Origin: a virus | IMG/VR virus record: IMGVR_UViG_3300028883_000033 | Location: 1-64,000 of that record | Length of the DNA: 64,000 nucleotides | Reading direction: 5' to 3' (one strand) | Shown: in pieces, positions 1 to 64,000 of the stretch | How positions within the stretch are numbered: the first letter of the stretch is position 1 | Layout: each line of letters begins with the position of its first letter | Notes under the pieces: model-generated | Databases searched by the model: none | Told to the model about the DNA's origin: nothing | The model's input: the letters and a program-made list of their open reading frames with translations, nothing else | Program-made: the position numbers and the translations under genes

Positions 1-1451
1 TAGTGTGGCGACCCATAGTCTTGCGATAGCGTATAGTCGTATGTTCCTGTTCCAGTTCGGTTTACTGTCAATCCGTTACTTGATGCAAGTGTGCCATTGG
101 CAAATGTTTTTGCATAGGCATAAACACCAAACCCTGGATTGCCATCATTGCCATCATCACCATCGGCACCTGCAGGTCCTTGTGGGCCCTGTGGTCCGGT
201 ATCCCCTTGTGGGCCTGCTGGTCCTTGGATGCCCTGAGGTCCTTGTGGTCCAGTGTCGCCTGTATCGCCTTTGGGTCCTTGTGGTCCAGTCGCACCATCT
301 AATCCATCCGCACCGTCAGCGCCGGCTGGGCCTTGAAGGCCTTGTGGACCAATAACACCTTGTGGTCCTTGTGGTCCGGTATCACCTTGTGGTCCTTGTG
401 GTCCAGTGTCGCCTGTATCGCCCTTGGGTCCTTGTGGTCCGGTGTCACCGGTATCCCCTTGTGGTCCTTGTGGGCCCTGTGGGCCTGTTGGTCCTTGTGG
501 CCCTTCTGGTCCTTGAACACCCTGAGCGCCTTCAACTGACATATCAGTGATGAATGTCCAGGAACCACCACTATACAAATACAAGCGACCATAGTCTGGA
601 TCGGATGGCGATAGTGTTCCTGCTACTAAGCCAAACTTACCTTCAGTTACTGAACCAGCCAGCAACTCTGCATCGCTGTTGTAAATCGTTTCAATATCAA
701 ACCCTTGGCCGGCTACGCCCTGTGGTCCCTGTGGTCCAGTGTCGCCGGTATCACCTGCAGGTCCTTGAATGCCCTGGATTCCTTGCGGTCCGGTGTCACC
801 CTGAATTCCTTGCGGACCTTCTGGACCTTGTGGTCCGGTGTCGCCTGTGTCGCCCTTAGGTCCTTGTGGTCCTTGAATTCCTTGGAGACCTTGTGGGCCA
901 GCAGCGCCTGTGTCGCCTTTTGGTCCTTGAAGTCCAGTTGGGCCTGTTGGACCTGTTGGGCCTTGCGGCCCGGTATCACCTGTGTCGCCTTTTGGACCAG
1001 CGACGCCTTGAGGACCCTGAATCCCTTGAATACCTTGAGGTCCTTGTGAACCAGTTGGGCCTTGCGGGCCAGTATCACCTTGTGGACCTTGTGGCCCTTG
1101 TGGACCTTGTGGACCAGTCGGTCCTGGTGTTAGTTCGATATCGTTCAGCTCATCCTGAATTTTTTCGGACGTCCACAATACTTCTGGGCTTGCTGGTGCA
1201 TTATCATCAACGATCTCATCGTCTTGCGCGCTACCTTCTTCAGGGCATTCCCATGCGGCAAGAAGACTATCCAGATATGTTTCTTCGGATGGTTGCAGCG
1301 CGGACACAAACCAAAAATCAGATGTTGTTGGTGTATTGTTGTCATTAATGATTTGCAGCAACTCGGGGGCGATGTTAGCATCTTCATTGATAGCTGCCAG
1401 CAACTTACCGTTACATGTCGTTACAAATGTTCTTTGTATTAGGATTGCCAT
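1..1451 (-). CDS. Collagen-like (Gly-X-Y) fibre/virion protein, 3' end truncated by the window edge; absent from the ORF track
   Basis: ATG at 1451 ([16 protein letters not shown]...); frame open to position 1; long [10 protein letters not shown] runs interrupted by a small globular segment ([10 protein letters not shown]...[14 protein letters not shown]). Confidence 0.9.
170..1130 (-). repeat. Collagen triplet repeats (9-nt periodicity, e.g. ggtccttgt on + strand)
   Basis: Direct reading; encodes G-P-Q / G-D-T triplets. Confidence 0.9.
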
Positions 1452-1461
1452 TTATTATACC

Positions 1462-4400
1462 TTATGGTGCATCTATAGATTGAATATTTAGTCGGCAGCC
1501 ATCAGCTAAAGTTACAAGAGCATCGGTTCCTGCAATACGTACTGACTGCACTCTAACCACGTCGCCGGATGTTAGATTCAATTTAAGAGTAGCACTCAAC
1601 GAATCTTCTGCGTTCGAGCCTGTTCTGTGGTAACCCCACGACCGCGAACCTGCCACCAAAGTACCATTCGATTGCAACTCAGTTTGCGATGTGGTACGAG
1701 AACCACCAACCGGAGAATCTAGGCTAACATCGTATGTAATTTCGTACCAGCCATCTTCATTAATTGTAATCTCGCTTCCACCACCAACAATATTGTGCGT
1801 AAACGCTGCATCTTGGCGGATAGATGTTCCAAAGTTAATCGTAGTTGGAGTTGTGGTAAACGTTTGTGTTACCCCACCGTTGTGCCGACTTAGATGCTGT
1901 TTGCCATCAACGGTAATTGTCGCTTCGGATGTTGGGGAACCAACGGCAGCCTGAACTTGAACTCCAACAAAATTAAGTGATGAAAAGTTTGTTCCGAGTG
2001 ATACGCCTTCATCTTGAACTTCAATTGTTGCACCAGTGCCTGGTTCGCCTTGTTCGCCTCTCGCTCCCGTTGCTTTTGCAACTGTGAGTAACGATCCGGC
2101 TTGGACAACTTCTGCTGTCGTTTGTGCCTGCACCTGCAACACTAACTGATCACCGGCAGACAATTCTGCAAAAAATACAGGAGAGTTTTGAACAATAACT
2201 TGGTTGGCGTCTGTGATGTCGCCTGTTAGGTGCTGACTTCCAGGAATTACCGCCGTACCACCAGCACCGTCCGTAACAACACGACCTGTAACTTCATCGT
2301 CCGATGGAATGGTGTAACTGATTTGATAGAGACCATCTTCCTTGATGTCAATAACTTGGGTGGTCGTATTGTTATGTTCGATTACGGTCGCGTTCGTTTC
2401 AACGTCCGTTAAGTTGAACGTTAGATCACCCCACGCAGGCGCGACAGGAATGGCGAGAGTGGTTGTTCTGCGAACTTGAACAACAGGTAGTCCGACCGAC
2501 GTCGAGTTCGCATCAAAATACGATTTGGTGATTAGCGATTGGTCGATAATGTTTGCATCATAACCAACAGGAACAACAACCGTGCCAGTTCCTTTCGGAA
2601 TCATTTCAATATCAATGTTCGTGTCAGTTCCAACAGCGACAATCTCTGGTCCGTTCCCAGTTGCACTGTTATCAACTTCTAGGTAGTTGACCGCATTTGC
2701 TACGGTTTGTAAGTATAAGATCGTTGCGCTATCGCCATCGTCGTAATCTGTAGCACCAAGCCATTCGCTATGGTCTGGGTAGATACGGACTTTCTCGTTG
2801 ATGACATCACCACCACCGTCTGTACGTCGACGAATAACGAAGTAATCTGACTCTTGTAGGAACATATCCCACCAAACAGTACCAGTGCCGGCAGCAACAT
2901 CAGCTGCAGGATCACCTGGGTTTGGTCCACCTGGACGGCCAGCACCGTCTACAGCAGATGCTGTACCTTTCAACCACTCAAGTGCTGGATCTTGGCCTGC
3001 GTCAGTAACATAACGCCAAATCCGCATGTTGCCGTTGGAGTCAATAACGTTTAATGTTCGCCCACCGCCAACAGCACCATCCGCCATATTCGCATCGGTG
3101 GCATTATCACCAATTGCTACACGACCATCACTATCTCGTACACGAAATTCTCGTCCAGGCGTACCAGTTACTGTAGCGTTACCTATAATATAGTCGCCAT
3201 CATCGGTGTTAATATAGTTCAATGATACCTGAGCACCATCAGCAATCAACTGTTTAGTTTTGCTGAGTGTGCCCTGAACTGTAATGGTTGCAGTGCCGTC
3301 TACTTGGTCAAAGTCTGTTGTGTTATCTAGGAACGTCGTTGCTAGGAAGTTCGATTGTGATGTATCGTTAGCAGACAAACCTAACGCCAATCCACGAACG
3401 CTACCACCATTGGCAAAGAAGGTTGACGCATCGTTATTAATAACACCTGTGCCTGCTGGGGTTGTTAAGTTACCTAAAATTTCATAGTTACTAACTTCAA
3501 CGCGAGCGCCACCATTATTATTAATAGCGGTGGTGTTACCTCTAAAGTTTACAACATCAGCATCAACAAATGTATTTGCACCGGTTACATTAACGCCTGT
3601 TACGTTATTTCTCGCAGCACCCGACGTCCAACGAATTCGTTGTAGTATGTTAACGGTGCCGTTGCCACCGCTAATTGCTATGTTTGCGTCTTCCATAGAA
3701 ACGTCATCTAAGAAGAACACACCATCGCCAGAGACTTGAATTAAGTTACTACCGGTGACGTCTTTATAATCTGTTCCGCCATTATCCTGACCACGAAGTG
3801 TCATTCGAGACAATGTAGGACCGTCCGTATTAACAGCCGAAGTCATCGTAAATAACGGTTGCCCGTTAATCAACGGTTCAACGAAGGTTGATACTGACTC
3901 CGAACCCTGTACCTGAACATAACGGCTTGTAGCACCGGTAACGTTAATCGGGTTATCTTCTTCGTAAATGCCGTCCAATACTTTAACTGTAGTTGGATTT
4001 GCGGCTGTAGCAACTGTTAGTGCTTCTTGTACACCTTTCTTAACCGTCAGGTATGGGTTGGAGAATGAACCATCACCGATTATGTCACTTCCGTTTTTCG
4101 TAACGTAGATAACGTTATCTGGACTAAACGCAACTTCTTCTTGAATACGAGAAAATGTCCAGAGCCCTAAGGATTCGTTGTAAATTAAAACGCCGGCGGT
4201 GCCGCTTAATTCAATTACAATTGTTTGTGCGCCGCCTGCTCCGTTGTCAATCAGCCCGCCCGTTTGTGCGTCAATCGTTAAATTGTTGGTTCCAAATGTA
4301 TTAATAGCATCTTGGAACGTTACAGAGTCACCATTGCTTGCTGGCGACGGCAATAGCATTGTTACCGGACCGGCCGATGTATCAATAGCAACAAATTCTG

Positions 4401-5961
4401 TACGTCGTGCTGTAAAGTTGGAAGAACGGTTTCTCCAACGTAGACTATCTGCTTCAATAACATTGACTTCAGCCGCACCCGACAGCTGAATTCGTTGTGC
4501 TGTTGGTGCAATGTCATTTACAATTAGGTTTAGTGTGCCGGCACCAGATACACTGTATGCCGTAGCACACTCAATAGTACCGACATTGATTGTCATGCTA
4601 CCATTGGTAATATCTAATGCAATACCATTGCCGATACCTGCACCTTGTTCTAAAATATGTGAAACACGGCCAACAATAATGCCGGAGTTAGTTTGTCGAT
4701 CGATTGCAGTACCGGTTCCGGTAATGTACATGTCCTCGACGTCCATGTGGATATGACCGGCGGATGTTGATTGATCTAATAGACCTGTGCCATTCTCTGC
4801 ATAAATCTGACGAACACGAACAATGAAAACAGATGTATCAGCAGTATTAACAATTGCATTTGCAGAACTAGTGGCACGAACAATTTCACCTGTTGCCCAA
4901 CCTGTAGCAGTTGATGTTGCTCCTTTGGAAATTACATTTCCTGTTGCTGCGGTAATTTCCTGGAATACAAACTCAGCATTATCTTCGATTACAACATTAC
5001 CAACAAATGATGAGTTAGGAGCTTTAACTAATACAAACGATGGAATCGTAAAACTTTCTGTGTATGTTCCTGCATCTTCACAATGAACCGAAATCTTATT
5101 AGATGCAGACGGAGTTAACGCTGAGGCAGCCGTTATTGCAGCGCCAAATGTTAGCTTTGGTTCTTCTGGCGTTGATCCGGTGTTTGTATCATTCCCATGC
5201 TTACCAACATATATTGTTTGGAGTCGAGGGGCGAAGGTTGCTCCACTAGAGAACAATAACACCCAACCACAATCTTTATTGTTTCCTGGTAAGGTGTTGC
5301 TATCATCCACAGAAACTGGTATGGTAAACCACCCAACATTATCAATAGGATCTCCTGTCAAAGTAAACAGTGCGGCAGAAGCTGCAGTATCCTTTTGTTG
5401 AATATATAATTTATTGCCAGCGTTAAGTGCGTTAATTATAGCACTTGCATCTACTCCTGATCTAGTATCATCATTGACGTAGATTTCTGTTACAGCACTT
5501 AAAACAGCACTATCAAATCTGAACCTACCGCTGCCTGGGTCTGCTTCAGTCGTGCTTGTACTAAATTTCCATTCGAGCTGAATGGATGCTCCAGCACCAA
5601 CTGTCGATGCTGGCACATTAGACCAGGTTCCAGCATTATATTGAAGAACCTCTCCATCCGTAAGGCTACCGAGGACGACATCTTCGAGTTGATCCAGGTC
5701 ACCGCCTTTGATACGATAATGAGTATCATTCATCGCAGCAACAGCATCTAGCGCCCGGGATAATGTCAACGGTGTCGCATCATCCAGAGGATCAAGAACA
5801 GCAACCGTCCCGGCTGTTATCGCAGCCGGGAGGTCTGTGCTCTGTGCCACTGAGACACCACGATCTTGTGTTAGATCGTACGTCTCATTTGGCGTTAGCA
5901 AGATACCGAGATCGTCGATGCTGACGTTTGCGGTATCAATGTTCTTTATAAAAAAAGCCAT
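1462..5961 (-). CDS. Large fibre/spike-like virion protein with two beta-helix-type segments and C-terminal C1q/BclA-like domains
   Basis: 1499 aa; two 'IYVxKxGxD..GS...PxLT' starts typical of beta-helix domains; two C-terminal 'DGxYxIxY...L.AGD' beta-sandwich units; N-terminal ~110 aa shared with 5968..9510. Confidence 0.65.
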   Translation of the reverse strand: MAFFIKNIDTANVSIDDLGILLTPNETYDLTQDRGVSVAQSTDLPAAITAGTVAVLDPLDDATPLTLSRALDAVAAMNDTHYRIKGGDLDQLEDVVLGSLTDGEVLQYNAGTWSNVPASTVGAGASIQLEWKFSTSTTEADPGSGRFRFDSAVLSAVTEIYVNDDTRSGVDASAIINALNAGNKLYIQQKDTAASAALFTLTGDPIDNVGWFTIPVSVDDSNTLPGNNKDCGWVLLFSSGATFAPRLQTIYVGKHGNDTNTGSTPEEPKLTFGAAITAASALTPSASNKISVHCEDAGTYTESFTIPSFVLVKAPNSSFVGNVVIEDNAEFVFQEITAATGNVISKGATSTATGWATGEIVRATSSANAIVNTADTSVFIVRVRQIYAENGTGLLDQSTSAGHIHMDVEDMYITGTGTAIDRQTNSGIIVGRVSHILEQGAGIGNGIALDITNGSMTINVGTIECATAYSVSGAGTLNLIVNDIAPTAQRIQLSGAAEVNVIEADSLRWRNRSSNFTARRTEFVAIDTSAGPVTMLLPSPASNGDSVTFQDAINTFGTNNLTIDAQTGGLIDNGAGGAQTIVIELSGTAGVLIYNESLGLWTFSRIQEEVAFSPDNVIYVTKNGSDIIGDGSFSNPYLTVKKGVQEALTVATAANPTTVKVLDGIYEEDNPINVTGATSRYVQVQGSESVSTFVEPLINGQPLFTMTSAVNTDGPTLSRMTLRGQDNGGTDYKDVTGSNLIQVSGDGVFFLDDVSMEDANIAISGGNGTVNILQRIRWTSGAARNNVTGVNVTGANTFVDADVVNFRGNTTAINNNGGARVEVSNYEILGNLTTPAGTGVINNDASTFFANGGSVRGLALGLSANDTSQSNFLATTFLDNTTDFDQVDGTATITVQGTLSKTKQLIADGAQVSLNYINTDDGDYIIGNATVTGTPGREFRVRDSDGRVAIGDNATDANMADGAVGGGRTLNVIDSNGNMRIWRYVTDAGQDPALEWLKGTASAVDGAGRPGGPNPGDPAADVAAGTGTVWWDMFLQESDYFVIRRRTDGGGDVINEKVRIYPDHSEWLGATDYDDGDSATILYLQTVANAVNYLEVDNSATGNGPEIVAVGTDTNIDIEMIPKGTGTVVVPVGYDANIIDQSLITKSYFDANSTSVGLPVVQVRRTTTLAIPVAPAWGDLTFNLTDVETNATVIEHNNTTTQVIDIKEDGLYQISYTIPSDDEVTGRVVTDGAGGTAVIPGSQHLTGDITDANQVIVQNSPVFFAELSAGDQLVLQVQAQTTAEVVQAGSLLTVAKATGARGEQGEPGTGATIEVQDEGVSLGTNFSSLNFVGVQVQAAVGSPTSEATITVDGKQHLSRHNGGVTQTFTTTPTTINFGTSIRQDAAFTHNIVGGGSEITINEDGWYEITYDVSLDSPVGGSRTTSQTELQSNGTLVAGSRSWGYHRTGSNAEDSLSATLKLNLTSGDVVRVQSVRIAGTDALVTLADGCRLNIQSIDAP

Positions 5962-5967
5962 TTGTTA

Positions 5968-8900
5968 TTATGCTCTCCAACGGAACCATAGTGTAACGAT
6001 TACATCACCAATTGTACCACCAGTTGATGCACCACGGAGACGTATTTTTTGTCCAGCGTTTACATCAACGTTCAGCGTACCATCAGCAACGTTTGCTTGA
6101 CCGCCACCGCCAGAAGGAATTGTAATCAGAGGAGCGGTTGCGGTACCATCTACATACAGATCAATTCCTTTCGCATTAGAGCTGTTTGCAGTATGAGCTG
6201 TCGCACGAACCAGGGTTGCGTTGTATGGAATAATGTAACCACTCGTCGCATCATTTGCACTACCAACTTCCATCCAGTCGTTGTTCCCCAAGTTATTCTC
6301 AGAGTATGCAACAGAGAACTCTGCTGTTGAGAGATCCTTACTACGAGCTGGATCTGTCATAAACAACTGGAATTCACCAGGAGAACCCGAACCGCCAATT
6401 GCTTTAACAGAAAGGCTACTCAGTCCGAGGATGTTTGCAACACCATCAGCAATTTCCTGTCCAGTGAACTTCTCGTTTGCTGTTGATGATGTGTTATAAC
6501 CAATGAACTGATCGGTTGCAGTCATATTTTCGCCAGCACTTGGAGTGCCGTCGATATCCAACTCGAGCGTTGGGTTACCTGCAATGCCATCACCATTTGT
6601 AACAGCAAGGCCATCTCCAGCGCCGGCACCTGCTACTTGAATGTCACGAGTTGCATACGAGTCAGGTGAACCACCAGTCTTAACAACAATACCAGAACCA
6701 GTTACACCAGAGACGACATCAAGTTCTTCAAAGATATCACCAAGTGAGTACGATACTGTGTTAGAACCATCACAAACAGGGATCAGACTATTAAAATCAA
6801 GGTTTGCAACATCGCCAGCGGACATACCACAAACATCAAGGCTGATTTCAAGCGTCGCAGGAGAACCAACCGTTGTTACGTTGATACCATTACCGCCAGT
6901 GATCGTGTTGGATACAAGTTCATTCAACGTTGTTGTGTAAACTGTACCACCTTCATTGATGATGATTTCCGTGTTGCCAGATGGTGTTGCACCAGGCGAG
7001 CCAGATGTTGTTGGTAGCGATGTGAAATCAAGACTGATTGTTAATGTCTCAGGATCATCGGCAGCGACTGTTGTGATTGCAGTACCACCAACAATTGCGA
7101 TTGTATCGCCTGCAACATCAGCAGCAGCTGAGCCAGAATCACCTGTAACCGTTCCAAACGCAGGAGCGGTAATTGCATCAAGATTTTCGTTTGTCCATCC
7201 TGCTGGCGAACCTGCACGATAAACAAGAACATCACCGTCAGCTGGTGCTGGCGAACCCTGAAGATTGACGTTGCCAATATCTTCAAGTTTGATGGCAGAG
7301 AGGTCTACATCAACTGTCAGAGTCTCGTTGCCACCATCGTTGTTCTGCGTCAGTGTTGTGTACGTTCCAGCAATCAACTTACCGTCTAGGTAACCAGGAG
7401 TGGTATCATTCGCAGAAACTTTGATCAGTTCGTCAGTATCAAGGCCAAGCTGATCGATAACTTCTTGTAGAGTAACCGTAGCCAGCGTTCCACCGTTGTT
7501 AATGACAATTTCATCTGTACCATCAACAACACTTGGAGAACCGCCCGCAGGAATCGTCGAGAAGTCAAGACTAATTGTCAGCGTATCTGTGGCTGCGCTA
7601 ACATTGACATTAATACCAGTGCCACCCGCAAGAGTTGCTGTATCTGTTGATGAGTCAGCAGTGATCTGTGCATCGCCAGTTGTGTTACCACCACCTGCCC
7701 AATTTTCGAAGCTATTGGTTGACGCGATTGCACCTGCGATGTCACTAACAGTGTAGTAAACGTTAGTATCAGTAGACGAATCCCAAACAGCAACACGGTC
7801 GACCGTATCAACCGCTGCGCGCAGCGGTAAGCCTTCGATGTCAAGACCAACAGTTGGGTTACCAGCGATACCATCACCGTTGAGAACTTCAAGACCATCA
7901 CGGTCACCTGCACCAGCTGCAACGATTGTGCGTGACGCATACGTGTCAGCGGCGGTGCGAACAACAAAGCCATCGCTCGTGATGTTGTTTACGACATCCA
8001 GAGCGTTGAATACTTCCTGGAACGTTGCACCGTATGTCTGAGTACCAGTTACGCCCTGTGCAGAACCGGTAACATCATGGAAAGCGATTCGGTCAGCCAA
8101 TGCTGGTGTTGCGGAAGCGACTTCTGTTGGGCCTAAATCAAGAGCGAACACAGTTCCTGTCTGTGCAATACCGATGTCACCAACGAACGCACCAGCGCCA
8201 GAGAACTGGACTGGAATGATTGGATCTTGACCGATAACGAAAGTGCTTGGGTCATCAACAGATAAAATCCATGCCGAGTTTTCGTAGGTGTTACCAGATT
8301 CGACGAATGTGTATGCGCCGGAAACTTCACTACTCTCGTCAGTACATGTGCAGCGAGTCAGTACCCACTGTGCAGGCGATCCTGTCCCGTCCGCGGTAAC
8401 GGTGTAGATACCGTTTTCTAGTGCTCGGTCAGGAGAACCTCCCTCCTGCCCTTTGACCAGAACACGATCACCAACAGATAGTGCAACACCATCAATCGTT
8501 AACTGGATTGGTGAACCGGTCGCAGTAGCAGATAGAGTTGAACCGATTTCTGATGGAGAACCTGATCCGCTAGCGTATGTCCATGTGCTACTGGTAATCG
8601 TATCAAGATCATCAGGCGTTGCAACATTGACGGACTGACGAGCCTTCAAACCAGCAGCAATATTATCAACATATGCTTTGTTAACGATATCATTGTTATT
8701 TGTAAACCCACCAGTTGGCGTTTCAATAAGAGCCGAAGCACCATCCACAATGCTGATGCCTGCACCAGATGCAATTGTCAATGTGCCTGAATCAAGAGTG
8801 TCGCCGGTATTGCGGAGGAAAACGTCATCAATAGAAAAGTTGACTGCGCCATCGCATGTGCCTGCACCATCAACATAATTTACAGTGATGTCAGTCTGAG

Positions 8901-9510
8901 AACCACCAGCAATCATTGCTCCTGAGATGTCTTGGACAGCCTCACAGAACCCAGGAATAGGTGTTGATGGACTGCCTGAACTGAATAGTGGAGTTGCTGT
9001 TACCTCGTCACTTCCATTACCAACCAGCACATAGACTGTATTATTTTCCCATGTTCCGCTTGGTGAACCAGATGGTGAAGGTGTGTTGACGTCTTCGAGA
9101 TCGCCAAGACGAATGTCACCAGCAATGTTGCTTGGAGAGTTTGGCTGCCATTCTGCATCGCCATCGTTATATGTTAAAACACAACCACCGGTGCATCCTG
9201 TTGTGTCGACATCCTCGAGTTGTGTTAAGGTACCACCACGAATCCTATAGTGAGGGTCGTTGTGAACTTCAACAATCTCTTGGCTAACCGCCGCGCTAAG
9301 TTCTGTCGTTCCATCAAGAGGATCGAGAACAACAATGTTTCCTGCAACAATTTGTGCAATGAGATCTGCACTAACTGCAATCTGTCGCGGATCTTCCGTG
9401 ATTAGATCATAATCAAATTGTGGGGGACTTCCAACACCAGCTGGGATTGTCAAACCTAAATCATTGATTGCAATCGCGCCGCTGGTCTTATTACGAATAA
9501 AAAAGCTCAT
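5968..9510 (-). CDS. Fibre/virion structural protein with internal repeats and 14 GSP motifs
   Basis: 1180 aa, G/T/S/D-rich; 'NKAYVD' and 'GDRVLVK.Q...ENGIY...WVLTR' motifs of phage fibre proteins; duplicated 'NGDGIAGNPT' unit. Confidence 0.7.
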   Translation of the reverse strand: MSFFIRNKTSGAIAINDLGLTIPAGVGSPPQFDYDLITEDPRQIAVSADLIAQIVAGNIVVLDPLDGTTELSAAVSQEIVEVHNDPHYRIRGGTLTQLEDVDTTGCTGGCVLTYNDGDAEWQPNSPSNIAGDIRLGDLEDVNTPSPSGSPSGTWENNTVYVLVGNGSDEVTATPLFSSGSPSTPIPGFCEAVQDISGAMIAGGSQTDITVNYVDGAGTCDGAVNFSIDDVFLRNTGDTLDSGTLTIASGAGISIVDGASALIETPTGGFTNNNDIVNKAYVDNIAAGLKARQSVNVATPDDLDTITSSTWTYASGSGSPSEIGSTLSATATGSPIQLTIDGVALSVGDRVLVKGQEGGSPDRALENGIYTVTADGTGSPAQWVLTRCTCTDESSEVSGAYTFVESGNTYENSAWILSVDDPSTFVIGQDPIIPVQFSGAGAFVGDIGIAQTGTVFALDLGPTEVASATPALADRIAFHDVTGSAQGVTGTQTYGATFQEVFNALDVVNNITSDGFVVRTAADTYASRTIVAAGAGDRDGLEVLNGDGIAGNPTVGLDIEGLPLRAAVDTVDRVAVWDSSTDTNVYYTVSDIAGAIASTNSFENWAGGGNTTGDAQITADSSTDTATLAGGTGINVNVSAATDTLTISLDFSTIPAGGSPSVVDGTDEIVINNGGTLATVTLQEVIDQLGLDTDELIKVSANDTTPGYLDGKLIAGTYTTLTQNNDGGNETLTVDVDLSAIKLEDIGNVNLQGSPAPADGDVLVYRAGSPAGWTNENLDAITAPAFGTVTGDSGSAAADVAGDTIAIVGGTAITTVAADDPETLTISLDFTSLPTTSGSPGATPSGNTEIIINEGGTVYTTTLNELVSNTITGGNGINVTTVGSPATLEISLDVCGMSAGDVANLDFNSLIPVCDGSNTVSYSLGDIFEELDVVSGVTGSGIVVKTGGSPDSYATRDIQVAGAGAGDGLAVTNGDGIAGNPTLELDIDGTPSAGENMTATDQFIGYNTSSTANEKFTGQEIADGVANILGLSSLSVKAIGGSGSPGEFQLFMTDPARSKDLSTAEFSVAYSENNLGNNDWMEVGSANDATSGYIIPYNATLVRATAHTANSSNAKGIDLYVDGTATAPLITIPSGGGGQANVADGTLNVDVNAGQKIRLRGASTGGTIGDVIVTLWFRWRA

Positions 9511-9511
9511 T

Positions 9512-10027
9512 TTAGACTCTCCATTTCAGTGTAAGTTTGACAACCGTGTCTTGAATTGCTCCGCCTGTTCCCTGTTGGGCTTGTAGACGAATTTTGTCGC
9601 CACGGGCAAAGTCTATATCTATAGATGTATTTATGAATGTTGAGTTGGATCCGCCAGTCAGTGACCCTATGGAGCCGAAGTCAGTATTGTTAACAAAAAG
9701 GTGAATATTTTTTTCGTTTGATCCAGTGTCTTCGCAGTGGCATGTCGCAAACACCACAGTGCCGTCGAAGTCGGCAATAAATCCCGTATCCGCATCAACG
9801 GCATTCCCCACTTCAATCCAATCACCAGCGTTCAGCCGGTTTTCTGAAAACTGAAGAACATGATCAGCTACTGATAATCTCTTTCCAGCAGGGGGCGAAC
9901 CAACACCCCTTGTCGTATCGACGAATGTTAGTGTTGGTTGTCCGTTGATAATCGAGATACTGAGATCGCCTGGCGTTGAGCCTCCCGATCCGCACTGATT
10001 TGGTCTAGTTAAAATAAGGCCTGTCAT
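9512..10027 (-). CDS. Virion protein paralogous to the C-terminal domain of 5968..9510
   Basis: FSENRLNAGDWIEVGNAVDADTGF vs YSENNLGNNDWMEVGSANDATSGY; both end KIRL...GG.I.D..V.L...WR. Confidence 0.75.
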   Translation of the reverse strand: MTGLILTRPNQCGSGGSTPGDLSISIINGQPTLTFVDTTRGVGSPPAGKRLSVADHVLQFSENRLNAGDWIEVGNAVDADTGFIADFDGTVVFATCHCEDTGSNEKNIHLFVNNTDFGSIGSLTGGSNSTFINTSIDIDFARGDKIRLQAQQGTGGAIQDTVVKLTLKWRV

Positions 10028-10033
10028 TATATC

Positions 10034-10297
10034 TTATTCCCGGTTCCGAACGCCTCGATACTTCCGCATAATTACACCAAATTCGTGGCGGTGGATGTAT
10101 TTACCATTCTCTTGAATCGCTTGAATCGCTTGATCGAACGCAGCAGACTCTCGAGCGGGAATAAAAACTTCAATCTCTTCGTTTTCAACAATTATTTGTT
10201 TTTTATCGTACTTTATGCCTTTTGGTAGAGGTGATTCGCCAGCAGGATTTTTTTCGAGGTCGCCCAATTGTCGTAACAGCGGAAAATTGTCATTCAT
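10034..10297 (-). CDS. Hypothetical protein
   Basis: 87-aa ORF co-oriented with and abutting the fibre operon, downstream of late-promoter motifs. Confidence 0.6.
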   Translation of the reverse strand: MNDNFPLLRQLGDLEKNPAGESPLPKGIKYDKKQIIVENEEIEVFIPARESAAFDQAIQAIQENGKYIHRHEFGVIMRKYRGVRNRE

Positions 10298-10367
10298 TAT
10301 TCTGGCCTTTAGTCAATACAGTTTGTGAGATGCGTAGAGGTTATAATCTTCACATATTCCCTGTAAA

Positions 10368-10435
10368 TATTTATCGGAACGTACTACGCCACTTTTCTCT
10401 ATTTATCGATCACGGGTCTAGCACTATCATAAATA
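10368..10435. promoter_or_regulatory. Divergent late promoters: GATAAATA (-) at 10368-10375 and 10400-10407; CATAAATA (+) at 10428-10435
   Basis: Close matches to the T4 late -10 box TATAAATA in an intergenic region between divergent genes. Confidence 0.65.
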
Positions 10436-10464
10436 GGACCAATAGGTTATAACGGGGATTTAAC

Positions 10465-11166
10465 ATGGCTGAAATCATCATTAGCTCGTATTTTGAAGAC
10501 AATAGCGGGCCAATTACAGGACTGACACCGACAGTTCGCATCTGGGATGTTGGAACTGTTAGTGATGAGTTGGTGGTTGGTGCGACTTGTGGAACTGGAC
10601 AGGCAACTGACGGTGTAATGATTGAAGTAGAAGACTGTGGGTCTCCTGCTGGTGAACAGGATGGTTTCTATCGTTTTGTTTTTACGGATACCATTGGATA
10701 TAATCCTACAAAAACTTATGTTGTCCGGGTAGACGGTGGCGTATCGCTTGCATCTAATTGTAGGTATCAAACAAGCAAAATTACTCCTGCTGACGCATTG
10801 TCTGCCGCGGATGTGGCAGACGCTGTGTGGGATGAACCTAAAGCAGATCACCTCGTCCCTGGTTCTACAGGTGAGGCGTTATCACAGACAAAAGCCGATA
10901 CAGCAGATATCATCGACAAGCTATATCTCGACGCTGATAGTGTTCTCGAAGTTGTTCAACTGCTTCTCAAACTAGAGGCTGGAAGAACGAAAATCGACCC
11001 AACCACCAACACTCTCACAGTATATGACGAGGACTGCACTACAGTTCTCCGTGTGTTTAATCTATACGATAGCACTGGTGCGCCTAGTGTCATCGATGTG
11101 TGTGAGCGTAAACCTGTAACTAAAGGTCCAAGCGACAACACTACTATTACTGATACCTGCCCGTAA
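10465..11166 (+). CDS. Putative virion structural protein (Cys-rich, one GSP)
   Basis: 233 aa; 'ADVADAVWDEP...H..PGSTGEAL' motif seen in phage fibre-associated proteins; late promoter upstream. Confidence 0.6.
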   Translation: MAEIIISSYFEDNSGPITGLTPTVRIWDVGTVSDELVVGATCGTGQATDGVMIEVEDCGSPAGEQDGFYRFVFTDTIGYNPTKTYVVRVDGGVSLASNCRYQTSKITPADALSAADVADAVWDEPKADHLVPGSTGEALSQTKADTADIIDKLYLDADSVLEVVQLLLKLEAGRTKIDPTTNTLTVYDEDCTTVLRVFNLYDSTGAPSVIDVCERKPVTKGPSDNTTITDTCP

Positions 11167-11175
11167 GGATTTAAC

Positions 11176-11664
11176 ATGGCAGGCCAAGGAACACTTGCAA
11201 CAACAGCAATAATTACGAAGGGCTTGACCGGTGGGCATGCTCCACTTGACCCATGCAAGTCGGGGTTGATTACGACACCCTTTTCATTATACTGCACTGG
11301 TATTGTTCCGCCGCCTGTTGGGCCTGGCGGTGGCGGGCCATACCCACGCGATGCATGGAATAAATTCAATCCAGGTGATATCAAAAACTTCTATCAACCG
11401 GTTCCTGAGGAATATTACATCATTCCACGGGATCAGGAAGAACGGTATTTCCGTCGATACCGTCACATAAAAATCACCGTGAAACTTGGAACATTCACCA
11501 CTGAAAAGGAATTCAGTGTTCCCGAAAAACGCGCTAAAATAGTGATGAAGGCGTTCAATGTGCTTGAAGCTACAAAAGAAAACATCGACCTAGCCATCAC
11601 AAACATTAGACGAATAACGTCTGATATTGTGGTTAAAGTAAAGAACCTGCGTCTGAAGAAGTAA
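11176..11664 (+). CDS. Hypothetical protein
   Basis: 162 aa, AAGGA SD, abuts the previous gene. Confidence 0.7.
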   Translation: MAGQGTLATTAIITKGLTGGHAPLDPCKSGLITTPFSLYCTGIVPPPVGPGGGGPYPRDAWNKFNPGDIKNFYQPVPEEYYIIPRDQEERYFRRYRHIKITVKLGTFTTEKEFSVPEKRAKIVMKAFNVLEATKENIDLAITNIRRITSDIVVKVKNLRLKK

Positions 11665-11666
11665 CG

Positions 11667-11674
11667 CATAAATA
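11667..11674 (+). promoter_or_regulatory. Late promoter CATAAATA
   Basis: Intergenic, 21 nt upstream of ATG 11696. Confidence 0.65.
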
Positions 11675-11695
11675 CATGAAATATTAGGAACTGCT

Positions 11696-12502
11696 ATGGA
11701 CAACGTCGTATCAATCAATCACACGAAAGAAAATGTTATTGAATTCGACCTCACAATGGAGGGTGTCGAATCTAAAGACGTGGATGTTCGTTTTATGGTC
11801 GAATCTAAAGGCATGGAATTGTGCTTTAAAGCGGCCAAGAAAGAAAAAAACACATGGTTTGTCAAACTTCCCAAGTTGCCGATGTTAGAGCGTACTGCAT
11901 ACAAGTTTACCATTGAAGTTCATGCAGATGGGTATTTCTTTAAAGTATTCAACGGCACGCTCAATGTTGTTGGGTCAGCTGAAATATATTCATCAGAACC
12001 TAAGAACGTCACGCTGAAACCTACGAAATCAGAAGACAAACAGACTGACAAAGAAGACGATAAAACCTCCAAGTCTAAAGATAAAGACAAGAAGGAAGAG
12101 AAAAAGGTTCAAGAATCATCTCGGCCTCGAGAGAAGTCTATCGAGCAGATTGCTAGGGAAATGATGGAGCGTAATAAGTCAGAGGGCACCTCTAACGAAA
12201 AACCAGTTACAAAACCAGCCGAGAAGATCGTCGAAAAGGTTGAACCAAAAGCAGACAAAAAACCCGAAAATCTTGTCGGGAAAGTTTGGGGTGGGCATAC
12301 GGACGATCAAATTGAGGAGATTGCTCGCAATCTGCTAGAGGGTAAGGATTTTTCAGCGGCAGCCTTAGATGAAAAGGTTAAAGAAGTCCGCGAAGCTGCA
12401 AAAGATCCAGCTAACTCCAAAGACGCTAAAGTTCTAGAGATTCTTGAATCGGCTGGTATCACACTCAAAAGAAATAAGAAGCGTCGCTTCTCATTACATT
12501 AA
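11696..12502 (+). CDS. Hypothetical protein with N-terminal beta domain and K/E-rich C-terminus
   Basis: 268 aa, AGGA SD, late promoter. Confidence 0.7.
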   Translation: MDNVVSINHTKENVIEFDLTMEGVESKDVDVRFMVESKGMELCFKAAKKEKNTWFVKLPKLPMLERTAYKFTIEVHADGYFFKVFNGTLNVVGSAEIYSSEPKNVTLKPTKSEDKQTDKEDDKTSKSKDKDKKEEKKVQESSRPREKSIEQIAREMMERNKSEGTSNEKPVTKPAEKIVEKVEPKADKKPENLVGKVWGGHTDDQIEEIARNLLEGKDFSAAALDEKVKEVREAAKDPANSKDAKVLEILESAGITLKRNKKRRFSLH

Positions 12503-13086
12503 GGCTGAACAACTCCATTCACCTTTAACTCCGCAGCTAGTTTTAGCAGGTGCTTGCACACGCCAGGAACTCGCTGGGGGTTGTTTGGCTGACGGTCTGT
12601 CTTGTTCTGGTACAATCCAGGTCCATCTCCAAATAGGCTGTTGTCGCGGTCATTGTAAATTGCAAACCGCCATCTGAAGTCAAGACAGGTGCACCGAACT
12701 TTCACATTGTTTCGCGATAAGTGGATTGGCTCGATTGTGTAATCTTTACCATCCGCAGCTTGGAATGTTACCAATGTAGGATCATTTTCAACTTCAGGAT
12801 TGTCTTCCATGTTGACGTAGTTGACGTTGAGAAACATCATCTGGGGTTGATATGAATTACCGCTGTTGATACTGTTTACGGTGGAGTTTACTCCAAGTGC
12901 CCCTTCATAAGGGATCAGTTCCAGATTGCGGATCTGGACAGAGTTCGTTGCTGCTGAACGATTCTCGCCAGGCATGTTGTTGAGGGTGTTGCGCTCAAGA
13001 TCGGCATATGTAGAATCTTCAGCCAGAAATTCTTCAAGCTGTTTTGCAATGCGAGCGCCGCGTATAAACATGTAATTCTTATCCAT
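12499..13086 (-). CDS. SWIM-type zinc-finger protein
   Basis: CTCLDF...CKH (CxC...CxH) signature; start 13086 (or 13089). Confidence 0.75.
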   Translation of the reverse strand: MDKNYMFIRGARIAKQLEEFLAEDSTYADLERNTLNNMPGENRSAATNSVQIRNLELIPYEGALGVNSTVNSINSGNSYQPQMMFLNVNYVNMEDNPEVENDPTLVTFQAADGKDYTIEPIHLSRNNVKVRCTCLDFRWRFAIYNDRDNSLFGDGPGLYQNKTDRQPNNPQRVPGVCKHLLKLAAELKVNGVVQP

Positions 13087-13091
13087 CATAA

Positions 13092-13099
13092 TATTTATG
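13092..13099 (-). promoter_or_regulatory. Late promoter CATAAATA, 5 nt before the ATG at 13086
   Basis: Direct motif match. Confidence 0.6.
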
Positions 13100-13104
13100 A
13101 TGGA

Positions 13105-13126
13105 AGAAGGCCCCGAAGGGCCTTCT
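13105..13126 (-). terminator. Hairpin terminator after the HD/kinase gene
   Basis: AGAAGGCCC-TTCG-GGGCCTTCT, 9-bp stem with UUCG loop; weak U tail. Confidence 0.65.
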
Positions 13127-13127
13127 G

Positions 13128-14228
13128 TTAGAGATTACCGTCGGATACAAGAATTTCGTCAAATTCTCCGATCTGGGGCAGGTTGATGCCCATGTACTGT
13201 CGTTGAACAGCTTCCACAGGCACTTCCTTATCGTCACGAGTCTTCTGACGATTGATCACGGTACGCAGTTCAACCGGGAGCAGATATGCCGCAATCCAAT
13301 ATCCACGGTTTCGAGCTTCCGTGATGTAGAACCGACGATTCTTTTTCGAAGTGTTGGTGTTATCCAAGTACATATCCTTGTTCTCGCGCAACGTATCACG
13401 GAAACGGTCGTTGCACGTCGCACGGAAATGCTTATCCTTTGTGGACTGGATGAATGCATAGTCGTACGGCTCACCATACAATTCCAACCGCATAGCGTCC
13501 AAGGAGAACACATTCATATCACCAAGCGAACGCAGAAGCGTTGACTTACCAGACCCAGAGGCTCCGATAGGTACGTACATCGTTGGTCGATCGTTTCGCG
13601 TATCATACAACGCAGAATGTCCTGACACGCCGATCAACTGGTTCTCAAAGTCACCTACCCACTCTTCGGTGTTGGCAAGTTTCTCTTCAGCATCATCTGA
13701 GATACGGCCGAGCGTATCAGCCATCAAGTGATTGATGAACGCTTTGTCCATGCCGTTTGCCAACAGAGTCAGCATCAGGCTGTTCAGCTTATCACGATGC
13801 TTCAGACCATAAGGGAGATGCTGTTCGATGATGAAACCAACACGGAAGATGTCAATCGGCTCGAAGTTGAACCGGGTAGACAGCATGGTCCAATTACGCA
13901 CAGCCCAGTCTTCCCACAGACGAGCAGAAATCTGCTCATGACCGGCGAAGCGCTTGTACTCTCCACGATCCTCGCGGAAAACAACTTGCATAGCACCAGG
14001 CTTACCAACGTCGTGGAATGCGGCAGCGAATGCACCAATTAGGTCCGACTTCAACCACACAAGCGGAGTGCGCGCAATGTATTGAGCAACGACCATATCG
14101 GTATGGACGCCAACGGTGCGCTCACGGTGCCACGGGCTCTCTTCGGATGTCATGTCCATGTCGAGGTACACTTCATCCAACCGGAATTCGTCGTAGTACC
14201 AATGAATAAATTGTTGATGCACTGTCAT
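13128..14228 (-). CDS. HD-domain phosphohydrolase fused to a P-loop (AAA_33 / polynucleotide-kinase-like) domain
   Basis: PWH.E.TVGVHT, AAFHDVGKP, FAGHE (HD); IGASGSGKST Walker A; DNTN...RR and R..R...VP lid motifs. Confidence 0.85.
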   Translation of the reverse strand: MTVHQQFIHWYYDEFRLDEVYLDMDMTSEESPWHRERTVGVHTDMVVAQYIARTPLVWLKSDLIGAFAAAFHDVGKPGAMQVVFREDRGEYKRFAGHEQISARLWEDWAVRNWTMLSTRFNFEPIDIFRVGFIIEQHLPYGLKHRDKLNSLMLTLLANGMDKAFINHLMADTLGRISDDAEEKLANTEEWVGDFENQLIGVSGHSALYDTRNDRPTMYVPIGASGSGKSTLLRSLGDMNVFSLDAMRLELYGEPYDYAFIQSTKDKHFRATCNDRFRDTLRENKDMYLDNTNTSKKNRRFYITEARNRGYWIAAYLLPVELRTVINRQKTRDDKEVPVEAVQRQYMGINLPQIGEFDEILVSDGNL

Positions 14229-15502
14229 GCAGCTTCTTCCTGTTTAATTTCTTCGATGACCTTCACTCGGGTGAGAACAGTCTGAGCCCAGCCGTTGTAA
14301 TCATCATGTTTTTTGATCGTACCTTTGATCTTATAGTATCCATCAAGTTCCATCTCAGGGTCAACATTTGCCCACCATGTCAGGGTACGACCATCCTCAT
14401 CTCGGAACTCGTGCAGGCGAACAGTGCCGAAGGGACCATCAAACGAACGACGCTTCTTCAACTTAACGATAAAGTCACGACGCTCTTTGACGTTGCCGAT
14501 ATGTTCATTGAGTTTCGGTTCCCGTTCTGCAAGACGGAGCCTTTCCATAGCCCGCTGGTAACCAGACATCACTGAACACCAGTACCCAAACAGATGAGTT
14601 GGAACGCCATCAGCTTGGTCGATGGCATGGAGGTTGTGCCAGTACTCACCTTCACCAGTCTGTTCTTGAAGCCAAGCGCGAGCGGCAACAGCTTCCTCTC
14701 TCCATTTCGGATTGTCGAGGTCAAGGTCATCTCGCCACTTCTTCCATGCCTCGTATGCCTGTTTGTATCGACTATCAGGTGGAAAATATGCTTGAAGCAC
14801 CTCACCTGCCGTCGCGTTATGTTCCTCATCAGATGCAGACCTTGGAACCCAGCCATACTTGTCGATCATGGCTGCTGTTTTGATCAATACGTCAATGTGA
14901 TCAAACGTAAAGAACCGTTGGCCAGACCCGCCAAAACCGAATTTTTCTTCATCATCAAACTGCTCGGAAAAACTCAACAGCGATCGCATATAGCGCATGA
15001 TGGCGCTGGGGTCGTAACCAATAAAGTCACGAACGCACTGACGGCCAACGCGCTTATAGTCGCCGGTATCATCTTCTTGAAGAACAAAGGTCTCGTTCCG
15101 ACGACGGACTTTCCCACAGTGATCGCACGATGCGTCAGCTGTATGAAACTGGCTTGGGATTTCTTCACCAGGAACAGTATTGACAATCACAGCACCTGGC
15201 AATGAATAATGATCAAGCGTTCCTAGGAATTTCCACCCTTCGATTCTCGGAGCTTCCCCAATCAGCTCAATCTCGATCATCGTCACATGCGGAACTTCCG
15301 CTGCTCCCCAGATCTCAGCTTTTTCTTCATACCCCTTTGCAACGACGGATTTGCTACCAAGCGTGCGGTAGGTCAGGTGTGGGCAGCTTAGTTTATCTGC
15401 CTTTTTGTTGAATTTTGCTATTTGGGCCTTGAGTGTGACCTCGTGATGTTCCGGAATCCAGAAAGTTTCCGGCTGATCTTGATTTTCATGTTGGTCACAC
15501 AT
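14225..15502 (-). CDS. Phage hypothetical protein with a Zn-binding motif and probable C-terminal OB fold
   Basis: 425 aa; CDHC...VGRQC; C-terminal 'IKGTIKKHDDYNGWAQTVLTRVK'; GAGAGG-like SD. Confidence 0.7.
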   Translation of the reverse strand: MCDQHENQDQPETFWIPEHHEVTLKAQIAKFNKKADKLSCPHLTYRTLGSKSVVAKGYEEKAEIWGAAEVPHVTMIEIELIGEAPRIEGWKFLGTLDHYSLPGAVIVNTVPGEEIPSQFHTADASCDHCGKVRRRNETFVLQEDDTGDYKRVGRQCVRDFIGYDPSAIMRYMRSLLSFSEQFDDEEKFGFGGSGQRFFTFDHIDVLIKTAAMIDKYGWVPRSASDEEHNATAGEVLQAYFPPDSRYKQAYEAWKKWRDDLDLDNPKWREEAVAARAWLQEQTGEGEYWHNLHAIDQADGVPTHLFGYWCSVMSGYQRAMERLRLAEREPKLNEHIGNVKERRDFIVKLKKRRSFDGPFGTVRLHEFRDEDGRTLTWWANVDPEMELDGYYKIKGTIKKHDDYNGWAQTVLTRVKVIEEIKQEEAA

Positions 15503-15534
15503 GGACCCTCTCCGCTCTCATTTACGATAGGAGT

Positions 15535-15563
15535 ATTATAGGGTCATTTTAAGAAAAGGTCAA
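15535..15563 (-). promoter_or_regulatory. Sigma70-type early promoter TTGACC-N17-TATAAT
   Basis: Near-consensus -35/-10 upstream of 15502. Confidence 0.8.
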
Positions 15564-15569
15564 CAGGGG

Positions 15570-17150
15570 TTAGACGATAATTGGTAGACCTTCATCGCCT
15601 TCGTCATACCCACCATCGTAGCCATCCCACTGACTCTGATCCCACTCATTATATTCCCCTGCATACAGTTTATCGAATGCTTCTTGGTCATAGGAAGCTA
15701 TTTCCTCAATCAGTCGAACAACGATTAGCGCTGCTGATATGCAATCATCAGTGGAACCTAGCTGGGCAGCATACGCCCCTTTGTTTCGAACATATGCTTT
15801 TAATTCCGCAAGCAGTACTTGCGACATGATATGGAGATGTCCTTTTTCGAACATTTCTTTGAAGTTGACGCACGCTTTCATTTTCGAGCGCGCTGTTGTC
15901 GTCATTCCCCGCTTGTTCTTTCCTTCCTCAGAAACGAACTCAGCATTTTCGGGAGGTTTCTCGTCGGCTTCGTATAATGCTATGACGCCTTCACCAACAC
16001 CATTATTCTCAACCGAGAAATAAACCATCGTGTGTTTCTTCTCGAGGTACCGGATCAGGTTTTTCAATACAGTATACAAATCATTCGTTGACATTGTGTT
16101 CGATCGGTATTCAGCGACCTGTATCAGTGTTGGGAACTCAAATACGGTAATAACAGAATAGTCCTCGCCCGAACCAGTAGCTGGGTCAACCCCTATTAGG
16201 TACGTACCCCCCTCGTTGATTTCTCGATACATTACCACATCATTAACAACGTTGATCGGTCTGATCTTTTCAATTTGAGGTGTTATGTTTGCTAGGAATA
16301 TAGAACTAATCAACAATGCTTCAGACGACAAGAACGTACATTCATATTCCTGTTGCCATTTTCTTTCGCCAAGTTTAGCTATCTGATCCTCTTTAAACTT
16401 TTCGTCGCGTCCTGGCGGCTCATCCCAGTGAACGCGTATAGGTCTGAACCCGTTGTGTCCGCACTTAGATTTTGGATCAGTGCTGGGAATGTTTGCACCA
16501 CGCCAAATTTCAGCAAAGATGTCCATATCGCCGTTTGGTGTAGATGTCATAATACAACTACCACCTGTCGCCAATGTAGGCGAAATGGATGTCCAGAATT
16601 GGTCTTGAATGTTTGGAGCTACGAACGCAAATTCGTCCAAGTATAGGAGAGATATAGAAAATCCTCGACCGGCGTTCTCAGATGTTGCTGTCGACATGAT
16701 ACGAGAGCCGTTGTCGAAACCAATTGTGTGCTTGTTCCACCCATCGTCACGAACGCCCGGCTTAATCCAAAACGGTAGGTGTTCATATGCAAACCGAATG
16801 CGCTCAATCATCTCCATCGCATGGTCGTTTGCGCGAGATGCTATTAGAACTGTTTTATCGAAGTTGAATATCGCATACCACAATAAGAAGGCTGCGGATA
16901 CCGTTGACTTACCAGTCTGTCGAGCAGAAAGGACAATCGTATATTGTTCATCATGGAAGGCTTCGATCATCTTTTCCTGGTATGGAAATAATTCAAACGG
17001 AACCGTTCCTTTAGTTGGGTGAACAATCTTTACGTAGTGTTTGATAAAGTATACGGGATCTTGAGCACACCTCTTGAGTTCTTGAATTTGCTCGTAAGTA
17101 TACTCTTCCTGCTGGTTAGCTTTTTTAATGTAGATATTCTTACCAGCCAT
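15570..17150 (-). CDS. terL: Terminase large subunit (T4 gp17-like)
   Basis: SARQTGKST Walker A, LYLDEFAF Walker B, STPNG, GVDPATG RNase H-like nuclease domain, DDCISA. Confidence 0.96.
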   Translation of the reverse strand: MAGKNIYIKKANQQEEYTYEQIQELKRCAQDPVYFIKHYVKIVHPTKGTVPFELFPYQEKMIEAFHDEQYTIVLSARQTGKSTVSAAFLLWYAIFNFDKTVLIASRANDHAMEMIERIRFAYEHLPFWIKPGVRDDGWNKHTIGFDNGSRIMSTATSENAGRGFSISLLYLDEFAFVAPNIQDQFWTSISPTLATGGSCIMTSTPNGDMDIFAEIWRGANIPSTDPKSKCGHNGFRPIRVHWDEPPGRDEKFKEDQIAKLGERKWQQEYECTFLSSEALLISSIFLANITPQIEKIRPINVVNDVVMYREINEGGTYLIGVDPATGSGEDYSVITVFEFPTLIQVAEYRSNTMSTNDLYTVLKNLIRYLEKKHTMVYFSVENNGVGEGVIALYEADEKPPENAEFVSEEGKNKRGMTTTARSKMKACVNFKEMFEKGHLHIMSQVLLAELKAYVRNKGAYAAQLGSTDDCISAALIVVRLIEEIASYDQEAFDKLYAGEYNEWDQSQWDGYDGGYDEGDEGLPIIV

Positions 17151-17319
17151 GGTTACTCCTTACTTGTTTAACGAGGCGTTCAATAACTCGTAAGTCAGCA
17201 TCACTCAGTTGTAGTGGGGTACACTCTTTGCGTGTTTGTCCCGTCACAGCAAGAAGAATATCATTTCGCGTCGCTAGTACGGTAAGTGATTTGGGTTTAT
17301 ACGTTCCTTCGGTTTTCAT
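17140..17319 (-). CDS. Small hypothetical protein, 59 aa (not in the ORF track)
   Basis: MKTEGTYKPKSLTVLATRNDILLAV...VRSNHGW*; fills the terS-terL gap, overlaps the terL start; CTAAGTA late-like box 5 nt upstream. Confidence 0.5.
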   Translation of the reverse strand: MKTEGTYKPKSLTVLATRNDILLAVTGQTRKECTPLQLSDADLRVIERLVKQVRSNHGW

Positions 17320-17353
17320 ACGGATACTTAGGGGTCATAGTTGATGGGGTGAC

Positions 17354-17800
17354 CTACTCTTTATCAGTACCCATAATCTGTTTAAGGATCTCATTTCTGT
17401 CAGCTACTACAAGATTGTTGTTAACCGTTTTCGGACCTGTCGCTTTACGATCATTCAACATTTTGTCTTTGAACTGCTTTAGGCCTGCTTTTTCTCGAGC
17501 AGCGTTAAGAGCTGTGTTTAAATACTGAACAGCGACCTCTTGATTTCGAGCTCGATATTTTGGTTCAACAGCTTCGGTGTCCATTGCTTGCTGTTCATAC
17601 GCATCCATAGCAGCGTCATATACTTCTTGAAACTGCTCTTCGATTTCCTTGTCCTTGTTGTCATATTCATCGGCGACAACCATTTCCGTGCTTCTAGCAG
17701 GCGGGGCAGGAATTAACGTCGAACCTGGTTCAAGGTCCAATACTTCTTCCATTGGATGTTCAATAATTTTGAAGTCTTCGGGTAAATCTCGATCACTCAT
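17354..17800 (-). CDS. terS: Terminase small subunit (gp16-like)
   Basis: Start re-called to MSDRDLPED (AGGTGG SD); helical core and C-terminal 'TVNNNLVVADRNEILK' typical of these TerS; upstream of terL. Confidence 0.75.
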   Translation of the reverse strand: MSDRDLPEDFKIIEHPMEEVLDLEPGSTLIPAPPARSTEMVVADEYDNKDKEIEEQFQEVYDAAMDAYEQQAMDTEAVEPKYRARNQEVAVQYLNTALNAAREKAGLKQFKDKMLNDRKATGPKTVNNNLVVADRNEILKQIMGTDKE

Positions 17801-17828
17801 ATTCCACCTTTTATGCGGGGTTTTATCA

Positions 17829-17836
17829 TATTTATT
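17829..17836 (-). promoter_or_regulatory. Late promoter AATAAATA for terS
   Basis: Motif 28 nt upstream of the re-called start. Confidence 0.55.
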
Positions 17837-17866
17837 ACTTTTTAGGGCCGAGATCCTAAATAGGTG

Positions 17867-17895
17867 TTGCCGTATATCCGAATTTCCGGTAATAT
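17867..17895 (+). promoter_or_regulatory. Sigma70-type promoter TTGCCG-N17-TAATAT inside an imperfect inverted repeat
   Basis: Direct reading; upstream of the two + strand secreted-protein genes. Confidence 0.55.
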
Positions 17896-17942
17896 GGGCA
17901 CCGTTAATTCGCAACTAAGATTAAATCTTAAAGGACATGATT

Positions 17943-18395
17943 ATGAAAAAAATTATCGCAATCGCCGCTCTGGCACTGGTATCTACTACAGCATCCGCAT
18001 GGGCATGGAACGACAGTTCTTCCTGGTATGGCGACAACACTGCTAATGGGGCAGGAACAGGATATGGTTCCGCTGATGGAGAAGCGACGTTCAGCATGAA
18101 CTTCACTGGTAAATCAAAATTCCGTAGCGATGTATACGGTAATGGATACGGGTACAATTACAATCGTGGGTATGGTTACTACGAAAACTATGGTGACGGT
18201 AACTGGAGTAACGACGGTGCATTTGACGGTGCTGGCAATGGTAATGCAGATGGCGAAGCATCTTTCAGCATGAACTTCACTGGCAAAGGCCGCACGTCAG
18301 GTGATAGTCGTTTTACTGGCCAGACTTATAATAGCGGGCTGGGCAACTATGCACCAGACTACAGCTACCCATACCCATACAAGTACAGCCACTAA
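17943..18395 (+). CDS. Secreted Gly/Tyr/Asn-rich protein resembling sulfur globule envelope proteins (SgpA/SgpB-like)
   Basis: Sec signal MKKIIAIAALALVSTTASA|W; duplicated ADGEA(T/S)FSMNFTGK; GNGYGYNYNRGYGY; Y/P-rich tail; AAGGA SD favours ATG 17943. Confidence 0.6.
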   Translation: MKKIIAIAALALVSTTASAWAWNDSSSWYGDNTANGAGTGYGSADGEATFSMNFTGKSKFRSDVYGNGYGYNYNRGYGYYENYGDGNWSNDGAFDGAGNGNADGEASFSMNFTGKGRTSGDSRFTGQTYNSGLGNYAPDYSYPYPYKYSH

Positions 18396-18426
18396 TTAAT
18401 TTGGAAATACACTAGGAGAATTGTAA

Positions 18427-18612
18427 ATGAAAAAACTACTTGCTATCGCCATGATCGTTATGTCAACTGCCGCATTCGCGTCATCTGATCGTGACGCTAT
18501 TGTAGCCGAACTCAACGCCAAATCTGCTGAAGGTTCTATCTTCGGTTGGTATGATAACTGCATTGGAACCATCTATAGTTCTGATGGCAGCGAATACAAA
18601 TACGATATTTGA
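18427..18612 (+). CDS. Small secreted hypothetical protein
   Basis: AGGAG SD; signal peptide MKKLLAIAMIVMSTAAFA. Confidence 0.75.
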   Translation: MKKLLAIAMIVMSTAAFASSDRDAIVAELNAKSAEGSIFGWYDNCIGTIYSSDGSEYKYDI

Positions 18613-18621
18613 TAACAGATA

Positions 18622-19065
18622 TTATCTAAACAGTTGGTTTTCTGTGACAAGACGAAAGTTGTAACCGTGCTTGTCGCAGAAAGCCTTCGCTGCTATCCAT
18701 TTCGCTTTATTGACTTCCCACTGCAACGCTTCATATAGTTGTTGCTTCTTTCGCTTTCCGCGGCGGGTTGGTGATTTTGTTTGATTCTCGGGTTTAACTT
18801 CCCATATCTCCTCTACAATTTCACCGTGTTTATTTCGATACTTAATCCAATAGTCTGGATAGTACCGATGGATTCTGCCGGTGGTAGGTTTGATGTATGG
18901 GATAGCTATCTCTTCGCTACTCCACTCTAGGATGTTTGGATTACCATCTAGGAACTGGTGCGCTTTTAGTTCCCATGATGACATATAACGAATCTTTGTT
19001 GGATCGCCTTTATATTTGCTTGGGTTTCTTGGGGTAAAGTATCCTTGTCTATATGAACGCGCCAT
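18622..19065 (-). CDS. Head completion protein (T4 gp4-like, TnsA-like nuclease fold)
   Basis: F.P.NP.KY.GD..I.Y.SSWE, WSSEE..IPY, RYYPD, EVKP, NKAKW.AA. Confidence 0.92.
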   Translation of the reverse strand: MARSYRQGYFTPRNPSKYKGDPTKIRYMSSWELKAHQFLDGNPNILEWSSEEIAIPYIKPTTGRIHRYYPDYWIKYRNKHGEIVEEIWEVKPENQTKSPTRRGKRKKQQLYEALQWEVNKAKWIAAKAFCDKHGYNFRLVTENQLFR

Positions 19066-20732
19066 TATGAAAAGAAGGAACCGCCGAACGACTTAGCTTT
19101 GCTGAACGCATTACTGACAGTAGTTCCTAAACCTCCAATAGCCTTCTGTGCCTGATTCATTGCACCGGTTACCCCTGCCGTGAAATTACCGTTAGTAAGA
19201 GAACCTGTTGCTCCATCCACTGCACCAAATACAGCGTTTCGTGCACTACTCAGATCACCTGCTACGCCTTGCGCAAATGTTCCAATCTGTCCTGTTACAC
19301 CATCAATAATTCCATTTGCCGCATCAGTTACGCCTCCAATGACGTTACCGAACGCGTCGGTAACTGCCCCAGCCGCTGCTGAAATGCTGCCCAGGAAGCT
19401 GCTGGAAGGAGCACTGTCTTCCTGTGATTGAGCTGATGGAGTCGCACTAGACTTCTCTGAAGAGTCTTCTGCGTATACTGGGTCGATCGGACGCATGCCA
19501 TGTTTCCACGTCAGTTCTAGTAGACGACCATTATCCAATTCCAGATCATAATCATGCTCAACATACAAGCCATCATATACAAACTCAAATTCAAAATCAG
19601 TTCCTTCACCGGTTTCCATTTGTGATAGATCGCTTGGCGTAAAGGTAGTAATACGTGGATTGTAAAAATGATATGTATTCATTTTATTTCCATAATCGAA
19701 CACATGATGTAACCGCAGCGTTTGGATGATACTGGTAGTTTTACCAACAAGTGGTCCCAACGACGCACTATGACCAGCTGTATCAGGAGAGAAGCTACTA
19801 AACGTCGCTGCCGATGCTGGACGGCCGAAATCCATACCTGCTTGCTCGTACGAACCAGATTGTGGATCATTAGTACGAATGTTGGCAATCGGACTCATAG
19901 CACGCATATATGCAGTATAAAAACCATGAGCCATGTTTTTATTATCATCGTAGAACGACATTGTTATTGGTGGATACTCCACCCGCTTTGGAACACGTGT
20001 CCTGAAGTTGTACATATTGACTTCTTCATATTCGACTTCGAATCGAGGACGGGTACTCGTTTTAACCACGAAAGCCATTTGACTTGCCATATCAGACCAA
20101 TCCTGGTATTCAGGAGCCAATATGACTTCAACGATGAACATGAACTTAAATTTGGGAGCATATGCAATCAAGTCACGTGCGTATGGTGTTGCACCACATA
20201 ATTCCCTACTCGGCTTCGTTGGGGAACTACCACCAAAGATATTACGGCCTAATGTTTCTAGGTTTTGCAGATCCTGAAACACGCCAGGAATGTCCGATAG
20301 CTCAAAGTTTCCCTGCTTAACTCTCTCGAAGATACTCTTTGCTTGGCCGTACGCTCTGTTAGCCACTTCTGGATTTAGATCGCCGACGGCACTCATCGCA
20401 TCACCAAGACCGACAGCATCTATAACAGCATTTGCGCCTTCATTAACAGCACCGACAGCTGTTCCTGCAATTTTGCCTAGCGCAGAATTATATGTGTCAT
20501 TTCCTTCACGACCAGGAACTGCACTTTCGCCTACTCGAATGGAATCGGATACGCTCGAGAGCACACGAAGGCCCTCACCAACTTTACCAAATCCAATATC
20601 ATTAAGAATTTCCAAATCCCCAACCTTGAGGATACTATCCAGAAAATTCTTCTGATGCGCTGATTGGTTAGCTGCTGCTTGTCCTTGTATAGGGCAGGAC
20701 TTTACCGTAAATTGTCTAGGATCGTTAGCCAT
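19065..20732 (-). CDS. Tail-tube-related baseplate/tube junction protein with extensions
   Basis: PKFKFMF...RP.F...NMYN...Y.PITMSFYDD tube-fold motifs; directly downstream of the tube gene; start re-called to MANDPRQ. Confidence 0.65.
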   Translation of the reverse strand: MANDPRQFTVKSCPIQGQAAANQSAHQKNFLDSILKVGDLEILNDIGFGKVGEGLRVLSSVSDSIRVGESAVPGREGNDTYNSALGKIAGTAVGAVNEGANAVIDAVGLGDAMSAVGDLNPEVANRAYGQAKSIFERVKQGNFELSDIPGVFQDLQNLETLGRNIFGGSSPTKPSRELCGATPYARDLIAYAPKFKFMFIVEVILAPEYQDWSDMASQMAFVVKTSTRPRFEVEYEEVNMYNFRTRVPKRVEYPPITMSFYDDNKNMAHGFYTAYMRAMSPIANIRTNDPQSGSYEQAGMDFGRPASAATFSSFSPDTAGHSASLGPLVGKTTSIIQTLRLHHVFDYGNKMNTYHFYNPRITTFTPSDLSQMETGEGTDFEFEFVYDGLYVEHDYDLELDNGRLLELTWKHGMRPIDPVYAEDSSEKSSATPSAQSQEDSAPSSSFLGSISAAAGAVTDAFGNVIGGVTDAANGIIDGVTGQIGTFAQGVAGDLSSARNAVFGAVDGATGSLTNGNFTAGVTGAMNQAQKAIGGLGTTVSNAFSKAKSFGGSFFS

Positions 20733-20737
20733 GAGGA

Positions 20738-20745
20738 TATTTATG
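20738..20745 (-). promoter_or_regulatory. Late promoter CATAAATA, 5 nt before the ATG at 20732
   Basis: Direct motif match. Confidence 0.6.
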
Positions 20746-20762
20746 GGTGGGTAACCAGGCAT

Positions 20763-20789
20763 AAAAAAGGGGGTGCTAATAGCACCCCC
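20763..20789 (-). terminator. Intrinsic terminator after the tail tube gene
   Basis: GGGGGTGCT-ATT-AGCACCCCC-TTTTTT on the - strand. Confidence 0.88.
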
Positions 20790-20840
20790 AAACTGCTTCC
20801 ATGCAGATTGCCTTCCGTGGCAGCTTCCGTGCTAAACTAA

Positions 20841-21437
20841 TTAGCCAGAAATCTTACCTGCACCACCTGTTGCAACACCTTCGCCAGCGCTGTAACCGTT
20901 AGTCTGGTCTTGGCGAGCGTGGTCGTAACGGATCGTACAAGTGATTTGTACCTGATTGCTATCACTGTAGTCCAAATCGGTGTAATCCACTGCGGAGAAG
21001 AAGCAGCCTTCAACAGTCCACTTCTCGATAACCTGCTCTTTACCATCCATAAGGTCTAGGTAGGTAACGAATTTGTACAGCGAACCCTCTTCGCCTTTAC
21101 CCAACCACGGACCTTCAGCACCAATCAACCACTGTTGCTTCTGCATCTGTTCTTGAATAACACGAGTTGCAGTACCAGTAACATCATCTTCGAAAGTGAC
21201 TGTCATTGGTTCAAACAAATGCTTACCAGCAACAAAAGCGCGTGAGTTGTAACGATGTAGTTCAACTTCTTCGAATGAGATCGAAGGACGTGTGATGTTT
21301 ACTGCTTGTAGGCTTAGTGGCTGCGAATCAGCACCGCCGCCGAGGTTAGCGAATGTGACACGCCACAGGTTTTTCAGCTTAGGCTGAAGGATACCCGTGC
21401 CGATTCCTGGAATGCCAATGTCGTTAATTGTAGCCAT
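20841..21437 (-). CDS. Tail tube protein (gp19-like)
   Basis: QPKLKNLWRVTF, RP...F.EV, AGK..FEPMTVTFEDD, LDY, IRYD; follows the sheath gene. Confidence 0.9.
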   Translation of the reverse strand: MATINDIGIPGIGTGILQPKLKNLWRVTFANLGGGADSQPLSLQAVNITRPSISFEEVELHRYNSRAFVAGKHLFEPMTVTFEDDVTGTATRVIQEQMQKQQWLIGAEGPWLGKGEEGSLYKFVTYLDLMDGKEQVIEKWTVEGCFFSAVDYTDLDYSDSNQVQITCTIRYDHARQDQTNGYSAGEGVATGGAGKISG

Positions 21438-21464
21438 GTTCTAATTTCCTTTAGTTGTTTCCGC

Positions 21465-21472
21465 TATTTATT
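21465..21472 (-). promoter_or_regulatory. Late promoter AATAAATA (tube)
   Basis: Intergenic motif. Confidence 0.6.
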
Positions 21473-21493
21473 CCGTTTCTCTACATTACCCTG

Positions 21494-23293
21494 TTAGAAC
21501 GTGAAATCCGCTCCAGTGGAGAGAATTCGGATTGGAATGTAGATGAATTCAGCAGCTTTGACAGGCTTTAATGCCACATCAATGTACATCTCATTACGGT
21601 CAATTCGATCAGGTGTGTTATTGGATTCATCACAAACTGTGGCGAAGTCATATAGACCACGCTTAACAACCAGATCACCCAAGAAGTTATCTACAACTGC
21701 TTTCAAGTTATCACGAGTTAACTGGTCGTTTGGCTCGAAGACGAAGCTCAGAGTATTACGACGAAGCTGACGCTTGATGTACTTGATCAGTCGAGACACG
21801 TTTACACGGTCCATCGCGCTTGCAGCAGATGCAGAGGTCTTCTGGCCCCAAACAACAAAACCGTTACCTGGGAAGAATACCAGTGGGTTAATGTTACCAG
21901 CAGCGTTGTTGGTATCATATAGAGCATCACGCTGTCCTGCGTTTAGGGCAGTAGCGACGAAGTCTGTTGGTCCACCCAACTGGCCTGAAACATAACCGAG
22001 GTTAGAAACACCAGTAATAAGACCACGACGTAGACCTGCTGGCGCGAACCAGAGATACGATGCATTATCACTAAATGCGTACGTACGCAGAGCAATACCA
22101 GATGGAGAAACTACAACATTCTTACCATCAAGGTTAGATGCTAGACCCCATGGGTAGTAGTATGCAACGTGAACCGAACGCTGACGAGCAGTTGTTGCAG
22201 CCCAACCAGTTGCTGGGTTTGAAATCTCATCAGGAGTTTTATCGGCTGGAGTATCAGCGATAACCAGAGCTTCTTCCTGAATATCAACAGACAGCGCCAA
22301 CATTTCATCCGCAACTTCATGGTATCCTGGGCAGAGGATCAAATTGTAGTCGAATGTTTCAGAACGCAGCTGACGACCTGCCTCGGAACCAGCATTGATT
22401 TGTGCCTGTAGTGCTGTAGTGATAGCAACACGGCGTGCTGCATCGTTAGCACCAAGACTTGTTAGGTTTAGGAACTCACGAGTCCATTTGAAATCATCGC
22501 CTAGAGCAACCAACAGGTCGCCACCTTCCTGTGCAGTAAACTCACCAGCAACAGTTCCACCACCTGGGTAAGATGGGTATGTGCTGATATAGCCAGCGAC
22601 ACGGGTCAGACCGACATAGTAGCCAGTTGGTACTTGGCTGAAGCCATTACCGAAGATTTCAAGACCTGGTAATGTTCCAGCAGCAGTCTGGTCAAGCATG
22701 AACTCATCGTGAACGTTTTTGAAGTTGAACTGACCGGTGATAGGATCCATCCATGGGCATGCTTCTTCTGCAAGAGCTGCGAACTCAGAACCAGTGACGG
22801 TGATCTTGTAACCTGGGCTTGATGGAATCAAACCATTCGCGTCATTGTATTCGTTGATGAATTGGTTGATTAGGTTTTCCAGAACAACTTTCGATTCTAG
22901 GATCTTGGTATCCCAGTAGTCCTGCAAGTCATCAAAATCATCGTTCAAGTTAACGTTTGCTCGAACAACATAAGCACGTGCCCCAACACCCAAGAACTGG
23001 TTCAGTGCGAACAATCCATATTCGTTTCGTGCATCACCATGAAACTGAGCGCCGGTGCCTTCATCCTCTAAAAAGCGAGGACTACCATACAGCTGAACAC
23101 TCTGTGCGATAGATGTTACGGTGCGAACCACATCGTACTCATAAGTGCCTTCTGCTTCAGACACATTATCTGGCTGGAGCTTTTCATCAGCTGTAGCAAT
23201 GAAAATTAGAGGTACAGTCGGGGCAGCAGCCGGGATGTAAAAACTTTCATCCGTTACTGTTACGCTGACTCCTGGGCTTACCAAAGTTGCCAT
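21494..23293 (-). CDS. Contractile tail sheath protein (gp18-like)
   Basis: LVSPGVSV N-terminus; WFAPAG..RG; INP; WGQKT; DRVNVSRL; FEPND; CDESNNTP.RIDRN; KPVKAAEFI. Confidence 0.97.
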   Translation of the reverse strand: MATLVSPGVSVTVTDESFYIPAAAPTVPLIFIATADEKLQPDNVSEAEGTYEYDVVRTVTSIAQSVQLYGSPRFLEDEGTGAQFHGDARNEYGLFALNQFLGVGARAYVVRANVNLNDDFDDLQDYWDTKILESKVVLENLINQFINEYNDANGLIPSSPGYKITVTGSEFAALAEEACPWMDPITGQFNFKNVHDEFMLDQTAAGTLPGLEIFGNGFSQVPTGYYVGLTRVAGYISTYPSYPGGGTVAGEFTAQEGGDLLVALGDDFKWTREFLNLTSLGANDAARRVAITTALQAQINAGSEAGRQLRSETFDYNLILCPGYHEVADEMLALSVDIQEEALVIADTPADKTPDEISNPATGWAATTARQRSVHVAYYYPWGLASNLDGKNVVVSPSGIALRTYAFSDNASYLWFAPAGLRRGLITGVSNLGYVSGQLGGPTDFVATALNAGQRDALYDTNNAAGNINPLVFFPGNGFVVWGQKTSASAASAMDRVNVSRLIKYIKRQLRRNTLSFVFEPNDQLTRDNLKAVVDNFLGDLVVKRGLYDFATVCDESNNTPDRIDRNEMYIDVALKPVKAAEFIYIPIRILSTGADFTF

Positions 23294-23345
23294 ATTCGGG
23301 CTCTCCTTGTTATTTTAACTTTTTTACCACATTGTAGTATGTTAG

Positions 23346-23353
23346 TATTTATA
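23346..23353 (-). promoter_or_regulatory. Late promoter TATAAATA (sheath)
   Basis: Exact T4 late consensus, intergenic. Confidence 0.8.
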
Positions 23354-23377
23354 CGCCGTTGCGTAAATTTCCCTAAA

Positions 23378-24142
23378 TTATTCAATGTCTATGTCGTCAA
23401 GAGAGAAATTTAATTCGTACGGTATTCCTTGTGCATCCAGCTCTGCTACCATGTCATACGACGTTTTTGCTGACTGTGAAACTGCTCCCACACGAATCAA
23501 TATATCTTTCACGTATTTGTCATGAACATTCGCAGGTACGGTGATATGCACTGGAACCTGGAATTCTAATGACGTCTGAATAATTCTACGATCTGTACCG
23601 GCCGGATAATTTTCTTCCGGACGAATTCCCGTCAATTCCACCGTTGTAATTTGGGTCCAATCTAGTGCATCATCACTAGTCTGGATTTGCAGTAGCGGAT
23701 TGAAAATCATCAATATTTGTTCGAGGATTTGATAATGTTGATCTTGGTTGCTAGCCCATATCGACAATTCCATGTTCAGCAGATATGGAACAGGCATTCG
23801 CTGCTCGACAACTTTAATATCATCCGGAAACAATCCACCCGTAGGCATCATGGTATGACGTCTATGATTTGGAACACCTTTTCTGCGATCGGGTGCTAAA
23901 TCAAAGTTCGTGATTACAGCACTCATTGCAGGAAGACGAATCGGTTTGTTTTGTGTGTTTTCGGATTTAATTGCGGCAACGACACGATCTTTGCTTCCAG
24001 CAAATACAGGAACTTTGACTAAACGAGGTTCTTTATCATCAGTCCAACCCACCTGCACATTCATATCAGCAAAGATAGCCATGAACTGTATCAGGTATCG
24101 TTTAAACTGTTTGTCGTACCAATATTCTCTAAGAGCTGACAT
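23378..24142 (-). CDS. Tail terminator / sheath stabiliser (gp15-like)
   Basis: Y.YD.Q..RY..QF...F, VPV, LPAMS, MPVPY.L, QILEQIL..FNP; synteny. Confidence 0.88.
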   Translation of the reverse strand: MSALREYWYDKQFKRYLIQFMAIFADMNVQVGWTDDKEPRLVKVPVFAGSKDRVVAAIKSENTQNKPIRLPAMSAVITNFDLAPDRRKGVPNHRRHTMMPTGGLFPDDIKVVEQRMPVPYLLNMELSIWASNQDQHYQILEQILMIFNPLLQIQTSDDALDWTQITTVELTGIRPEENYPAGTDRRIIQTSLEFQVPVHITVPANVHDKYVKDILIRVGAVSQSAKTSYDMVAELDAQGIPYELNFSLDDIDIE

Positions 24143-25821
24143 TATTCATCCTCACACACGGGTGGTGTTGGTTTTGTAATTTTAGTGTTTGATATACGGC
24201 CGGGTGCTGTCAGGAATTCCTGCAAGCGAGGCTTGTTAGGATCGAACTCTGCTCGGCGATCTTTTTCTAGGAAGATCCAACGACCTTTTGCAGTTGAGTA
24301 ACGATACAGTCGGGCAGGAACATCTTTCGACAGTCCTTCGTACGTCATACGGTGATAATCACCATGCTGCGGATCGTCAGGATATTCAGGTCCTTCCGTG
24401 AACGGAGCATTGTTAGGTGGCATAGCGTCTTCCGTATAGATTGCTTCATTGTTTTGGCCAATGCGTTGCAGATGTGGTAATCCTTGAGCTGCGGCACTCT
24501 CCAATTCTTCTTGTTCCCAAGCTCGAATTGTTCCTGAAGTTTCTCTTCCAGACTCTGGAACCATGTCCTTGGCTTCCGCCTGTATAGTCTGACTGACATC
24601 AGAGTAGTCTTGATAGAGTGGATGTCTTCCATCGCCCTTATCAACCAAACCTAGTTCATCTGGTATATCCTGTTCTGCAAGATCGCCAAATATGTCTTGC
24701 GTTTCTTGTGAAGCAAAGGCTGGTTGTAGTATCACACGCAACATCGTTGGTTGCCATCCAGGCGTATATCCTTCAGTGCTCCATGCAACGTCGGTTACTT
24801 CCATCCACTTTAATATCTTGCGCATTTCTGCGGACCATTGAGCTTCGCTAGGAATCTCAATGATATCCCCTATAATCAGAGGACGACCGAGTATAGCTAC
24901 GCATGCAGAGAAGTTAACTGTCATGTATATTTGCTGTGATGGTAGTTCAATACCAAACTTAGAAAGTTCCGTCTGTATATCAATCAGATCATAATAGCCT
25001 TTCATTGTTAAAGGCTCATCAGCATAATCACGATCTCTGTTCTCTAAGAAGATTTTATCCTGAATATTCTCTTCATCAGTTGCAATGTAGTTGTGGAACA
25101 TCTGTATCGCCTGAACGCCCCACGAGTCGCTGGCGCCTCCATTGAACACCACTGGACGAATTCTCCAGTATCGGCTAGGAACGCTATCGCGGAACAAAAT
25201 CGTATTCAGACAATCATCATCAGGGAGGTTAACTAAAGCTACACCATACCACTTGACGCCATCTTCAGATCTCTCTATACGGGCGCGCGTTACACGATTG
25301 TTTTCAAGGGATGATTGTTTAATAGCTATGGCAGTGATGTGTTTACGAACGCTCGTCTCAATACCGTACATGCGTCGAGAGTTGTCGTTGGTTTTTATTT
25401 CACCAAAGTCGTATCCAATATATGCCGAAGCAGTAACGCCGTTACCTTTCTGCACCGATCTCCATTCAGTTACGAATGCATCAAATGCTTGTGACGCTGG
25501 GAACCCTGGAGCACTTCCATTGGAAATCGATTGACCTTTGCCGGTAGCGTCAACAGTTTTGCATTGTTCATGAACGCCCAGCAGCTTGTAAACATGAAGC
25601 TCGGCGCCACCAACATTCAACGCTTCATTGACTACACTATCAACGAAGCACGAGTCCCGATTCTCCGATAACTGGAAAGGAGAACACGTTTTATCAGCAT
25701 TAGTAGGTGGGCAATATCCATCACCTTTTGCGTTTGGAGTGCAACCTGGCTTTCCATTCTGATCGGCTGGATCTGGATGGTCAGGACCTGTTGTTCCTTT
25801 GCATGCGTCTTCAAAAGCCAT
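24142..25821 (-). CDS. Neck protein (gp14-like) with an inserted discoidin/F5-8-type-C-like domain
   Basis: IQDKIFLENRDRDY, LSKFG, GRPLIIGDIIEIP, EGYTPGW.P; insert AFD..W..YIGYDFG..ERSEDGVKW..RYWRI. Confidence 0.8.
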   Translation of the reverse strand: MAFEDACKGTTGPDHPDPADQNGKPGCTPNAKGDGYCPPTNADKTCSPFQLSENRDSCFVDSVVNEALNVGGAELHVYKLLGVHEQCKTVDATGKGQSISNGSAPGFPASQAFDAFVTEWRSVQKGNGVTASAYIGYDFGEIKTNDNSRRMYGIETSVRKHITAIAIKQSSLENNRVTRARIERSEDGVKWYGVALVNLPDDDCLNTILFRDSVPSRYWRIRPVVFNGGASDSWGVQAIQMFHNYIATDEENIQDKIFLENRDRDYADEPLTMKGYYDLIDIQTELSKFGIELPSQQIYMTVNFSACVAILGRPLIIGDIIEIPSEAQWSAEMRKILKWMEVTDVAWSTEGYTPGWQPTMLRVILQPAFASQETQDIFGDLAEQDIPDELGLVDKGDGRHPLYQDYSDVSQTIQAEAKDMVPESGRETSGTIRAWEQEELESAAAQGLPHLQRIGQNNEAIYTEDAMPPNNAPFTEGPEYPDDPQHGDYHRMTYEGLSKDVPARLYRYSTAKGRWIFLEKDRRAEFDPNKPRLQEFLTAPGRISNTKITKPTPPVCEDE

Positions 25822-26213
25822 TATTCATCTTCTTTTGTTTTGTGAACAGTTCCATCTTTATGTTCAGGTGGAGTGTATAGTGCATATAGTTTTAATAGTT
25901 CGTTTCCGATATTGGTCACATTATGTTCGACCCCGGCTGGAATAACAACTGCATCCCCATCATTAAAACTGGTAACAACTTTACCAATCTTAACTTCACC
26001 TTTACCAGAATCTACACGAATAAACTGATCACCATCATGCACTTCTTCACCAATCTCTTCCCCAGGTTTCAAGCTCATTACAACAAGTTGGCTTTTACCT
26101 GAGGTGAACAACACTCGACGGTAATCCGTATTCTCAATGGTTTCCTTTTCAATGTTCGTATGGAATCCTTTGTTCTGGTTAATTACAGTTTCGTTAATCT
26201 TATGAAGTCTCAT
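25821..26213 (-). CDS. Cupin-domain protein
   Basis: QLVVMSLKPGEEIGEEVH.GDQF; IPAGVEHNV.N; LYALYTPPEH. Confidence 0.92.
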   Translation of the reverse strand: MRLHKINETVINQNKGFHTNIEKETIENTDYRRVLFTSGKSQLVVMSLKPGEEIGEEVHDGDQFIRVDSGKGEVKIGKVVTSFNDGDAVVIPAGVEHNVTNIGNELLKLYALYTPPEHKDGTVHKTKEDE

Positions 26214-26215
26214 GA

Positions 26216-29200
26216 TTACCCCATTATGAACGAAGAATGCATACCAATATCTTCTGGATCGTTTGCTACGTAATCTTCGATTTCCATGTCCAGTTCTTCC
26301 TTCAACTCAGTCGCTTTAGTCATTAGGTCTGCAGCATTCAGAGAAACACCACCACCCGCTCCAGGCAACGAGGCGTACTTACCACGAATCTGTGCTAGAG
26401 TTTCCATCGCCTTCATCAATGAGTACCGTTTGATCCAGGTGCGTACCCAACGATCTTTGAGGATTGATTGTTCCGTTCGCTCGATAGTAACATCAAGAAG
26501 GATTCGTTCCGGCACGGTAAAGGATTGATAAAAACTCAACACGCGCTCACTCTCATTCCAATGATACACAAGACGAGTAGCAAACAAATGTTCTAACTGT
26601 TCAACATACTCACTAACCAAATGGTAACTGAGTAGGTCAAACGTTCCCATGTTATACAAGTGCTGAAGAACAATCTGGCCGTACACCCCCGCACCATGAG
26701 CCGAACTCAGGAAGGCGGATGTAAAACGATACGCAGACATAACAGTTACTATTTTATGGAACCCGCATGTTCTATCTGTTAGTTTGTAGTGTTGGTATCC
26801 TGGCTGGATATCCAGGAAGAAAGCACTACGTTGATATGCAATGGATGTTCTCTGTCGAATCGTCTCCAATGCAAAATCAATGGCTTCGTTAATTTGTTTT
26901 GGTGTCAGTTCAACTTCAACGACTGGATATCCAAGCTGCGAGCGGACCCAATCAGCAATCTGACGACGCTCGTCCGGAGATCCATCATCACCAACACCCA
27001 ACTGCTCGTATGTTGGTAGTTCATGAACACCATCATCACCATACGAGTGTCGAAGGAGCCCACCAGGTGGAACTAGGTAACTGAACAGGAACGTATCAGG
27101 CCCGACCGTCGTTGGCGGAACATTGACGTTCTCATAATCTTTGTAGTGACAGCATACGGTGTCAAGACCGGCATCACCTGTCGCTATACCTTCATACACT
27201 GCATAATTGGTTCCTTCCGGAATCAAGATCATGATCATCTTGTTGCTACCGGTTCCCGTTGTGTGCAGCGTCAAGTTACCGTTACTATCAATAATAGCTT
27301 CTGCTATAGGAGTAGCTGGAACCCACTCGCCCTGATTAGACAGAGGATCATCAACACGGTCTGGATTACGAACCCACTCCATCAACACATCGTTGGTTGA
27401 ATCGTACCAAACATCTCCATGTTTTGGGTAGTATGGAGATGTTGAAAATGGTACCGCAACCCATGAGGCACCGATGCGTTGGTAAAGAGCATCGTTCGTT
27501 GAGTCGTACCAGAACGTGCCTGCAGGAATAATTGTAGGATCAACCTCACTGTCGACAGGGTCAATAGCAACCCACGCAGCTGGACTTCCACTCCATACGA
27601 ACCACGTATTAGTAGCAGTATTGTGCCATGCGGTTCCTAAAATCGGTTGAGTCGGATCAGTTGGGTATTCGATATGTGTCACATCTAACCAACGAACACC
27701 ATCCCAACGTTTCATCTCTTTAGTGTCAGGGTTGTACCACAACTCACCATAATCAAGAACTGGTTGTGAATAAGGATCTGTAGCTGATTGCGTGAATTCG
27801 CCTACTTCATCCCACTCCCCATTAACGGAGTCCCACTTGTACAAACGATCAGTAGTATTATCCCACCACAGGTCGCAAGATTCGGTGTTACGAGGATCTT
27901 CTGGCCAGATAAGAACAGGAACATCGACCCACCCAATAGGAGAACCGGTGTCACTCCATTCTTTCAATTCTTCTGTGTTAGGATTGTACCACAGATCCCC
28001 ATCTACCAGCGTTGAGCCGCCAATGGATGGATCTGCAATAGAGTTGATGAACGTAACGGCGGTGAAGTCGAGAGGCGACCCTCCATACACCAGCAATTCC
28101 TCTGTACTATCATTGTACCAGTATGTTCCAACGTTTAGTGTATTCGGTGGAGTATCCCACTGAATAGCATATGTGGTTTCCCACTGTTCGAAGTCATGGT
28201 TCCAGTGATTGAGGACTACGTTAGTTTCATCGTACCAGTAAACACTACAATTAGGAACTGGTTTTGTTAACGGATCTATATTCTGAACATGAACGACTTC
28301 TTCACACCACGTTTCTGTGCAGTACCGATAAGCATTAGTTCCATCAAACCAGAAGTCATCCCCCATCGTTAGGTTAGTCGGATCCTCAACATATCCAATA
28401 ACACTAACAGGATTCCAACTTAGAGGAGATCCAGTGTATAGATTAAGAGCGCCTGTGACTGGGTTATGCCAATAGCTTCCTGACACAACAGCCGATGGGT
28501 CGGTTGGTTCGATTAGCGCATCGACAGGTTGATTGTTTGTTCCATCCCATTGATAGAGAGTTTCACCATCCCAGTAATAACGACCCTGATCGGGTGGTAC
28601 TGGAGAATGCGGAGGATTTCCTGACTGCGCAATAGCGCTGTTGATAGCATCAAGAAGATCCTGGTACGTTCCGAGGTTTGTACCATCTTCTGAAACTTTT
28701 ACAATACGGCTTGTGCTTTGGTTAGGGAAATTCGTATTAACTTCGAATTCAAATTCGTAAGTCATTCCCGGAACAAGACCGGTGCCGTCGGTTGGCAGAG
28801 CTCCGTTTCCGTTATTGAGCACAACGGTTTGAGATGCTGGTGTTCCTGGATCAGTTACATTGCCAAAATCAGCTGAGTATGCACGTTGACCGTCCCGATG
28901 GTAACGCCCCTGACAATCAACAGCGTATCCAACCACGAAGTAGCTTGTTCGTGGTTTAAGTCCATGAATAACAAAGCTCGTTGTTAGTTGCTCGCCTCGA
29001 GATTTCTGTTCGCCTTCATAGAAAGCACCAACAACAAGAGCGCCGTTGATTCTATCGCCAACGTGAACATCAGAATCTGCTTGAGCGTCAGCTTCATATA
29101 TTGTTCCGTCTTGAGGAGCATGATTTATAGTTAGTGGAGCTTCACTTAAAAGAACAACCATGCCACAGTATGCACCCGGGCTATCAGAAGCACAGCCAAG

Positions 29201-29335
29201 CATTGGCGCTGGAATATTCCATCGCACCGTTCCTTGTCCTGTTTGAGGGTCACCTGGAGAAAACGTTAGAGCGATAGTATCGCCTTCATGTTTAATTTGT
29301 TCAGGTGTATCGTTTGGCGAGTCAAATGCGCCCAT
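26216..29335 (-). CDS. Neck protein (gp13-like) with a ~780-aa N-terminal extension of Trp-rich repeats
   Basis: C-terminal LGYPVVEVELT..Q...AI, WIKRYS, RGKYASLPGAGGGVSLN; repeated 'G.(L/Y)WYN...L..W.G..W' units. Confidence 0.85.
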   Translation of the reverse strand: MGAFDSPNDTPEQIKHEGDTIALTFSPGDPQTGQGTVRWNIPAPMLGCASDSPGAYCGMVVLLSEAPLTINHAPQDGTIYEADAQADSDVHVGDRINGALVVGAFYEGEQKSRGEQLTTSFVIHGLKPRTSYFVVGYAVDCQGRYHRDGQRAYSADFGNVTDPGTPASQTVVLNNGNGALPTDGTGLVPGMTYEFEFEVNTNFPNQSTSRIVKVSEDGTNLGTYQDLLDAINSAIAQSGNPPHSPVPPDQGRYYWDGETLYQWDGTNNQPVDALIEPTDPSAVVSGSYWHNPVTGALNLYTGSPLSWNPVSVIGYVEDPTNLTMGDDFWFDGTNAYRYCTETWCEEVVHVQNIDPLTKPVPNCSVYWYDETNVVLNHWNHDFEQWETTYAIQWDTPPNTLNVGTYWYNDSTEELLVYGGSPLDFTAVTFINSIADPSIGGSTLVDGDLWYNPNTEELKEWSDTGSPIGWVDVPVLIWPEDPRNTESCDLWWDNTTDRLYKWDSVNGEWDEVGEFTQSATDPYSQPVLDYGELWYNPDTKEMKRWDGVRWLDVTHIEYPTDPTQPILGTAWHNTATNTWFVWSGSPAAWVAIDPVDSEVDPTIIPAGTFWYDSTNDALYQRIGASWVAVPFSTSPYYPKHGDVWYDSTNDVLMEWVRNPDRVDDPLSNQGEWVPATPIAEAIIDSNGNLTLHTTGTGSNKMIMILIPEGTNYAVYEGIATGDAGLDTVCCHYKDYENVNVPPTTVGPDTFLFSYLVPPGGLLRHSYGDDGVHELPTYEQLGVGDDGSPDERRQIADWVRSQLGYPVVEVELTPKQINEAIDFALETIRQRTSIAYQRSAFFLDIQPGYQHYKLTDRTCGFHKIVTVMSAYRFTSAFLSSAHGAGVYGQIVLQHLYNMGTFDLLSYHLVSEYVEQLEHLFATRLVYHWNESERVLSFYQSFTVPERILLDVTIERTEQSILKDRWVRTWIKRYSLMKAMETLAQIRGKYASLPGAGGGVSLNAADLMTKATELKEELDMEIEDYVANDPEDIGMHSSFIMG

Positions 29336-29363
29336 AATTCCACACTCCTATAGCATTTAGGAG

Positions 29364-29371
29364 TATTTATG
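29364..29371 (-). promoter_or_regulatory. Late promoter CATAAATA (neck operon)
   Basis: Intergenic motif ahead of the AGGAG SD. Confidence 0.7.
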
Positions 29372-29391
29372 AGCGGTTAAATGCAGAATGG

Positions 29392-29727
29392 TTAGTTTTC
29401 TTCTCGTGTATTGCGGAGGAGCCATTTCAACAATCGTTCACCTTGCCACAATGATTTGTACTCATCATCCGTAGGGTGTTCGTTTACACCATCGAACTTG
29501 ATGCTGAGAATTGTTGGGTTGTCCGTGTTTTCATAAAGCCACTCAACAAAGATTTTGTGCTTAGGCTTTAGATTAACGTATTCCTTCTCTTCCTTAGATT
29601 CACCAACGACAAGTTTGCAGTATTTGCGAACAGTGTACTCTGCAGTACGCTTAGGTGTTCGGTTTACTGCCTCGCGCAGTTTTTCTTTAGAATCAAGATA
29701 CTGTTTAAATGTCAGTTTCTTTCCCAT
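29392..29727 (-). CDS. Hypothetical protein
   Basis: 111-112 aa, MGKKLTFKQYLDSKEKLRE; late boxes upstream (e.g. 29813-29820). Confidence 0.7.
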   Translation of the reverse strand: MGKKLTFKQYLDSKEKLREAVNRTPKRTAEYTVRKYCKLVVGESKEEKEYVNLKPKHKIFVEWLYENTDNPTILSIKFDGVNEHPTDDEYKSLWQGERLLKWLLRNTREEN

Positions 29728-29837
29728 CAATGTCTCGCAGGTTGAATGATTGTTTTATTTATTTCTGGAGAGTATTAAATCTTAGTATTTCACCCGATGG
29801 GATATCTTACAGTATTTATCACAAGAACGTCAACCAT

Positions 29838-29865
29838 AAAAAACCCGGCCGAAGCCGGGTTTTTT
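29838..29865 (-). terminator. Intrinsic, likely bidirectional, terminator after the major capsid gene
   Basis: AAAAAACCCGGC-(TTCG on -)-GCCGGGTTTTTT. Confidence 0.92.
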
Positions 29866-29888
29866 GTTTGCACTTCTGTGCGTTCCGA

Positions 29889-31400
29889 TTAACGGAGATC
29901 CAAAGCCTGAACCTTGATCTTACCGTAGTAGTCGGAGCTGTTACCCAGAGATGTTTCAGTGTTAACGAACACCGCTTTACCGTAGCGAGTCATCAGAGAG
30001 ACAACTGGCTGGAAGGTAGTTGGGTGAACAACAACACCGGAGCTCATCAGTGGGATGTATGGGCAGTAGAAGTAACCGGTATCAGTTTCACCGTTACCGC
30101 CTTTGTAACCCATCAGCATAACATCGTCTACAGAACCAGCAGGAGAACCGCCGTCGCCCAGTGCAATACCTGCACCAGACTGGTTCCACAAGTGGCTGTA
30201 AACTTTGATTGTGCCGTTCAGTGTACCAACCATCTGGGTGTTGTTAGGACCTTTGAAGGAACCTTCAACAGCTGGTGCGAAGACAGACTTAGCAGCAGAC
30301 TGCAGAACAGATACCATCAGAGGAGAAACAACCATGAAGTTAGCTGCACCACGACGTGTCTTACGAGCGATCTCGTTAGCAACACGGTTGACGATTACGC
30401 CCAGGTTAGCCAGACGGTCACCAACGTATGCTGGGGTGTAGTTACCACCAGTACCGTAAGCACCACCAGCAGCACCGTCGAAGGTTTCAACAGTACCAGC
30501 CAGAGCGAACAGGTCAGAGATGATTTCGTAGTCGATTTCCTGAACGATCTCAGCTGACAGAGCCTGAGTCATTTCAGATTCCAGATCCAGACCGTGCTGT
30601 GCATTCAGATCCTGCATAGCCTCGATGGTCCAACCAGCCTGCAGCTTACGAGAACCTGCTTCAACTGCCTGAGACACAACGTCCAGAGTCATCTTACGAC
30701 CACCGTTACCTTCCATGTAGGAACCGGAACCACCACGCAGGGAACCAGCTACTGACTTGAAGTAGTTAGCAGCACGGTCACCAGAAGAGTTGGTGCCAAG
30801 CTCACCAGCAGAACCTGGGTCAGCATGTGGGCCAAAGCCGTAAATGCCGTTACCTGGGTCACCAGCGGTATCGTGCGCAGGCATGCTTGATGGCCATGCA
30901 CGGCCTTCAGCAGTTGCTGCAGCGATATCTGGGTTCTTTTCAGAACCAACACCGATACCAGAAGAACCTGGAGGTGCGTCAGCGCCGATGCTAGAGCTGT
31001 AGAAGTGACGGATTGGTGAAACGTTACCGAAAACTTCATCGTTAGGTGCTACGTTGTTTGGAGCGCCGTATGGGTTGCGAGTAGCATCACCAGTAACAGC
31101 TTCAGCGTAACGATAACGAAGTGTGTATGCCAGGCCAACAGGACCGGACATTGGCTGTACGCCAACCAGTTCGGTAGCGATTGTGCCAGGAATGATACGA
31201 CGAATCATCGGGATCAGGATCTTACGGAAACCTGCGATGTCGTGCGCCTGTGTAACGCCTGCGCCGCCTGCTGCACTTTCAGAGATCAATTGATTCTTCT
31301 GGTTTTCCAGCAGAGGAGCGACGATTTCTTGTTTACGTGCGTCCAAACCTTCAAGCAGTGCGCCTTTAGTTTCGGACCAGTTTTCAAACATGTCGTTCAT
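29889..31400 (-). CDS. Major capsid protein (gp23-like)
   Basis: LLENQ, LIPMIRR, GVQPMSGPVGL, SRKLQA.WT.E..QDL.A.HG.D.E, GYKG, FYCPYIPL, MTRYG. Confidence 0.98.
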   Translation of the reverse strand: MNDMFENWSETKGALLEGLDARKQEIVAPLLENQKNQLISESAAGGAGVTQAHDIAGFRKILIPMIRRIIPGTIATELVGVQPMSGPVGLAYTLRYRYAEAVTGDATRNPYGAPNNVAPNDEVFGNVSPIRHFYSSSIGADAPPGSSGIGVGSEKNPDIAAATAEGRAWPSSMPAHDTAGDPGNGIYGFGPHADPGSAGELGTNSSGDRAANYFKSVAGSLRGGSGSYMEGNGGRKMTLDVVSQAVEAGSRKLQAGWTIEAMQDLNAQHGLDLESEMTQALSAEIVQEIDYEIISDLFALAGTVETFDGAAGGAYGTGGNYTPAYVGDRLANLGVIVNRVANEIARKTRRGAANFMVVSPLMVSVLQSAAKSVFAPAVEGSFKGPNNTQMVGTLNGTIKVYSHLWNQSGAGIALGDGGSPAGSVDDVMLMGYKGGNGETDTGYFYCPYIPLMSSGVVVHPTTFQPVVSLMTRYGKAVFVNTETSLGNSSDYYGKIKVQALDLR

Positions 31401-31441
31401 TTTATTACTCCCTTAGTAATTTAGTTAAGTTCGAAAAGTTA

Positions 31442-32374
31442 TTAGCCTGTGATTCCAGCCAGACGACGCAGATGTGCTAGTTTAGCTGCTTCCGCACGCT
31501 TAGCATCTTCGTCAACGCTTTCTTCCAGGACTTCTTCTGTATCACCAGTGACGGCTATGCCTTCTTTAACTGGTGTTGCTTTCTTCTCTTCGCCCTCAGC
31601 TAGTACTTTGCCTTCCTTCTCTGAGTCAGCGGCGTCATGAGACGTCTCACGAAGCACACGGCCAATAAAGACGTTGTATGCTTCTTCTAGGTTATTGGTA
31701 TCAACATTTTTCAGGATAGCTTCCATAACCTCACGTGAACGACCGGAGAGAGGAGATAGGACTGCGACCATCTTCTCTTTGCGTTCCATATTGGCCAGCT
31801 TGCGCTCAGCTTCTTCAAGCTGTGATTCAGTATCAGCCAGACGCTCTTCAGTTTCACGTAGGGTTGCTTCGGCAGATTCTTCATCTGCGTAGGTGGAAGT
31901 GAACTCTTCAGCAAATGCTTCGAAGATTTTACGACCGAATTCATTCTTGCGAACGACTTCGATGTCTTCTTTGAGTTCTTCGATTTCTGCAGCCAGACGG
32001 ATTTCAAGGAAAGAATCAATTTTTTCGACAAGATCGCCAAGATCGCTTTTCAGCTCATCTGCCATAGCAGCTTTCGCTTCAACAATCTTTTCAGCATACT
32101 CGGCTTCCAAATCACGGAAACGCTCGATGTCTTCTTTTAGCTCGTCGATCTCGTTTTCGAGGTATTCACCAACTTTGGTGTCAATAGCTTCGATCAGAGT
32201 ATCTTTCTCCTGAACCCACTGTTCAGTTAATTCCGCACGAACGTCAGCAGCTGCTTCATCCTTTGCAGCTGCAATCGCTTCGTCCAATTGCGTCTTGAAC
32301 GCTTCTTCCAGTTCCGTTTTTGTATCCTCGGAAAGGACTTCAGCCTCAAGGAGTTTTTGCAGCAACTCGTTCAT
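31442..32374 (-). CDS. Prohead core scaffolding protein (gp22-like)
   Basis: Acidic coiled coil, FGRKIFEAF, C-terminal LRRLAG; between protease and MCP. Confidence 0.88.
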   Translation of the reverse strand: MNELLQKLLEAEVLSEDTKTELEEAFKTQLDEAIAAAKDEAAADVRAELTEQWVQEKDTLIEAIDTKVGEYLENEIDELKEDIERFRDLEAEYAEKIVEAKAAMADELKSDLGDLVEKIDSFLEIRLAAEIEELKEDIEVVRKNEFGRKIFEAFAEEFTSTYADEESAEATLRETEERLADTESQLEEAERKLANMERKEKMVAVLSPLSGRSREVMEAILKNVDTNNLEEAYNVFIGRVLRETSHDAADSEKEGKVLAEGEEKKATPVKEGIAVTGDTEEVLEESVDEDAKRAEAAKLAHLRRLAGITG

Positions 32375-32438
32375 TGTGTAGTCTCCTTAGTAGTTTAGAT
32401 CTGTAACGTGTTATGTAACGTACATTTTTACACATTAT

Positions 32439-32446
32439 TATTTATA
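32439..32446 (-). promoter_or_regulatory. Late promoter TATAAATA (scaffold-MCP)
   Basis: Exact consensus, intergenic. Confidence 0.8.
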
Positions 32447-32464
32447 ATGGGGAGGTCTACCAAC

Positions 32465-32496
32465 AAAAAAGTCGCGGGGCGAACCGCGACTTTTTT
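32465..32496 (-). terminator. Intrinsic terminator after the prohead protease gene
   Basis: AAAAAAGTCGCGG-N6-CCGCGACTTTTTT. Confidence 0.88.
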
Positions 32497-32539
32497 CTTA
32501 TAGAACAAGAAGTTATGTTTTAGAAGTTTTTTCGGATTT

Positions 32540-33178
32540 TTACTTGCGTTTCGCGAACATGCCTTCGCTAAGCCACTTCATAATCTCTTTCTTGAAGTAT
32601 TTTTGCGCTGCATTATCGTGGCGAATAGCCTCAGCTAAGTCGACCACATTATGTCCGTTTCTTGCAAGCTCTAACGACTCTTGTATCGTCTGTGGATACG
32701 CGTTAGGTGCTGACGGTTGGGCGACAATGTCAACCGTCACGAATTGGAAGCCTGTTACGCCACCAGATTCATTCACCTGTCCCGCTCCACGTGAGGAAAC
32801 ACCAAGACCGACACCAGCGCCAACAAGTTCTTTGGCGATGTTGCCCATTGGGGTGCTGAGTAGTCGAGCTTTACCGTATGCGTTTGATCCATCCATCTTC
32901 ATCTCAGTGATCACATGAGACACACGGTCCAGGTTGATCGTTAGAGATTGTGGGTGATCAAGCTCTCCCATGATACCATTACGTTCTTTAATGGTAGCCT
33001 GAGCAATTTTCACAGCTTCGTTAATCTCTTTGGAAGGATAAACACGACCGTTACGGTTCTTGATATCAGCCTGCATAAAAATGCCTGACAGATACGTGTT
33101 CAAACCATCCTTAGAACTTTCTGTGATGATATTTGCTTCTGTTGGAAGAAGCTCTTCTACTAGCAATTCCGTTTTCAT
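32540..33178 (-). CDS. Prohead protease (gp21-like)
   Basis: GIFMQ..KNRNGRVY, GELDHP, TPMG, GVSSRG.G, DIVAQPSAP.A. Confidence 0.97.
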   Translation of the reverse strand: MKTELLVEELLPTEANIITESSKDGLNTYLSGIFMQADIKNRNGRVYPSKEINEAVKIAQATIKERNGIMGELDHPQSLTINLDRVSHVITEMKMDGSNAYGKARLLSTPMGNIAKELVGAGVGLGVSSRGAGQVNESGGVTGFQFVTVDIVAQPSAPNAYPQTIQESLELARNGHNVVDLAEAIRHDNAAQKYFKKEIMKWLSEGMFAKRK

Positions 33179-33193
33179 AGTAGTTTCCTTAGA

Positions 33194-33841
33194 TTAGTCT
33201 TTAGTTCCCATAGAGCGCTTGCCGCGGCCATCGTCAAACTTGCTGACTTTGCCCTTATCGGCTCCTGCATGGAACTCGGGACCACGTGCCTTGGTGTCAT
33301 TAGACTTCTTAGGCTTCTTTCTCAGGCTGTCGCCTTCGATCTTGCCTTTATCTGCGCCTTCTTTGAACTCAGGACCACGTGCCTTGGTGTCATTAGACTT
33401 CTTAGGCTTGTCACGTAGGCTATTGCCACTGATCTTGCCTTTGTCAGCACCAGCATGGAATTCAGGACCACGAGCTTTAGTCAGGTTAGCGTGAGGGTTA
33501 GTAGAGCTTTCCTTCACGTCTTCCTTCTTATCTTTCTTGCTGTCCTTCTCGTCTTTTTCGTCTTTTTCGTCTTTGTCTTCAGCTGCATCTTCTGCAGATT
33601 CGTCTTCATCGCCATCATCGTCGATGTCTGCGAAGTCAGGTTTTTCGCCCTTCTTCTCACCGAGAATCAGATGACGAGTCTTTTCTTGAAGATAGTTGTG
33701 AAGATGTTCAGCAGCTGCATCCGAGTCGCCAGCAATCAGCGCTTCGACCATTTTATGGACAGCATTGATCTTCTTCTCAGAGTTTTCGCCTTTATTCACC
33801 TTACGAACTTTCTTGTCGTAATCTTTGTCGCCACGTGCCAT
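33194..33841 (-). CDS. Prohead core protein (gp67/68-like) with a basic repeat tail
   Basis: Position between portal and protease; helical N-domain, acidic linker, repeated TKARGPEF. Confidence 0.65.
   Translation of the reverse strand: MARGDKDYDKKVRKVNKGENSEKKINAVHKMVEALIAGDSDAAAEHLHNYLQEKTRHLILGEKKGEKPDFADIDDDGDEDESAEDAAEDKDEKDEKDEKDSKKDKKEDVKESSTNPHANLTKARGPEFHAGADKGKISGNSLRDKPKKSNDTKARGPEFKEGADKGKIEGDSLRKKPKKSNDTKARGPEFHAGADKGKVSKFDDGRGKRSMGTKD
33248..33481 (-). repeat. 93-bp (31-aa) tandem repeat, about 2.5 copies
   Basis: accacgtgccttggtgtcattagacttcttaggctt recurs at 33281 and 33374. Confidence 0.9.
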
Positions 33842-33847
33842 TTTGTT

Positions 33848-34024
33848 TTACTCCTCGTCGGGTGTTTCATCTGAAGCATCCGAAGCTGACTCCTTTTCTG
33901 GTGCGGTTCCCATGACATCCTGCATTTTACCCTGTAGGTAATCATGGAAATCCACCTGAGCTTGCTCGGGCTTCTGGTTAATCAAGTTATCCAGCATGTT
34001 CTGGAGTTTGTCCTTATCAGACAT
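33848..34024 (-). CDS. Small prohead core protein (gp67-like), 58 aa, not in the ORF track
   Basis: MSDKDKLQNMLDNLINQKPEQAQVDFHDYLQGKMQDVMG...; GGAGG SD; late box 34038-34045; similar to the N-domain of the next gene. Confidence 0.8.
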   Translation of the reverse strand: MSDKDKLQNMLDNLINQKPEQAQVDFHDYLQGKMQDVMGTAPEKESASDASDETPDEE

Positions 34025-34070
34025 GTTCCTACCCTCCTATTTATGATAGTCTGTGTATTTAGGTTATAAA

Positions 34071-35741
34071 TTATCCGGCTTCACCAGCAGGAGGCGTTTC
34101 TCCACCAGCAGCAGCACCGCCTTCAGCGCCCATGCCCATGTCACCTTCGCCTTCCATTCCGCCAGCTTCCATACCCATATCCATTCCGCCTAGGCCGCCG
34201 CCCATGCCGCCTCCGCCGCCTAGGCCGCCCATGCCGCCCATCATGTCTTCGCCAGGACCATAAAGTTGACCGTAGTCCTCTTTACCGCCATCTGGATCAA
34301 GACCTTTTTCTTCACGCAGCATGCGTTCGTTGCGGATGATCTCTTCGTCGGACATCATCAGGAAGCGTTTCATGATGAAGCGTTTTGAGAAGTACTGGAT
34401 ACCGTCTGCGGATCCGTAACTTGACAACAACTGGCTATCAAGCTCGAACTGACGATACTTGCCGAAGTTAGAAGGTTCAGGTAAACGGAGACGATACATT
34501 GACGGATCAACGTATACATTGCTATCCCGCAAAAATGCTTTGAACTCTTCATCGAATACTTTTTCGAGACGACCTTGTAAGCGCATAATGTATAGAGCAA
34601 AACGTAGCTCTTGAATATATGCAACGCCCGCTTTACCATCATTAAAGATGCCGCCGCCATCCGCCTGCTCCAGCATGTATGATGCTGGGACTTTCAGACC
34701 ACGCCACACCTTCTTCTGAAAGTATTCCAGATCAGACAATTCACCAAGACCTTGACCGCCTGGTAATGTTTCAACTTTAGAGCCGCGACCATCAGGACGC
34801 GCCGCAAAGAAGAAGTCTTCTGACATTGAATGTGGGTTGTATACAGAATCAACTTCCATCTGGCCACCATGAGCGTTTGGAATTTTCTTCTGTTTGATTT
34901 CATTCTTGATTGTCTCAAGATACTGCTTCACGCGTTGTGGAGGCATCTTACCAACGTCAATATAGAACACACGACGTTCCGGGGCACGTTGAACTCGGTA
35001 AATGATGATTGCATCTTCAAGGAGTTCTTTCTGTTTATGTGCACGGTATACGGGACGTAATACAGATTCACCGAACGGAGCAGTGTCCGACATATCATCA
35101 TTTAACGTAAAACGAACGATGTCTTTAGCATCAATAATTTCAGTTTCGTATTGCTGCTCCTGCTTGGCACCGATTGGTAGACCATACCCTCCGGCTTTAG
35201 GTTTGTTCGTATTTTTCTTGACCTGCCATGCTACAACCTTGGTCGCATCGTCAGCGTCAACGATAGCAGCGATAACATTCTTAGGGTGAACAAACTGCCA
35301 TTTTTCGAATTGAGTTTTGCCTTTGCGGAAGAACACATCGCCGTATTTGACCGTCATGCGGGCTACGTCGAAGATTTTATTCTCCCAATCATGGATCTGG
35401 TTCCAGCGGCGAAGAGCTGCTTTCACTGTCAGCACAGCAGAGCTTTCAATGTTCTCTTCTTCTTCGGATAGAATATCAATGTCAATTGGGTCGTCAGTTT
35501 TTGGATTGTTCCCCGACATCTCTTCAGCGATTGTATCAAGCGCACGGGAAACCTCGACGTCGTTATCCATGAGATCATACTCACGGTAACGTGTCATGCG
35601 GGATGCTGACCCCTGAACAAGACGCTGATACCAGGTGTAATTGTTATACGCACCGGCATCCGCCATCTCCTGGCTGTCTGTCATCTTGACGTGACCAGGT
35701 TGCGGGGTTACAAATTTGAAATAACTAGTCCACTTTGCCAT
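34071..35741 (-). CDS. Portal protein (gp20-like)
   Basis: LLEDAIIIYRVQRAPERRVFYIDVGKMP, EDFFF..R.DGRGSKVETLPGG, DLEYF.KK. Confidence 0.98.
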   Translation of the reverse strand: MAKWTSYFKFVTPQPGHVKMTDSQEMADAGAYNNYTWYQRLVQGSASRMTRYREYDLMDNDVEVSRALDTIAEEMSGNNPKTDDPIDIDILSEEEENIESSAVLTVKAALRRWNQIHDWENKIFDVARMTVKYGDVFFRKGKTQFEKWQFVHPKNVIAAIVDADDATKVVAWQVKKNTNKPKAGGYGLPIGAKQEQQYETEIIDAKDIVRFTLNDDMSDTAPFGESVLRPVYRAHKQKELLEDAIIIYRVQRAPERRVFYIDVGKMPPQRVKQYLETIKNEIKQKKIPNAHGGQMEVDSVYNPHSMSEDFFFAARPDGRGSKVETLPGGQGLGELSDLEYFQKKVWRGLKVPASYMLEQADGGGIFNDGKAGVAYIQELRFALYIMRLQGRLEKVFDEEFKAFLRDSNVYVDPSMYRLRLPEPSNFGKYRQFELDSQLLSSYGSADGIQYFSKRFIMKRFLMMSDEEIIRNERMLREEKGLDPDGGKEDYGQLYGPGEDMMGGMGGLGGGGGMGGGLGGMDMGMEAGGMEGEGDMGMGAEGGAAAGGETPPAGEAG

Positions 35742-35762
35742 ACTTAATTCTCTTATTCTTAT

Positions 35763-35770
35763 TATTTATC
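35763..35770 (-). promoter_or_regulatory. Late promoter GATAAATA (portal)
   Basis: Intergenic motif. Confidence 0.65.
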
Positions 35771-35799
35771 GTGAACTTAATACACGGTGTCATGTGCTA

Positions 35800-38184
35800 T
35801 TATCCCGCAACTGGTGTCCAAATTAAACGGTTAGATTTAGAAGATCCTTTCCTCATCACTTCTTCGTGCTGATCTTGACTCTGAGCATTTCCTTTTTCGA
35901 TTGCGTTTAGAACGCCTTTATCTTCTTTGATGGCTTCCTGGATTTGTGTCATTCGAGCGATATCGTCTTTAACGGCAGTGAGGGTATCTAACTGTTTCTG
36001 TGTTAATTGATTTCCCATATCCTGCAGATCTTCATATTTCTTTTGTTCGGCATGCAGCTTCATCAGAACATCATCTAATCGGTGCCCCGTTCGTTCCCTC
36101 GTGGATAGTTGTGCAAATTCACTAACATCCATCTTTTTGCCGCTTGCCAACTTGAACTGTTCGGGGCCGAGTCCCAAGAATCCACTTTCTTGTGCTCTGA
36201 ACGTCGAAACACCCGTTCGTCCATACGTTTTAGCGATCTCGCTCATGACTTTGTCGTGAACAGCTTGTTCATGAGCTTGACGAACACGTTTTGCTTCAGG
36301 AGATTCAAATGGTTTGTCGTCGTCTTTATTTTTATCACTGAACATTGACCACAACATCGGACCGACGGTGGTTGCAATCAATCCAATTATACCACCACCG
36401 AGAACGATCCCAACTATTCTCCCCAACAACCCTTTGAGTAAATTGCCACCTAGGCCGGACATCAACTTTCCTGCTCCAGCTGCAAGGCCTCCAGCTGCTC
36501 CAGCTGCTACCAACGTTCCCAATGCTTTCATTATAGGGCCTGAGAGTAATGACTGAATCGTGTCGATTACGCCGAGCGTTTTACCGAGGATTTCATTCCT
36601 CTTTACAGCATGTTTGTCGATATCCTGTATCGCTTTATATTGTTCAGTATTGAGGTTAGCAAAGTCACTCTTCGGTCCAAGAAGATGTTCGAGCCCAGTC
36701 GTTTCTAACATCTGGGCAGTCATCATCTCAGACGCAAAACCTTCACCCATTCGCTGTCCTACAACTGTTTGTGCTTCTTTTTGTAGTTCCGCAAACCGCT
36801 CATAATCACCCTCACCACGCATACCACGCCGCATGATTACTGCCATCTCTTCGGCAGCTTGTCCGAATCCGAGAGCACCACCAACGGCCTGTAGTTTAGC
36901 CGCTTCTTTTAGACGTTCCTTAGGACTCTTTGCGCCCAACGCAGCCATCGCATCAACAACTTTCATTGCTTGCTCTTGCATCAGACCAAATGTGCGTAGA
37001 CGCAGAACGGTCTGTTGAATTTCCTGTGCATGTTGCACGCGTTGCTGACGGTTCAATCGGTATATTTGTTCGTTTACCGCTTGAGAAGATTCTAGCTGCT
37101 TGTTCATTTGGACAAACTCTTCAGCGGTCATGGAAAACACTTCATTGAATTGTTTGAACGTTCGGACTTGCGTGTCCATGAACGCTTGCATCTGAGCCTG
37201 GTTTCCAGCCCCAAAGCGCTGAGCCATTCCGAATGCACTTGCTTGAACGCGAACCGCATCACGTAACTCACCAGTCCATCCAGTCAATGCGAGTGATCCT
37301 TGTTCAGTTACCTCTCGGAAGCCATCCATTCCCAACCCGGATGCGTTAATGGTCTGGCGGTACTCTGCCATGTTTTGAGCCATTTCTTCGGGGTTCATAC
37401 CAGCCATGAACGCTGTCAATGAATCAGAAACTTCTGTTCCAAATCTTGCGGCAGGGCGGGCTGCTTCACCGAACGCATGTGTTAAGCCAGCAATGACGGT
37501 TCCTAGTGATGCGAACTTGTCAGTCAAACGCGACATAGAGTCGCCCAATCGACCCATGAACCCACCACGCATTTTATCATTCATTTTTTGCTGAATTTTT
37601 ATCCCTTCTTTCAGCTTTTTTTCGTACTTCTTGCGTTCAACGATTACTCGGTGGAGGGACTTGCCTTCTTGAGCAGCAAGGCGTTTTACCTGCGCTGCAT
37701 ACACTTGACGCTCTTCGAATGAGGCGGTATCCATCTTGTTCAGCAACTCAACAATCTCAGCTGCATTGGAAACTTCTTTGACGAACTTCATTACGTCTGC
37801 GTTTCCTCTGATAACCGTTTTACTGAACATCTCGGTTTGTTTGAGATGTTTCTGTAATGTCTCAGGAACCATCTCAAAATTCGCATAGTCCAGTTTATCT
37901 ACCGCATCCATGAATGATGATGCTAGTAATTTGGAGTGTATGCCGATATCCTTACTGAACGTGCCGATTCTCTGACTGGCGCTACTGAATGTCTTCATGG
38001 TAGCTTTATTCAATTCAGCCTCGGCTTTCTTGAGCTTCATCTCCTGAGCAATACGGTCAGCTTCCGTATCACTCAATTTGTCCATGGACTTTGATAAATT
38101 ATCCACGCCAATACCAAGGCTACCATCTCTGACGGCACCTTTGAGGACTCCAATCAATTCTTGCAGTTGTTGTTCTAAGGGCAT
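35800..38184 (-). CDS. Putative tape measure protein
   Basis: 794 aa, helical A/Q/M/G-rich, with a hydrophobic Gly-rich segment near the C-terminus; divergent from the gp26-like gene. Confidence 0.7.
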   Translation of the reverse strand: MPLEQQLQELIGVLKGAVRDGSLGIGVDNLSKSMDKLSDTEADRIAQEMKLKKAEAELNKATMKTFSSASQRIGTFSKDIGIHSKLLASSFMDAVDKLDYANFEMVPETLQKHLKQTEMFSKTVIRGNADVMKFVKEVSNAAEIVELLNKMDTASFEERQVYAAQVKRLAAQEGKSLHRVIVERKKYEKKLKEGIKIQQKMNDKMRGGFMGRLGDSMSRLTDKFASLGTVIAGLTHAFGEAARPAARFGTEVSDSLTAFMAGMNPEEMAQNMAEYRQTINASGLGMDGFREVTEQGSLALTGWTGELRDAVRVQASAFGMAQRFGAGNQAQMQAFMDTQVRTFKQFNEVFSMTAEEFVQMNKQLESSQAVNEQIYRLNRQQRVQHAQEIQQTVLRLRTFGLMQEQAMKVVDAMAALGAKSPKERLKEAAKLQAVGGALGFGQAAEEMAVIMRRGMRGEGDYERFAELQKEAQTVVGQRMGEGFASEMMTAQMLETTGLEHLLGPKSDFANLNTEQYKAIQDIDKHAVKRNEILGKTLGVIDTIQSLLSGPIMKALGTLVAAGAAGGLAAGAGKLMSGLGGNLLKGLLGRIVGIVLGGGIIGLIATTVGPMLWSMFSDKNKDDDKPFESPEAKRVRQAHEQAVHDKVMSEIAKTYGRTGVSTFRAQESGFLGLGPEQFKLASGKKMDVSEFAQLSTRERTGHRLDDVLMKLHAEQKKYEDLQDMGNQLTQKQLDTLTAVKDDIARMTQIQEAIKEDKGVLNAIEKGNAQSQDQHEEVMRKGSSKSNRLIWTPVAG

Positions 38185-38213
38185 TTACCAGTTTCCACGT
38201 ACAGTTACTGCCT

Positions 38214-38254
38214 TATTTATGGACAGGATCTCCGCGTTTTTGTGAGCATAAATA
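38214..38254. promoter_or_regulatory. Back-to-back late promoters CATAAATA (- at 38214-38221; + at 38247-38254)
   Basis: Direct motif match between divergent genes. Confidence 0.75.
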
Positions 38255-38285
38255 TTGCATATCAATATCAATAAGGAGATCCATA

Positions 38286-39098
38286 ATGGAAAACACCGAA
38301 TCAGCAGTGGAACAAAAGCCAACCAATCCTCTGCTTCAACGAATCAAAATGCCGGGTGAGACTTTCACTTTGCCATCAGGCGGTCTTTTCTATGAAGAAG
38401 GGGTCCTAGATCCGTCAGTGACTGGGGCTGAAATTCATGTTCATCCAATGACGACTCTGGATGAAATCACGATGAAAACGCCGGATCTACTGTTCAGTGG
38501 AAATGCCGTTCGTCAAGTATTTGCACGCTGCATTCCACAAATCCTGGATACGGACCGTTTGCTGACCAAAGATGTTGATTTTCTTTTAACATGTCTCCGG
38601 AAGGTATCATACGGCGATCAAATGAAGATTGAGTACACACACTCATGCCCAGATGCAAAACAACATTCATATAACGCTGACGTATCCCAGTTTATTCGTC
38701 AGTCAAAGCGAATCGATCCGACGACCGTATCTAGCATGTTCATGGTAGAATTCCCCAATGGACAGAAGGCTAAACTCCAGCCCGTAGTGTTTAAAGAATT
38801 CGTTCGTATCATGCAGACATTGAATGCTCAACACAATGACGAGTCGCCTGAGAACCTCAAGGACGAAGTTCTAGCTTCAGTTGCCGGAATGATCGTCAGT
38901 GTCGATGACACTGAAGATAAAGGCATGATCAGGGAGTGGCTGGAACAGGTTCCACCTCAATACATTACTATGATTAACAACAAAATTGAACAGGCGTCTG
39001 GTTGGGGAACTGATTTCGACGTTAAGGTGAAATGCAAGGATTGTGGTGAGGAGATCACAATATCAGCTCCACTGAACCCTCTGGCTTTTTTTACCTAA
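38286..39098 (+). CDS. Baseplate hub assembly / tail chaperone (gp26-like)
   Basis: LPS.G.FY, PMT..DEI..KTPD.L..G, DVD.LL..LR..SYG, CKDC, ends LAFFT. Confidence 0.8.
   Translation: MENTESAVEQKPTNPLLQRIKMPGETFTLPSGGLFYEEGVLDPSVTGAEIHVHPMTTLDEITMKTPDLLFSGNAVRQVFARCIPQILDTDRLLTKDVDFLLTCLRKVSYGDQMKIEYTHSCPDAKQHSYNADVSQFIRQSKRIDPTTVSSMFMVEFPNGQKAKLQPVVFKEFVRIMQTLNAQHNDESPENLKDEVLASVAGMIVSVDDTEDKGMIREWLEQVPPQYITMINNKIEQASGWGTDFDVKVKCKDCGEEITISAPLNPLAFFT
39086..39092 (+). other. Candidate -1 ribosomal slippery site T TTT TTT
   Basis: GCT TTT TTT ACC TAA; the -1 frame is open from here into ORF 39134..39322. Confidence 0.65.
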
Positions 39099-39133
39099 CG
39101 CTGAAATTCGGCCAACCGCAGGACGTTCAGGAT

Positions 39134-39322
39134 ATGTTTAAAGCCCTTGGAAGAGAAGTTGAAGATTTGATTGATGATGCTATTCAGATTTCATACTTTA
39201 TGCGGGGTGCAATATCATACGAAGGTGTTCTTGAGAGAACACCAGGTGAACGTCAGCGAATTGGAAAATTTATTGAAAAGAGATTGGATGCGGAGTCAAA
39301 AAGCCCGCATCCAATCTACTGA
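39134..39322 (+). CDS. gp51-like small chaperone, probably the C-terminal part of a frameshift product
   Basis: YFMRGAISYE.....P.ER..I motif; in the -1 frame relative to the upstream gene. Confidence 0.7.
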   Translation: MFKALGREVEDLIDDAIQISYFMRGAISYEGVLERTPGERQRIGKFIEKRLDAESKSPHPIY

Positions 39323-39331
39323 GTTTCAGCG

Positions 39332-40924
39332 TTATAGTATCTGATACCCTTCCCGCCACCATTTCGGGATCATTGCGTATGCATTTTTGTACAGATGTGC
39401 CCATGATTGGTCAAGAATGTATACGTTGCCCCAATCATCGGATGAGCGAACAACACGACCACCACCTTGGATGATATCAATCAGAGCACGGCGCTGATAC
39501 CATTCAGATGACATTTCCATCCGACGTTTGATCCACTGATCCCCAAGATACCCATAAGGGACTTTAACGAAGATGGCGAAACGGCCAAGCTCATCCTTCA
39601 GATCGAGACCCTCGGTACTAGATGGTGAAATCAGAACAGATGGTTTTGGATCACCCTGGAATGCTGTGATAACGGAATTACGATCATCACCGGAATCTGG
39701 GTTGTGGTGATACACTCTGTGTGACAGATCCAGCTCATCAACCAACCATTTTGCAATCTCGAAATTGCCAGTATGAATAATACCGGATTCCTTTTCATGC
39801 AGCTTGCATAATGTCGTAATTGATTCAAGCATATTAGCACGACCGTCTTCGTTCTCAGGCTGCTTCCACTTAGCGTTCATGCGAGCTTTTGGCATGTAGT
39901 AAACAGGACGGTTTTCTGGATCAAATTCAGATGACAGAGAAAGGTATGCCGCATCTTCTTCTGGAATGCCAAGGTCTTCACAGAATCCATCTTTATTGAG
40001 AATGGTGGAAGACATGAACAGGAATTTGTCTGCCATCGGCATTACGATGCGTCTAAATGAATACTCACCTGTCAGCCGCTTGAACTGGAACATCGTTTTG
40101 TCCCATGTGAGAACAAACTGAGATGTCAGTCCTTCAATTGGCATCAATGACATCTCCATCGCCTCATCAGCATGATCCTGCAGGCCAGCAAATTCACGCA
40201 ACTTGCGGATTTCAGACTTGGTTAAGTCAGTTCCTGCCTTGTCAAAAAGCGGTTCCACCTCATCCTCAAGTTTTTTGAGTGCGTCATTTAATTTGGGTAC
40301 ATATTGTTCTTTGAGCCATTCATGTGCCTTGACAATGTCTTTGAATGGTTTGTAGGGAAGTGCATACTTAGTGCACCGGCCTTCCATTACTTTGAATGCA
40401 TCAAAATCAACCAAATGCTGTTCCAGAGTATGGCACTCGTCCATTACCATGACACTACGTTTATTAAATGTCTTGGTGTATGCAAAGGACGTTAATGCGA
40501 GTTTGTAATTCAACACGGTATCAGATGCTACCTGAGCCAGCTTCTTTGCTTTTTGGAATGGGCAATTAGGGCAACGTGGCTTTACAATACCGCCAATGTC
40601 GCAAGTCGTTTTCTTTGGCTGACAAGCGTAATTTCCTTTGCCATACAAAGATGCCATGAATACCGGATCTATGTCTCGGACTGAGTTCTCGTATTGCTCT
40701 TGGAGGATACGCTGTGGGGTAAGGATGTATGAGTCGCCTCGTGTCTTTTGATGACGAGACCCCCTGTATTGGGAATATGTCAGACCTATATTCGATTTAC
40801 CAGCTCCAACCGGTGCTTCAAGTAATAGGTACTTGGCGTCTTGTTCTGCTAACCAATTAAGTGCTAGCTTCTGGTTTTCACGTGGCTCATATGGAAAAGG
40901 CCAAAAATCTAATATATCTGACAC
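39332..40924 (-). CDS. DinG/XPD-family (Fe-S) DNA helicase
   Basis: EPRENQ Q-motif, EAPVGAGKS, GKGNYAC..C..C..CPF, DECH, EGLDL, KVPY, QGGGRVVRS.DDWG; start re-called to GTG 40924 (GGGGAG SD). Confidence 0.9.
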   Translation of the reverse strand: MSDILDFWPFPYEPRENQKLALNWLAEQDAKYLLLEAPVGAGKSNIGLTYSQYRGSRHQKTRGDSYILTPQRILQEQYENSVRDIDPVFMASLYGKGNYACQPKKTTCDIGGIVKPRCPNCPFQKAKKLAQVASDTVLNYKLALTSFAYTKTFNKRSVMVMDECHTLEQHLVDFDAFKVMEGRCTKYALPYKPFKDIVKAHEWLKEQYVPKLNDALKKLEDEVEPLFDKAGTDLTKSEIRKLREFAGLQDHADEAMEMSLMPIEGLTSQFVLTWDKTMFQFKRLTGEYSFRRIVMPMADKFLFMSSTILNKDGFCEDLGIPEEDAAYLSLSSEFDPENRPVYYMPKARMNAKWKQPENEDGRANMLESITTLCKLHEKESGIIHTGNFEIAKWLVDELDLSHRVYHHNPDSGDDRNSVITAFQGDPKPSVLISPSSTEGLDLKDELGRFAIFVKVPYGYLGDQWIKRRMEMSSEWYQRRALIDIIQGGGRVVRSSDDWGNVYILDQSWAHLYKNAYAMIPKWWREGYQIL

Positions 40925-41086
40925 CGAAAAGGTCTCCCCGAATAGTTCTTTAATTTCCGAGATTTTACCGCAAAACTCCCGCAAAGACCACAAGAAAAAT
41001 TTCAGGCAGAATAGGAAATACTCACTGCGTTCGCATTTCCTATTCGTCGTAGAACTAATCAATACCTAAGTTTTATTAAAGTATGA

Positions 41087-41282
41087 CCGCCCCCTTTATG
41101 ACCCCAAGTGTCAAAGGAAATACGGGCTCGTAAATCGGTATCCCCTGTCCAGTTTATCGCTCCGAGTACTGGCAAACGGTTGGGTCTCTCATAAACTGAA
41201 GCACAGTAATACCCACAACTGCTTCAGACCTCACACTATGGTCTCCCTATTAGTGGCGGCGCTCCTCATAACGTAGAGGCGG
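41087..41282 (-). ncRNA. Putative structured non-coding RNA or origin-like element (unassigned)
   Basis: ORF-free gap with a long-range closing stem and about 5 internal hairpins; G-U pairs favour the - strand. Confidence 0.4.
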
Positions 41283-41317
41283 ACGGAATCTTTTTACAAC
41301 TCGTTCTCGTTCAGATT

Positions 41318-41713
41318 TTAGTGCGACATAGCCGCAAGTTTTGGAACAAAATGGGATTTCTTCTCTTCAGGTGGGGTCTCTTCTTCGAGTTCTTCTTGTC
41401 TTATGACTTCTAGTTTCTGTTCTATCATATCGTGGATGTTGGGATAGACATCTTCCTGTTTGATGCCTAGTCCTTTGCGAATGACTGGCTGCTCCACATC
41501 TTTTCCATTCTTAGTGATGGTTTTAATTTCTTTGTGGTCTTTGTTCCAGTAATTCCTGCAGCGTTCACTTTCGTATGCTAGATACTCCAGATCAGCTAAA
41601 GACAGCTCATCCATGTGCTGTTCTGCAAAGTTGAGAATATTGATCCAATAAGTTAGAGAAGGAGTGAGATTATTAGGTTGGACAACTTCGGAAATCTCAT
41701 CCCTCCAACCCAT
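41318..41713 (-). CDS. Hypothetical protein
   Basis: Start re-called to MGWRDEI, 1 nt after the FmdB stop. Confidence 0.65.
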   Translation of the reverse strand: MGWRDEISEVVQPNNLTPSLTYWINILNFAEQHMDELSLADLEYLAYESERCRNYWNKDHKEIKTITKNGKDVEQPVIRKGLGIKQEDVYPNIHDMIEQKLEVIRQEELEEETPPEEKKSHFVPKLAAMSH

Positions 41714-41714
41714 G

Positions 41715-41906
41715 TCAGGATCCGTATCTCGAAGTTGGTCGGTGGACGCCTCGTCCGTTGATTCTAAACCCGCCAGCAGGCTGGACCACACGCTTGAGAG
41801 TTTCTTTGTTGCACTTATCGCAGTGTGTGAGAGGGTCGTCTTTCATAGACTGAGTTGTTTCAAACTCATGTCCACAGTTTTCACATTTGTAGACGTATGT
41901 CGCCAT
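41715..41906 (-). CDS. FmdB-family zinc-ribbon protein
   Basis: Y.YKCENCGHEFE..QSM.D..LT.CDKC..LKRV. Confidence 0.92.
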   Translation of the reverse strand: MATYVYKCENCGHEFETTQSMKDDPLTHCDKCNKETLKRVVQPAGGFRINGRGVHRPTSRYGS

Positions 41907-41962
41907 ATGTTCTATTTCCTCTATTCAAATCGCTCTTATTTACAAGCGAATCTCTATTTTTA

Positions 41963-42445
41963 TCAATCTTGTTGTTCTTCTGTGGATTTTCCAATCCAAT
42001 ATGCATCGGATAAATCCTGAAGTCCGGTCGTCTTTCTTACGCCAAGCGCATCGAACTCCTGCCGAACCTCGTGTGGCAACGCATCAACCATATCGTCCTT
42101 TGATGCATTTCCCTTGCCAGTTGCTGTCTTTTTTACAGTATTTGGCGGGATGATGACAACATGATAATCGTCAATAAACCGCAATACTGTAATAATCGCT
42201 GACTGCAAACCAGCCAAATCACGGGTTGCGTTACCGTTTTTTGCGAACGCTAACCCTTCTAACGCGATGATATCAGGCTTACAATTGAGTGCTATTGCAC
42301 GCAGATGCTCGACTAAGTCCCAAGCGCGTTCATAAATGTCTTTCGTTTTATCAGTGACAAAACGCTCACAGTAGTGCATTTTGCCATCATTCAGAACTAC
42401 AATCCCACATGAAGTGTAACTCTGGTCTATAGCTAGTATTTTCAT
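41963..42445 (-). CDS. ruvC: RuvC-like Holliday junction resolvase
   Basis: ILAIDQS...G, IALEG, P..VKK..TGKGNASKDDM, DLSDAY. Confidence 0.9.
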   Translation of the reverse strand: MKILAIDQSYTSCGIVVLNDGKMHYCERFVTDKTKDIYERAWDLVEHLRAIALNCKPDIIALEGLAFAKNGNATRDLAGLQSAIITVLRFIDDYHVVIIPPNTVKKTATGKGNASKDDMVDALPHEVRQEFDALGVRKTTGLQDLSDAYWIGKSTEEQQD

Positions 42446-42467
42446 ACTAGCTATTTAAGTGTAACCC

Positions 42468-42791
42468 TTAAAGGATACTCATCGCGCGATTATACGCGTC
42501 AATCAATTCCTTGGAATTTCGATCAACTCTCAGTGGATTGAACCGTATAACAAACGTACGTTCGCTGGATGGAACATCAGTCCACCACCACATAATCTCA
42601 ACGCTAGCTTCGGGTGTGTAATCAAATGTAACCTTTGCATCGAACGTTGGATGATCTTCCTGAATATCCACCAATGTCATCATCGTTGTTGAGTTCATGG
42701 CCGTGCATGTGCTGGGGTCAGAAAAGTTTGACCACCCAAATGTGCTAAGCTCTGCTAGTAACCGTTTAATCACCGTATCTTCAAAGTTCAT
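42468..42791 (-). CDS. Hypothetical protein ending AYNRAMSIL
   Basis: 107 aa, ATGA overlap with the upstream gene. Confidence 0.7.
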   Translation of the reverse strand: MNFEDTVIKRLLAELSTFGWSNFSDPSTCTAMNSTTMMTLVDIQEDHPTFDAKVTFDYTPEASVEIMWWWTDVPSSERTFVIRFNPLRVDRNSKELIDAYNRAMSIL

Positions 42792-43015
42792 AATACGCTC
42801 ATCGCCCTCTCATATGCCTCTGCCAAATCATCCTTTTCTAGGATTACATCAACCACATGATCTTCATGATCGGTGCACACCCATCGGTTGTGCTCGCTCT
42901 TATAATAGAACTCACCATTGTTGGTATTGTACCAAATGTGTCCAAGAGGAGCATCTTTCGGTGGGGTTGGCCCAGTGGCTGGTGGCATTGGTAAAACTGA
43001 CATGTCAATCCTCAA
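42788..43015 (-). CDS. Hypothetical protein ending AYERAMSVL
   Basis: About 70-75 aa; true start may be ATG 43003 (GAGG SD). Confidence 0.65.
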   Translation of the reverse strand: MRIDMSVLPMPPATGPTPPKDAPLGHIWYNTNNGEFYYKSEHNRWVCTDHEDHVVDVILEKDDLAEAYERAMSVL

Positions 43016-44771
43016 ACTTTACATAACTAAAGCCTTTCGACATCTGGATTGTCATTCGGTGATCAAACGCACTATCAATCTCATCGCGGTGCGAGATCAC
43101 ATACATTGACAAACCTTCATCTCTGGCTTTGTGTTTAAGCATTCGAGCGGCTGCCTGTACACCTATGGCATCAAGTCCTACGTCCAGTACCTCATCCAAC
43201 ATGCAAACGTTGATGTGATCGTGAATGCTTTGCAGCACGTCTCTAAATGCAAACGATAATGCAATATTTACGCGAGCCCTCTGACCGTTTGACAAGTTAC
43301 CAAAATCAAGCGGTCGACCAAACTGTGAAATGCTAGCTGTCATCTCATGAGTAAACTCAACGGTATGAGATAACCCCAGCTGTGTTAGGTAATGTTGCAG
43401 GCGTTGGTTAAGGAATGGAATATTCTTATTAAGCAAAGCCTTACGAACGAAACTATCCTTCTTTGTTAGGAGTTTGAGCAGAAACTTCTGATGCTCGACA
43501 TACTTGGTGAGTTCGTTGATCTTGCTCATGTCAATCTCGTCCAACTCAACATCTTCAAGTTCCTGTAACGGTTCCAGGAAAGGATTCTGAGCTTTACGTA
43601 ATGTTTCCAAGCGAGTTCTGTATTGGTCTTGTTTTCCTCTGATATCCATCAGTTCTTTCAAGTTCATGACAGTAATCTTGCTTTTGATCTCCTTGTGCAA
43701 GCTAGCCTTTACTTCAACAGTATCTTCCGCTTCTGTTAATGTTTCCTCTACGACAGCCATCTTTCCCGTTAACTCAGATACAATTTCTTCGTTCTCGGTG
43801 ATCTTAGCTTCAGCATCTTCATATTTCTGTAGGCAGTAAGGACATTTAGCATCACGGAGATGTTCAAGTTCGCCATTGACTTTTTTGAGTTTCTTTTCAA
43901 TGTCGGTGATCAGCTTCTCTGCCTTTTGATGCTCCCCGATAGCCTCTCGCAGTTCAGCATCAGCAGAGGTTAGCTCCTCGTGCAGCTTGCTCTGTTCATC
44001 AAAATCAATATCAGCTATTTTTGCGAGTTTGGCTTCAATTTCCTCAATCTCTTGATGGTTTTGAGATTGCCAATTAAGGACACGACGTTCGGCAGACTCG
44101 AGCTGCTTCTCATGCCGGTCGTGTTCTTTTTTGAGCTGATCTACCCGAGCTTTGTGCATCTCGAGGGCTTGTTCTTTCTCCCTGATCTGCTCTTTTAATA
44201 TGGAGGCCTTCTCCGACAACGTCTTTAGGTCAAACAGCTCCTCAATAATATCCGTCTGATTTGCTGCATAAGGCGACCTAACTGGGAGATCAAGGAAAGG
44301 TGTATGCGTTGCGGAGAAGGCCACAATCCTTACGAACAATTCGTAAGGTATTCCTATGATCTTTTCAATCGCCGCATTCGTATTGCTGACGCTGTCGGGC
44401 GTAACATCCTTTCCGTCTTCGAAAAGATGAACGTGATTGCCTGCAGCTCCAGCTTTTGTTTTACGAGCTCGAACGACTGTATAGGTTTTACCGTCTTTTT
44501 GGAATTCAACGGTAACTTCCATATTCTTCTTGTTGATGTTATTTACAAGATTGTCTTTGGATATGTTCGATACGGGTTTATCATACACTGCGTATACTAG
44601 TGCATTGAGCAGCACCGTTTTCCCAACACCATTGGCGCCAGTTCCGGTTGATGTGTTATCAAGATCCTCGCCAACAACAAGCGTAGTGCCGGGGCGATCA
44701 AGTACTATGGTAGTTGGCACATTACCATAACTAAGAAAGTTCTTTATCACAATTGATGTAAATTTGATCAT
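43005..44771 (-). CDS. Recombination endonuclease ATPase subunit (gp46 / SbcC / Rad50-like)
   Basis: KNFLSYGN, GANGVGKT, coiled coil with CPYC hook, LSNGQ, LDE, ISH. Confidence 0.96.
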   Translation of the reverse strand: MIKFTSIVIKNFLSYGNVPTTIVLDRPGTTLVVGEDLDNTSTGTGANGVGKTVLLNALVYAVYDKPVSNISKDNLVNNINKKNMEVTVEFQKDGKTYTVVRARKTKAGAAGNHVHLFEDGKDVTPDSVSNTNAAIEKIIGIPYELFVRIVAFSATHTPFLDLPVRSPYAANQTDIIEELFDLKTLSEKASILKEQIREKEQALEMHKARVDQLKKEHDRHEKQLESAERRVLNWQSQNHQEIEEIEAKLAKIADIDFDEQSKLHEELTSADAELREAIGEHQKAEKLITDIEKKLKKVNGELEHLRDAKCPYCLQKYEDAEAKITENEEIVSELTGKMAVVEETLTEAEDTVEVKASLHKEIKSKITVMNLKELMDIRGKQDQYRTRLETLRKAQNPFLEPLQELEDVELDEIDMSKINELTKYVEHQKFLLKLLTKKDSFVRKALLNKNIPFLNQRLQHYLTQLGLSHTVEFTHEMTASISQFGRPLDFGNLSNGQRARVNIALSFAFRDVLQSIHDHINVCMLDEVLDVGLDAIGVQAAARMLKHKARDEGLSMYVISHRDEIDSAFDHRMTIQMSKGFSYVKFED

Positions 44772-44811
44772 TCCCCTAAATCAACCCTTTTTATTGTCGT
44801 CGTTTTTTGGG

Positions 44812-45873
44812 TCACTTCAATCCTTGATAGATTGAGACCAGTAACTCATTTTGCAGATGATCTGATGAAATGTCATTAAGCATCTGCTCAACAAGTTCGT
44901 CGACTCCAGCTAATTCAGTATCTGGAGTCCACTCAATGTTAGTTTCGGTGTCGGATAATGCCTCACGAAGTTCCATAGATTCCTCTAATGCAAATTCGCG
45001 CAACCTGTACCGTTCCGTAAAACTTTGTTTCAGAGCTGTACTTTCTTCGAAAGAGATAGGAACATCAACAAGACATTTCACACGAGCGCCGGGATATAGG
45101 GTTACTGTGTTATCTAAAATATCCGTTAATGTAGTCTTCACGTACTTCGGACAATCGTCCCAGTTCTCAAACAACATCTCCTTTGTTTGATAATTGTACG
45201 TCATCAACCCACGATTGAAATCGCCAGCATCTCCAAAATCCATGGGGAATGTGTTGCCGATATACACCACATTACTATCGGGCTGAGCCTGCCGCTTGTG
45301 GAAGTGTCCGGATACTATAAAGTCGGGTCCTGCATAATCAGCAGGATCAGGTCCTGTCGGCATTACCATGCCATACCCTGTCACCTCGAATCCTTTAAAC
45401 TCAAAATGACCAGCCCAAAAAGGAACGTCTAGGTATTTGGCTAGGGATGGATATTCATCATGAAACAAATAAGGGCAGAACAAGGCCCTACCTTCAATAT
45501 CATCGATTACTGTGGGCTCCTCAATTACCACGAAGTTATCAAATTCATGGAAAGGAATCACGGAGTGAATTTCTCGAGTGTGTCGGTGATACAGATCATG
45601 GTTGCCGACGATAAAGTATACAGGCACTCCAAGGTCGTTGAGCATCTTGGCGCCTTTATATGAGTAGTGCATTGTTTGTATATTCAACGCACTCCGATTT
45701 TCGTTCCAATCCCCCAAGAACCCAACATGGTCAATTTCAGGATCAGCTCGAACGTGATCGCAAAACCACTCTAGGTAATTTAAACAATCTTGATTGTGTA
45801 ACTCAGAATTTGCTTTCTTGCCGAAATGTATATCGGTGCAGAATGCCCCTTTCTTCAGGAGTTTATCTGACAT
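44812..45873 (-). CDS. Recombination endonuclease nuclease subunit (gp47 / SbcD / Mre11-like)
   Basis: TDIHFG, LGDW, GNHD, GHF, SGHFH. Confidence 0.95.
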   Translation of the reverse strand: MSDKLLKKGAFCTDIHFGKKANSELHNQDCLNYLEWFCDHVRADPEIDHVGFLGDWNENRSALNIQTMHYSYKGAKMLNDLGVPVYFIVGNHDLYHRHTREIHSVIPFHEFDNFVVIEEPTVIDDIEGRALFCPYLFHDEYPSLAKYLDVPFWAGHFEFKGFEVTGYGMVMPTGPDPADYAGPDFIVSGHFHKRQAQPDSNVVYIGNTFPMDFGDAGDFNRGLMTYNYQTKEMLFENWDDCPKYVKTTLTDILDNTVTLYPGARVKCLVDVPISFEESTALKQSFTERYRLREFALEESMELREALSDTETNIEWTPDTELAGVDELVEQMLNDISSDHLQNELLVSIYQGLK

Positions 45874-45901
45874 ATGTTCCCCCACGCGCTGGGATGCGTA
45901 A

Positions 45902-46420
45902 TTAATATCCCAGCAAATCGTCGTCTGATTTTTCTTCTTGTTCTAAACGATTAGCATCTTCCATGTGCTGATCATGGTCTTCTTCGTCGTGAGCAGGCCG
46001 TTGGCTTTCATACTCCATCTGGTAATTGTACGAGGGCGTCAATCCCTTGTCAACCAGAATTTCATCACGTATCACGCGCTGTCTTTTTTCTTGGTTGAGA
46101 TATTGTATGAAGGAATTCTTGATACATTGCGTGAAGAAAGCGAAGGGGTTGTTACTTTTGGCAGGATCGAAGCTGTTCCACGTTCTAACGAGCATCATCA
46201 TCGCATATGCCTGCATGTCCTCGTTATACGTATAGTTCGCAAAGTTTCCCTTTTTTCCATACCGGGCGGTTAAGAGCGTGAGCATCTTTGCGAGCTCGTT
46301 CGACATCTTCCCCTCTTCCTTGCTGATGATAACTTGCGCGAGGAGATCCTTATTGTTTAAGTATTTGGTTTTTCTCTTTGGTGTCGGCTTCTTTTGTGCC
46401 GCTTCTTGTTTTTTTGCCAT
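45902..46420 (-). CDS. Late-transcription sigma factor (gp55-like)
   Basis: YLNNKDLL, NF.NYTY.EDM, FDP.KS.NPFAFFTQ...NSF...L..EKRQ. Confidence 0.92.
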   Translation of the reverse strand: MAKKQEAAQKKPTPKRKTKYLNNKDLLAQVIISKEEGKMSNELAKMLTLLTARYGKKGNFANYTYNEDMQAYAMMMLVRTWNSFDPAKSNNPFAFFTQCIKNSFIQYLNQEKRQRVIRDEILVDKGLTPSYNYQMEYESQRPAHDEEDHDQHMEDANRLEQEEKSDDDLLGY

Positions 46421-46450
46421 TAATATGGTATCCTCTTACTAATACTGTTG

Positions 46451-46478
46451 ATTATACGCTAAAAAGCACAAAGGTCAA
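46451..46478 (-). promoter_or_regulatory. Sigma70-type promoter TTGACC-N16-TATAAT for gp55-47-46
   Basis: Shares TGTTGACCTTT with the promoter at 15535-15563. Confidence 0.75.
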
Positions 46479-46482
46479 CACA

Positions 46483-46490
46483 TATAAATA
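46483..46490 (+). promoter_or_regulatory. Late promoter TATAAATA for the baseplate operon
   Basis: Exact consensus. Confidence 0.8.
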
Positions 46491-46514
46491 TCACTAATAC
46501 GTGGAGATACTGAC

Positions 46515-47144
46515 ATGACGACCCTGAAAAAGTTCCTTGAGAACCCCCAAGTTGATTTAACAGCAGATAGAGTTGCTGTGTTTACGTTCGGTCGTTTCAA
46601 CCCGCCAACGAAAGGGCACGGTCAGTTAATCGAAACTGTGATTTCGTTGTCTAAAGGCGGCGATCACTTCATTTTTCCCTCGCATACTGTAGACAAACCG
46701 CTAAAGAAGACAGGCCGTATCAACCCTGATACTAGCAAAAACCCATTGCCTTTTGACGTGAAAGTCGCATTCATGCGTCAATTGTTCCCACTAGCAAACA
46801 TCGTAGAGGATGGACCGACAAATCCATGGAATGTTCCGGAGTGGCTAGGAGAGCAGGGATACACGGATATAAAGATGGTTGTGGGTGCTGATCAGATCGA
46901 CGATTTCTCGCGCCTGGTCGAATCCGCATCAAAATACTTCAATTCGTTTGAAATTGTAAGTGCTGGAATCAGAAATCCTGATGCATCGGATCTTACAGGA
47001 ATGAGTGCGACTAAAGCACGATCAGCGGCCCTTTTGGAGGACATTGGAAAGTTCCGCGTTGCCACCGGCTGGTCGGGAGAGGTGGCTGAAAAGCTGATGG
47101 AAGCAACACGAATAAGCATGGGAGCTGAGATACGTGGCCGATAA
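46515..47144 (+). CDS. Cytidylyltransferase-like nucleotidyltransferase
   Basis: FTFGRFNPPTKGH, KNPL, MVVGAD, SAG.R.PD, MSATKAR. Confidence 0.85.
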   Translation: MTTLKKFLENPQVDLTADRVAVFTFGRFNPPTKGHGQLIETVISLSKGGDHFIFPSHTVDKPLKKTGRINPDTSKNPLPFDVKVAFMRQLFPLANIVEDGPTNPWNVPEWLGEQGYTDIKMVVGADQIDDFSRLVESASKYFNSFEIVSAGIRNPDASDLTGMSATKARSAALLEDIGKFRVATGWSGEVAEKLMEATRISMGAEIRGR

Positions 47145-47829
47145 TTTTCGAATTAGTCTAACAAACTCTACCAACGTCACTGAGCGTATACTGATTGAGG
47201 CTACGCCTGAATTGGTGGAGACGCGTAATGTTAACTACAAGACGATTGATCCTATACACGCACCGGGTCAAATTTACTCGTATGTGAATACAGCAGCCCG
47301 CACGTTCAACATATCTTCGATTAAGTTAGTATCACGTACACGCGAAGAAGCAGAACGCAATCTGACGTATCTTTGGTATCTGCGTGCTTGGACCATGCCT
47401 GAATTCGGTCGTGGTGGTAAACTGAATGATTCGCAACGAAACGCCCGTCAAAATCTATCTTCGCAGTACCGTGATTCGGATTTCTTCGATGATGAAGATC
47501 GCCGACGCGTACTTGCGGAAGCTGTGAGTGAAAACGGAGCGCATTTCGGAACTAGTCTTCGGGGAGCACCACCTACGGTGTTGTTGTTAAACGCGTACTC
47601 TCCCAGTGGCGATCGAAACAAGAAAGCACACATACACAAAGTTCCGGTTGTAATACAAAACGTTAGTATTCCATATCCGGCTGATGTTGATTATTTTCCA
47701 TCGCTATCAGGAATCCCAATGCCAACATTGATGACGTTAGATATGACACTGGCAGAGACGCATTCGCCGGCAGAGTACTCAAACTTTCATCTAACTGAAT
47801 TCAAACAAGGACTGTTACGAGGTTTCTAA
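47134..47829 (+). CDS. Baseplate / tube initiator protein (gp48-like)
   Basis: Y....P.H, Y.NT, GAPPTVL.L.AY, VPVVI.....P.DVDY, L.E..SP; precedes the gp53-like gene. Confidence 0.65.
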   Translation: MADNFRISLTNSTNVTERILIEATPELVETRNVNYKTIDPIHAPGQIYSYVNTAARTFNISSIKLVSRTREEAERNLTYLWYLRAWTMPEFGRGGKLNDSQRNARQNLSSQYRDSDFFDDEDRRRVLAEAVSENGAHFGTSLRGAPPTVLLLNAYSPSGDRNKKAHIHKVPVVIQNVSIPYPADVDYFPSLSGIPMPTLMTLDMTLAETHSPAEYSNFHLTEFKQGLLRGF

Positions 47830-48188
47830 TGGCTGCAAAAACAAGTACATCGAGAACGAATAATTCTGTCAATAACCATAAGTCGCGATATACCCAAGGT
47901 GGGTTGACTGATAGGTATCCTAACCGCCTTGGTTGGTGGGAACGTCGAGATATTCCAGAAGATGACACGGACATTACCATAACTGTGACGCCGGCCGAAG
48001 ATCGTCGTCCTGATTTAATTGCATACAACATGTATGGACAGTCAGTCCTAGCATGGGTTGTTCTGCAATTTAACAATATTGTAGATATACAAACAGAACT
48101 GAAGACTGGTACTGAGATAAGACTTCCCACACAACGTCGGTTGATGCTGGATATCTTGAATCAAAGTACTGGCGGCAAAAGAGCATAA
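47829..48188 (+). CDS. Baseplate wedge protein (gp53 / LysM-like)
   Basis: RPDLIAY.MYG...L.WVVLQFN.I.D....GT.IRLP. Confidence 0.88.
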   Translation: MAAKTSTSRTNNSVNNHKSRYTQGGLTDRYPNRLGWWERRDIPEDDTDITITVTPAEDRRPDLIAYNMYGQSVLAWVVLQFNNIVDIQTELKTGTEIRLPTQRRLMLDILNQSTGGKRA

Positions 48189-48197
48189 TAATAATAG

Positions 48198-50288
48198 ATG
48201 TCAAATCCGAAGAACCCCTTAGATGTTTTCCGATCGTATGCATATCACCACATTCTAGTAGCATGTGACGGTACCAACACAGCTGACAGCCTTACTAGTG
48301 CTCCACTGTCGGCGTACGATCATCCCTCCAATAAATTTTGCCCCCAGTCTTTAACTGGTGCCGGGAATTATATTGTATTGATCAATGGAATGACTGATGC
48401 GCAGTTTTATATCAGTACTGCGAAGTGGTCATCAGTGATGATTCCCCGTGTTCGAGGACAAGGACAAACATCTGCTTCATCGACAATGGCTGTTGATGGC
48501 GAATTACAAATAGTTGAACCACGGGGGCTTAATTTTTACAACCTGTTAAACCAAGCAACTAAGTCACTTCGAATTGACCCGTCCGCGATGGTATATGTGC
48601 TCAAAACTATATTTGTTGGGATCACTGACGTGGGAACCGAAGAGGTAATCTCCACCATTAGGCCAATGCCGTTCATCCTTACTGATATAACATCGTCATT
48701 CAGTCACACTGGCGCAGAGTACAACATCTCGTTTGTGGGTATGGTTAATGGTGCTGGTAAGATGCCTCATGCGAACTCTATAGTTCAGGGATTTACTGGA
48801 ACGATCCCTCCAGGCAGTATTCCCGAGGCTCTGTCATATATCAAAGATCAACTCAATGAGTTATATCGAGATCAGCGAGCAAAGACGATTAATGCTGCAT
48901 CAACATGTGGTGTGGATAGGGATATTGTCGACATTGAAAATGAGTTTATGAATGTTGAATATGACATCAAAGTTTCGTCGAAATATGATAGTTATGTTGC
49001 AGGTAATGCTCTCCCTGCAAATCGCCAATCGACAGGAAATGGAGATTCACACATTTCTGACTTAGGTGAGTCAACGTCAATTGAACGAATCATCGATGAA
49101 GTGATGCGCTCATCTAAACAAGTTTTATCAGACCTTGAGGGCGAAGCGACGGATGACACCGAGACGTCTAAACGAAAGATGTATAAGATCACATCGGACG
49201 TTCAGATAGACCGATCGCAATCAAAGTATAAGGTAACGTATTACGTTAACCAATACGTTGGAACAGTTGTGCGTGCTGAAGATATAGAAACATATACCCC
49301 ACCAACTGGACCAACAGGCGAAAGTGTTGGAATTGAATTTGATTATATTTTTACTGGCGACAATATTGATATTATTGAGTTTGATATGGATATGCAGTAC
49401 GGTCTAACATTCCTTCAGATGCTTGGAACGAATAGCTCCTGTCCAACGTCACGGTTAGACAATAAGATGTTCGGTAACCCCGACACTCTTGTTGCAGGGA
49501 TAGGTAATAAAGATGGTGCGGGTGATCAGAAACCGCCAGCAGCGGGATGTTACAACTCCGATCAACCTTCAGACGATGTGGTAAAGAAGCCTCTGTTTCT
49601 TGGATCGATGCTAACGCACCCATCGTTTAGAGATACACGAACGCCCGGGGCCGCGGCTGGGTTTAATTCATTATTGCATAGAATAGCAGCGCTTGAAAAC
49701 ATCGGTGCTAAGATGAAGATACGTGGGAATCCACAACTTCTGGAAGATAGTATATTACAGCGTTCGGACCTTGAAGCGGCTGAAGAAATGATAACCCAAT
49801 CTGTACCAAACAGCGACCGGCCGTTGATACCAGGGACACACACAATCCCAGGGTATATTAAGGTGAACATAATGATGCCAAGAGCATGGCAGATGTCTGA
49901 AACGGAAGATTTGTCCAACCCTAATGATTATGTTATTGCAGATGCAGCTGGCGATTATGCTAGCGCGTTTTGGTATAAGGGATGGTATATGTTACTGCAG
50001 ATTGACCATGTATTCTCCGATGGTGAGTTTACTCAGGAGTTGGAAATCTACAGCTTACCTACTGACGCAGGTCAGTCGGGTATTGGTAAATGTATTGACG
50101 AAGCAGTATTCCCTCCAAAAGCAGATCCGGGTGGGCAAACAGTACCTGCTCCAGCGAATACAACATCAACGTCTACCAACGGTTCAGCTGCTACATCAAC
50201 AGGTGGCGCCGCCGCAGAGAGTGACAAAACTGTAGGTTCTATGAAACTTAATGAATTAGCCGCTAGGCGTAACGGTGCTGGAGAATAA
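48198..50288 (+). CDS. Baseplate hub protein (gp27-like)
   Basis: NPLD.F.SY.YH, I.EP.G, YIFTG.N.DI..FD, KIRGNP, FWYKGWY...I.H.FS.G.FTQEL; synteny. Confidence 0.65.
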   Translation: MSNPKNPLDVFRSYAYHHILVACDGTNTADSLTSAPLSAYDHPSNKFCPQSLTGAGNYIVLINGMTDAQFYISTAKWSSVMIPRVRGQGQTSASSTMAVDGELQIVEPRGLNFYNLLNQATKSLRIDPSAMVYVLKTIFVGITDVGTEEVISTIRPMPFILTDITSSFSHTGAEYNISFVGMVNGAGKMPHANSIVQGFTGTIPPGSIPEALSYIKDQLNELYRDQRAKTINAASTCGVDRDIVDIENEFMNVEYDIKVSSKYDSYVAGNALPANRQSTGNGDSHISDLGESTSIERIIDEVMRSSKQVLSDLEGEATDDTETSKRKMYKITSDVQIDRSQSKYKVTYYVNQYVGTVVRAEDIETYTPPTGPTGESVGIEFDYIFTGDNIDIIEFDMDMQYGLTFLQMLGTNSSCPTSRLDNKMFGNPDTLVAGIGNKDGAGDQKPPAAGCYNSDQPSDDVVKKPLFLGSMLTHPSFRDTRTPGAAAGFNSLLHRIAALENIGAKMKIRGNPQLLEDSILQRSDLEAAEEMITQSVPNSDRPLIPGTHTIPGYIKVNIMMPRAWQMSETEDLSNPNDYVIADAAGDYASAFWYKGWYMLLQIDHVFSDGEFTQELEIYSLPTDAGQSGIGKCIDEAVFPPKADPGGQTVPAPANTTSTSTNGSAATSTGGAAAESDKTVGSMKLNELAARRNGAGE

Positions 50289-50290
50289 TA

Positions 50291-51871
50291 ATGTTCGGTC
50301 AAGGTTACCTAAGCTCAATACTACAAAAACAACTAAAGAGCGACCCAGCAACTCAATTCACTGTCGGCCGTGTGATTGACACAAATGACCCACAACAGAT
50401 GGGTCGAGTCCGTGTTCAATGTTCGGCGTGGGGTGATCATGGATCAAAGCTAGTTCGTGATATTCCCTTTGCTATGCCTGTTTCACCATTGGCAGGTTTA
50501 ATGATGACTGGTAAACGTGGCGCTGAAGAGGCAGAAGTTGATGGTCCGGTGTCATATGGTATGTGGAACATTCCTAAGATTGGCTCTTATGTTATCGTAG
50601 GCTGTATTGATGGCCATCGCGGCCGCCGTTTCTATATTGGCGGTATTCACCCACAGTTTATGACGCATACGATGCCTCATGGTCGGTACACGTGGCAGGA
50701 TCAGGCCAATGGAAAACCTGACGGCCCCCTTGATACGCATGAGAAACCGATCGAACCATTGTACAGCAACTTAACAGCAGCGTTTACGCCGAGAAAATCG
50801 ACAACAGAAGAAGTACCGGGAACGAGTTCCGTCAAGCCGCGTGAAAACCTTGAGTGGCGCTCACGCGGCCTGGACCGGCAAACTAGCGGCATAACCAACG
50901 AGCAGACTGCCAATACAGAAGACGGGCCTGGTAACAAAGTAGCTGATACGAAACCTGGTGAGCCTATTAAGATTACGCAAGAAGATGGATCAACCTATGA
51001 GCTTGATGGGCCAGGTTATTCCGTAAGCCAGGTTATTGAGGGAGAGAAGTATGACTCCACCGGAACGGGATATGATTCGCAAGTGTATTCGTGGACTACC
51101 CCTGGCTTTCATGCGTTCTCGATGGATGACCGAAAGGATAACTGTCGCATTCGGCTACGAACCACATCTGGTCACCAGATCATTATGGATGATACCAATG
51201 AGCGTATCTACATTAGTGCTGCAGGTGGAGAATCGTGGATTGAGATTGATAAAGTAGGAAACATTGATATCTATGCCAGCAAGAACATATCAACACATGC
51301 TGGTGGTGATATCAATTTCTTTTCCGATAAGTCAATCCGCATGCAAGCGAAAGAAGGGATCCATATGCGCACGGACGATGAGTTCCGGATTCATGCGGTG
51401 AAAGATTTTCATGTTCGTTCGGAGTTGAACATTCGAACTTATTCTGGGCAAGAGACTCGAATGGAGTCTACAGCTGATATGCATGTATTGGTACAAGGCT
51501 CCACATTTATAGGTTCGACTGGACCAATTCATGTAGGGACGCAAGGAACGATGCACCTATCGTCTACTGGGCGTTTGAATTTGACGAGTGGTAATTGGAT
51601 CGTAGGCGATGCACAGCAGGTGCACTGGAATAGTGCAGTTGCCACCCCGGCATCTGCTGCACAAGAAGCGTTGGAAATTCAGGCAAATTGGACAAGTCGT
51701 GTTCCTGAACACGAACCATGGGCTCGTGTGTTTATGAAAGAATCAGATAGTGATGCTACCGCAACTAATAAGGTAAACAAGCATACTCCTGAATATTCGT
51801 ACACAGATCAGCTGGTCGGTAAAGGTGGACGCGGGGATACGTACGAGCGTAACAAGTATTGGCATCGGTAA
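50291..51871 (+). CDS. Baseplate central spike (gp5 / VgrG-like, no lysozyme domain evident)
   Basis: GRV....DPQQMGRVRV, SYGMW..P.IG, RLRTTSGHQIIMDD, beta-helix repeats, RVPEHEPW. Confidence 0.85.
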   Translation: MFGQGYLSSILQKQLKSDPATQFTVGRVIDTNDPQQMGRVRVQCSAWGDHGSKLVRDIPFAMPVSPLAGLMMTGKRGAEEAEVDGPVSYGMWNIPKIGSYVIVGCIDGHRGRRFYIGGIHPQFMTHTMPHGRYTWQDQANGKPDGPLDTHEKPIEPLYSNLTAAFTPRKSTTEEVPGTSSVKPRENLEWRSRGLDRQTSGITNEQTANTEDGPGNKVADTKPGEPIKITQEDGSTYELDGPGYSVSQVIEGEKYDSTGTGYDSQVYSWTTPGFHAFSMDDRKDNCRIRLRTTSGHQIIMDDTNERIYISAAGGESWIEIDKVGNIDIYASKNISTHAGGDINFFSDKSIRMQAKEGIHMRTDDEFRIHAVKDFHVRSELNIRTYSGQETRMESTADMHVLVQGSTFIGSTGPIHVGTQGTMHLSSTGRLNLTSGNWIVGDAQQVHWNSAVATPASAAQEALEIQANWTSRVPEHEPWARVFMKESDSDATATNKVNKHTPEYSYTDQLVGKGGRGDTYERNKYWHR

Positions 51872-51890
51872 ATCACGCAAGTTACCCTCC

Positions 51891-51898
51891 GATAAATA
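51891..51898 (+). promoter_or_regulatory. Late promoter GATAAATA
   Basis: Intergenic motif before the GGAG SD. Confidence 0.65.
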
Positions 51899-51920
51899 CT
51901 AGACGAGTTGTGGAGTTAAC

Positions 51921-52307
51921 ATGGCAAATATTAAGGGTTTGTACAAAGGTTTTTCGAGTTTCGAGTTTCAGCGAAAGAAATCATTCAAGATACGTGATAT
52001 TGAGCTGGTAAAACTCGATCTCCTGAATCACATCTTCACCAAGCGAGGTGAGCGTGTGATGATGCCTACGTTTGGAACAGTGATTCCTGAGATGACGTTC
52101 GAACCTCTGGACCAAGATACGATTGAGATTATTGAGTCTGAGGTTACGCGTGTGCTGGAATACGATCCGCGTGTTGAAATTCTTAACATTGACGTGCAAC
52201 CCAATTATGATAATAATTCGCTATATGTTGGCGCTAAGGTGCTTTACGTTGAACTCAACCGCGTAGATAGCCTGGAATTGAATATACAGTTTGGAGAGTC
52301 TAGTTAA
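51921..52307 (+). CDS. Baseplate wedge protein (gp25-like)
   Basis: LLNH..T.RGERVMMP.FG......FEP, YDPRV. Confidence 0.93.
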   Translation: MANIKGLYKGFSSFEFQRKKSFKIRDIELVKLDLLNHIFTKRGERVMMPTFGTVIPEMTFEPLDQDTIEIIESEVTRVLEYDPRVEILNIDVQPNYDNNSLYVGAKVLYVELNRVDSLELNIQFGESS

Positions 52308-55300
52308 TGGCAAGGGAAATATCACGCGCCGAGGCATGGGAACGAGCGCACGAAGTGTTCACGCAAGTGAACTTCAATGCGTTTGATTACAATTCGATTA
52401 AAGAAAGCCTACTTGATTACGTCAAGTTGTATTTCCCTGAAGATTTCAATGATTATATTGAGTCATCCGAGTTCATCGCAATACTCGAGTTGTTCGCTTA
52501 TGTTGGCGAACTACTGGCCTATCGTATTGATCTTAACGCTCATGAGAACTTCATAACAACCGCAAAACGTAAAGAATCTATCTTACGTCTTGCTAAACTG
52601 ATTTCGTATAAAGCCTCTCGCAACATTCCAGCCCGTGGCCTTGTTAAGATGACGTCGATTCAGACCACGGAAACTGTTATCGACTCTGCTGGCCGAAACC
52701 TTGCAGGTCGTCGAGTCTATTGGAATGATAGCAACAACCCTGACTGGAAAGAACAGTTCCTTCTTGTACTCAACCGCGTGTTGGAACAAGAGTTTGGCTC
52801 TGTTACGCCTGACGAACGCGTGCAAGTAAATGATGTATTGTTTGAGTTATACACATTAGACAATAACCCTTTCGGAACAGGAACGGCTGGCGTAATCCCA
52901 TTCACGGCTGATGCGGGTGGCGTTTCTGCTCCAATGGAAGTTGTGCCTATACAGCTGACTGCTAACGGTCCGACTGAGCGCCGTCCGGAGCGTAATGCTA
53001 AGTTTTCATTGACGTATGCTAATGATGGTCTTGGCGACGGGTCGGATACCACCGGCTTCCTGATGTATGTTAAGCAGGGCACCTTGGTACAACAGACGAC
53101 TACCTTTGATGGAGTAACACCCAACCAAACGTATGCTGTTAATGTTGATAACATTAACGAAACAGATCTGTGGCTAAACAACATTGATAGCTCCAGTGGT
53201 GAAATTCTCATTGATGATCCATATGCAACACTTCTGCCTCATCTCACTAGTGATGATTTGCGTTATGGAGAGTGGGTTGAAGTTGACTTAGCAAATGCTC
53301 AAAACATTATATTCAACACAAACAAGAATCGTCACAAGTATGAAGTTGAAACGCTCGATAATGATCAGATCCGTATCATTTTTGGTGATGGTGAGTTTTC
53401 AGACATTCCATCTGGAACTTTTCAGATGTGGTATCGCACATCCCTCAATGATGATTATGTGATCGAAAAAACAGCTGTTATTGATCAATCAGCATCCATC
53501 TCATATACTGACATTGTTGGAACAGTTCAAACACTAACCTTTACGTTCTCCCTAACATCATCCCTGCAAAATGCATCCGCGTCGGAGGATATTGAACACA
53601 TCCGCCGTGTTGCACCATCAGTGTACTACACGCAGGATCGTATGGTAAATGGCCGTGATTATAATGTATTCATGTTACAGGATCCTTCCATATTGAAATT
53701 GCGGTCGGTAAACCGCACATTTGCTGGGGATTCAAAATACATTGCATGGCACGATCCGCGTGAAAATTATGAAGATGTGAAATTGTTCGGAGATGATCTG
53801 GCAATATTCTGGGCGGAAGAGGATCCGGTATCTGGTGATGTTGCTACAGTTGCCGCGTCTACGAGCGTGAATAGTATCATTGAAAACTACCTTGAGCCGT
53901 TATTATCAACTACAGATTTCTTCGCTAAGATTGCTCCAAAGCGCGAAGCGTTGGGGCTTGCAGGTGGGGATGTTCGAACATACTTCAAAACAGATACGTA
54001 TACGTTTGGACTCGACATTAACGGCCAGGATAATGAGATTGATGCTCTGAGTTATGCGTTGAATAATATAACAACATACATTGATTTGTACTATTCCGTG
54101 TTTTACGATGAGTGGACGGTGGGTGAACACCCAACACCAGACGCTGATTCCGATTGGATGATTCGTGTTGATCAGGATGTTACGGATTGGGAGATTTCGT
54201 GGTTGACTCGCCGATTAATTGTCCAGAGTGAACAGACAAAGTTCTGGAATACTAACACAACTGAACGCGTTGTAAACTTCGATACGATCAATTCACAAGG
54301 CGATCACATTGTTATTCTGAAGGCAAACGTTAATGCTAATGGGGATGGTTTGCTTAATGCTAACCGAAACTATAATGTCCTTGCACAAGAGCTACTTGAT
54401 GATAATGCAGGTAACTTGCCTGATATTCATCGGTTGTCGGTAATGCCGGTTGATGTTAATGGAGATAATATCCCTGATAATCTATTGCAGCCTGCATTGT
54501 TTGATGCTGAGTTTACTGGAACTTGGACTGAACTGTTAGCTAGTGGTCTGGGTGTGGATACTGGAACCCAGTACATTGATCTTAGTGTCGTAGGAAAAGT
54601 AATAAACAACAGCACGTCAAAGGGACGCGATAATGATATTGTAATCACGGTTGATGGAACCCCTCTGACGTTTGAGAGTACTCAACTGCAGGCTGATGTG
54701 TCCGATGCCAATAATTTAATCATTAGTCGGATAAATTTATTCCCAACATTACCGCTAACTGGGCCTGAAAATATTGTTATTTCCGTTAGAGACTATGTCT
54801 ACTTTTACCGTGATGATAATCTGAGCCCTTGGGTTCCTATGGAAGACACAGAAGCTAACCGAGTTCGATACTTATCTGAAGACCCCGATCTTCTGGAATC
54901 GTCATTACGTTACGATCGCCGTGAAGGACGATATCCACTAAACTTCGCGTGGTTCCACTACACTCCACGACTGAATCTGGTTGATCCTGCTGCTTCGAAT
55001 ATCATCGATACATATATCATCACTAAAGGATATTATACATCAACGAGACGTTGGCTTGAGAACAAGACGGATGTTGAGCCAGAAGCACCTACACCTCTGG
55101 AACTACGGTCAGCGTACGCAAATCTCCTTGACAATAAGATGATTTCCGACACTGTAGTCTTACATTCTGGTAAATTCAAGATTCTGTTTGGGTCACGGGC
55201 TATTCCTCAGCTGCAAGCCACGTTTAAAGTTGTTCGTCCGGACCAAACATCTAAAACAGACAACCAGGTTAAGGTTGAGATTGTTAATGCTATTCGGGCA

Positions 55301-55546
55301 TTCTTTGATATTGATGCATGGGAATTTGGTGAAACTTTCTTCTTTACTGAACTTTCCGCTTCAATTCACGCTGCGCTTGGCCCGGAAATTGACTCAGTTC
55401 TTCTCGTTCCAAACTACTCACAAAATCAGTTTGGCGATCTATTCCAGATCTATTCACGAGAGGATGAAATCTTTGTTCCTGATATTAGCACATCTAACAT
55501 TGAAATCATAGAATCCATCACCCCAGATAACATCAGGCAAGATTAA
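52307..55546 (+). CDS. Baseplate wedge protein (gp6-like)
   Basis: D...IK..L..Y.....PEDFNDY.ESSE, ENF..TA....S...LA..ISY, FGDG, E.I..IR..AP..YYTQDRMV...DY. Confidence 0.92.
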   Translation: MAREISRAEAWERAHEVFTQVNFNAFDYNSIKESLLDYVKLYFPEDFNDYIESSEFIAILELFAYVGELLAYRIDLNAHENFITTAKRKESILRLAKLISYKASRNIPARGLVKMTSIQTTETVIDSAGRNLAGRRVYWNDSNNPDWKEQFLLVLNRVLEQEFGSVTPDERVQVNDVLFELYTLDNNPFGTGTAGVIPFTADAGGVSAPMEVVPIQLTANGPTERRPERNAKFSLTYANDGLGDGSDTTGFLMYVKQGTLVQQTTTFDGVTPNQTYAVNVDNINETDLWLNNIDSSSGEILIDDPYATLLPHLTSDDLRYGEWVEVDLANAQNIIFNTNKNRHKYEVETLDNDQIRIIFGDGEFSDIPSGTFQMWYRTSLNDDYVIEKTAVIDQSASISYTDIVGTVQTLTFTFSLTSSLQNASASEDIEHIRRVAPSVYYTQDRMVNGRDYNVFMLQDPSILKLRSVNRTFAGDSKYIAWHDPRENYEDVKLFGDDLAIFWAEEDPVSGDVATVAASTSVNSIIENYLEPLLSTTDFFAKIAPKREALGLAGGDVRTYFKTDTYTFGLDINGQDNEIDALSYALNNITTYIDLYYSVFYDEWTVGEHPTPDADSDWMIRVDQDVTDWEISWLTRRLIVQSEQTKFWNTNTTERVVNFDTINSQGDHIVILKANVNANGDGLLNANRNYNVLAQELLDDNAGNLPDIHRLSVMPVDVNGDNIPDNLLQPALFDAEFTGTWTELLASGLGVDTGTQYIDLSVVGKVINNSTSKGRDNDIVITVDGTPLTFESTQLQADVSDANNLIISRINLFPTLPLTGPENIVISVRDYVYFYRDDNLSPWVPMEDTEANRVRYLSEDPDLLESSLRYDRREGRYPLNFAWFHYTPRLNLVDPAASNIIDTYIITKGYYTSTRRWLENKTDVEPEAPTPLELRSAYANLLDNKMISDTVVLHSGKFKILFGSRAIPQLQATFKVVRPDQTSKTDNQVKVEIVNAIRAFFDIDAWEFGETFFFTELSASIHAALGPEIDSVLLVPNYSQNQFGDLFQIYSREDEIFVPDISTSNIEIIESITPDNIRQD

Positions 55547-55581
55547 TCGTACCCCCGCGAAAATTTGCAAGGGGAACGACA

Positions 55582-55589
55582 AATAAATA
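55582..55589 (+). promoter_or_regulatory. Late promoter AATAAATA
   Basis: Intergenic motif before the GGAG SD. Confidence 0.6.
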
Positions 55590-55614
55590 CCTGAAATAAT
55601 GGAGATGATGGACT

Positions 55615-58600
55615 GTGGCAGACAACAGCGATTACACCAAACCGCGAACTAATTTATTTGACCTCTTACCGGAGGTCTATCAATCAGATACAAACCGCTC
55701 GGTTTTCGAGAACCTATTCAACCGTTTTCTGACCAAACAGGAAACAAAGCGCGTATCTGGTTATATTGGCGATGGGAATCCGAATGCTGTCGTAAAACGA
55801 CAAATTCAAGAGTTTAACGTCCACCGTCAAGCGTATCAGCTCCAGCCGATTTTGTACAACAAGATTGGTTCGGTTGAGTGGATGTCCTCATGGAAGGATT
55901 TGCTGAATGAGGCCGAACGTCTCGGTATTGATCCAGAAGCTATTCAAGAGTGGTTAAGTCTACTCCAGTTTAACTGGGCTCCTCCTATTGACATTGATAA
56001 GTTGATCCATTACCAAGATTATTATTGGTATGATGAGGACAACCCAAGTTCAAAACCACAATTCATCACAATTCGCAGTCGATGTGCAACTGCTACTTCG
56101 TATGCGAATTTCCAGGAGTCGTTAGTTGAGGAATATGGATCTGATTTTCCTGTTCTGCGAGCTGCTTCTGTTGATGATGTTTTACCTACGTTCGACATTA
56201 TCTCTCTCATTGTTGCAACCAGTCAGATTGTAGTATCCGGCGATGTCACAGATGAACTATCAGATGGACAGTTTCTTGAAGTAACTGGAACATTGGGTAA
56301 TAATGGTGTGTACCAACTTGATGGAGATCCAATATTTGATACACTATCAGGGAACTCAGTCATTCAAGTAGCACCAGGAGCATTCCCAGGTGCAGATGAA
56401 GTTATCGGCTCTGTAAAACTTGAGCGCTATGATAAATTTGTTATTACTGGTGATTACGGTCGCTTGATGGAACCTGGGTTCGTGTTCTTCTTCAAACACT
56501 CATCCAACGAAGAGATCAACGATTCATTCTTGATTGTTACAGATTCGGAATATGATGAATCAAATACTGAAACCACTGTAACATTATCGATGGTGTTTAC
56601 CGATCGTCGTGTTGACGGTGTAGTATCGTTGTCTGAGAAATTAGCAGCAGCACAGGCGGCTCGGGATTGTCAGTGTACTGGTTCTATCGGTTGGGATCTA
56701 TTCCAGTGGGATGATAACCCAGATACTCCAGAAATTTGGCACCAGGACACTCCATATCTTGATCCATGTGGGAATATCGTTGAAGATTTTAACTCACTGA
56801 TTGCATCGATCTCTAACGCAGGCCCTCCAGGCGCTCCGTGTGGAGAGAACCAGCTGTGGTGGGATACTGACGCTGACATTTTATACCAATATTCTTCAGC
56901 GACGGGATGGAAGACAATATGGAATGCTTTCTCTATATTGGTAGAAGACACCCGAGGAGCGGGACTGTGGGATCTGACGCTTGGTTGTGGAGTACAGACT
57001 GTTGTAAGCGGATCGGAACAGTGGATTACTGCAAATAAATGGCTACATAAAACTGACGTTCCTAACTTCGCTATTGCGAAACAAGCAAGCGTTCCAATCA
57101 TAGAGTTTGATTGGGATTTGGAACTCAATGAGTGGACATATACCACATATAATTGGAAATATCGTTCAGAAACACTTCGTCCGTTTGATGAAATTGACGC
57201 TGAACCAGATTTCGTTGAGCTCGTCCCTCTAACAATTTATGAGCGTGAAAGTGGAGTGTTAGACTCTATAGTGTTTGATGCTCGATATGGTGACATGACG
57301 GAGTACTTTGCACCAGGCCGCGAAATGGCTTTCCCAACAGTAACGGATGTGTTTGAAGTTGTGTCATCTTCATATGTTGCTGATAATCCTGGTGAGTCCC
57401 AGAAGACGCGGGTTACGTTCAACAAGGACATTGTTGCACCAGAGATAACATTTGGTAACACCGATACTGGAACTGAGTCTATCATCAACACGTCAGGTTC
57501 CCCAGCCGATCCAGCACCTCTTCGTCCTTTGTGGACATCGCAAGGTGATGCATGGAAAGGATACAACGTGCATTGGGTGTATGTGAGTTCCAATGCATCC
57601 GTTCCCATCGTACATCAACCAAAGAACAGTTTCACTGAAATTGGTACCACTCAGCCTGTAATAAATGATGTGGATTATGATTACACTTTCACTTATTACG
57701 CGCAGCAGTACAGTATAACATCGGCTAGTGAAGTATCTCATCTTGAGCTTGCAGCTGGTGCTCAGCCAGGATCGTCGTTAGACTTACGACATCGTGCCAT
57801 GGCTGGTATGAATGATGTCCGCGTATACATTAACGGTATTCGTCAATATGGTACATTCAATGAAGACGCAGACGCTGCGGGGTTTGTGACCGGCGTCACG
57901 TTCCTTACTGGATATGGTCCTACACAATTTGATGAAGTGCTAATTGAGGTTGGTGAAGCTACACCAGCTGATTTCGGTCGGACCAGCGTTCCTGTTCGAA
58001 CGATTGAAGATGACTATGCATACGCTGGTTCTTCCGAACCGACGTACATAAGTTTGGTAAAGTACAGAAAAGAAGAACAAGTAAAAACGCAGACAAATCA
58101 GTATCCACTATTTGATATGTACAATGTGGACGGCACGCCTGCATATAAAGCATCGCCTCTGTTCGCGTTCGTTACCGATTCTAGTCAGCCAGTAAATGGT
58201 GCAATTCAGATGCGCCTTGTTACTGGAAGTACTGGCAACAACTTCTTATTCCAGCAGTATCTGGTGGATGAAGATGATGGTACGATGTACGCCTATCGCG
58301 ACTACGTTAACCAAACCGACAATATCTGGGTTGATTTAGACACACTCACAGTAAACTTCTGGGATGGATTAGCTTGGTCGGAGTACAAAATTATCGATCG
58401 GTACTTCATGAAAGCTATAGTTCAGGATTATCCACCAGAACTTCCGTGGGAAAATATCAATGGTGTGTACTGGCTCGATACGCTCGAGAAGGTGTTGAAA
58501 GTTCGCAATGTTACTGCTGACCAATGGGTACCAGCAGAAGCATATTATGGACCGAGTGATCCTACTCTCCAGACAGTATGGAAGAAAGGATTAAATGATG

Positions 58601-61600
58601 AACTGTATGTTCCTCAGAAACGCGATTGGGAAAAACGCACGCTAGAAGAGTATAATGAGCAGAAGGCTGTGTACGTTGAGGAATTGGCCGAAGAGCTAAT
58701 GCTTGATGATTCATCTTTGACTGAACCTGATGCAATCGCTCAGGCTGAAATGGAGTGGAATTCTGAACAAGCAAACCACCTATCGCCAACAGGCGCTTGG
58801 GTTGGTGACTGGGAAATTCCTGATCCTCTGTATTACAACTATGGCCATGAGAACCGTAGACAAGTATCAATGTCAGAGTTGATTACTCACTTTGATACGA
58901 TTATTAAAGCTCAGCCGAAGATTCCGGGGTACTCAGGTCCTCGCAAAAACATGTTCCATCTGATTCCTTCAAATGATGTTAACTATGGGCTTGGTGGGAC
59001 AATTCGTGAGTTTAACTATGGGTTTGATACATTCTTATCAGCTCTATTCTCACACCAAGTATCTCCGCGTACGTTGATTGAGTTTGCACAAGATCAGTAT
59101 GAGGTTCTACTTAATAGCCTAGAAGAACTTTACCGTCGTGATAGTGTTGAATTGTTCACTACAATATCAACCGAGTCCCTGTCCGACATGTCTAAGTTCA
59201 TAGTCGATACTATTATTGAAACGTACGAACAGAATGATGCAACAGCTGCTCTGTATGGCGACAGTACGACATTCTTCGATCGACCAGGAACAACTGATGA
59301 TGTTGGCGTTCGCAACTGGATAGCTACCCTACCATTTTTGGGAATGGTTGAAAACAGAGTTCCTGCAAAAGTGGTAGACGAAGACCATGAGTTGAATCAA
59401 ATTATTCACCACGATGGTCATAGAAGCAACTATTTCCTTGCTGATGCTACTGTTGAGAGTATTATCCGCAACATTGTGGATTCCCCTGATGTGCGTACAG
59501 TTACACCAGGTTCTAACGACGAGCCAAAACCGTTTGGTGTTATTCCTAATACTCCAACACCACCACCTAATAACACAGATGAGTTTGAACTTTGGTTTGA
59601 CACATCGATTGCAAACCGTGAAGGTGTATATTGGTATTATGTGAATGGCCCAGACCGTACGTTGTATCGTTTGGAAGTTGCTGAGATTGGAACAACGGTA
59701 CCTTCTTCGACTGTTCCTGACGGTACTCTATGGCTAGATTTACGTCCTGGATTGGAAGCACTTCGTGTTAAGACAACCAATCCTAATACTGGGGATGTTG
59801 ATTGGGAAGTTCCTAAAAATATCATAGTTGGCGAGGATCCAGTTCGCTTGCACAACGGAACAGATCCATCAGACATATCAACTGCCGAGGTTTCTGCTTG
59901 GACGCGTATAGACCTCAATAGTTACTTGACTGATGTTATTTTTGAGGTTGAGCACCGTTTACATTCTGTTGCTCCTGACTACAGTAAGTTAAAGTATGAC
60001 TTTGACGCATTAAAGCAACAATATACTAGCGAGTATCAACAATATCTTGAGGAACAGTTCTTAGCTTACACCAGCGAAGCGGAGATAATTGCTCCACTGT
60101 CGAATTCCGCATACTCAGCATCTGATCCATTTACATGGAATTACAAACATTCAACAGTTGGTAGAGGATACCAGATCGTTGATATCGACACAGACGACAA
60201 CGCCTTTATCATTTCGGGACATTTTCAGTTTGTGTTTGATCCATGCAAGCCACCAACACCAACACCGCCTGGTTGGGTTCAACCACCAGCGTGCACAGGA
60301 TCTGGCGTGCAGGTTACTTTCTATGTTAAAAACAATGGACCGAATGATGGAACATGGACGGTGGTGTCAACCAGCGCACATCAAACCGCCGAAGACATCT
60401 GTTCATCTGGTTCGGTACTAACATGCACGGATGACAACAAGTTCACTAAGATATACGTCAATGAGCCTATAACCAATGTAGTAGGTGGAACGATATACCA
60501 AGGTATTCTTCCATCAACTGCCAATGATGGTTCCGAGTCCGGTGGCGATTGGAGGGATCTGTACCAGAAAGCGCTAGGAACGCCATATCCACATTTGGAG
60601 CCTTGGAGTCTTCAGGGTTATGTCGATAAGCCTGACTGGTGGGATCAATACTACCTTAACGACGACCCTAAGAAATGGGGCAGTCGTCGGTGGAAGTACA
60701 AGCACGGGTTTGATATTGCTGATGCTATCAACACAACGGACATATTTGAAATAGATGGTGAGTTTATTGAAGTATTCCCAACGGGAAAACTTTTCACCGT
60801 GGATAATTCAGTTGGTGTTCAGAATGGCCAATGGCAAGTAGGTAAGATAGGTGATGTTGTCAGCGTCACTCCAGGTCCTGCAACGAGTGCTAGTTTGGAA
60901 ATTGCAGGCGATCATGTTACCACGTTTACTGCTGGCACACAGTTCGCAATCATCTCATCGACTGGACAAATCGTCAAGACGTTGACTGTCGCCTCATCAT
61001 TCTTCACAGGACCGCCAACAAGTAGGACGATCATTGTTGTTGAAGAAGAGATCGTTGATATTACAGATTTTGATGTGTTTGGTGGTGCTACATATGATCC
61101 AGATACGAACAGAACCTCTATCCGTATAGACACGTCTGCGTTATCTCCAGTTCGTAGTGATATTACAGTTAACGGCCCAGGTGGACGAATTGCTATTAGC
61201 TACGGCATGTGGAACAATATTATCCAGGGTGAAATTCCTCCTGGCGTATCATATCCTAATGGCGTGATCAGCGTCACGGGAGATTACCAAGATGTTTCCA
61301 GCGGATTGATCAGTAGCCCTCTCCCTACATTTAACTATCTGTGTGTTAATATCGACAATCACGAAATCAACACGGGTGGTTCATATCAGCCGGATGATGT
61401 GTTCCCTCCTTACTGGAATTATAGTCAGCATTTCGGTGCTACAATACCAACGTTTGATTCGCGTATTCGTTCAATATTTTCTCAGTTGTCAACGGAGATT
61501 CTCTCAGAATCGGCAGACTATTCATTTGGTGATGCGGGATATGTTGAATGGGTGTGGAGAAACTCATCTCAGTTCCTATATGATCAATTGACGGTTGCCT

Positions 61601-64000
61601 TCCGAATTGATCCGGTTCGGTTTATGTACCTAGCGTTTGGCCCTGAATACCATCAGATAGCTGGATTGTTGATCGATAAGCGTCTTGAACAGGTGATGTC
61701 GCATGCTAACACTGAATTCCATGGCGATATCATTAATGACAAAGAAGTACTGAAATTCAATGGTATTAACCAGTGGTATGTCAACTATCTCCGTTATACT
61801 GGAGTGGACATTAGTATGTCTGACTTCCGTACATCGTGGACTCAGTGGACGGCACCTATGATGTATCAGTTCTCTTCGTTCATTGATACACCATCATTGG
61901 ATGTAGCTCATCGCCAGGTATGTATTAGTGAGTTTGATTATAGAATAGCATCTAAGCGCTCTCCAGGAGCTGAAGACTACTGGTTAGATTCGTTTGATAT
62001 CTACACTCTATCAATTCCACCAAAACTTGCTCGGTATGATAATGAGTTCCAGTGGAAGTTTGAAATCACAACGAAGCCTCCATATACGAAGACGGTATCG
62101 TATTATGATGTTCAGAATTATCAGTTCTATGCTGATCCTGATACTGATCTATGTACGATGTACTCGTGGCTAGTTGATGATATGAGCTTCTTCAACGACA
62201 CGTTTACCGTTCGTGGCGATCAGACAGAATTCTTTGCAGCAAACAGAACGTTTGATGTTGTTGAGTCTACAGACAATAACGGAACGTATACTATTATTAG
62301 TTCCGTATACAACGCTGTTACGGATCAGACTTTGATCCAAGTAAGTGAAAACGTTACTGGTGTTGTAAAAGATGGACGCATAATTCTTAACTATAGAGCA
62401 TTGCCATGGCAGACGGGTGAAGCTGTGGTGCTGTCAACGCATGAAACATTGCCAGCTCCGTTACAAATGGATAATACTAATGGTGTATACTATTACTTCT
62501 TCATTCGCGAAACCCACAACACTTTCCGTCTAGCAACAACCCGAACGGAAGCTGAAGCTGGCAATTATGTCAACATTACAACGAAGGGAAGAAGCGACCA
62601 TTATGTAGGTAAAGTCCAGACGACATTCACCGACGGCGTTCAAACTTCTAAATTCTGGCGTCATTATGCACTCGACACTGCAACAGTACGTACGTTTATG
62701 CCACCATATGACGTGTCCGGTTTCCAGGGCATCATTAACATCATAGATGGATACGAACAGTACACTAAGGATCAGGGCTGGAGATTTAACGTTGATGGAA
62801 CATTGCGTGATCCAGGCAACACAACATATGCCGTAAACTGGCAGCACGAGCTGCGTCGGTTCATTCAGTATAACTACAACCTGCGTGCTATTCGCACAAA
62901 AGTTGAAGATCGTTTCCCTGTGACTGTTAACGTTGGTTCTAATGTTTGGACGATTACTGATAACAGTCGCCCATACTTCATTACTGGGGATCCTGTAACA
63001 ATATTCTCTTCGAATGGTGTATACCCACCTCCGTTGGTTCGAGGCGGTCGTTACTACATGATTCGTGATGAAATCTCCAACTTTAGATTGGCGGCAACAA
63101 AAGCTGATGCTACTGCTGGGGTATCAATCGATATAACGGATGATGCTGGAACGGAAAAACTGTTCCTAACTAAAGCGGCAATCCTAACACAGAATGCTCC
63201 TAGGTTTGAACTTAACCCATTCAGAAATGCAGTTTGGTTCCGTCCGGAGCGTGGTATTGTTTCCAACTTACTAACCGGTCCTACAGATGATGTGTTTACA
63301 TCTCAGTTAATGGTTGATCAGTACGGTCGTCCAATGAACCAGGACGCTGTTCGCATCTTCCGTGAAGATAAAGAAACAAAGATCACCATAGAAGATCAGC
63401 TTGATAATGATGTGGAACCAATCCGCATAACTCAGAATCCGTACAACTATATTCATCTTGGTGCAGTTCATTTGTTTGTTGATACGTATGAACACGTAAT
63501 GGTGTTTAACGATAACACAACCGAAGGGCAGTTACTATACGACCCATTCGTTGGATTGAACTTGACCAAGTTCGAGATGTTGTTCAACAGGCAGTTGGAA
63601 TTTACACAACGTCCAAACGTTGGTGGTCAGTATTTGAGTACGTTCTATAACCAAGGCGCAGATCTCAATCGCAACATTGAAGCGAGCATTGAAGATTTGC
63701 GTAATCTATATGACACCTATCAAGTCATTGAGGCCAACGAACTGGTACTACAATCTCGTAAGACGATGGGGTATGAAGGTCGCGAAGACTACCTCGATAA
63801 CCTCAACCTGAACGCAAAATCACAGTTTGCATTCTGGCGTGGTCAGATACAAACCAAAGGTGCGATGAGTTCCGTTAATGCATTCGTTAACTCCCGTCGA
63901 TTCATTGATGCTAAGGTAGATGAGTTCTGGGCATATAAGATCGGTGAATTCGGTTCATCCCAGGATAAAGATTATATCGAGATGTGGTTGAAACTTAATG
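55615..64000 (+). CDS. Very large baseplate/virion protein (gp7-like position), >2,790 aa, truncated at the window end; absent from the ORF track
   Basis: GTG start (MADNSDYTKPRTNLFDLLPEVYQSDTN...), GGAG SD, no stop seen to 64000; PPIDIDKL..YQDYYW and TPYPHLEPW..QGY..KPDWW motifs; follows gp6. Confidence 0.85.
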   Translation, partial: MADNSDYTKPRTNLFDLLPEVYQSDTNRSVFENLFNRFLTKQETKRVSGYIGDGNPNAVVKRQIQEFNVHRQAYQLQPILYNKIGSVEWMSSWKDLLNEAERLGIDPEAIQEWLSLLQFNWAPPIDIDKLIHYQDYYWYDEDNPSSKPQFITIRSRCATATSYANFQESLVEEYGSDFPVLRAASVDDVLPTFDIISLIVATSQIVVSGDVTDELSDGQFLEVTGTLGNNGVYQLDGDPIFDTLSGNSVIQVAPGAFPGADEVIGSVKLERYDKFVITGDYGRLMEPGFVFFFKHSSNEEINDSFLIVTDSEYDESNTETTVTLSMVFTDRRVDGVVSLSEKLAAAQAARDCQCTGSIGWDLFQWDDNPDTPEIWHQDTPYLDPCGNIVEDFNSLIASISNAGPPGAPCGENQLWWDTDADILYQYSSATGWKTIWNAFSILVEDTRGAGLWDLTLGCGVQTVVSGSEQWITANKWLHKTDVPNFAIAKQASVPIIEFDWDLELNEWTYTTYNWKYRSETLRPFDEIDAEPDFVELVPLTIYERESGVLDSIVFDARYGDMTEYFAPGREMAFPTVTDVFEVVSSSYVADNPGESQKTRVTFNKDIVAPEITFGNTDTGTESIINTSGSPADPAPLRPLWTSQGDAWKGYNVHWVYVSSNASVPIVHQPKNSFTEIGTTQPVINDVDYDYTFTYYAQQYSITSASEVSHLELAAGAQPGSSLDLRHRAMAGMNDVRVYINGIRQYGTFNEDADAAGFVTGVTFLTGYGPTQFDEVLIEVGEATPADFGRTSVPVRTIEDDYAYAGSSEPTYISLVKYRKEEQVKTQTNQYPLFDMYNVDGTPAYKASPLFAFVTDSSQPVNGAIQMRLVTGSTGNNFLFQQYLVDEDDGTMYAYRDYVNQTDNIWVDLDTLTVNFWDGLAWSEYKIIDRYFMKAIVQDYPPELPWENINGVYWLDTLEKVLKVRNVTADQWVPAEAYYGPSDPTLQTVWKKGLNDELYVPQKRDWEKRTLEEYNEQKAVYVEELAEELMLDDSSLTEPDAIAQAEMEWNSEQANHLSPTGAWVGDWEIPDPLYYNYGHENRRQVSMSELITHFDTIIKAQPKIPGYSGPRKNMFHLIPSNDVNYGLGGTIREFNYGFDTFLSALFSHQVSPRTLIEFAQDQYEVLLNSLEELYRRDSVELFTTISTESLSDMSKFIVDTIIETYEQNDATAALYGDSTTFFDRPGTTDDVGVRNWIATLPFLGMVENRVPAKVVDEDHELNQIIHHDGHRSNYFLADATVESIIRNIVDSPDVRTVTPGSNDEPKPFGVIPNTPTPPPNNTDEFELWFDTSIANREGVYWYYVNGPDRTLYRLEVAEIGTTVPSSTVPDGTLWLDLRPGLEALRVKTTNPNTGDVDWEVPKNIIVGEDPVRLHNGTDPSDISTAEVSAWTRIDLNSYLTDVIFEVEHRLHSVAPDYSKLKYDFDALKQQYTSEYQQYLEEQFLAYTSEAEIIAPLSNSAYSASDPFTWNYKHSTVGRGYQIVDIDTDDNAFIISGHFQFVFDPCKPPTPTPPGWVQPPACTGSGVQVTFYVKNNGPNDGTWTVVSTSAHQTAEDICSSGSVLTCTDDNKFTKIYVNEPITNVVGGTIYQGILPSTANDGSESGGDWRDLYQKALGTPYPHLEPWSLQGYVDKPDWWDQYYLNDDPKKWGSRRWKYKHGFDIADAINTTDIFEIDGEFIEVFPTGKLFTVDNSVGVQNGQWQVGKIGDVVSVTPGPATSASLEIAGDHVTTFTAGTQFAIISSTGQIVKTLTVASSFFTGPPTSRTIIVVEEEIVDITDFDVFGGATYDPDTNRTSIRIDTSALSPVRSDITVNGPGGRIAISYGMWNNIIQGEIPPGVSYPNGVISVTGDYQDVSSGLISSPLPTFNYLCVNIDNHEINTGGSYQPDDVFPPYWNYSQHFGATIPTFDSRIRSIFSQLSTEILSESADYSFGDAGYVEWVWRNSSQFLYDQLTVAFRIDPVRFMYLAFGPEYHQIAGLLIDKRLEQVMSHANTEFHGDIINDKEVLKFNGINQWYVNYLRYTGVDISMSDFRTSWTQWTAPMMYQFSSFIDTPSLDVAHRQVCISEFDYRIASKRSPGAEDYWLDSFDIYTLSIPPKLARYDNEFQWKFEITTKPPYTKTVSYYDVQNYQFYADPDTDLCTMYSWLVDDMSFFNDTFTVRGDQTEFFAANRTFDVVESTDNNGTYTIISSVYNAVTDQTLIQVSENVTGVVKDGRIILNYRALPWQTGEAVVLSTHETLPAPLQMDNTNGVYYYFFIRETHNTFRLATTRTEAEAGNYVNITTKGRSDHYVGKVQTTFTDGVQTSKFWRHYALDTATVRTFMPPYDVSGFQGIINIIDGYEQYTKDQGWRFNVDGTLRDPGNTTYAVNWQHELRRFIQYNYNLRAIRTKVEDRFPVTVNVGSNVWTITDNSRPYFITGDPVTIFSSNGVYPPPLVRGGRYYMIRDEISNFRLAATKADATAGVSIDITDDAGTEKLFLTKAAILTQNAPRFELNPFRNAVWFRPERGIVSNLLTGPTDDVFTSQLMVDQYGRPMNQDAVRIFREDKETKITIEDQLDNDVEPIRITQNPYNYIHLGAVHLFVDTYEHVMVFNDNTTEGQLLYDPFVGLNLTKFEMLFNRQLEFTQRPNVGGQYLSTFYNQGADLNRNIEASIEDLRNLYDTYQVIEANELVLQSRKTMGYEGREDYLDNLNLNAKSQFAFWRGQIQTKGAMSSVNAFVNSRRFIDAKVDEFWAYKIGEFGSSQDKDYIEMWLKLN

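What the first reader, a model, noticed from the sequence alone, without database searches (positions are those of the whole stretch)
5968..9510. Gly-Ser-Pro tag stamped 14 times into one fibre protein: candidate sequon for an undescribed virion modification system
Seen: the 1180-aa protein has 14 GSP tripeptides (GVGSPP, PSGSPS, SSGSPS, GSGSPS, ATGSPI, EGGSPD, GTGSPA, AGGSPS, LQGSPA, RAGSPA, TSGSPG, TVGSPA, TGGSPD, GSGSPG), where a rough composition estimate predicts about one. They behave as loop insertions. One internal repeat reads VVRTAADTY and its twin VVKTGGSPDSY. The paralogous N-terminus of 1462..5961 reads LTPNETYDL against TIPAGVGSPPQFDYDL here. Codons vary and use both serine families (GGA AGT CCC, GGT TCA CCA, GGA TCG CCT), so this is not a DNA repeat. 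Further copies occur in other virion genes: collagen fibre (6-14), the 1499-aa fibre, 9512..10027, 10639-10647, sheath, gp13 (x5), MCP and the giant baseplate protein (57496-57504), about 26 in total. I saw none in terminase, helicase, RuvC, gp46/47, gp55 or the HD-kinase. Established: some phages glycosylate their virion proteins with phage-encoded glycosyltransferases. Inference: GSP is an exposed acceptor site (Ser O-glycosylation or phosphorylation) or a docking site for a decoration protein coating the particle; any writer enzyme probably lies outside this window.
Basis: partly seen in the sequence, partly recalled or inferred. Interest (0 to 1): 0.88.

Follow-up and report, generated by a model that had tools for sequence, protein, structure and literature searches.

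The report
Gly-Ser-Pro tag on phage tail proteins
The exact tripeptide Gly-Ser-Pro is about 26 times too frequent in the exposed loops of this uncultured jumbo phage's tail fibre, and only some related phages show the excess, which suggests a sugar-attachment site, although no modification has been shown and no enzyme for it lies on this partial genome.

Summary
The 1180-aa fibre (5968..9510, minus strand) has 14 GSP against 0.53 expected, and 14 of its 16 Ser-Pro dipeptides are GSP. Across the 147.6-kb contig GSP is the most over-represented tripeptide (45 vs 9.9). Virion-module ORFs hold 44 (6.4 expected); all other ORFs hold 1 (3.5 expected). The excess exists only in the coding frame and all synonymous codons are used. 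All 14 fibre sites fall in coil or hairpin turns, and at least 7 are loop insertions relative to GSP-poor homologues.

The trait is all-or-none and patchy among relatives. Five genomes are rich (3-6x, rank-1 tripeptide) and nine or more are neutral, including a sister genome. Rich genomes gain GSP independently in vertically inherited sheath, neck, capsid and baseplate proteins.

The best reading is a Ser sequon read by a trans-acting, phage-encoded glycosylation island (Maf-like, GT8-like and Kdo-transferase-like enzymes plus sugar tailoring). That island is present in GSP-rich relative G001 and in an unrelated GSP-rich ~67-kb phage lineage. It is deleted at the syntenic site in GSP-poor G002. 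It is not on this contig, which is 43% complete and lacks that region.

No chemistry exists. The scan had already noted the same motif on other DNA.

The parts
5968..9510 (-). 1180-aa tail-fibre protein P0001 carrying 14 GSP tripeptides
   Evidence: Residues 276-455 match PHROG 2647/17264, a domain shared with tail-fibre and decoration proteins of many phages. The AlphaFold2 model is beta-rich, mean pLDDT 69.
9424..9432 (-). GSP site 1 (residues 27-29), in a coil before strand 31-35; the columns are gaps in 33/36 GSP-poor homologues
9061..9069 (-). GSP site 2 (148-150), in a low-confidence linker; insertion relative to poor homologues (14/14 gaps)
8968..8976 (-). GSP site 3 (179-181), coil; insertion (36/37 gaps)
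8554..8562 (-). GSP site 4 (317-319), coil between strands; a substitution of GGT/GGP seen in poor homologues; shared with the paralogous module in the 100700..104743 fibre
8509..8517 (-). GSP site 5 (332-334), coil after strand 325-329; private to this protein among the aligned rich homologues (0/17)
8431..8439 (-). GSP site 6 (358-360), immediately before helix 362-365 (N-cap-like); shared with the 100700..104743 paralogue
8374..8382 (-). GSP site 7 (377-379), beta-hairpin turn between strands 367-374 and 381-386, followed by xxW; insertion in 28/34 poor homologues
7534..7542 (-). GSP site 8 (657-659), coil; insertion (36/36 gaps)
7249..7257 (-). GSP site 9 (752-754), in the widespread fibre motif L.D.G.V...SP...GD.L.Y; shared with paralogue 75882..79580
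7204..7212 (-). GSP site 10 (767-769), turn of a vLvY..GSP..W hairpin also seen in the gp13-like protein and in 71384..74539
6994..7002 (-). GSP site 11 (837-839), low-confidence loop of an internal repeat (twin of site 8)
6859..6867 (-). GSP site 12 (882-884), hairpin turn between strands 876-881 and 886-891
6664..6672 (-). GSP site 13 (947-949), hairpin turn between strands 941-946 and 951-955; its twin repeat at about residue 520 lacks it; insertion in 32/37 poor homologues
6379..6387 (-). GSP site 14 (1042-1044), hairpin turn between strands 1033-1038 and 1046-1053; insertion in 38/39 poor homologues
26216..29335 (-). gp13-like neck protein (PHROG 211) with 5 GSP. Four sit in turns of a repeated xLxxW.G(S/T)xWxxI hairpin. 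The nearest relative (68% identical) has only the fifth, conserved DG(S/T)PDERR site.
30141..30149 (-). The single GSP of the major capsid protein (29889..31400), in a variable loop. All 5 GSP-rich genomes have one GSP in MCP; 9 GSP-neutral genomes have none.
21494..23293 (-). Tail sheath with 1 GSP (rich relatives 2-4; neutral relatives 0-1)
57496..57504 (+). First of 3 GSP in the 3643-aa baseplate/tail protein (55615..66546), inside a 10-residue insertion private to this genome
1933..1941 (-). Single GSP of the 1499-aa fibre (1462..5961)
9893..9901 (-). GSP in the 171-aa ORF 9512..10027
10639..10647 (+). GSP in the 233-aa ORF 10465..11166
6..14 (-). GSP at the C-terminus of the collagen-like fibre (3..1451). 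None of its many GXY collagen triplets is GSP.
46515..47144 (+). Cytidylyltransferase-like gene (weak PF01467/TIGR00125 match) heading the baseplate operon, shared only with GSP-rich G006. Any link to GSP is speculative.

Best explanation
GSP is a short linear motif placed in exposed loops and hairpin turns of virion proteins because a trans-acting factor, present in some phages and absent in others, recognises it. The factor is most likely a phage-encoded cytoplasmic O-glycosylation system that puts a sugar on the Ser. Shown: the motif's enrichment, specificity, virion restriction, loop location, all-or-none distribution among relatives and repeated independent gains. Inferred: recognition by a separate factor. 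The candidate machinery is a roughly 9-kb island seen in relatives. It holds two Maf/MptE-like proteins, a GT8-like transferase, a 266-aa protein resembling capsule Kdo-transferases, a sugar-type radical SAM/SPASM enzyme and four methyltransferases. In G001 it is accompanied by genuine KdsA and KdsB, which make CMP-Kdo. Under this reading each new GSP loop adds one glycan to the particle surface, so the coat can be tuned by small insertions. For this genome the writer itself has not been observed.
For: 1. Specificity. In five rich genomes pooled, GSP is 190 vs 39 expected, while every other xSP, GxP and GSx is about 1x, including GTP, ASP and SSP.
2. Protein-level signal. The DNA pattern is enriched only in the coding frame (45 vs 2-7) and codons follow background usage.
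3. Virion restriction. 44 vs 6.4 in virion-module ORFs against 1 vs 3.5 elsewhere.
4. Exposure. All 14 fibre sites are in coil or hairpin turns, and at least 7 are insertions relative to poor homologues.
5. Bimodality. Of 181 fibre homologues, 104 have no GSP and about 25 have 7-24 per 1000 aa. At whole-genome level G000, G001, G005, G006 and G011 are rich (3.2-5.6x, rank 1). G002, G003, G004, G007-9, G012, RsoM2USA and XacN1 are neutral (0.5-1.4x).
6. Patchy phylogeny. Rich G001 is sister to neutral G007.
7. Gains in vertically inherited orthologues. Rich genomes have 48 vs 11.9 expected and neutral ones 25 vs 23.1. In the giant baseplate protein, 21 of 28 GSP columns are private to one genome, often in private insertions.
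8. Island composition.
9. Island distribution. In GSP-neutral G002 (90% complete) the conserved flanks are 570 bp apart, against 9.3 kb in G001. The island recurs in G018.
10. Independent lineage. G019 and G020 are ~67-kb phages with a different portal family and no hits to G000. Their structural blocks are GSP-rich (14 vs 1.8 and 12 vs 1.3) while the rest of each genome is not (2 vs 2.2 and 2 vs 3.3).
11. Literature. Maf enzymes O-glycosylate surface-exposed Ser/Thr flanked by apolar residues in the cytoplasm and can transfer Kdo (PMC11339370; bioRxiv 10.1101/2020.06.03.131540). GSP flanks here are depleted of Arg, Asp and Glu and enriched in apolar residues.
Against: No mass-spectrometric or other chemical evidence exists for any modification.

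No Maf, GT2, CMP-sugar synthetase, sulfotransferase or radical SAM gene is on this 147.6-kb contig. Because the contig maps only onto G001 231-363 kb, this absence is uninformative rather than supportive.

The co-occurrence rests on few independent lineages: the jumbo clade, plus G019 and G020, which are related to each other (35 of 97 ORFs, 54% identity).

XacN1 carries GT8-like and Maf-like homologues yet is GSP-neutral.

Known Maf enzymes have no defined sequon and accept Thr (PMC11339370).

The island could make a glycan for another target.

Homologues of the island's radical SAM at 40-55% identity lie on 49 small contigs whose flanks show no GSP excess (8 vs 16), though those flanks rarely include virion genes.
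Confidence: 0.45

Rival explanations
1. GSP is only a favoured loop-forming sequence (Gly with positive phi, Ser-Pro turn or helix N-cap) that certain lineages use for new loops in fast-evolving beta-rich virion proteins. It is not modified or bound by anything. The lineage differences would reflect historical contingency or an environmental demand such as stability or protease resistance of exposed loops.
For: Sites sit in hairpin turns with an aromatic residue three positions after Pro (W is 10x enriched), at strand starts, and once as a helix cap conserved as DG(S/T)PDERR across relatives. GSP-poor relatives fill the same turns with DGT, NGS, GTG or TP-containing loops. Some sites are inherited through paralogous modules. 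Related structural regions show a mild baseline excess (83 vs 54).
Against: A conformational preference should tolerate GTP, GDP, GNP, ASP or SSP, yet only GSP is enriched. It does not explain the all-or-none distribution between relatives with the same folds (MCP 79% identical in G001 and G007). It does not explain the absence of GSP excess in non-virion proteins. It does not explain the recurrence of the excess in an unrelated lineage that shares only the enzyme island. The motif also occurs in at least four different structural contexts.
Confidence: 0.27
2. GSP is a docking or recognition site for a protein rather than an enzyme substrate, for example a decoration protein, an assembly chaperone or a prolyl isomerase that acts on Ser-Pro bonds during folding of large beta-rich virion proteins.
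For: The same specificity, virion restriction and bimodality arguments apply as for a sequon. Two small proteins of unknown function (G000 125303..125653 and 136348..136659) are shared only by rich genomes G000, G001 and G006.
Against: No candidate binder with any supporting feature was found. The two small proteins lie in a block inherited together with the PrkA module, so their distribution may simply be phylogenetic. Three residues are little to dock on. The enzyme island gives a more specific co-occurrence signal.
Confidence: 0.08
3. The Ser of GSP is phosphorylated by the phage's PrkA/YeaG-type kinase (PrkA-YeaH-SpoVR module at 130510..135380 of the contig).
For: The module is intact (PF08298+PF06798, PF04285, PF04293). 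It is 76-79% identical in rich G000, G001 and G006 (and in G010, whose GSP status is unknown) and absent from neutral G002 (90% complete), G003, G004 and XacN1.
Against: Ralstonia phage RsoM2USA has the module (54% identity) but is GSP-neutral (14 vs 17.5). G019 and G020 are GSP-rich without any hit to it. From my own knowledge, not tested here: the trio is a widespread bacterial stress module with no known proline-directed specificity. Its distribution in the clade fits shared ancestry of one genomic block.
Confidence: 0.05
4. GSP loops are targets of radical SAM peptide-modifying enzymes encoded inside the fibre module of relatives.
For: G001 has four tandem SPASM-type radical SAM genes between GSP-rich fibre genes. 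Contigs with cassettes at 52% identity or more have GSP-rich neighbours (21 vs 1.5, 17 vs 1.0, 4 vs 0.67).
Against: The cassette always follows a fibre-like protein ending in a Cys-Thr repeat tail, which is the obvious substrate. It also occurs (40-42% identity) next to fibres that are not GSP-rich (2 vs 1.1 and 2 vs 0.9).
Confidence: 0.02

Closest known systems
Maf (motility accessory factor, PF01973) flagellin O-glycosylation with CMP-activated nonulosonic acids or Kdo
   Same: It is a cytoplasmic modification of surface-exposed Ser/Thr in loops flanked by apolar residues, on subunits of an extracellular assembly. Relatives G001, G018, G019 and G020 encode Maf/MptE-like proteins, and G001 also encodes KdsA and KdsB. 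Maf enzymes can make Ser/Thr-O-Kdo (PMC11339370; bioRxiv 10.1101/2020.06.03.131540).
   Different: No sequon is known for Maf enzymes and they accept Thr; here the motif is an exact G-S-P. The targets are phage virion proteins, not flagellin. The Maf-like matches are weak (37 bits, just over the cut-off). No Maf gene lies on this contig.
Virion glycosylation of mycobacteriophages by phage-encoded glycosyltransferases (Freeman et al. 2023; cited from memory and from earlier scan notes, not read here)
   Same: Phage-encoded enzymes sugar-coat capsid and tail proteins.
   Different: The enzymes are unrelated, the genes lie next to the structural genes, and no defined tripeptide sequon is spread over many virion proteins.
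Sequon-directed bacterial protein glycosylation (PglB D/E-X-N-X-S/T; PglL WPAAASAP; as quoted in PMC11339370)
   Same: A short motif marks the acceptor residue and can be transplanted into loops.
   Different: Those systems act in the periplasm with lipid-linked donors, whereas virion proteins assemble in the cytoplasm. The motif also differs.
Ser-Pro turns and helix N-caps (S/T-P-x-x) as structural motifs (own knowledge)
   Same: GSP lies in turns, and once at a helix N-terminus conserved as DG(S/T)PDERR.
   Different: Structural motifs tolerate Thr/Asp/Asn and various preceding residues, occur in all protein classes, and are not all-or-none between sister genomes.
Earlier notes of this scan on other DNA: GSP in a 364-kb jumbo phage (e1-5378945), GSP in another genome (e1-5878091), and S/T-G-S in a Far-T4 phage (e1-5362836)
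   Same: The same kind of tripeptide excess is confined to outer virion proteins. The 364-kb phage is very probably my G001, judged by size only.
   Different: This window belongs to a different, partial genome (MCP 69-70% identical to G001's). New here are the rich/neutral dichotomy, the island deletion in G002, and the second lineage (G019/G020).

Membership tests
Maf-type protein O-glycosylation system | A Maf/PF01973 glycosyltransferase encoded by the genome | tested here: not met
   There is no PF01973 match in G000, but the contig is 43% complete and lacks the region syntenic to the island. The feature is met in relative G001 (37.4 bits, cut-off 34.6).
Maf-type protein O-glycosylation system | Supply of a CMP-activated keto-sugar donor | tested here: not met
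   G000 has no PF02348 or PF00793 match. G001 has KdsA (437 bits) and KdsB (221 bits), both over their equivalog cut-offs. G019 and G020 have no CMP-sugar synthetase and would need the host's.
Maf-type protein O-glycosylation system | Acceptor Ser/Thr in surface-exposed loops with apolar neighbours | tested here: met
   All 14 sites are in coil or turns. Flanks are depleted of Arg/Asp/Glu and enriched in Val, Leu, Ile and Ala.
Maf-type protein O-glycosylation system | A sugar covalently bound to the Ser | not testable with these tools
   This needs mass spectrometry of virions or of co-expressed protein.
Phage virion glycosylation of the mycobacteriophage type | Glycosyltransferase genes within or next to the structural module | tested here: not met
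   No GT family was found in the window or contig. In G001 the island lies far from the virion genes (44-52 kb against 208-341 kb).
Structural beta-turn / N-cap motif only | Location in turns or helix starts | tested here: met
Structural beta-turn / N-cap motif only | Degenerate sequence (Ser/Thr/Asp/Asn interchangeable) and occurrence in all protein classes and in all relatives sharing the fold | tested here: not met
   Only GSP is enriched. Non-virion ORFs have 1 vs 3.5. Sister genomes differ.
Proline-directed Ser phosphorylation | A Ser/Thr kinase whose presence tracks the motif | tested here: inconclusive
   PrkA is present and tracks the motif inside the crown clade. It fails in RsoM2USA (PrkA present, GSP neutral) and in G019/G020 (GSP rich, no hit).
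Collagen-like GXY repeat | Tandem Gly-X-Y triplets | tested here: not met
   The GSP tripeptides are isolated. The true collagen-like fibre of the window has no GSP among its triplets.
DNA-level repeat or inserted element | A shared nucleotide word, enriched irrespective of reading frame | tested here: not met
   The pattern occurs 45 times in frame 0 against 2 and 7 in the other frames. Codon usage follows background, and the inserted loops share only GSP.

The most novel reading that the evidence does not exclude
GSP is a true three-residue sequon for a phage-encoded, cytoplasmic Maf-type Ser-O-glycosyltransferase that uses a Kdo-like sugar further tailored by a radical SAM enzyme and methyltransferases. 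Phages carrying the mobile ~9-kb island would evolve a tunable glycan coat on fibres, baseplate, neck, sheath and capsid simply by inserting GSP loops. Phages that lose the island would let the motif decay.
Probability: 0.33. Interest if true: 0.85.

Novelty: new variant of a known kind. Interest (0 to 1): 0.7.

Why it matters
If GSP is a sequon, it would be the first defined acceptor motif for virion glycosylation in phages, and the first for a Maf-type enzyme. Glycosites could then be read directly from phage genomes. It would explain how exposed virion surfaces acquire and lose a sugar coat on short evolutionary timescales. It would also offer a minimal tag for cytoplasmic glyco-engineering.

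Even without the chemistry, the all-or-none, virion-restricted tripeptide excess is a simple genomic marker that splits otherwise similar jumbo phages into two classes. The hypothesis can be tested by co-expressing a GSP-bearing domain with the island and weighing the product.

Tried and rejected
1. DNA-level cause. The pattern GGN-(TCN/AGY)-CCN is enriched only in frame and its codons follow background usage. Rejected.

2. Internal repeats or exchange of fibre modules alone. Some sites are shared by paralogous modules. But vertically inherited sheath, gp13-like, MCP and baseplate orthologues also gain GSP in rich genomes only. Insufficient.

3. The four-gene radical SAM cassette in fibre modules. 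It tracks a Cys-Thr repeat tail, not GSP. Rejected as writer.

4. The PrkA-YeaH-SpoVR module. Not sufficient (RsoM2USA) and not necessary (G019/G020).

5. The 2OG-Fe(II)-like gene at 89968..90588. It has homologues in both rich and neutral genomes, so it does not discriminate.

6. The wider family of the island's radical SAM (49 small viral contigs at 40-55% identity). Flanks show 8 vs 16 GSP. Uninformative, because virion genes are rarely on those contigs.

7. Metagenome scan with the fibre-module radical SAM profile. It returned only distant radical SAMs.

8. P0015 (40 GSP in 1645 aa) is listed with a longest contig of 17,367 bp, the same length as G017, but it is not encoded on G017. Coincidence.

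9. L227 (GSP-rich) and G018 (island-bearing) come from the same sample and have the same GC content, but they share no overlapping DNA. That they belong to one genome is not shown.

The records behind L220 and L224-L227 are not held, so their whole contigs could not be searched.

11. The AlphaFold2 model of the island's 266-aa protein was too poor (pLDDT 56) for a fold search. Only the Atlas lead to capsule-synthesis and GT8-fused clusters stands.

12. Literature searches for a Gly-Ser-Pro or GSP motif in phage or glycosylation contexts found nothing relevant.

Full report
**What is there**

The finding covers one gene on the minus strand, 5968..9510, encoding a 1180-aa protein (P0001). Residues 276-455 match two PHROG families (2647 and 17264). 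They also match a domain found in tail-fibre and decoration proteins of many phages.

The window belongs to a single 147,644-bp viral contig, G000, which CheckV rates 43% complete. It is a T4-like myovirus. Its major capsid protein (MCP) is 60% identical to that of Xanthomonas jumbo phage XacN1.

**Checking the observation**

- P0001 holds 14 GSP tripeptides against 0.53 expected from composition (Poisson p about 1e-15).
- None of 20,000 shuffles exceeded 5, and a first-order Markov estimate gives 3.8.
- 14 of the 16 Ser-Pro dipeptides are preceded by Gly, while only 1 of 9 Thr-Pro dipeptides is.
- Codons vary over both serine families (spot checks).
- Over the whole contig GSP occurs 45 times against 9.9 expected and is the most over-represented of all tripeptides.
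- ORFs of the virion modules carry 44 (6.4 expected). The 102 other ORFs carry 1 (3.5 expected).
- The nucleotide pattern GGN-(TCN/AGY)-CCN is enriched only in the coding frame (45 against 2 and 7), and codon choice follows the background. The signal is therefore at protein level.

**Where the sites sit**

I built an AlphaFold2 model of P0001 from 63 homologues (mean pLDDT 69). All 14 sites are in non-regular structure. Sites 377, 882, 947 and 1042 lie in tight turns between two strands, and site 358 directly precedes a short helix.

Around the 45 sites in the contig, Val and Leu are enriched 4-5 residues upstream and Trp is ten-fold enriched three residues after Pro. This gives a strand-GSP-xx-W hairpin. 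In GSP-poor homologues the GSP columns are gaps at seven of the fourteen sites, in 28/34 to 38/39 sequences. Site 317 is a substitution.

In the gp13-like neck protein, four GSP occupy the turns of a repeated hairpin. Relatives have DGT, NGS or TP-containing turns there. The fifth site is a conserved DG(S/T)PDERR.

**The distribution among relatives**

Among 181 homologues of P0001, 104 have no GSP at all and about 25 have 7-24 per 1000 residues, up to 40 in a single 1645-aa protein.

I fetched whole related viral contigs and scored every tripeptide:

| Class | Genome | GSP observed / expected |
|---|---|---|
| Rich (GSP is rank 1) | G000 | 45 / 9.9 |
| Rich | G001 (363.5 kb, complete) | 87 / 15.6 |
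| Rich | G005 | 18 / 3.6 |
| Rich | G006 | 23 / 7.1 |
| Rich | G011 | 17 / 3.1 |
| Neutral | G002 (291.7 kb, 90% complete) | 12 / 14.5 |
| Neutral | G003 | 13 / 12.3 |
| Neutral | G004 | 9 / 12.2 |
| Neutral | RsoM2USA | 14 / 17.5 |
| Neutral | XacN1 | 22 / 24.2 |

G007, G008, G009 and G012 are also neutral.

Pooled over the rich genomes, GSP is 190 against 39 expected. Every other xSP, GxP and GSx tripeptide is close to expectation.

A tree of four core proteins places the rich genomes in several places. Rich G001 is sister to neutral G007 (MCP 79% identical), whose five large fibre proteins carry 0-2 GSP.

In orthologues that are inherited vertically, rich genomes have 48 GSP against 11.9 expected and neutral ones 25 against 23.1. 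The MCP has exactly one GSP in all five rich genomes and none in nine neutral ones. It sits in either of two variable loops. In the ~3,600-aa baseplate protein, 21 of 28 GSP columns are private to one rich genome. Many lie in short private insertions that share nothing but GSP.

So the motif is being gained repeatedly, in unrelated positions and proteins, but only in some phages. A generic turn preference, inheritance through repeats, or exchange of fibre modules cannot explain this together with the exactness of the motif.

**Looking for the factor that reads the motif**

Nothing on the G000 contig qualifies. It has no Maf, GT2, CMP-sugar synthetase, sulfotransferase or radical SAM gene. The 2OG-oxygenase-like gene is shared with neutral genomes.

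The PrkA-YeaH-SpoVR module at 130510..135380 is shared at 76-79% identity with rich G001 and G006 and is absent from neutral G002-G004 and XacN1. However, RsoM2USA has it and is neutral.

A cluster of four radical SAM genes inside G001's fibre module looked promising. It turned out to follow, in every locus, a fibre-like protein ending in a Cys-Thr repeat tail. It also occurs beside fibres that are not GSP-rich. It is a separate system and is listed under things noticed in passing.

I tested that lead. G001 43.2-52.5 kb is an island containing:

- two MptE/Maf-like proteins (PF01973; one over the Pfam cut-off) and a GT8-like protein;
- four methyltransferases;
- a radical SAM/SPASM enzyme whose nearest solved relatives are the sugar-modifying BtrN, BlsE and DesII;
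- a 266-aa protein whose Atlas neighbours include capsule-synthesis (Kdo-transferase family) and GT8-fused clusters (a lead only).

G001 also encodes bona fide KdsA and KdsB elsewhere.

Three results link the island to the motif:

1. In neutral G002 the two conserved flanking genes lie 570 bp apart, against 9.3 kb in G001. The island is missing exactly at the syntenic site.
2. The island recurs in G018 (radical SAM 85% identical).
3. It also recurs in G019 and G020. These are ~67-kb phages, 87-89% complete, with a different portal family, no hit to G000, and otherwise almost nothing in common with G001. Their structural blocks are GSP-rich (14 against 1.8, p 8e-9; 12 against 1.3, p 1e-8) while the rest of each genome is not (2 against 2.2; 2 against 3.3).

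G019 and G020 are related to each other, so they count as one extra lineage.

Maf enzymes glycosylate surface-exposed Ser/Thr flanked by apolar residues in the cytoplasm, and one of them transfers Kdo. No sequon is known for them (PMC11339370; bioRxiv 10.1101/2020.06.03.131540).

**Why the contig itself is silent**

G000 maps only onto G001 positions 231-363 kb. The island (44-52 kb), KdsA (58 kb) and KdsB (177 kb) of G001 all lie in the part with no counterpart on this contig. Their absence here therefore says nothing either way.

**Verdict**

| Reading | Weight |
|---|---|
| Recognition of GSP by a trans-acting factor, most likely a phage-encoded O-glycosylation island | about 0.45 |
| Pure structural preference | about 0.27 |
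| Docking site for a protein | about 0.08 |
| PrkA phosphorylation | about 0.05 |
| Radical SAM chemistry | about 0.02 |
| Causes not thought of | the rest |

Weak points:

- There is no chemistry of any kind.
- The co-occurrence rests on few independent lineages.
- XacN1 has GT8-like and Maf-like homologues but no GSP excess. It is instead extremely rich in Thr-Pro-Thr.
- The writer has not been observed for this genome.

The same motif was already noted by this scan on other DNA (e1-5378945, e1-5878091) and on neighbouring windows of this genome (e1-5862894, e1-5862902).

Noticed in passing
G001 (IMGVR_UViG_3300021514_000002) 213041..220904; also L220:3311-11119, L221:3738-11167, L223:2861-11149: Four tandem SPASM-type radical SAM genes always follow a fibre-like protein whose C-terminus is a Cys-Thr repeat (CGCTCTCTC...CNC.H.KC). 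This looks like a RiPP-style core fused to a tail-fibre protein, probably cross-linked by the four enzymes. It is independent of GSP and is not present on the G000 contig.
   Followed up: partly
W02 = Xanthomonas phage XacN1 (AP018399.1), whole genome: Thr-Pro-Thr is enormously over-represented (325 vs 43.6; PTP 175 vs 28.4). XacN1 has GT8-like and Maf-like homologues of the G001 island genes but no radical SAM. This may be a different acceptor motif in a cultured phage.
   Followed up: no
G000 130510..135380 (L004:6510-11380, minus strand): A complete PrkA/YeaG - YeaH (DUF444) - SpoVR/YcgB module, 67-79% identical in G001, G006 and G010 and 54% in Ralstonia phage RsoM2USA. It is more conserved than the capsid protein.
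   Followed up: partly
G001 140704..145267 and nearby: Cas5fv-like, Cas3-like (HD + helicase) and Csy4 genes: a type I-F-like CRISPR-Cas set on a jumbo phage genome.
   Followed up: no
G000 144851..147075 (L005:851-3075, minus strand): A caspase-like Peptidase_C14 gene next to a concanavalin-like lectin domain protein and an F5/8 type C (discoidin) domain protein, at the end of the contig.
   Followed up: no
window 46515..47144 (+): A cytidylyltransferase-like gene at the head of the baseplate operon, with a homologue only in GSP-rich G006 (40% identity). The family match is weak (PF01467 23 bits; TIGR00125 below its cut-off).
   Followed up: partly
GSP sites of G000 and G001: The Ser codon TCG is about twice as frequent at GSP sites as in the same proteins overall (27% vs 14% in G000; 21% vs 8% in G001). 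Unexplained.
   Followed up: no
G001 342691..343464: A sulfotransferase-family gene (PF13469/PF00685) lies just downstream of the fibre module that is syntenic to the window's fibre genes. The corresponding place in G000 is cut off by the contig start.
   Followed up: no
MCP alignment, window 29889..31400 and loci L007-L086: Two variable MCP loops carry GSP in about 20 of 82 relatives. Close GSP-neutral relatives keep the loop but read GAP or AGT there.
   Followed up: partly
G001, genes absent from GSP-neutral relatives: A GroEL-type chaperonin, NadA, NAD kinase, five DNA methylases and a PagL-like lipid A deacylase are among the G001-specific genes.
   Followed up: no

Follow-up and report, generated by a model that had tools for sequence, protein, structure and literature searches.

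The window analyzed here is a 64-kb stretch of DNA, which corresponds to the first 64 kb of a linear IMG/VR virus record of 147,644 bp with an estimated completeness of 43%. Within a region where all the other genes lie on the minus strand, it carries two consecutive plus-strand genes, one encoding a sulfur globule protein (SGP, Pfam family PF17228) and the other a small protein of 61 aa. The genes and features found at this locus are the following:

17354..17914, minus strand: small-terminase-like gene (phrog_445, E = 1.6e-9), kept in related phages; left bound of the insertion slot
17868..17899, plus strand: conserved non-coding element, about 30 nt long, with TATATYCGAATTYCCGG as its core, also found upstream of the SGP gene on contigs L093-L095 and L103 (L093:5264-5295)
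17931..17935, plus strand: ribosome binding site AAGGA, 7 nt ahead of ATG 17943, read from the sequence
17943..18395, plus strand: two-unit sulfur globule protein gene (PF17228), 150 aa, stop codon included
17943..17999, plus strand: Sec-type signal peptide of 19 aa that ends with ASA, recognized by eye and by comparison with aligned signal peptides of cellular SGPs
18000..18185, plus strand: unit 1, made of an acidic G/N/D segment, the core ADGEATFSMNFTGK and a G/Y-rich linker (first Pfam stretch, 18006-18194)
18064..18113, plus strand: copy 1 of a direct DNA repeat, 50 nt
18186..18392, plus strand: unit 2, made of the core ADGEASFSMNFTGKGRT and a short Y/P tail (second Pfam stretch, 18183-18392)
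18238..18287, plus strand: copy 2 of the direct DNA repeat, 50 nt, 82% identical to copy 1 and 174 nt downstream
18427..18612, plus strand: gene of the 61-aa protein, with its own signal peptide, a GGAG ribosome binding site and an FGWYDxC motif, directly following the SGP gene
18622..19065, minus strand: head-closure/TnsA-like gene (phrog_218, E = 3.8e-51; PF08722); right bound of the insertion slot

The ORF listed by the program extends from 17937 to 18395 on the plus strand and would encode 152 aa. However, since its homologues all open with MKKIIAIAA and an AAGGA sequence is located 7 nt before the second ATG, the true start is most likely the ATG at 17943, giving a product of 150 aa. This is the start that the initial annotation had retained, and both the N-termini of the homologues and the AAGGA spacing back it. 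In the signal peptide, a hydrophobic core lies between a basic MKK start and an ASA site, the n-, h- and c-regions being discernible by inspection and by alignment with homologues. The mature chain opens with WAW, the first Trp codon being located at 18000, and then includes two copies of the sequence ADGEA(T/S)FSMNFTGK separated by a Gly/Tyr-rich linker. The tail of unit 2 is devoid of the usual Ala/Pro-rich end. The layout described in the initial annotation is therefore recovered: the signal peptide, the Trp at the start of the mature protein and the acidic G/N/D segment (from inspection and homologue alignment), the GYGYNYNRGYGY stretch as well as the Y/P-rich end can all be read in the translation, and the duplicated ADGEAxFSMNFTGK unit with its 174-nt spacing corresponds to the 50-nt direct repeat. 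The AlphaFold model of the phage SGP has a mean pLDDT of 41 and shows no confident fold; such a poor confidence is expected for a structural protein of low complexity.

A likeness to Sgp proteins was proposed in the initial annotation. A search with the Pfam SGP model gave the ORF of the window a score of 44.3 bits for a gathering cut-off of 26.7 (E = 3.2e-11) over two stretches, and the same two stretches were recovered by a six-frame search of the whole record. When applied to 14 well-known control genomes, this model had no match, while in the family of one Chromatiaceae genome it matched 59 of the 61 genomes. All 11 matches of a word-indexed search carry PF17228, an exhaustive HMMER search retrieved 27 relatives of the phage SGP, and the ESM Atlas clusters nearest to it are SGP clusters, the top one having 92 members, with Uroviricota making up 70% of the ten that are taxon-labelled. 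Since the phage SGP is a low-complexity protein, a separate canonical HMM was built from 12 high-scoring SGPs of the same Chromatiaceae genome family and used with a shuffle control. In the proteins of this canonical set, ASA and WWG are followed by a GDFNMNMSGGGRG core, by GYGYGY runs and by an Ala/Pro tail. With this model, the mature phage chain reached 25.9 bits, for a mean of -14.4 and a maximum of 2.5 among 500 shuffles; taken alone, unit 1 and unit 2 scored 16.8 and 20.8 bits, respectively, and no shuffle out of 500 equalled the real score in any of the three cases. Furthermore, the central motif of the family (an acidic Gly-rich run, then F-S/N-M-N/S-F/M-S/T-G-basic) occurs twice in the phage SGP and aligns with that of cellular and canonical members, and a non-repetitive core, GEATFSMNF(S/T)GKGRT, is common to the phage SGP and to a marine one-unit cellular subfamily. 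At the sequence level, the phage ORF is thus established as a true member of the SGP family, and the resemblance to Sgp proteins is borne out by a Pfam score that lies above the cut-off, survives shuffling and is accompanied by sequence-search matches that all carry the same domain.

Known members of this family, SgpA and SgpB (CV1/CV2) of Allochromatium vinosum, share with the phage SGP a Sec signal peptide, an aromatic start of the mature protein, a Gly/Tyr-rich repetitive chain and the central motif (GDFNMNMSGGGRG in its canonical form, GEATFSMNFTGK in the phage protein, which scores above the Pfam gathering threshold). The phage SGP differs from them in that it is encoded by a phage, has two units per chain, is accompanied by a small secreted partner and lacks an Ala/Pro-rich tail; its composition also includes more Asn, Ser and Asp and far less Pro (2% compared to 13%). 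Its nearest cellular relatives belong to a marine "MKKIIAIAA" one-unit subfamily found in Sedimenticolaceae, Chromatiales and unclassified sulfur-oxidising Gammaproteobacteria (P0001-P0009, Milos-ODIII6 and CTD079 among others). The start of their signal peptide is nearly identical to that of the phage protein and their unit core is 58-64% identical over 33 aa, but these proteins are cellular, have only one unit (about 90-115 aa) and long Ala/Pro tails, and are often encoded in tandem arrays.

The tails of all the phage SGPs examined are very short. Only two residues follow the last aromatic residue in the SGP of the window and in P0012, its best full-length relative, and 3-12 in six other complete viral SGPs, whereas the median for 29 cellular relatives is 16 and the 12 canonical Chromatiaceae SGPs have 13-22. 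The Ala/Pro-rich C-terminal tail, which is typical of cellular SGPs though not formally defining, is absent from the SGP of the window. Since this tail is missing, the phage SGP may behave unlike a normal coat subunit. The two-unit form was also considered as a phage speciality, but this was ruled out by the finding of cellular two-unit SGPs at a conserved trpE/gph/rpe/argS locus: P0018 on contig L100 (L100:2614-3090) and a 192-aa protein in genome G005 (L092:7950-8528). The locus of these cellular paralogues adjoins the genes for anthranilate synthase, a HAD phosphatase and ribulose-phosphate epimerase, and argS; in the two-unit SGP of G005, each core motif contains a Cys (DMDCDW in one, DLNCDF in the other). 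In each of six two-unit proteins compared by eye (P0013, P0021, P0031, P0018, P0012 and the SGP of the window), the two units of the same protein are the most alike, a pattern that would fit either repeated duplication or concerted evolution.

The 61-aa protein encoded just downstream of the SGP shows 36% identity (pairwise E = 1e-8) with an 85-aa ORF that follows the SGP gene of contig L093 (L093:5757-6014), and both carry the motif FGWYDxC(I/L)G. Pfam, PHROG, NCBIfam and the ESM Atlas gave no lead for this partner, and no relative other than the L093-type ORF was found among 5.8 billion proteins. An ORF of contig L051 was considered as a third copy of the partner and rejected, as only its signal peptide is alike and the FGWYD motif is absent.

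The non-coding element located upstream of the SGP gene, with its core TATATYCGAATTYCCGG, occurs only once in the 147.6-kb record. Its copy in the window and the one of L093 form a similar hairpin, the stability of which is no better than that of shuffled sequences (z = -0.6 and -1.3); this element may be an operator or a 5′-UTR hairpin. Simple scans found neither a sigma-70-like site scoring at least 9 of 12 upstream of the cassette of the window nor a terminator after it, and the T4-type late promoter TATAAATA is absent upstream of the SGP gene and not enriched in the window. The L093 cassette has a near-consensus sigma-70 promoter (TTGACT-N18-TATAAT) and a strong terminator, in which a T run comes after a GC hairpin.

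The surroundings of the SGP gene are those of a phage, in agreement with the initial annotation. The genes encoding the small and large terminases are located on one side and those encoding the head closure, tube, sheath, sheath stabiliser, adaptor and major head proteins on the other side, all on the minus strand, the genes of the SGP and of the 61-aa protein being the sole plus-strand genes of the region. The closest large terminases from cultured phages (42-52% identity) all belong to jumbo myoviruses: Xanthomonas phages XacN1 and Xoo-sp13, Stenotrophomonas phages CM1 and RAS14, Ralstonia phage RsoM2USA and Pseudomonas phage PA5oct. By sequence comparison, the record is a fragment of a jumbo myovirus genome. 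The gene that adjoins the head-closure gene (19065-20762, minus strand) encodes a 565-aa protein with a tail-tube-like domain (phrog_4542, residues 200-305) and is separate from the gene of the regular tube protein (198 aa, 20841-21437).

The organization of this region was compared with that of 14 related viral loci, whose large terminases are 58-82% identical to the one of the window. The order of the genes encoding the 565-aa protein, the head-closure protein, the small terminase and the large terminase is conserved in these loci. The matches to the head-closure and small-terminase genes are separated by only 0-85 nt in about ten of them and by 176-456 nt of other sequence in the four others, and neither the SGP nor the 61-aa partner has a match in any of the 14. 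Since the flanking genes are adjacent in related phages and the content of the slot varies, the SGP gene and its partner are, as deduced from these comparisons, an inverted moron-like two-gene insertion between the small-terminase and head-closure genes. The G+C content of this cassette (44.3%) matches that of the whole record (45.3%). In L057, the closest relative spanning the whole region, the same slot harbors an unrelated inverted ORF encoding a 135-aa protein with a signal peptide (L057:5007-5414, minus strand). The slot between the head-closure and small-terminase genes appears to be a hot spot for morons encoding secreted proteins. In several relatives (L052, L053, L064 and L065-L068), inserts about 0.5-2.4 kb long interrupt the match to the large terminase, which suggests introns, inteins or homing-endonuclease insertions; the terminase of the window is unbroken.

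The SGP gene of the window is not an isolated case among phages. P0012 has two units and the same SGLGNY-PDY tail, is 47-53% identical to the SGP of the window, and is encoded on phage-like contigs (L093-L095 and L103). Its gene lies on the plus strand amid minus-strand genes, including a T4 gene 30.3-like gene and a PTH2 gene, and no other gene of L093 has a homologue in the 147.6-kb record. The cassette of these contigs (P0012 and P0038) resembles that of the window by its two-unit SGP, the tail of this SGP, the FGWYDxC motif of the partner, the upstream element and the inverted orientation, but differs from it by a sequence identity of only 47-53%, by its gene neighbourhood and by the promoter and terminator that the copy of the window lacks. 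Over a protein divergence of about 50%, both ORFs have been conserved together with their signal peptides, the two motifs and the non-coding element, which points to selection within phages rather than to a dead passenger.

Further SGPs of the two-unit group were found on phage contigs from IMG/VR and Logan (P0010, P0016, P0020, L048, L050 and L051), as well as another two-unit protein (P0011) on L009 and one-unit SGP genes on phage contigs L047 and L049. SGPs are thus carried by several phage lineages (L093-L095 with L103, L005-L008, L009, and L047-L051 from IMG/VR), and all those that were tested exceed the PF17228 cut-off. The neighbours of these other phage SGP genes include genes for an exonuclease (phrog_107), a ribonucleotide reductase, a sigma factor and a T4 Rnl2 protein, and several of them are 25-55% identical to genes of the 147.6-kb record. 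On L005-L007 and L049, the SGP gene has a DsrC gene at a distance of 1-2 kb, a proximity that ties phage SGPs to the known viral genes of sulfur oxidation.

Cellular relatives of the phage SGP belong to Chromatiaceae, Chromatiales and Sedimenticolaceae/Sedimenticola, as well as to unclassified marine Gammaproteobacteria; two small SGP contigs were assigned to Hyphomicrobiales and Halieaceae, probably through a binning error. The closest matches are not unrelated low-complexity proteins of non-sulfur bacteria, an outcome that would have spoken against the proposal of the initial annotation: the five genomes checked among those that carry the nearest cellular SGPs (G001-G005) all harbor dsrA above the cut-off and SoxY, and each of them has several SGP copies. 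The G+C content of the phage (45.3%) is close to that of G001, G004, G005 and the Sedimenticolaceae MAG L028 (about 47-51%), other SGP-bearing genomes being at 58-66%, although G+C is only suggestive as a host clue. Given the taxonomy of the SGP relatives and this rough match in G+C, the host is likely a sulfur-oxidising gammaproteobacterium of the Dsr type, with periplasmic sulfur storage. One of these genomes, G001 (GCA_038146785.1), a 2.1-Mb MAG of a sulfur oxidiser, is matched 17 times by the SGP model (for example at C1:4779-6889 and C9:54929-56086); several of these matches are in tandem arrays and a few have in-frame stops, which points to a rapid turnover of the gene family. The initial annotation had also suggested looking for dsrA, dsrC, soxYZ and tusA in the phage itself. 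None of dsrA, dsrC, tusA, soxY and soxZ had a match above the cut-off in the 147.6-kb record, which is about 43% complete, and a 14-bit DsrC fragment lying inside a 445-aa frame was dismissed.

The SGPs of A. vinosum are synthesized with a Sec signal peptide and build the envelope of the periplasmic sulfur globules, and a strain devoid of SgpB and SgpC has lost sulfide and thiosulfate oxidation as well as globule formation (PMC10386293; PMC6374484). This loss indicates that the initial part of sulfur oxidation, which yields electrons, depends on the coat protein. We favor, with moderate confidence, the reading that the jumbo myovirus carries, in a moron cassette, an exported two-unit SGP that supplies globule coat protein to a sulfur-storing gammaproteobacterial host. 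During infection, the phage SGP would be exported to the periplasm and join the protein coat of the sulfur globules of the host, thereby replacing the supply of coat protein once the expression of host genes fails. The deposition and turnover of stored sulfur would then go on, and the electron flow from sulfide or thiosulfate oxidation would continue and pay for the replication of the phage. Such a logic of coat supply would resemble that of other auxiliary metabolic genes. In this scheme, we infer the export, the binding to globules, the identity of the host and the benefit to the phage.

The consistent loss of the tail in phage SGPs makes the opposite effect conceivable. A tail-less two-unit SGP could poison or cap the assembly and loosen the globule coat, so that stored sulfur would be quickly mobilised through the Dsr pathway in the course of a short infection. 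The very short tails of all the phage SGPs examined would fit such a role, as would the pairing, in other phages, of the SGP with DsrC, the carrier for the oxidation of stored sulfur. However, the present genome fragment encodes neither DsrC nor DsrA, and since cellular two-unit SGPs exist, doubling alone is no sign of a poison subunit. We therefore regard the loosening of the coat as rather unlikely.

Morons often encode secreted exclusion proteins, and the two secreted proteins of the cassette could alter the periplasm or the outer envelope of the host, for example by superinfection exclusion or receptor masking, the SGP fold having been co-opted as a sticky structural protein. Since the slot of the sister phage L057 is occupied by an unrelated secreted protein, this slot may simply gather morons that act on the envelope, and the second secreted protein of the cassette has no sulfur link. 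This explanation seems doubtful to us, as the SGP family was restricted to sulfur oxidisers in all the searches made, phage SGPs are repeatedly found near dsrC and the core motif of the family is retained in both units.

That the SGP gene plays no role in the phage, being recently captured or decaying, is improbable: sister phages do without it and no clear promoter was found in the window, but the cassette is intact in two phage lineages at about 50% protein identity, including its signal peptides, core motifs, partner and upstream element, and its G+C content matches that of the phage. Lastly, it is very improbable that the ORF encodes some other secreted protein, rich in Gly, Tyr and Asn but unrelated to SGPs, whose composition would account for the match to the SGP model, since, despite the low complexity of the sequence and the high HMMER bias terms, homology by composition alone is effectively refuted by the Pfam score, the control genomes and the shuffles of the whole chain and of either unit, and the non-repetitive GEATFSMNF(S/T)GKGRT core is shared by the phage protein with cellular SGPs.

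Provision of coat protein by the phage would, if true, extend the reach of phages to the management of the compartment in which sulfur oxidisers store sulfur and thereby buffer their energy supply, and would bear on the estimates of virus-driven sulfur and carbon flux for vents, sediments, oxygen-minimum zones and symbioses. A broader proposal, which we put forward only tentatively, is that a mobile cassette made of a tail-less doubled SGP, a Cys-containing secreted partner and a control element would let phages take over the periplasmic sulfur storage organelle. As SGPs would have been gained by several phage lineages, the control of stored sulfur, beyond the Dsr and Sox enzymes, would then be a general viral strategy. 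Short natural variants of SGPs, which have two units and no tail, could also be used as probes of the assembly of these proteins on sulfur, which is still poorly understood, and a phage SGP gene could mark the phages of sulfur-storing hosts.

Phages of sulfur oxidisers are known to carry dsrA and dsrC/tusE as well as soxC, soxD and soxYZ (Kieft et al. 2021, PMC8190135). The phage SGP is similarly a host-derived gene of sulfur oxidation and is paired with dsrC on other phage contigs, but the published genes encode enzymes or sulfur carriers whereas the SGP is a structural protein that coats an inclusion, and SGP is not in the list of PMC8190135. Two different queries gave no SGP match among 50,697 GenBank phage records, no DNA match for the SGP region was found in GenBank phages, and a full-text literature search found no paper on phage-encoded sulfur globule proteins. 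The present locus contributes (i) the two-gene SGP cassette with its partner and upstream element, (ii) its insertion in the packaging/structural module of a jumbo phage, and (iii) its recurrence in another phage. In the ESM Atlas, automatic cluster names already label viral proteins as belonging to the sulfur globule family.
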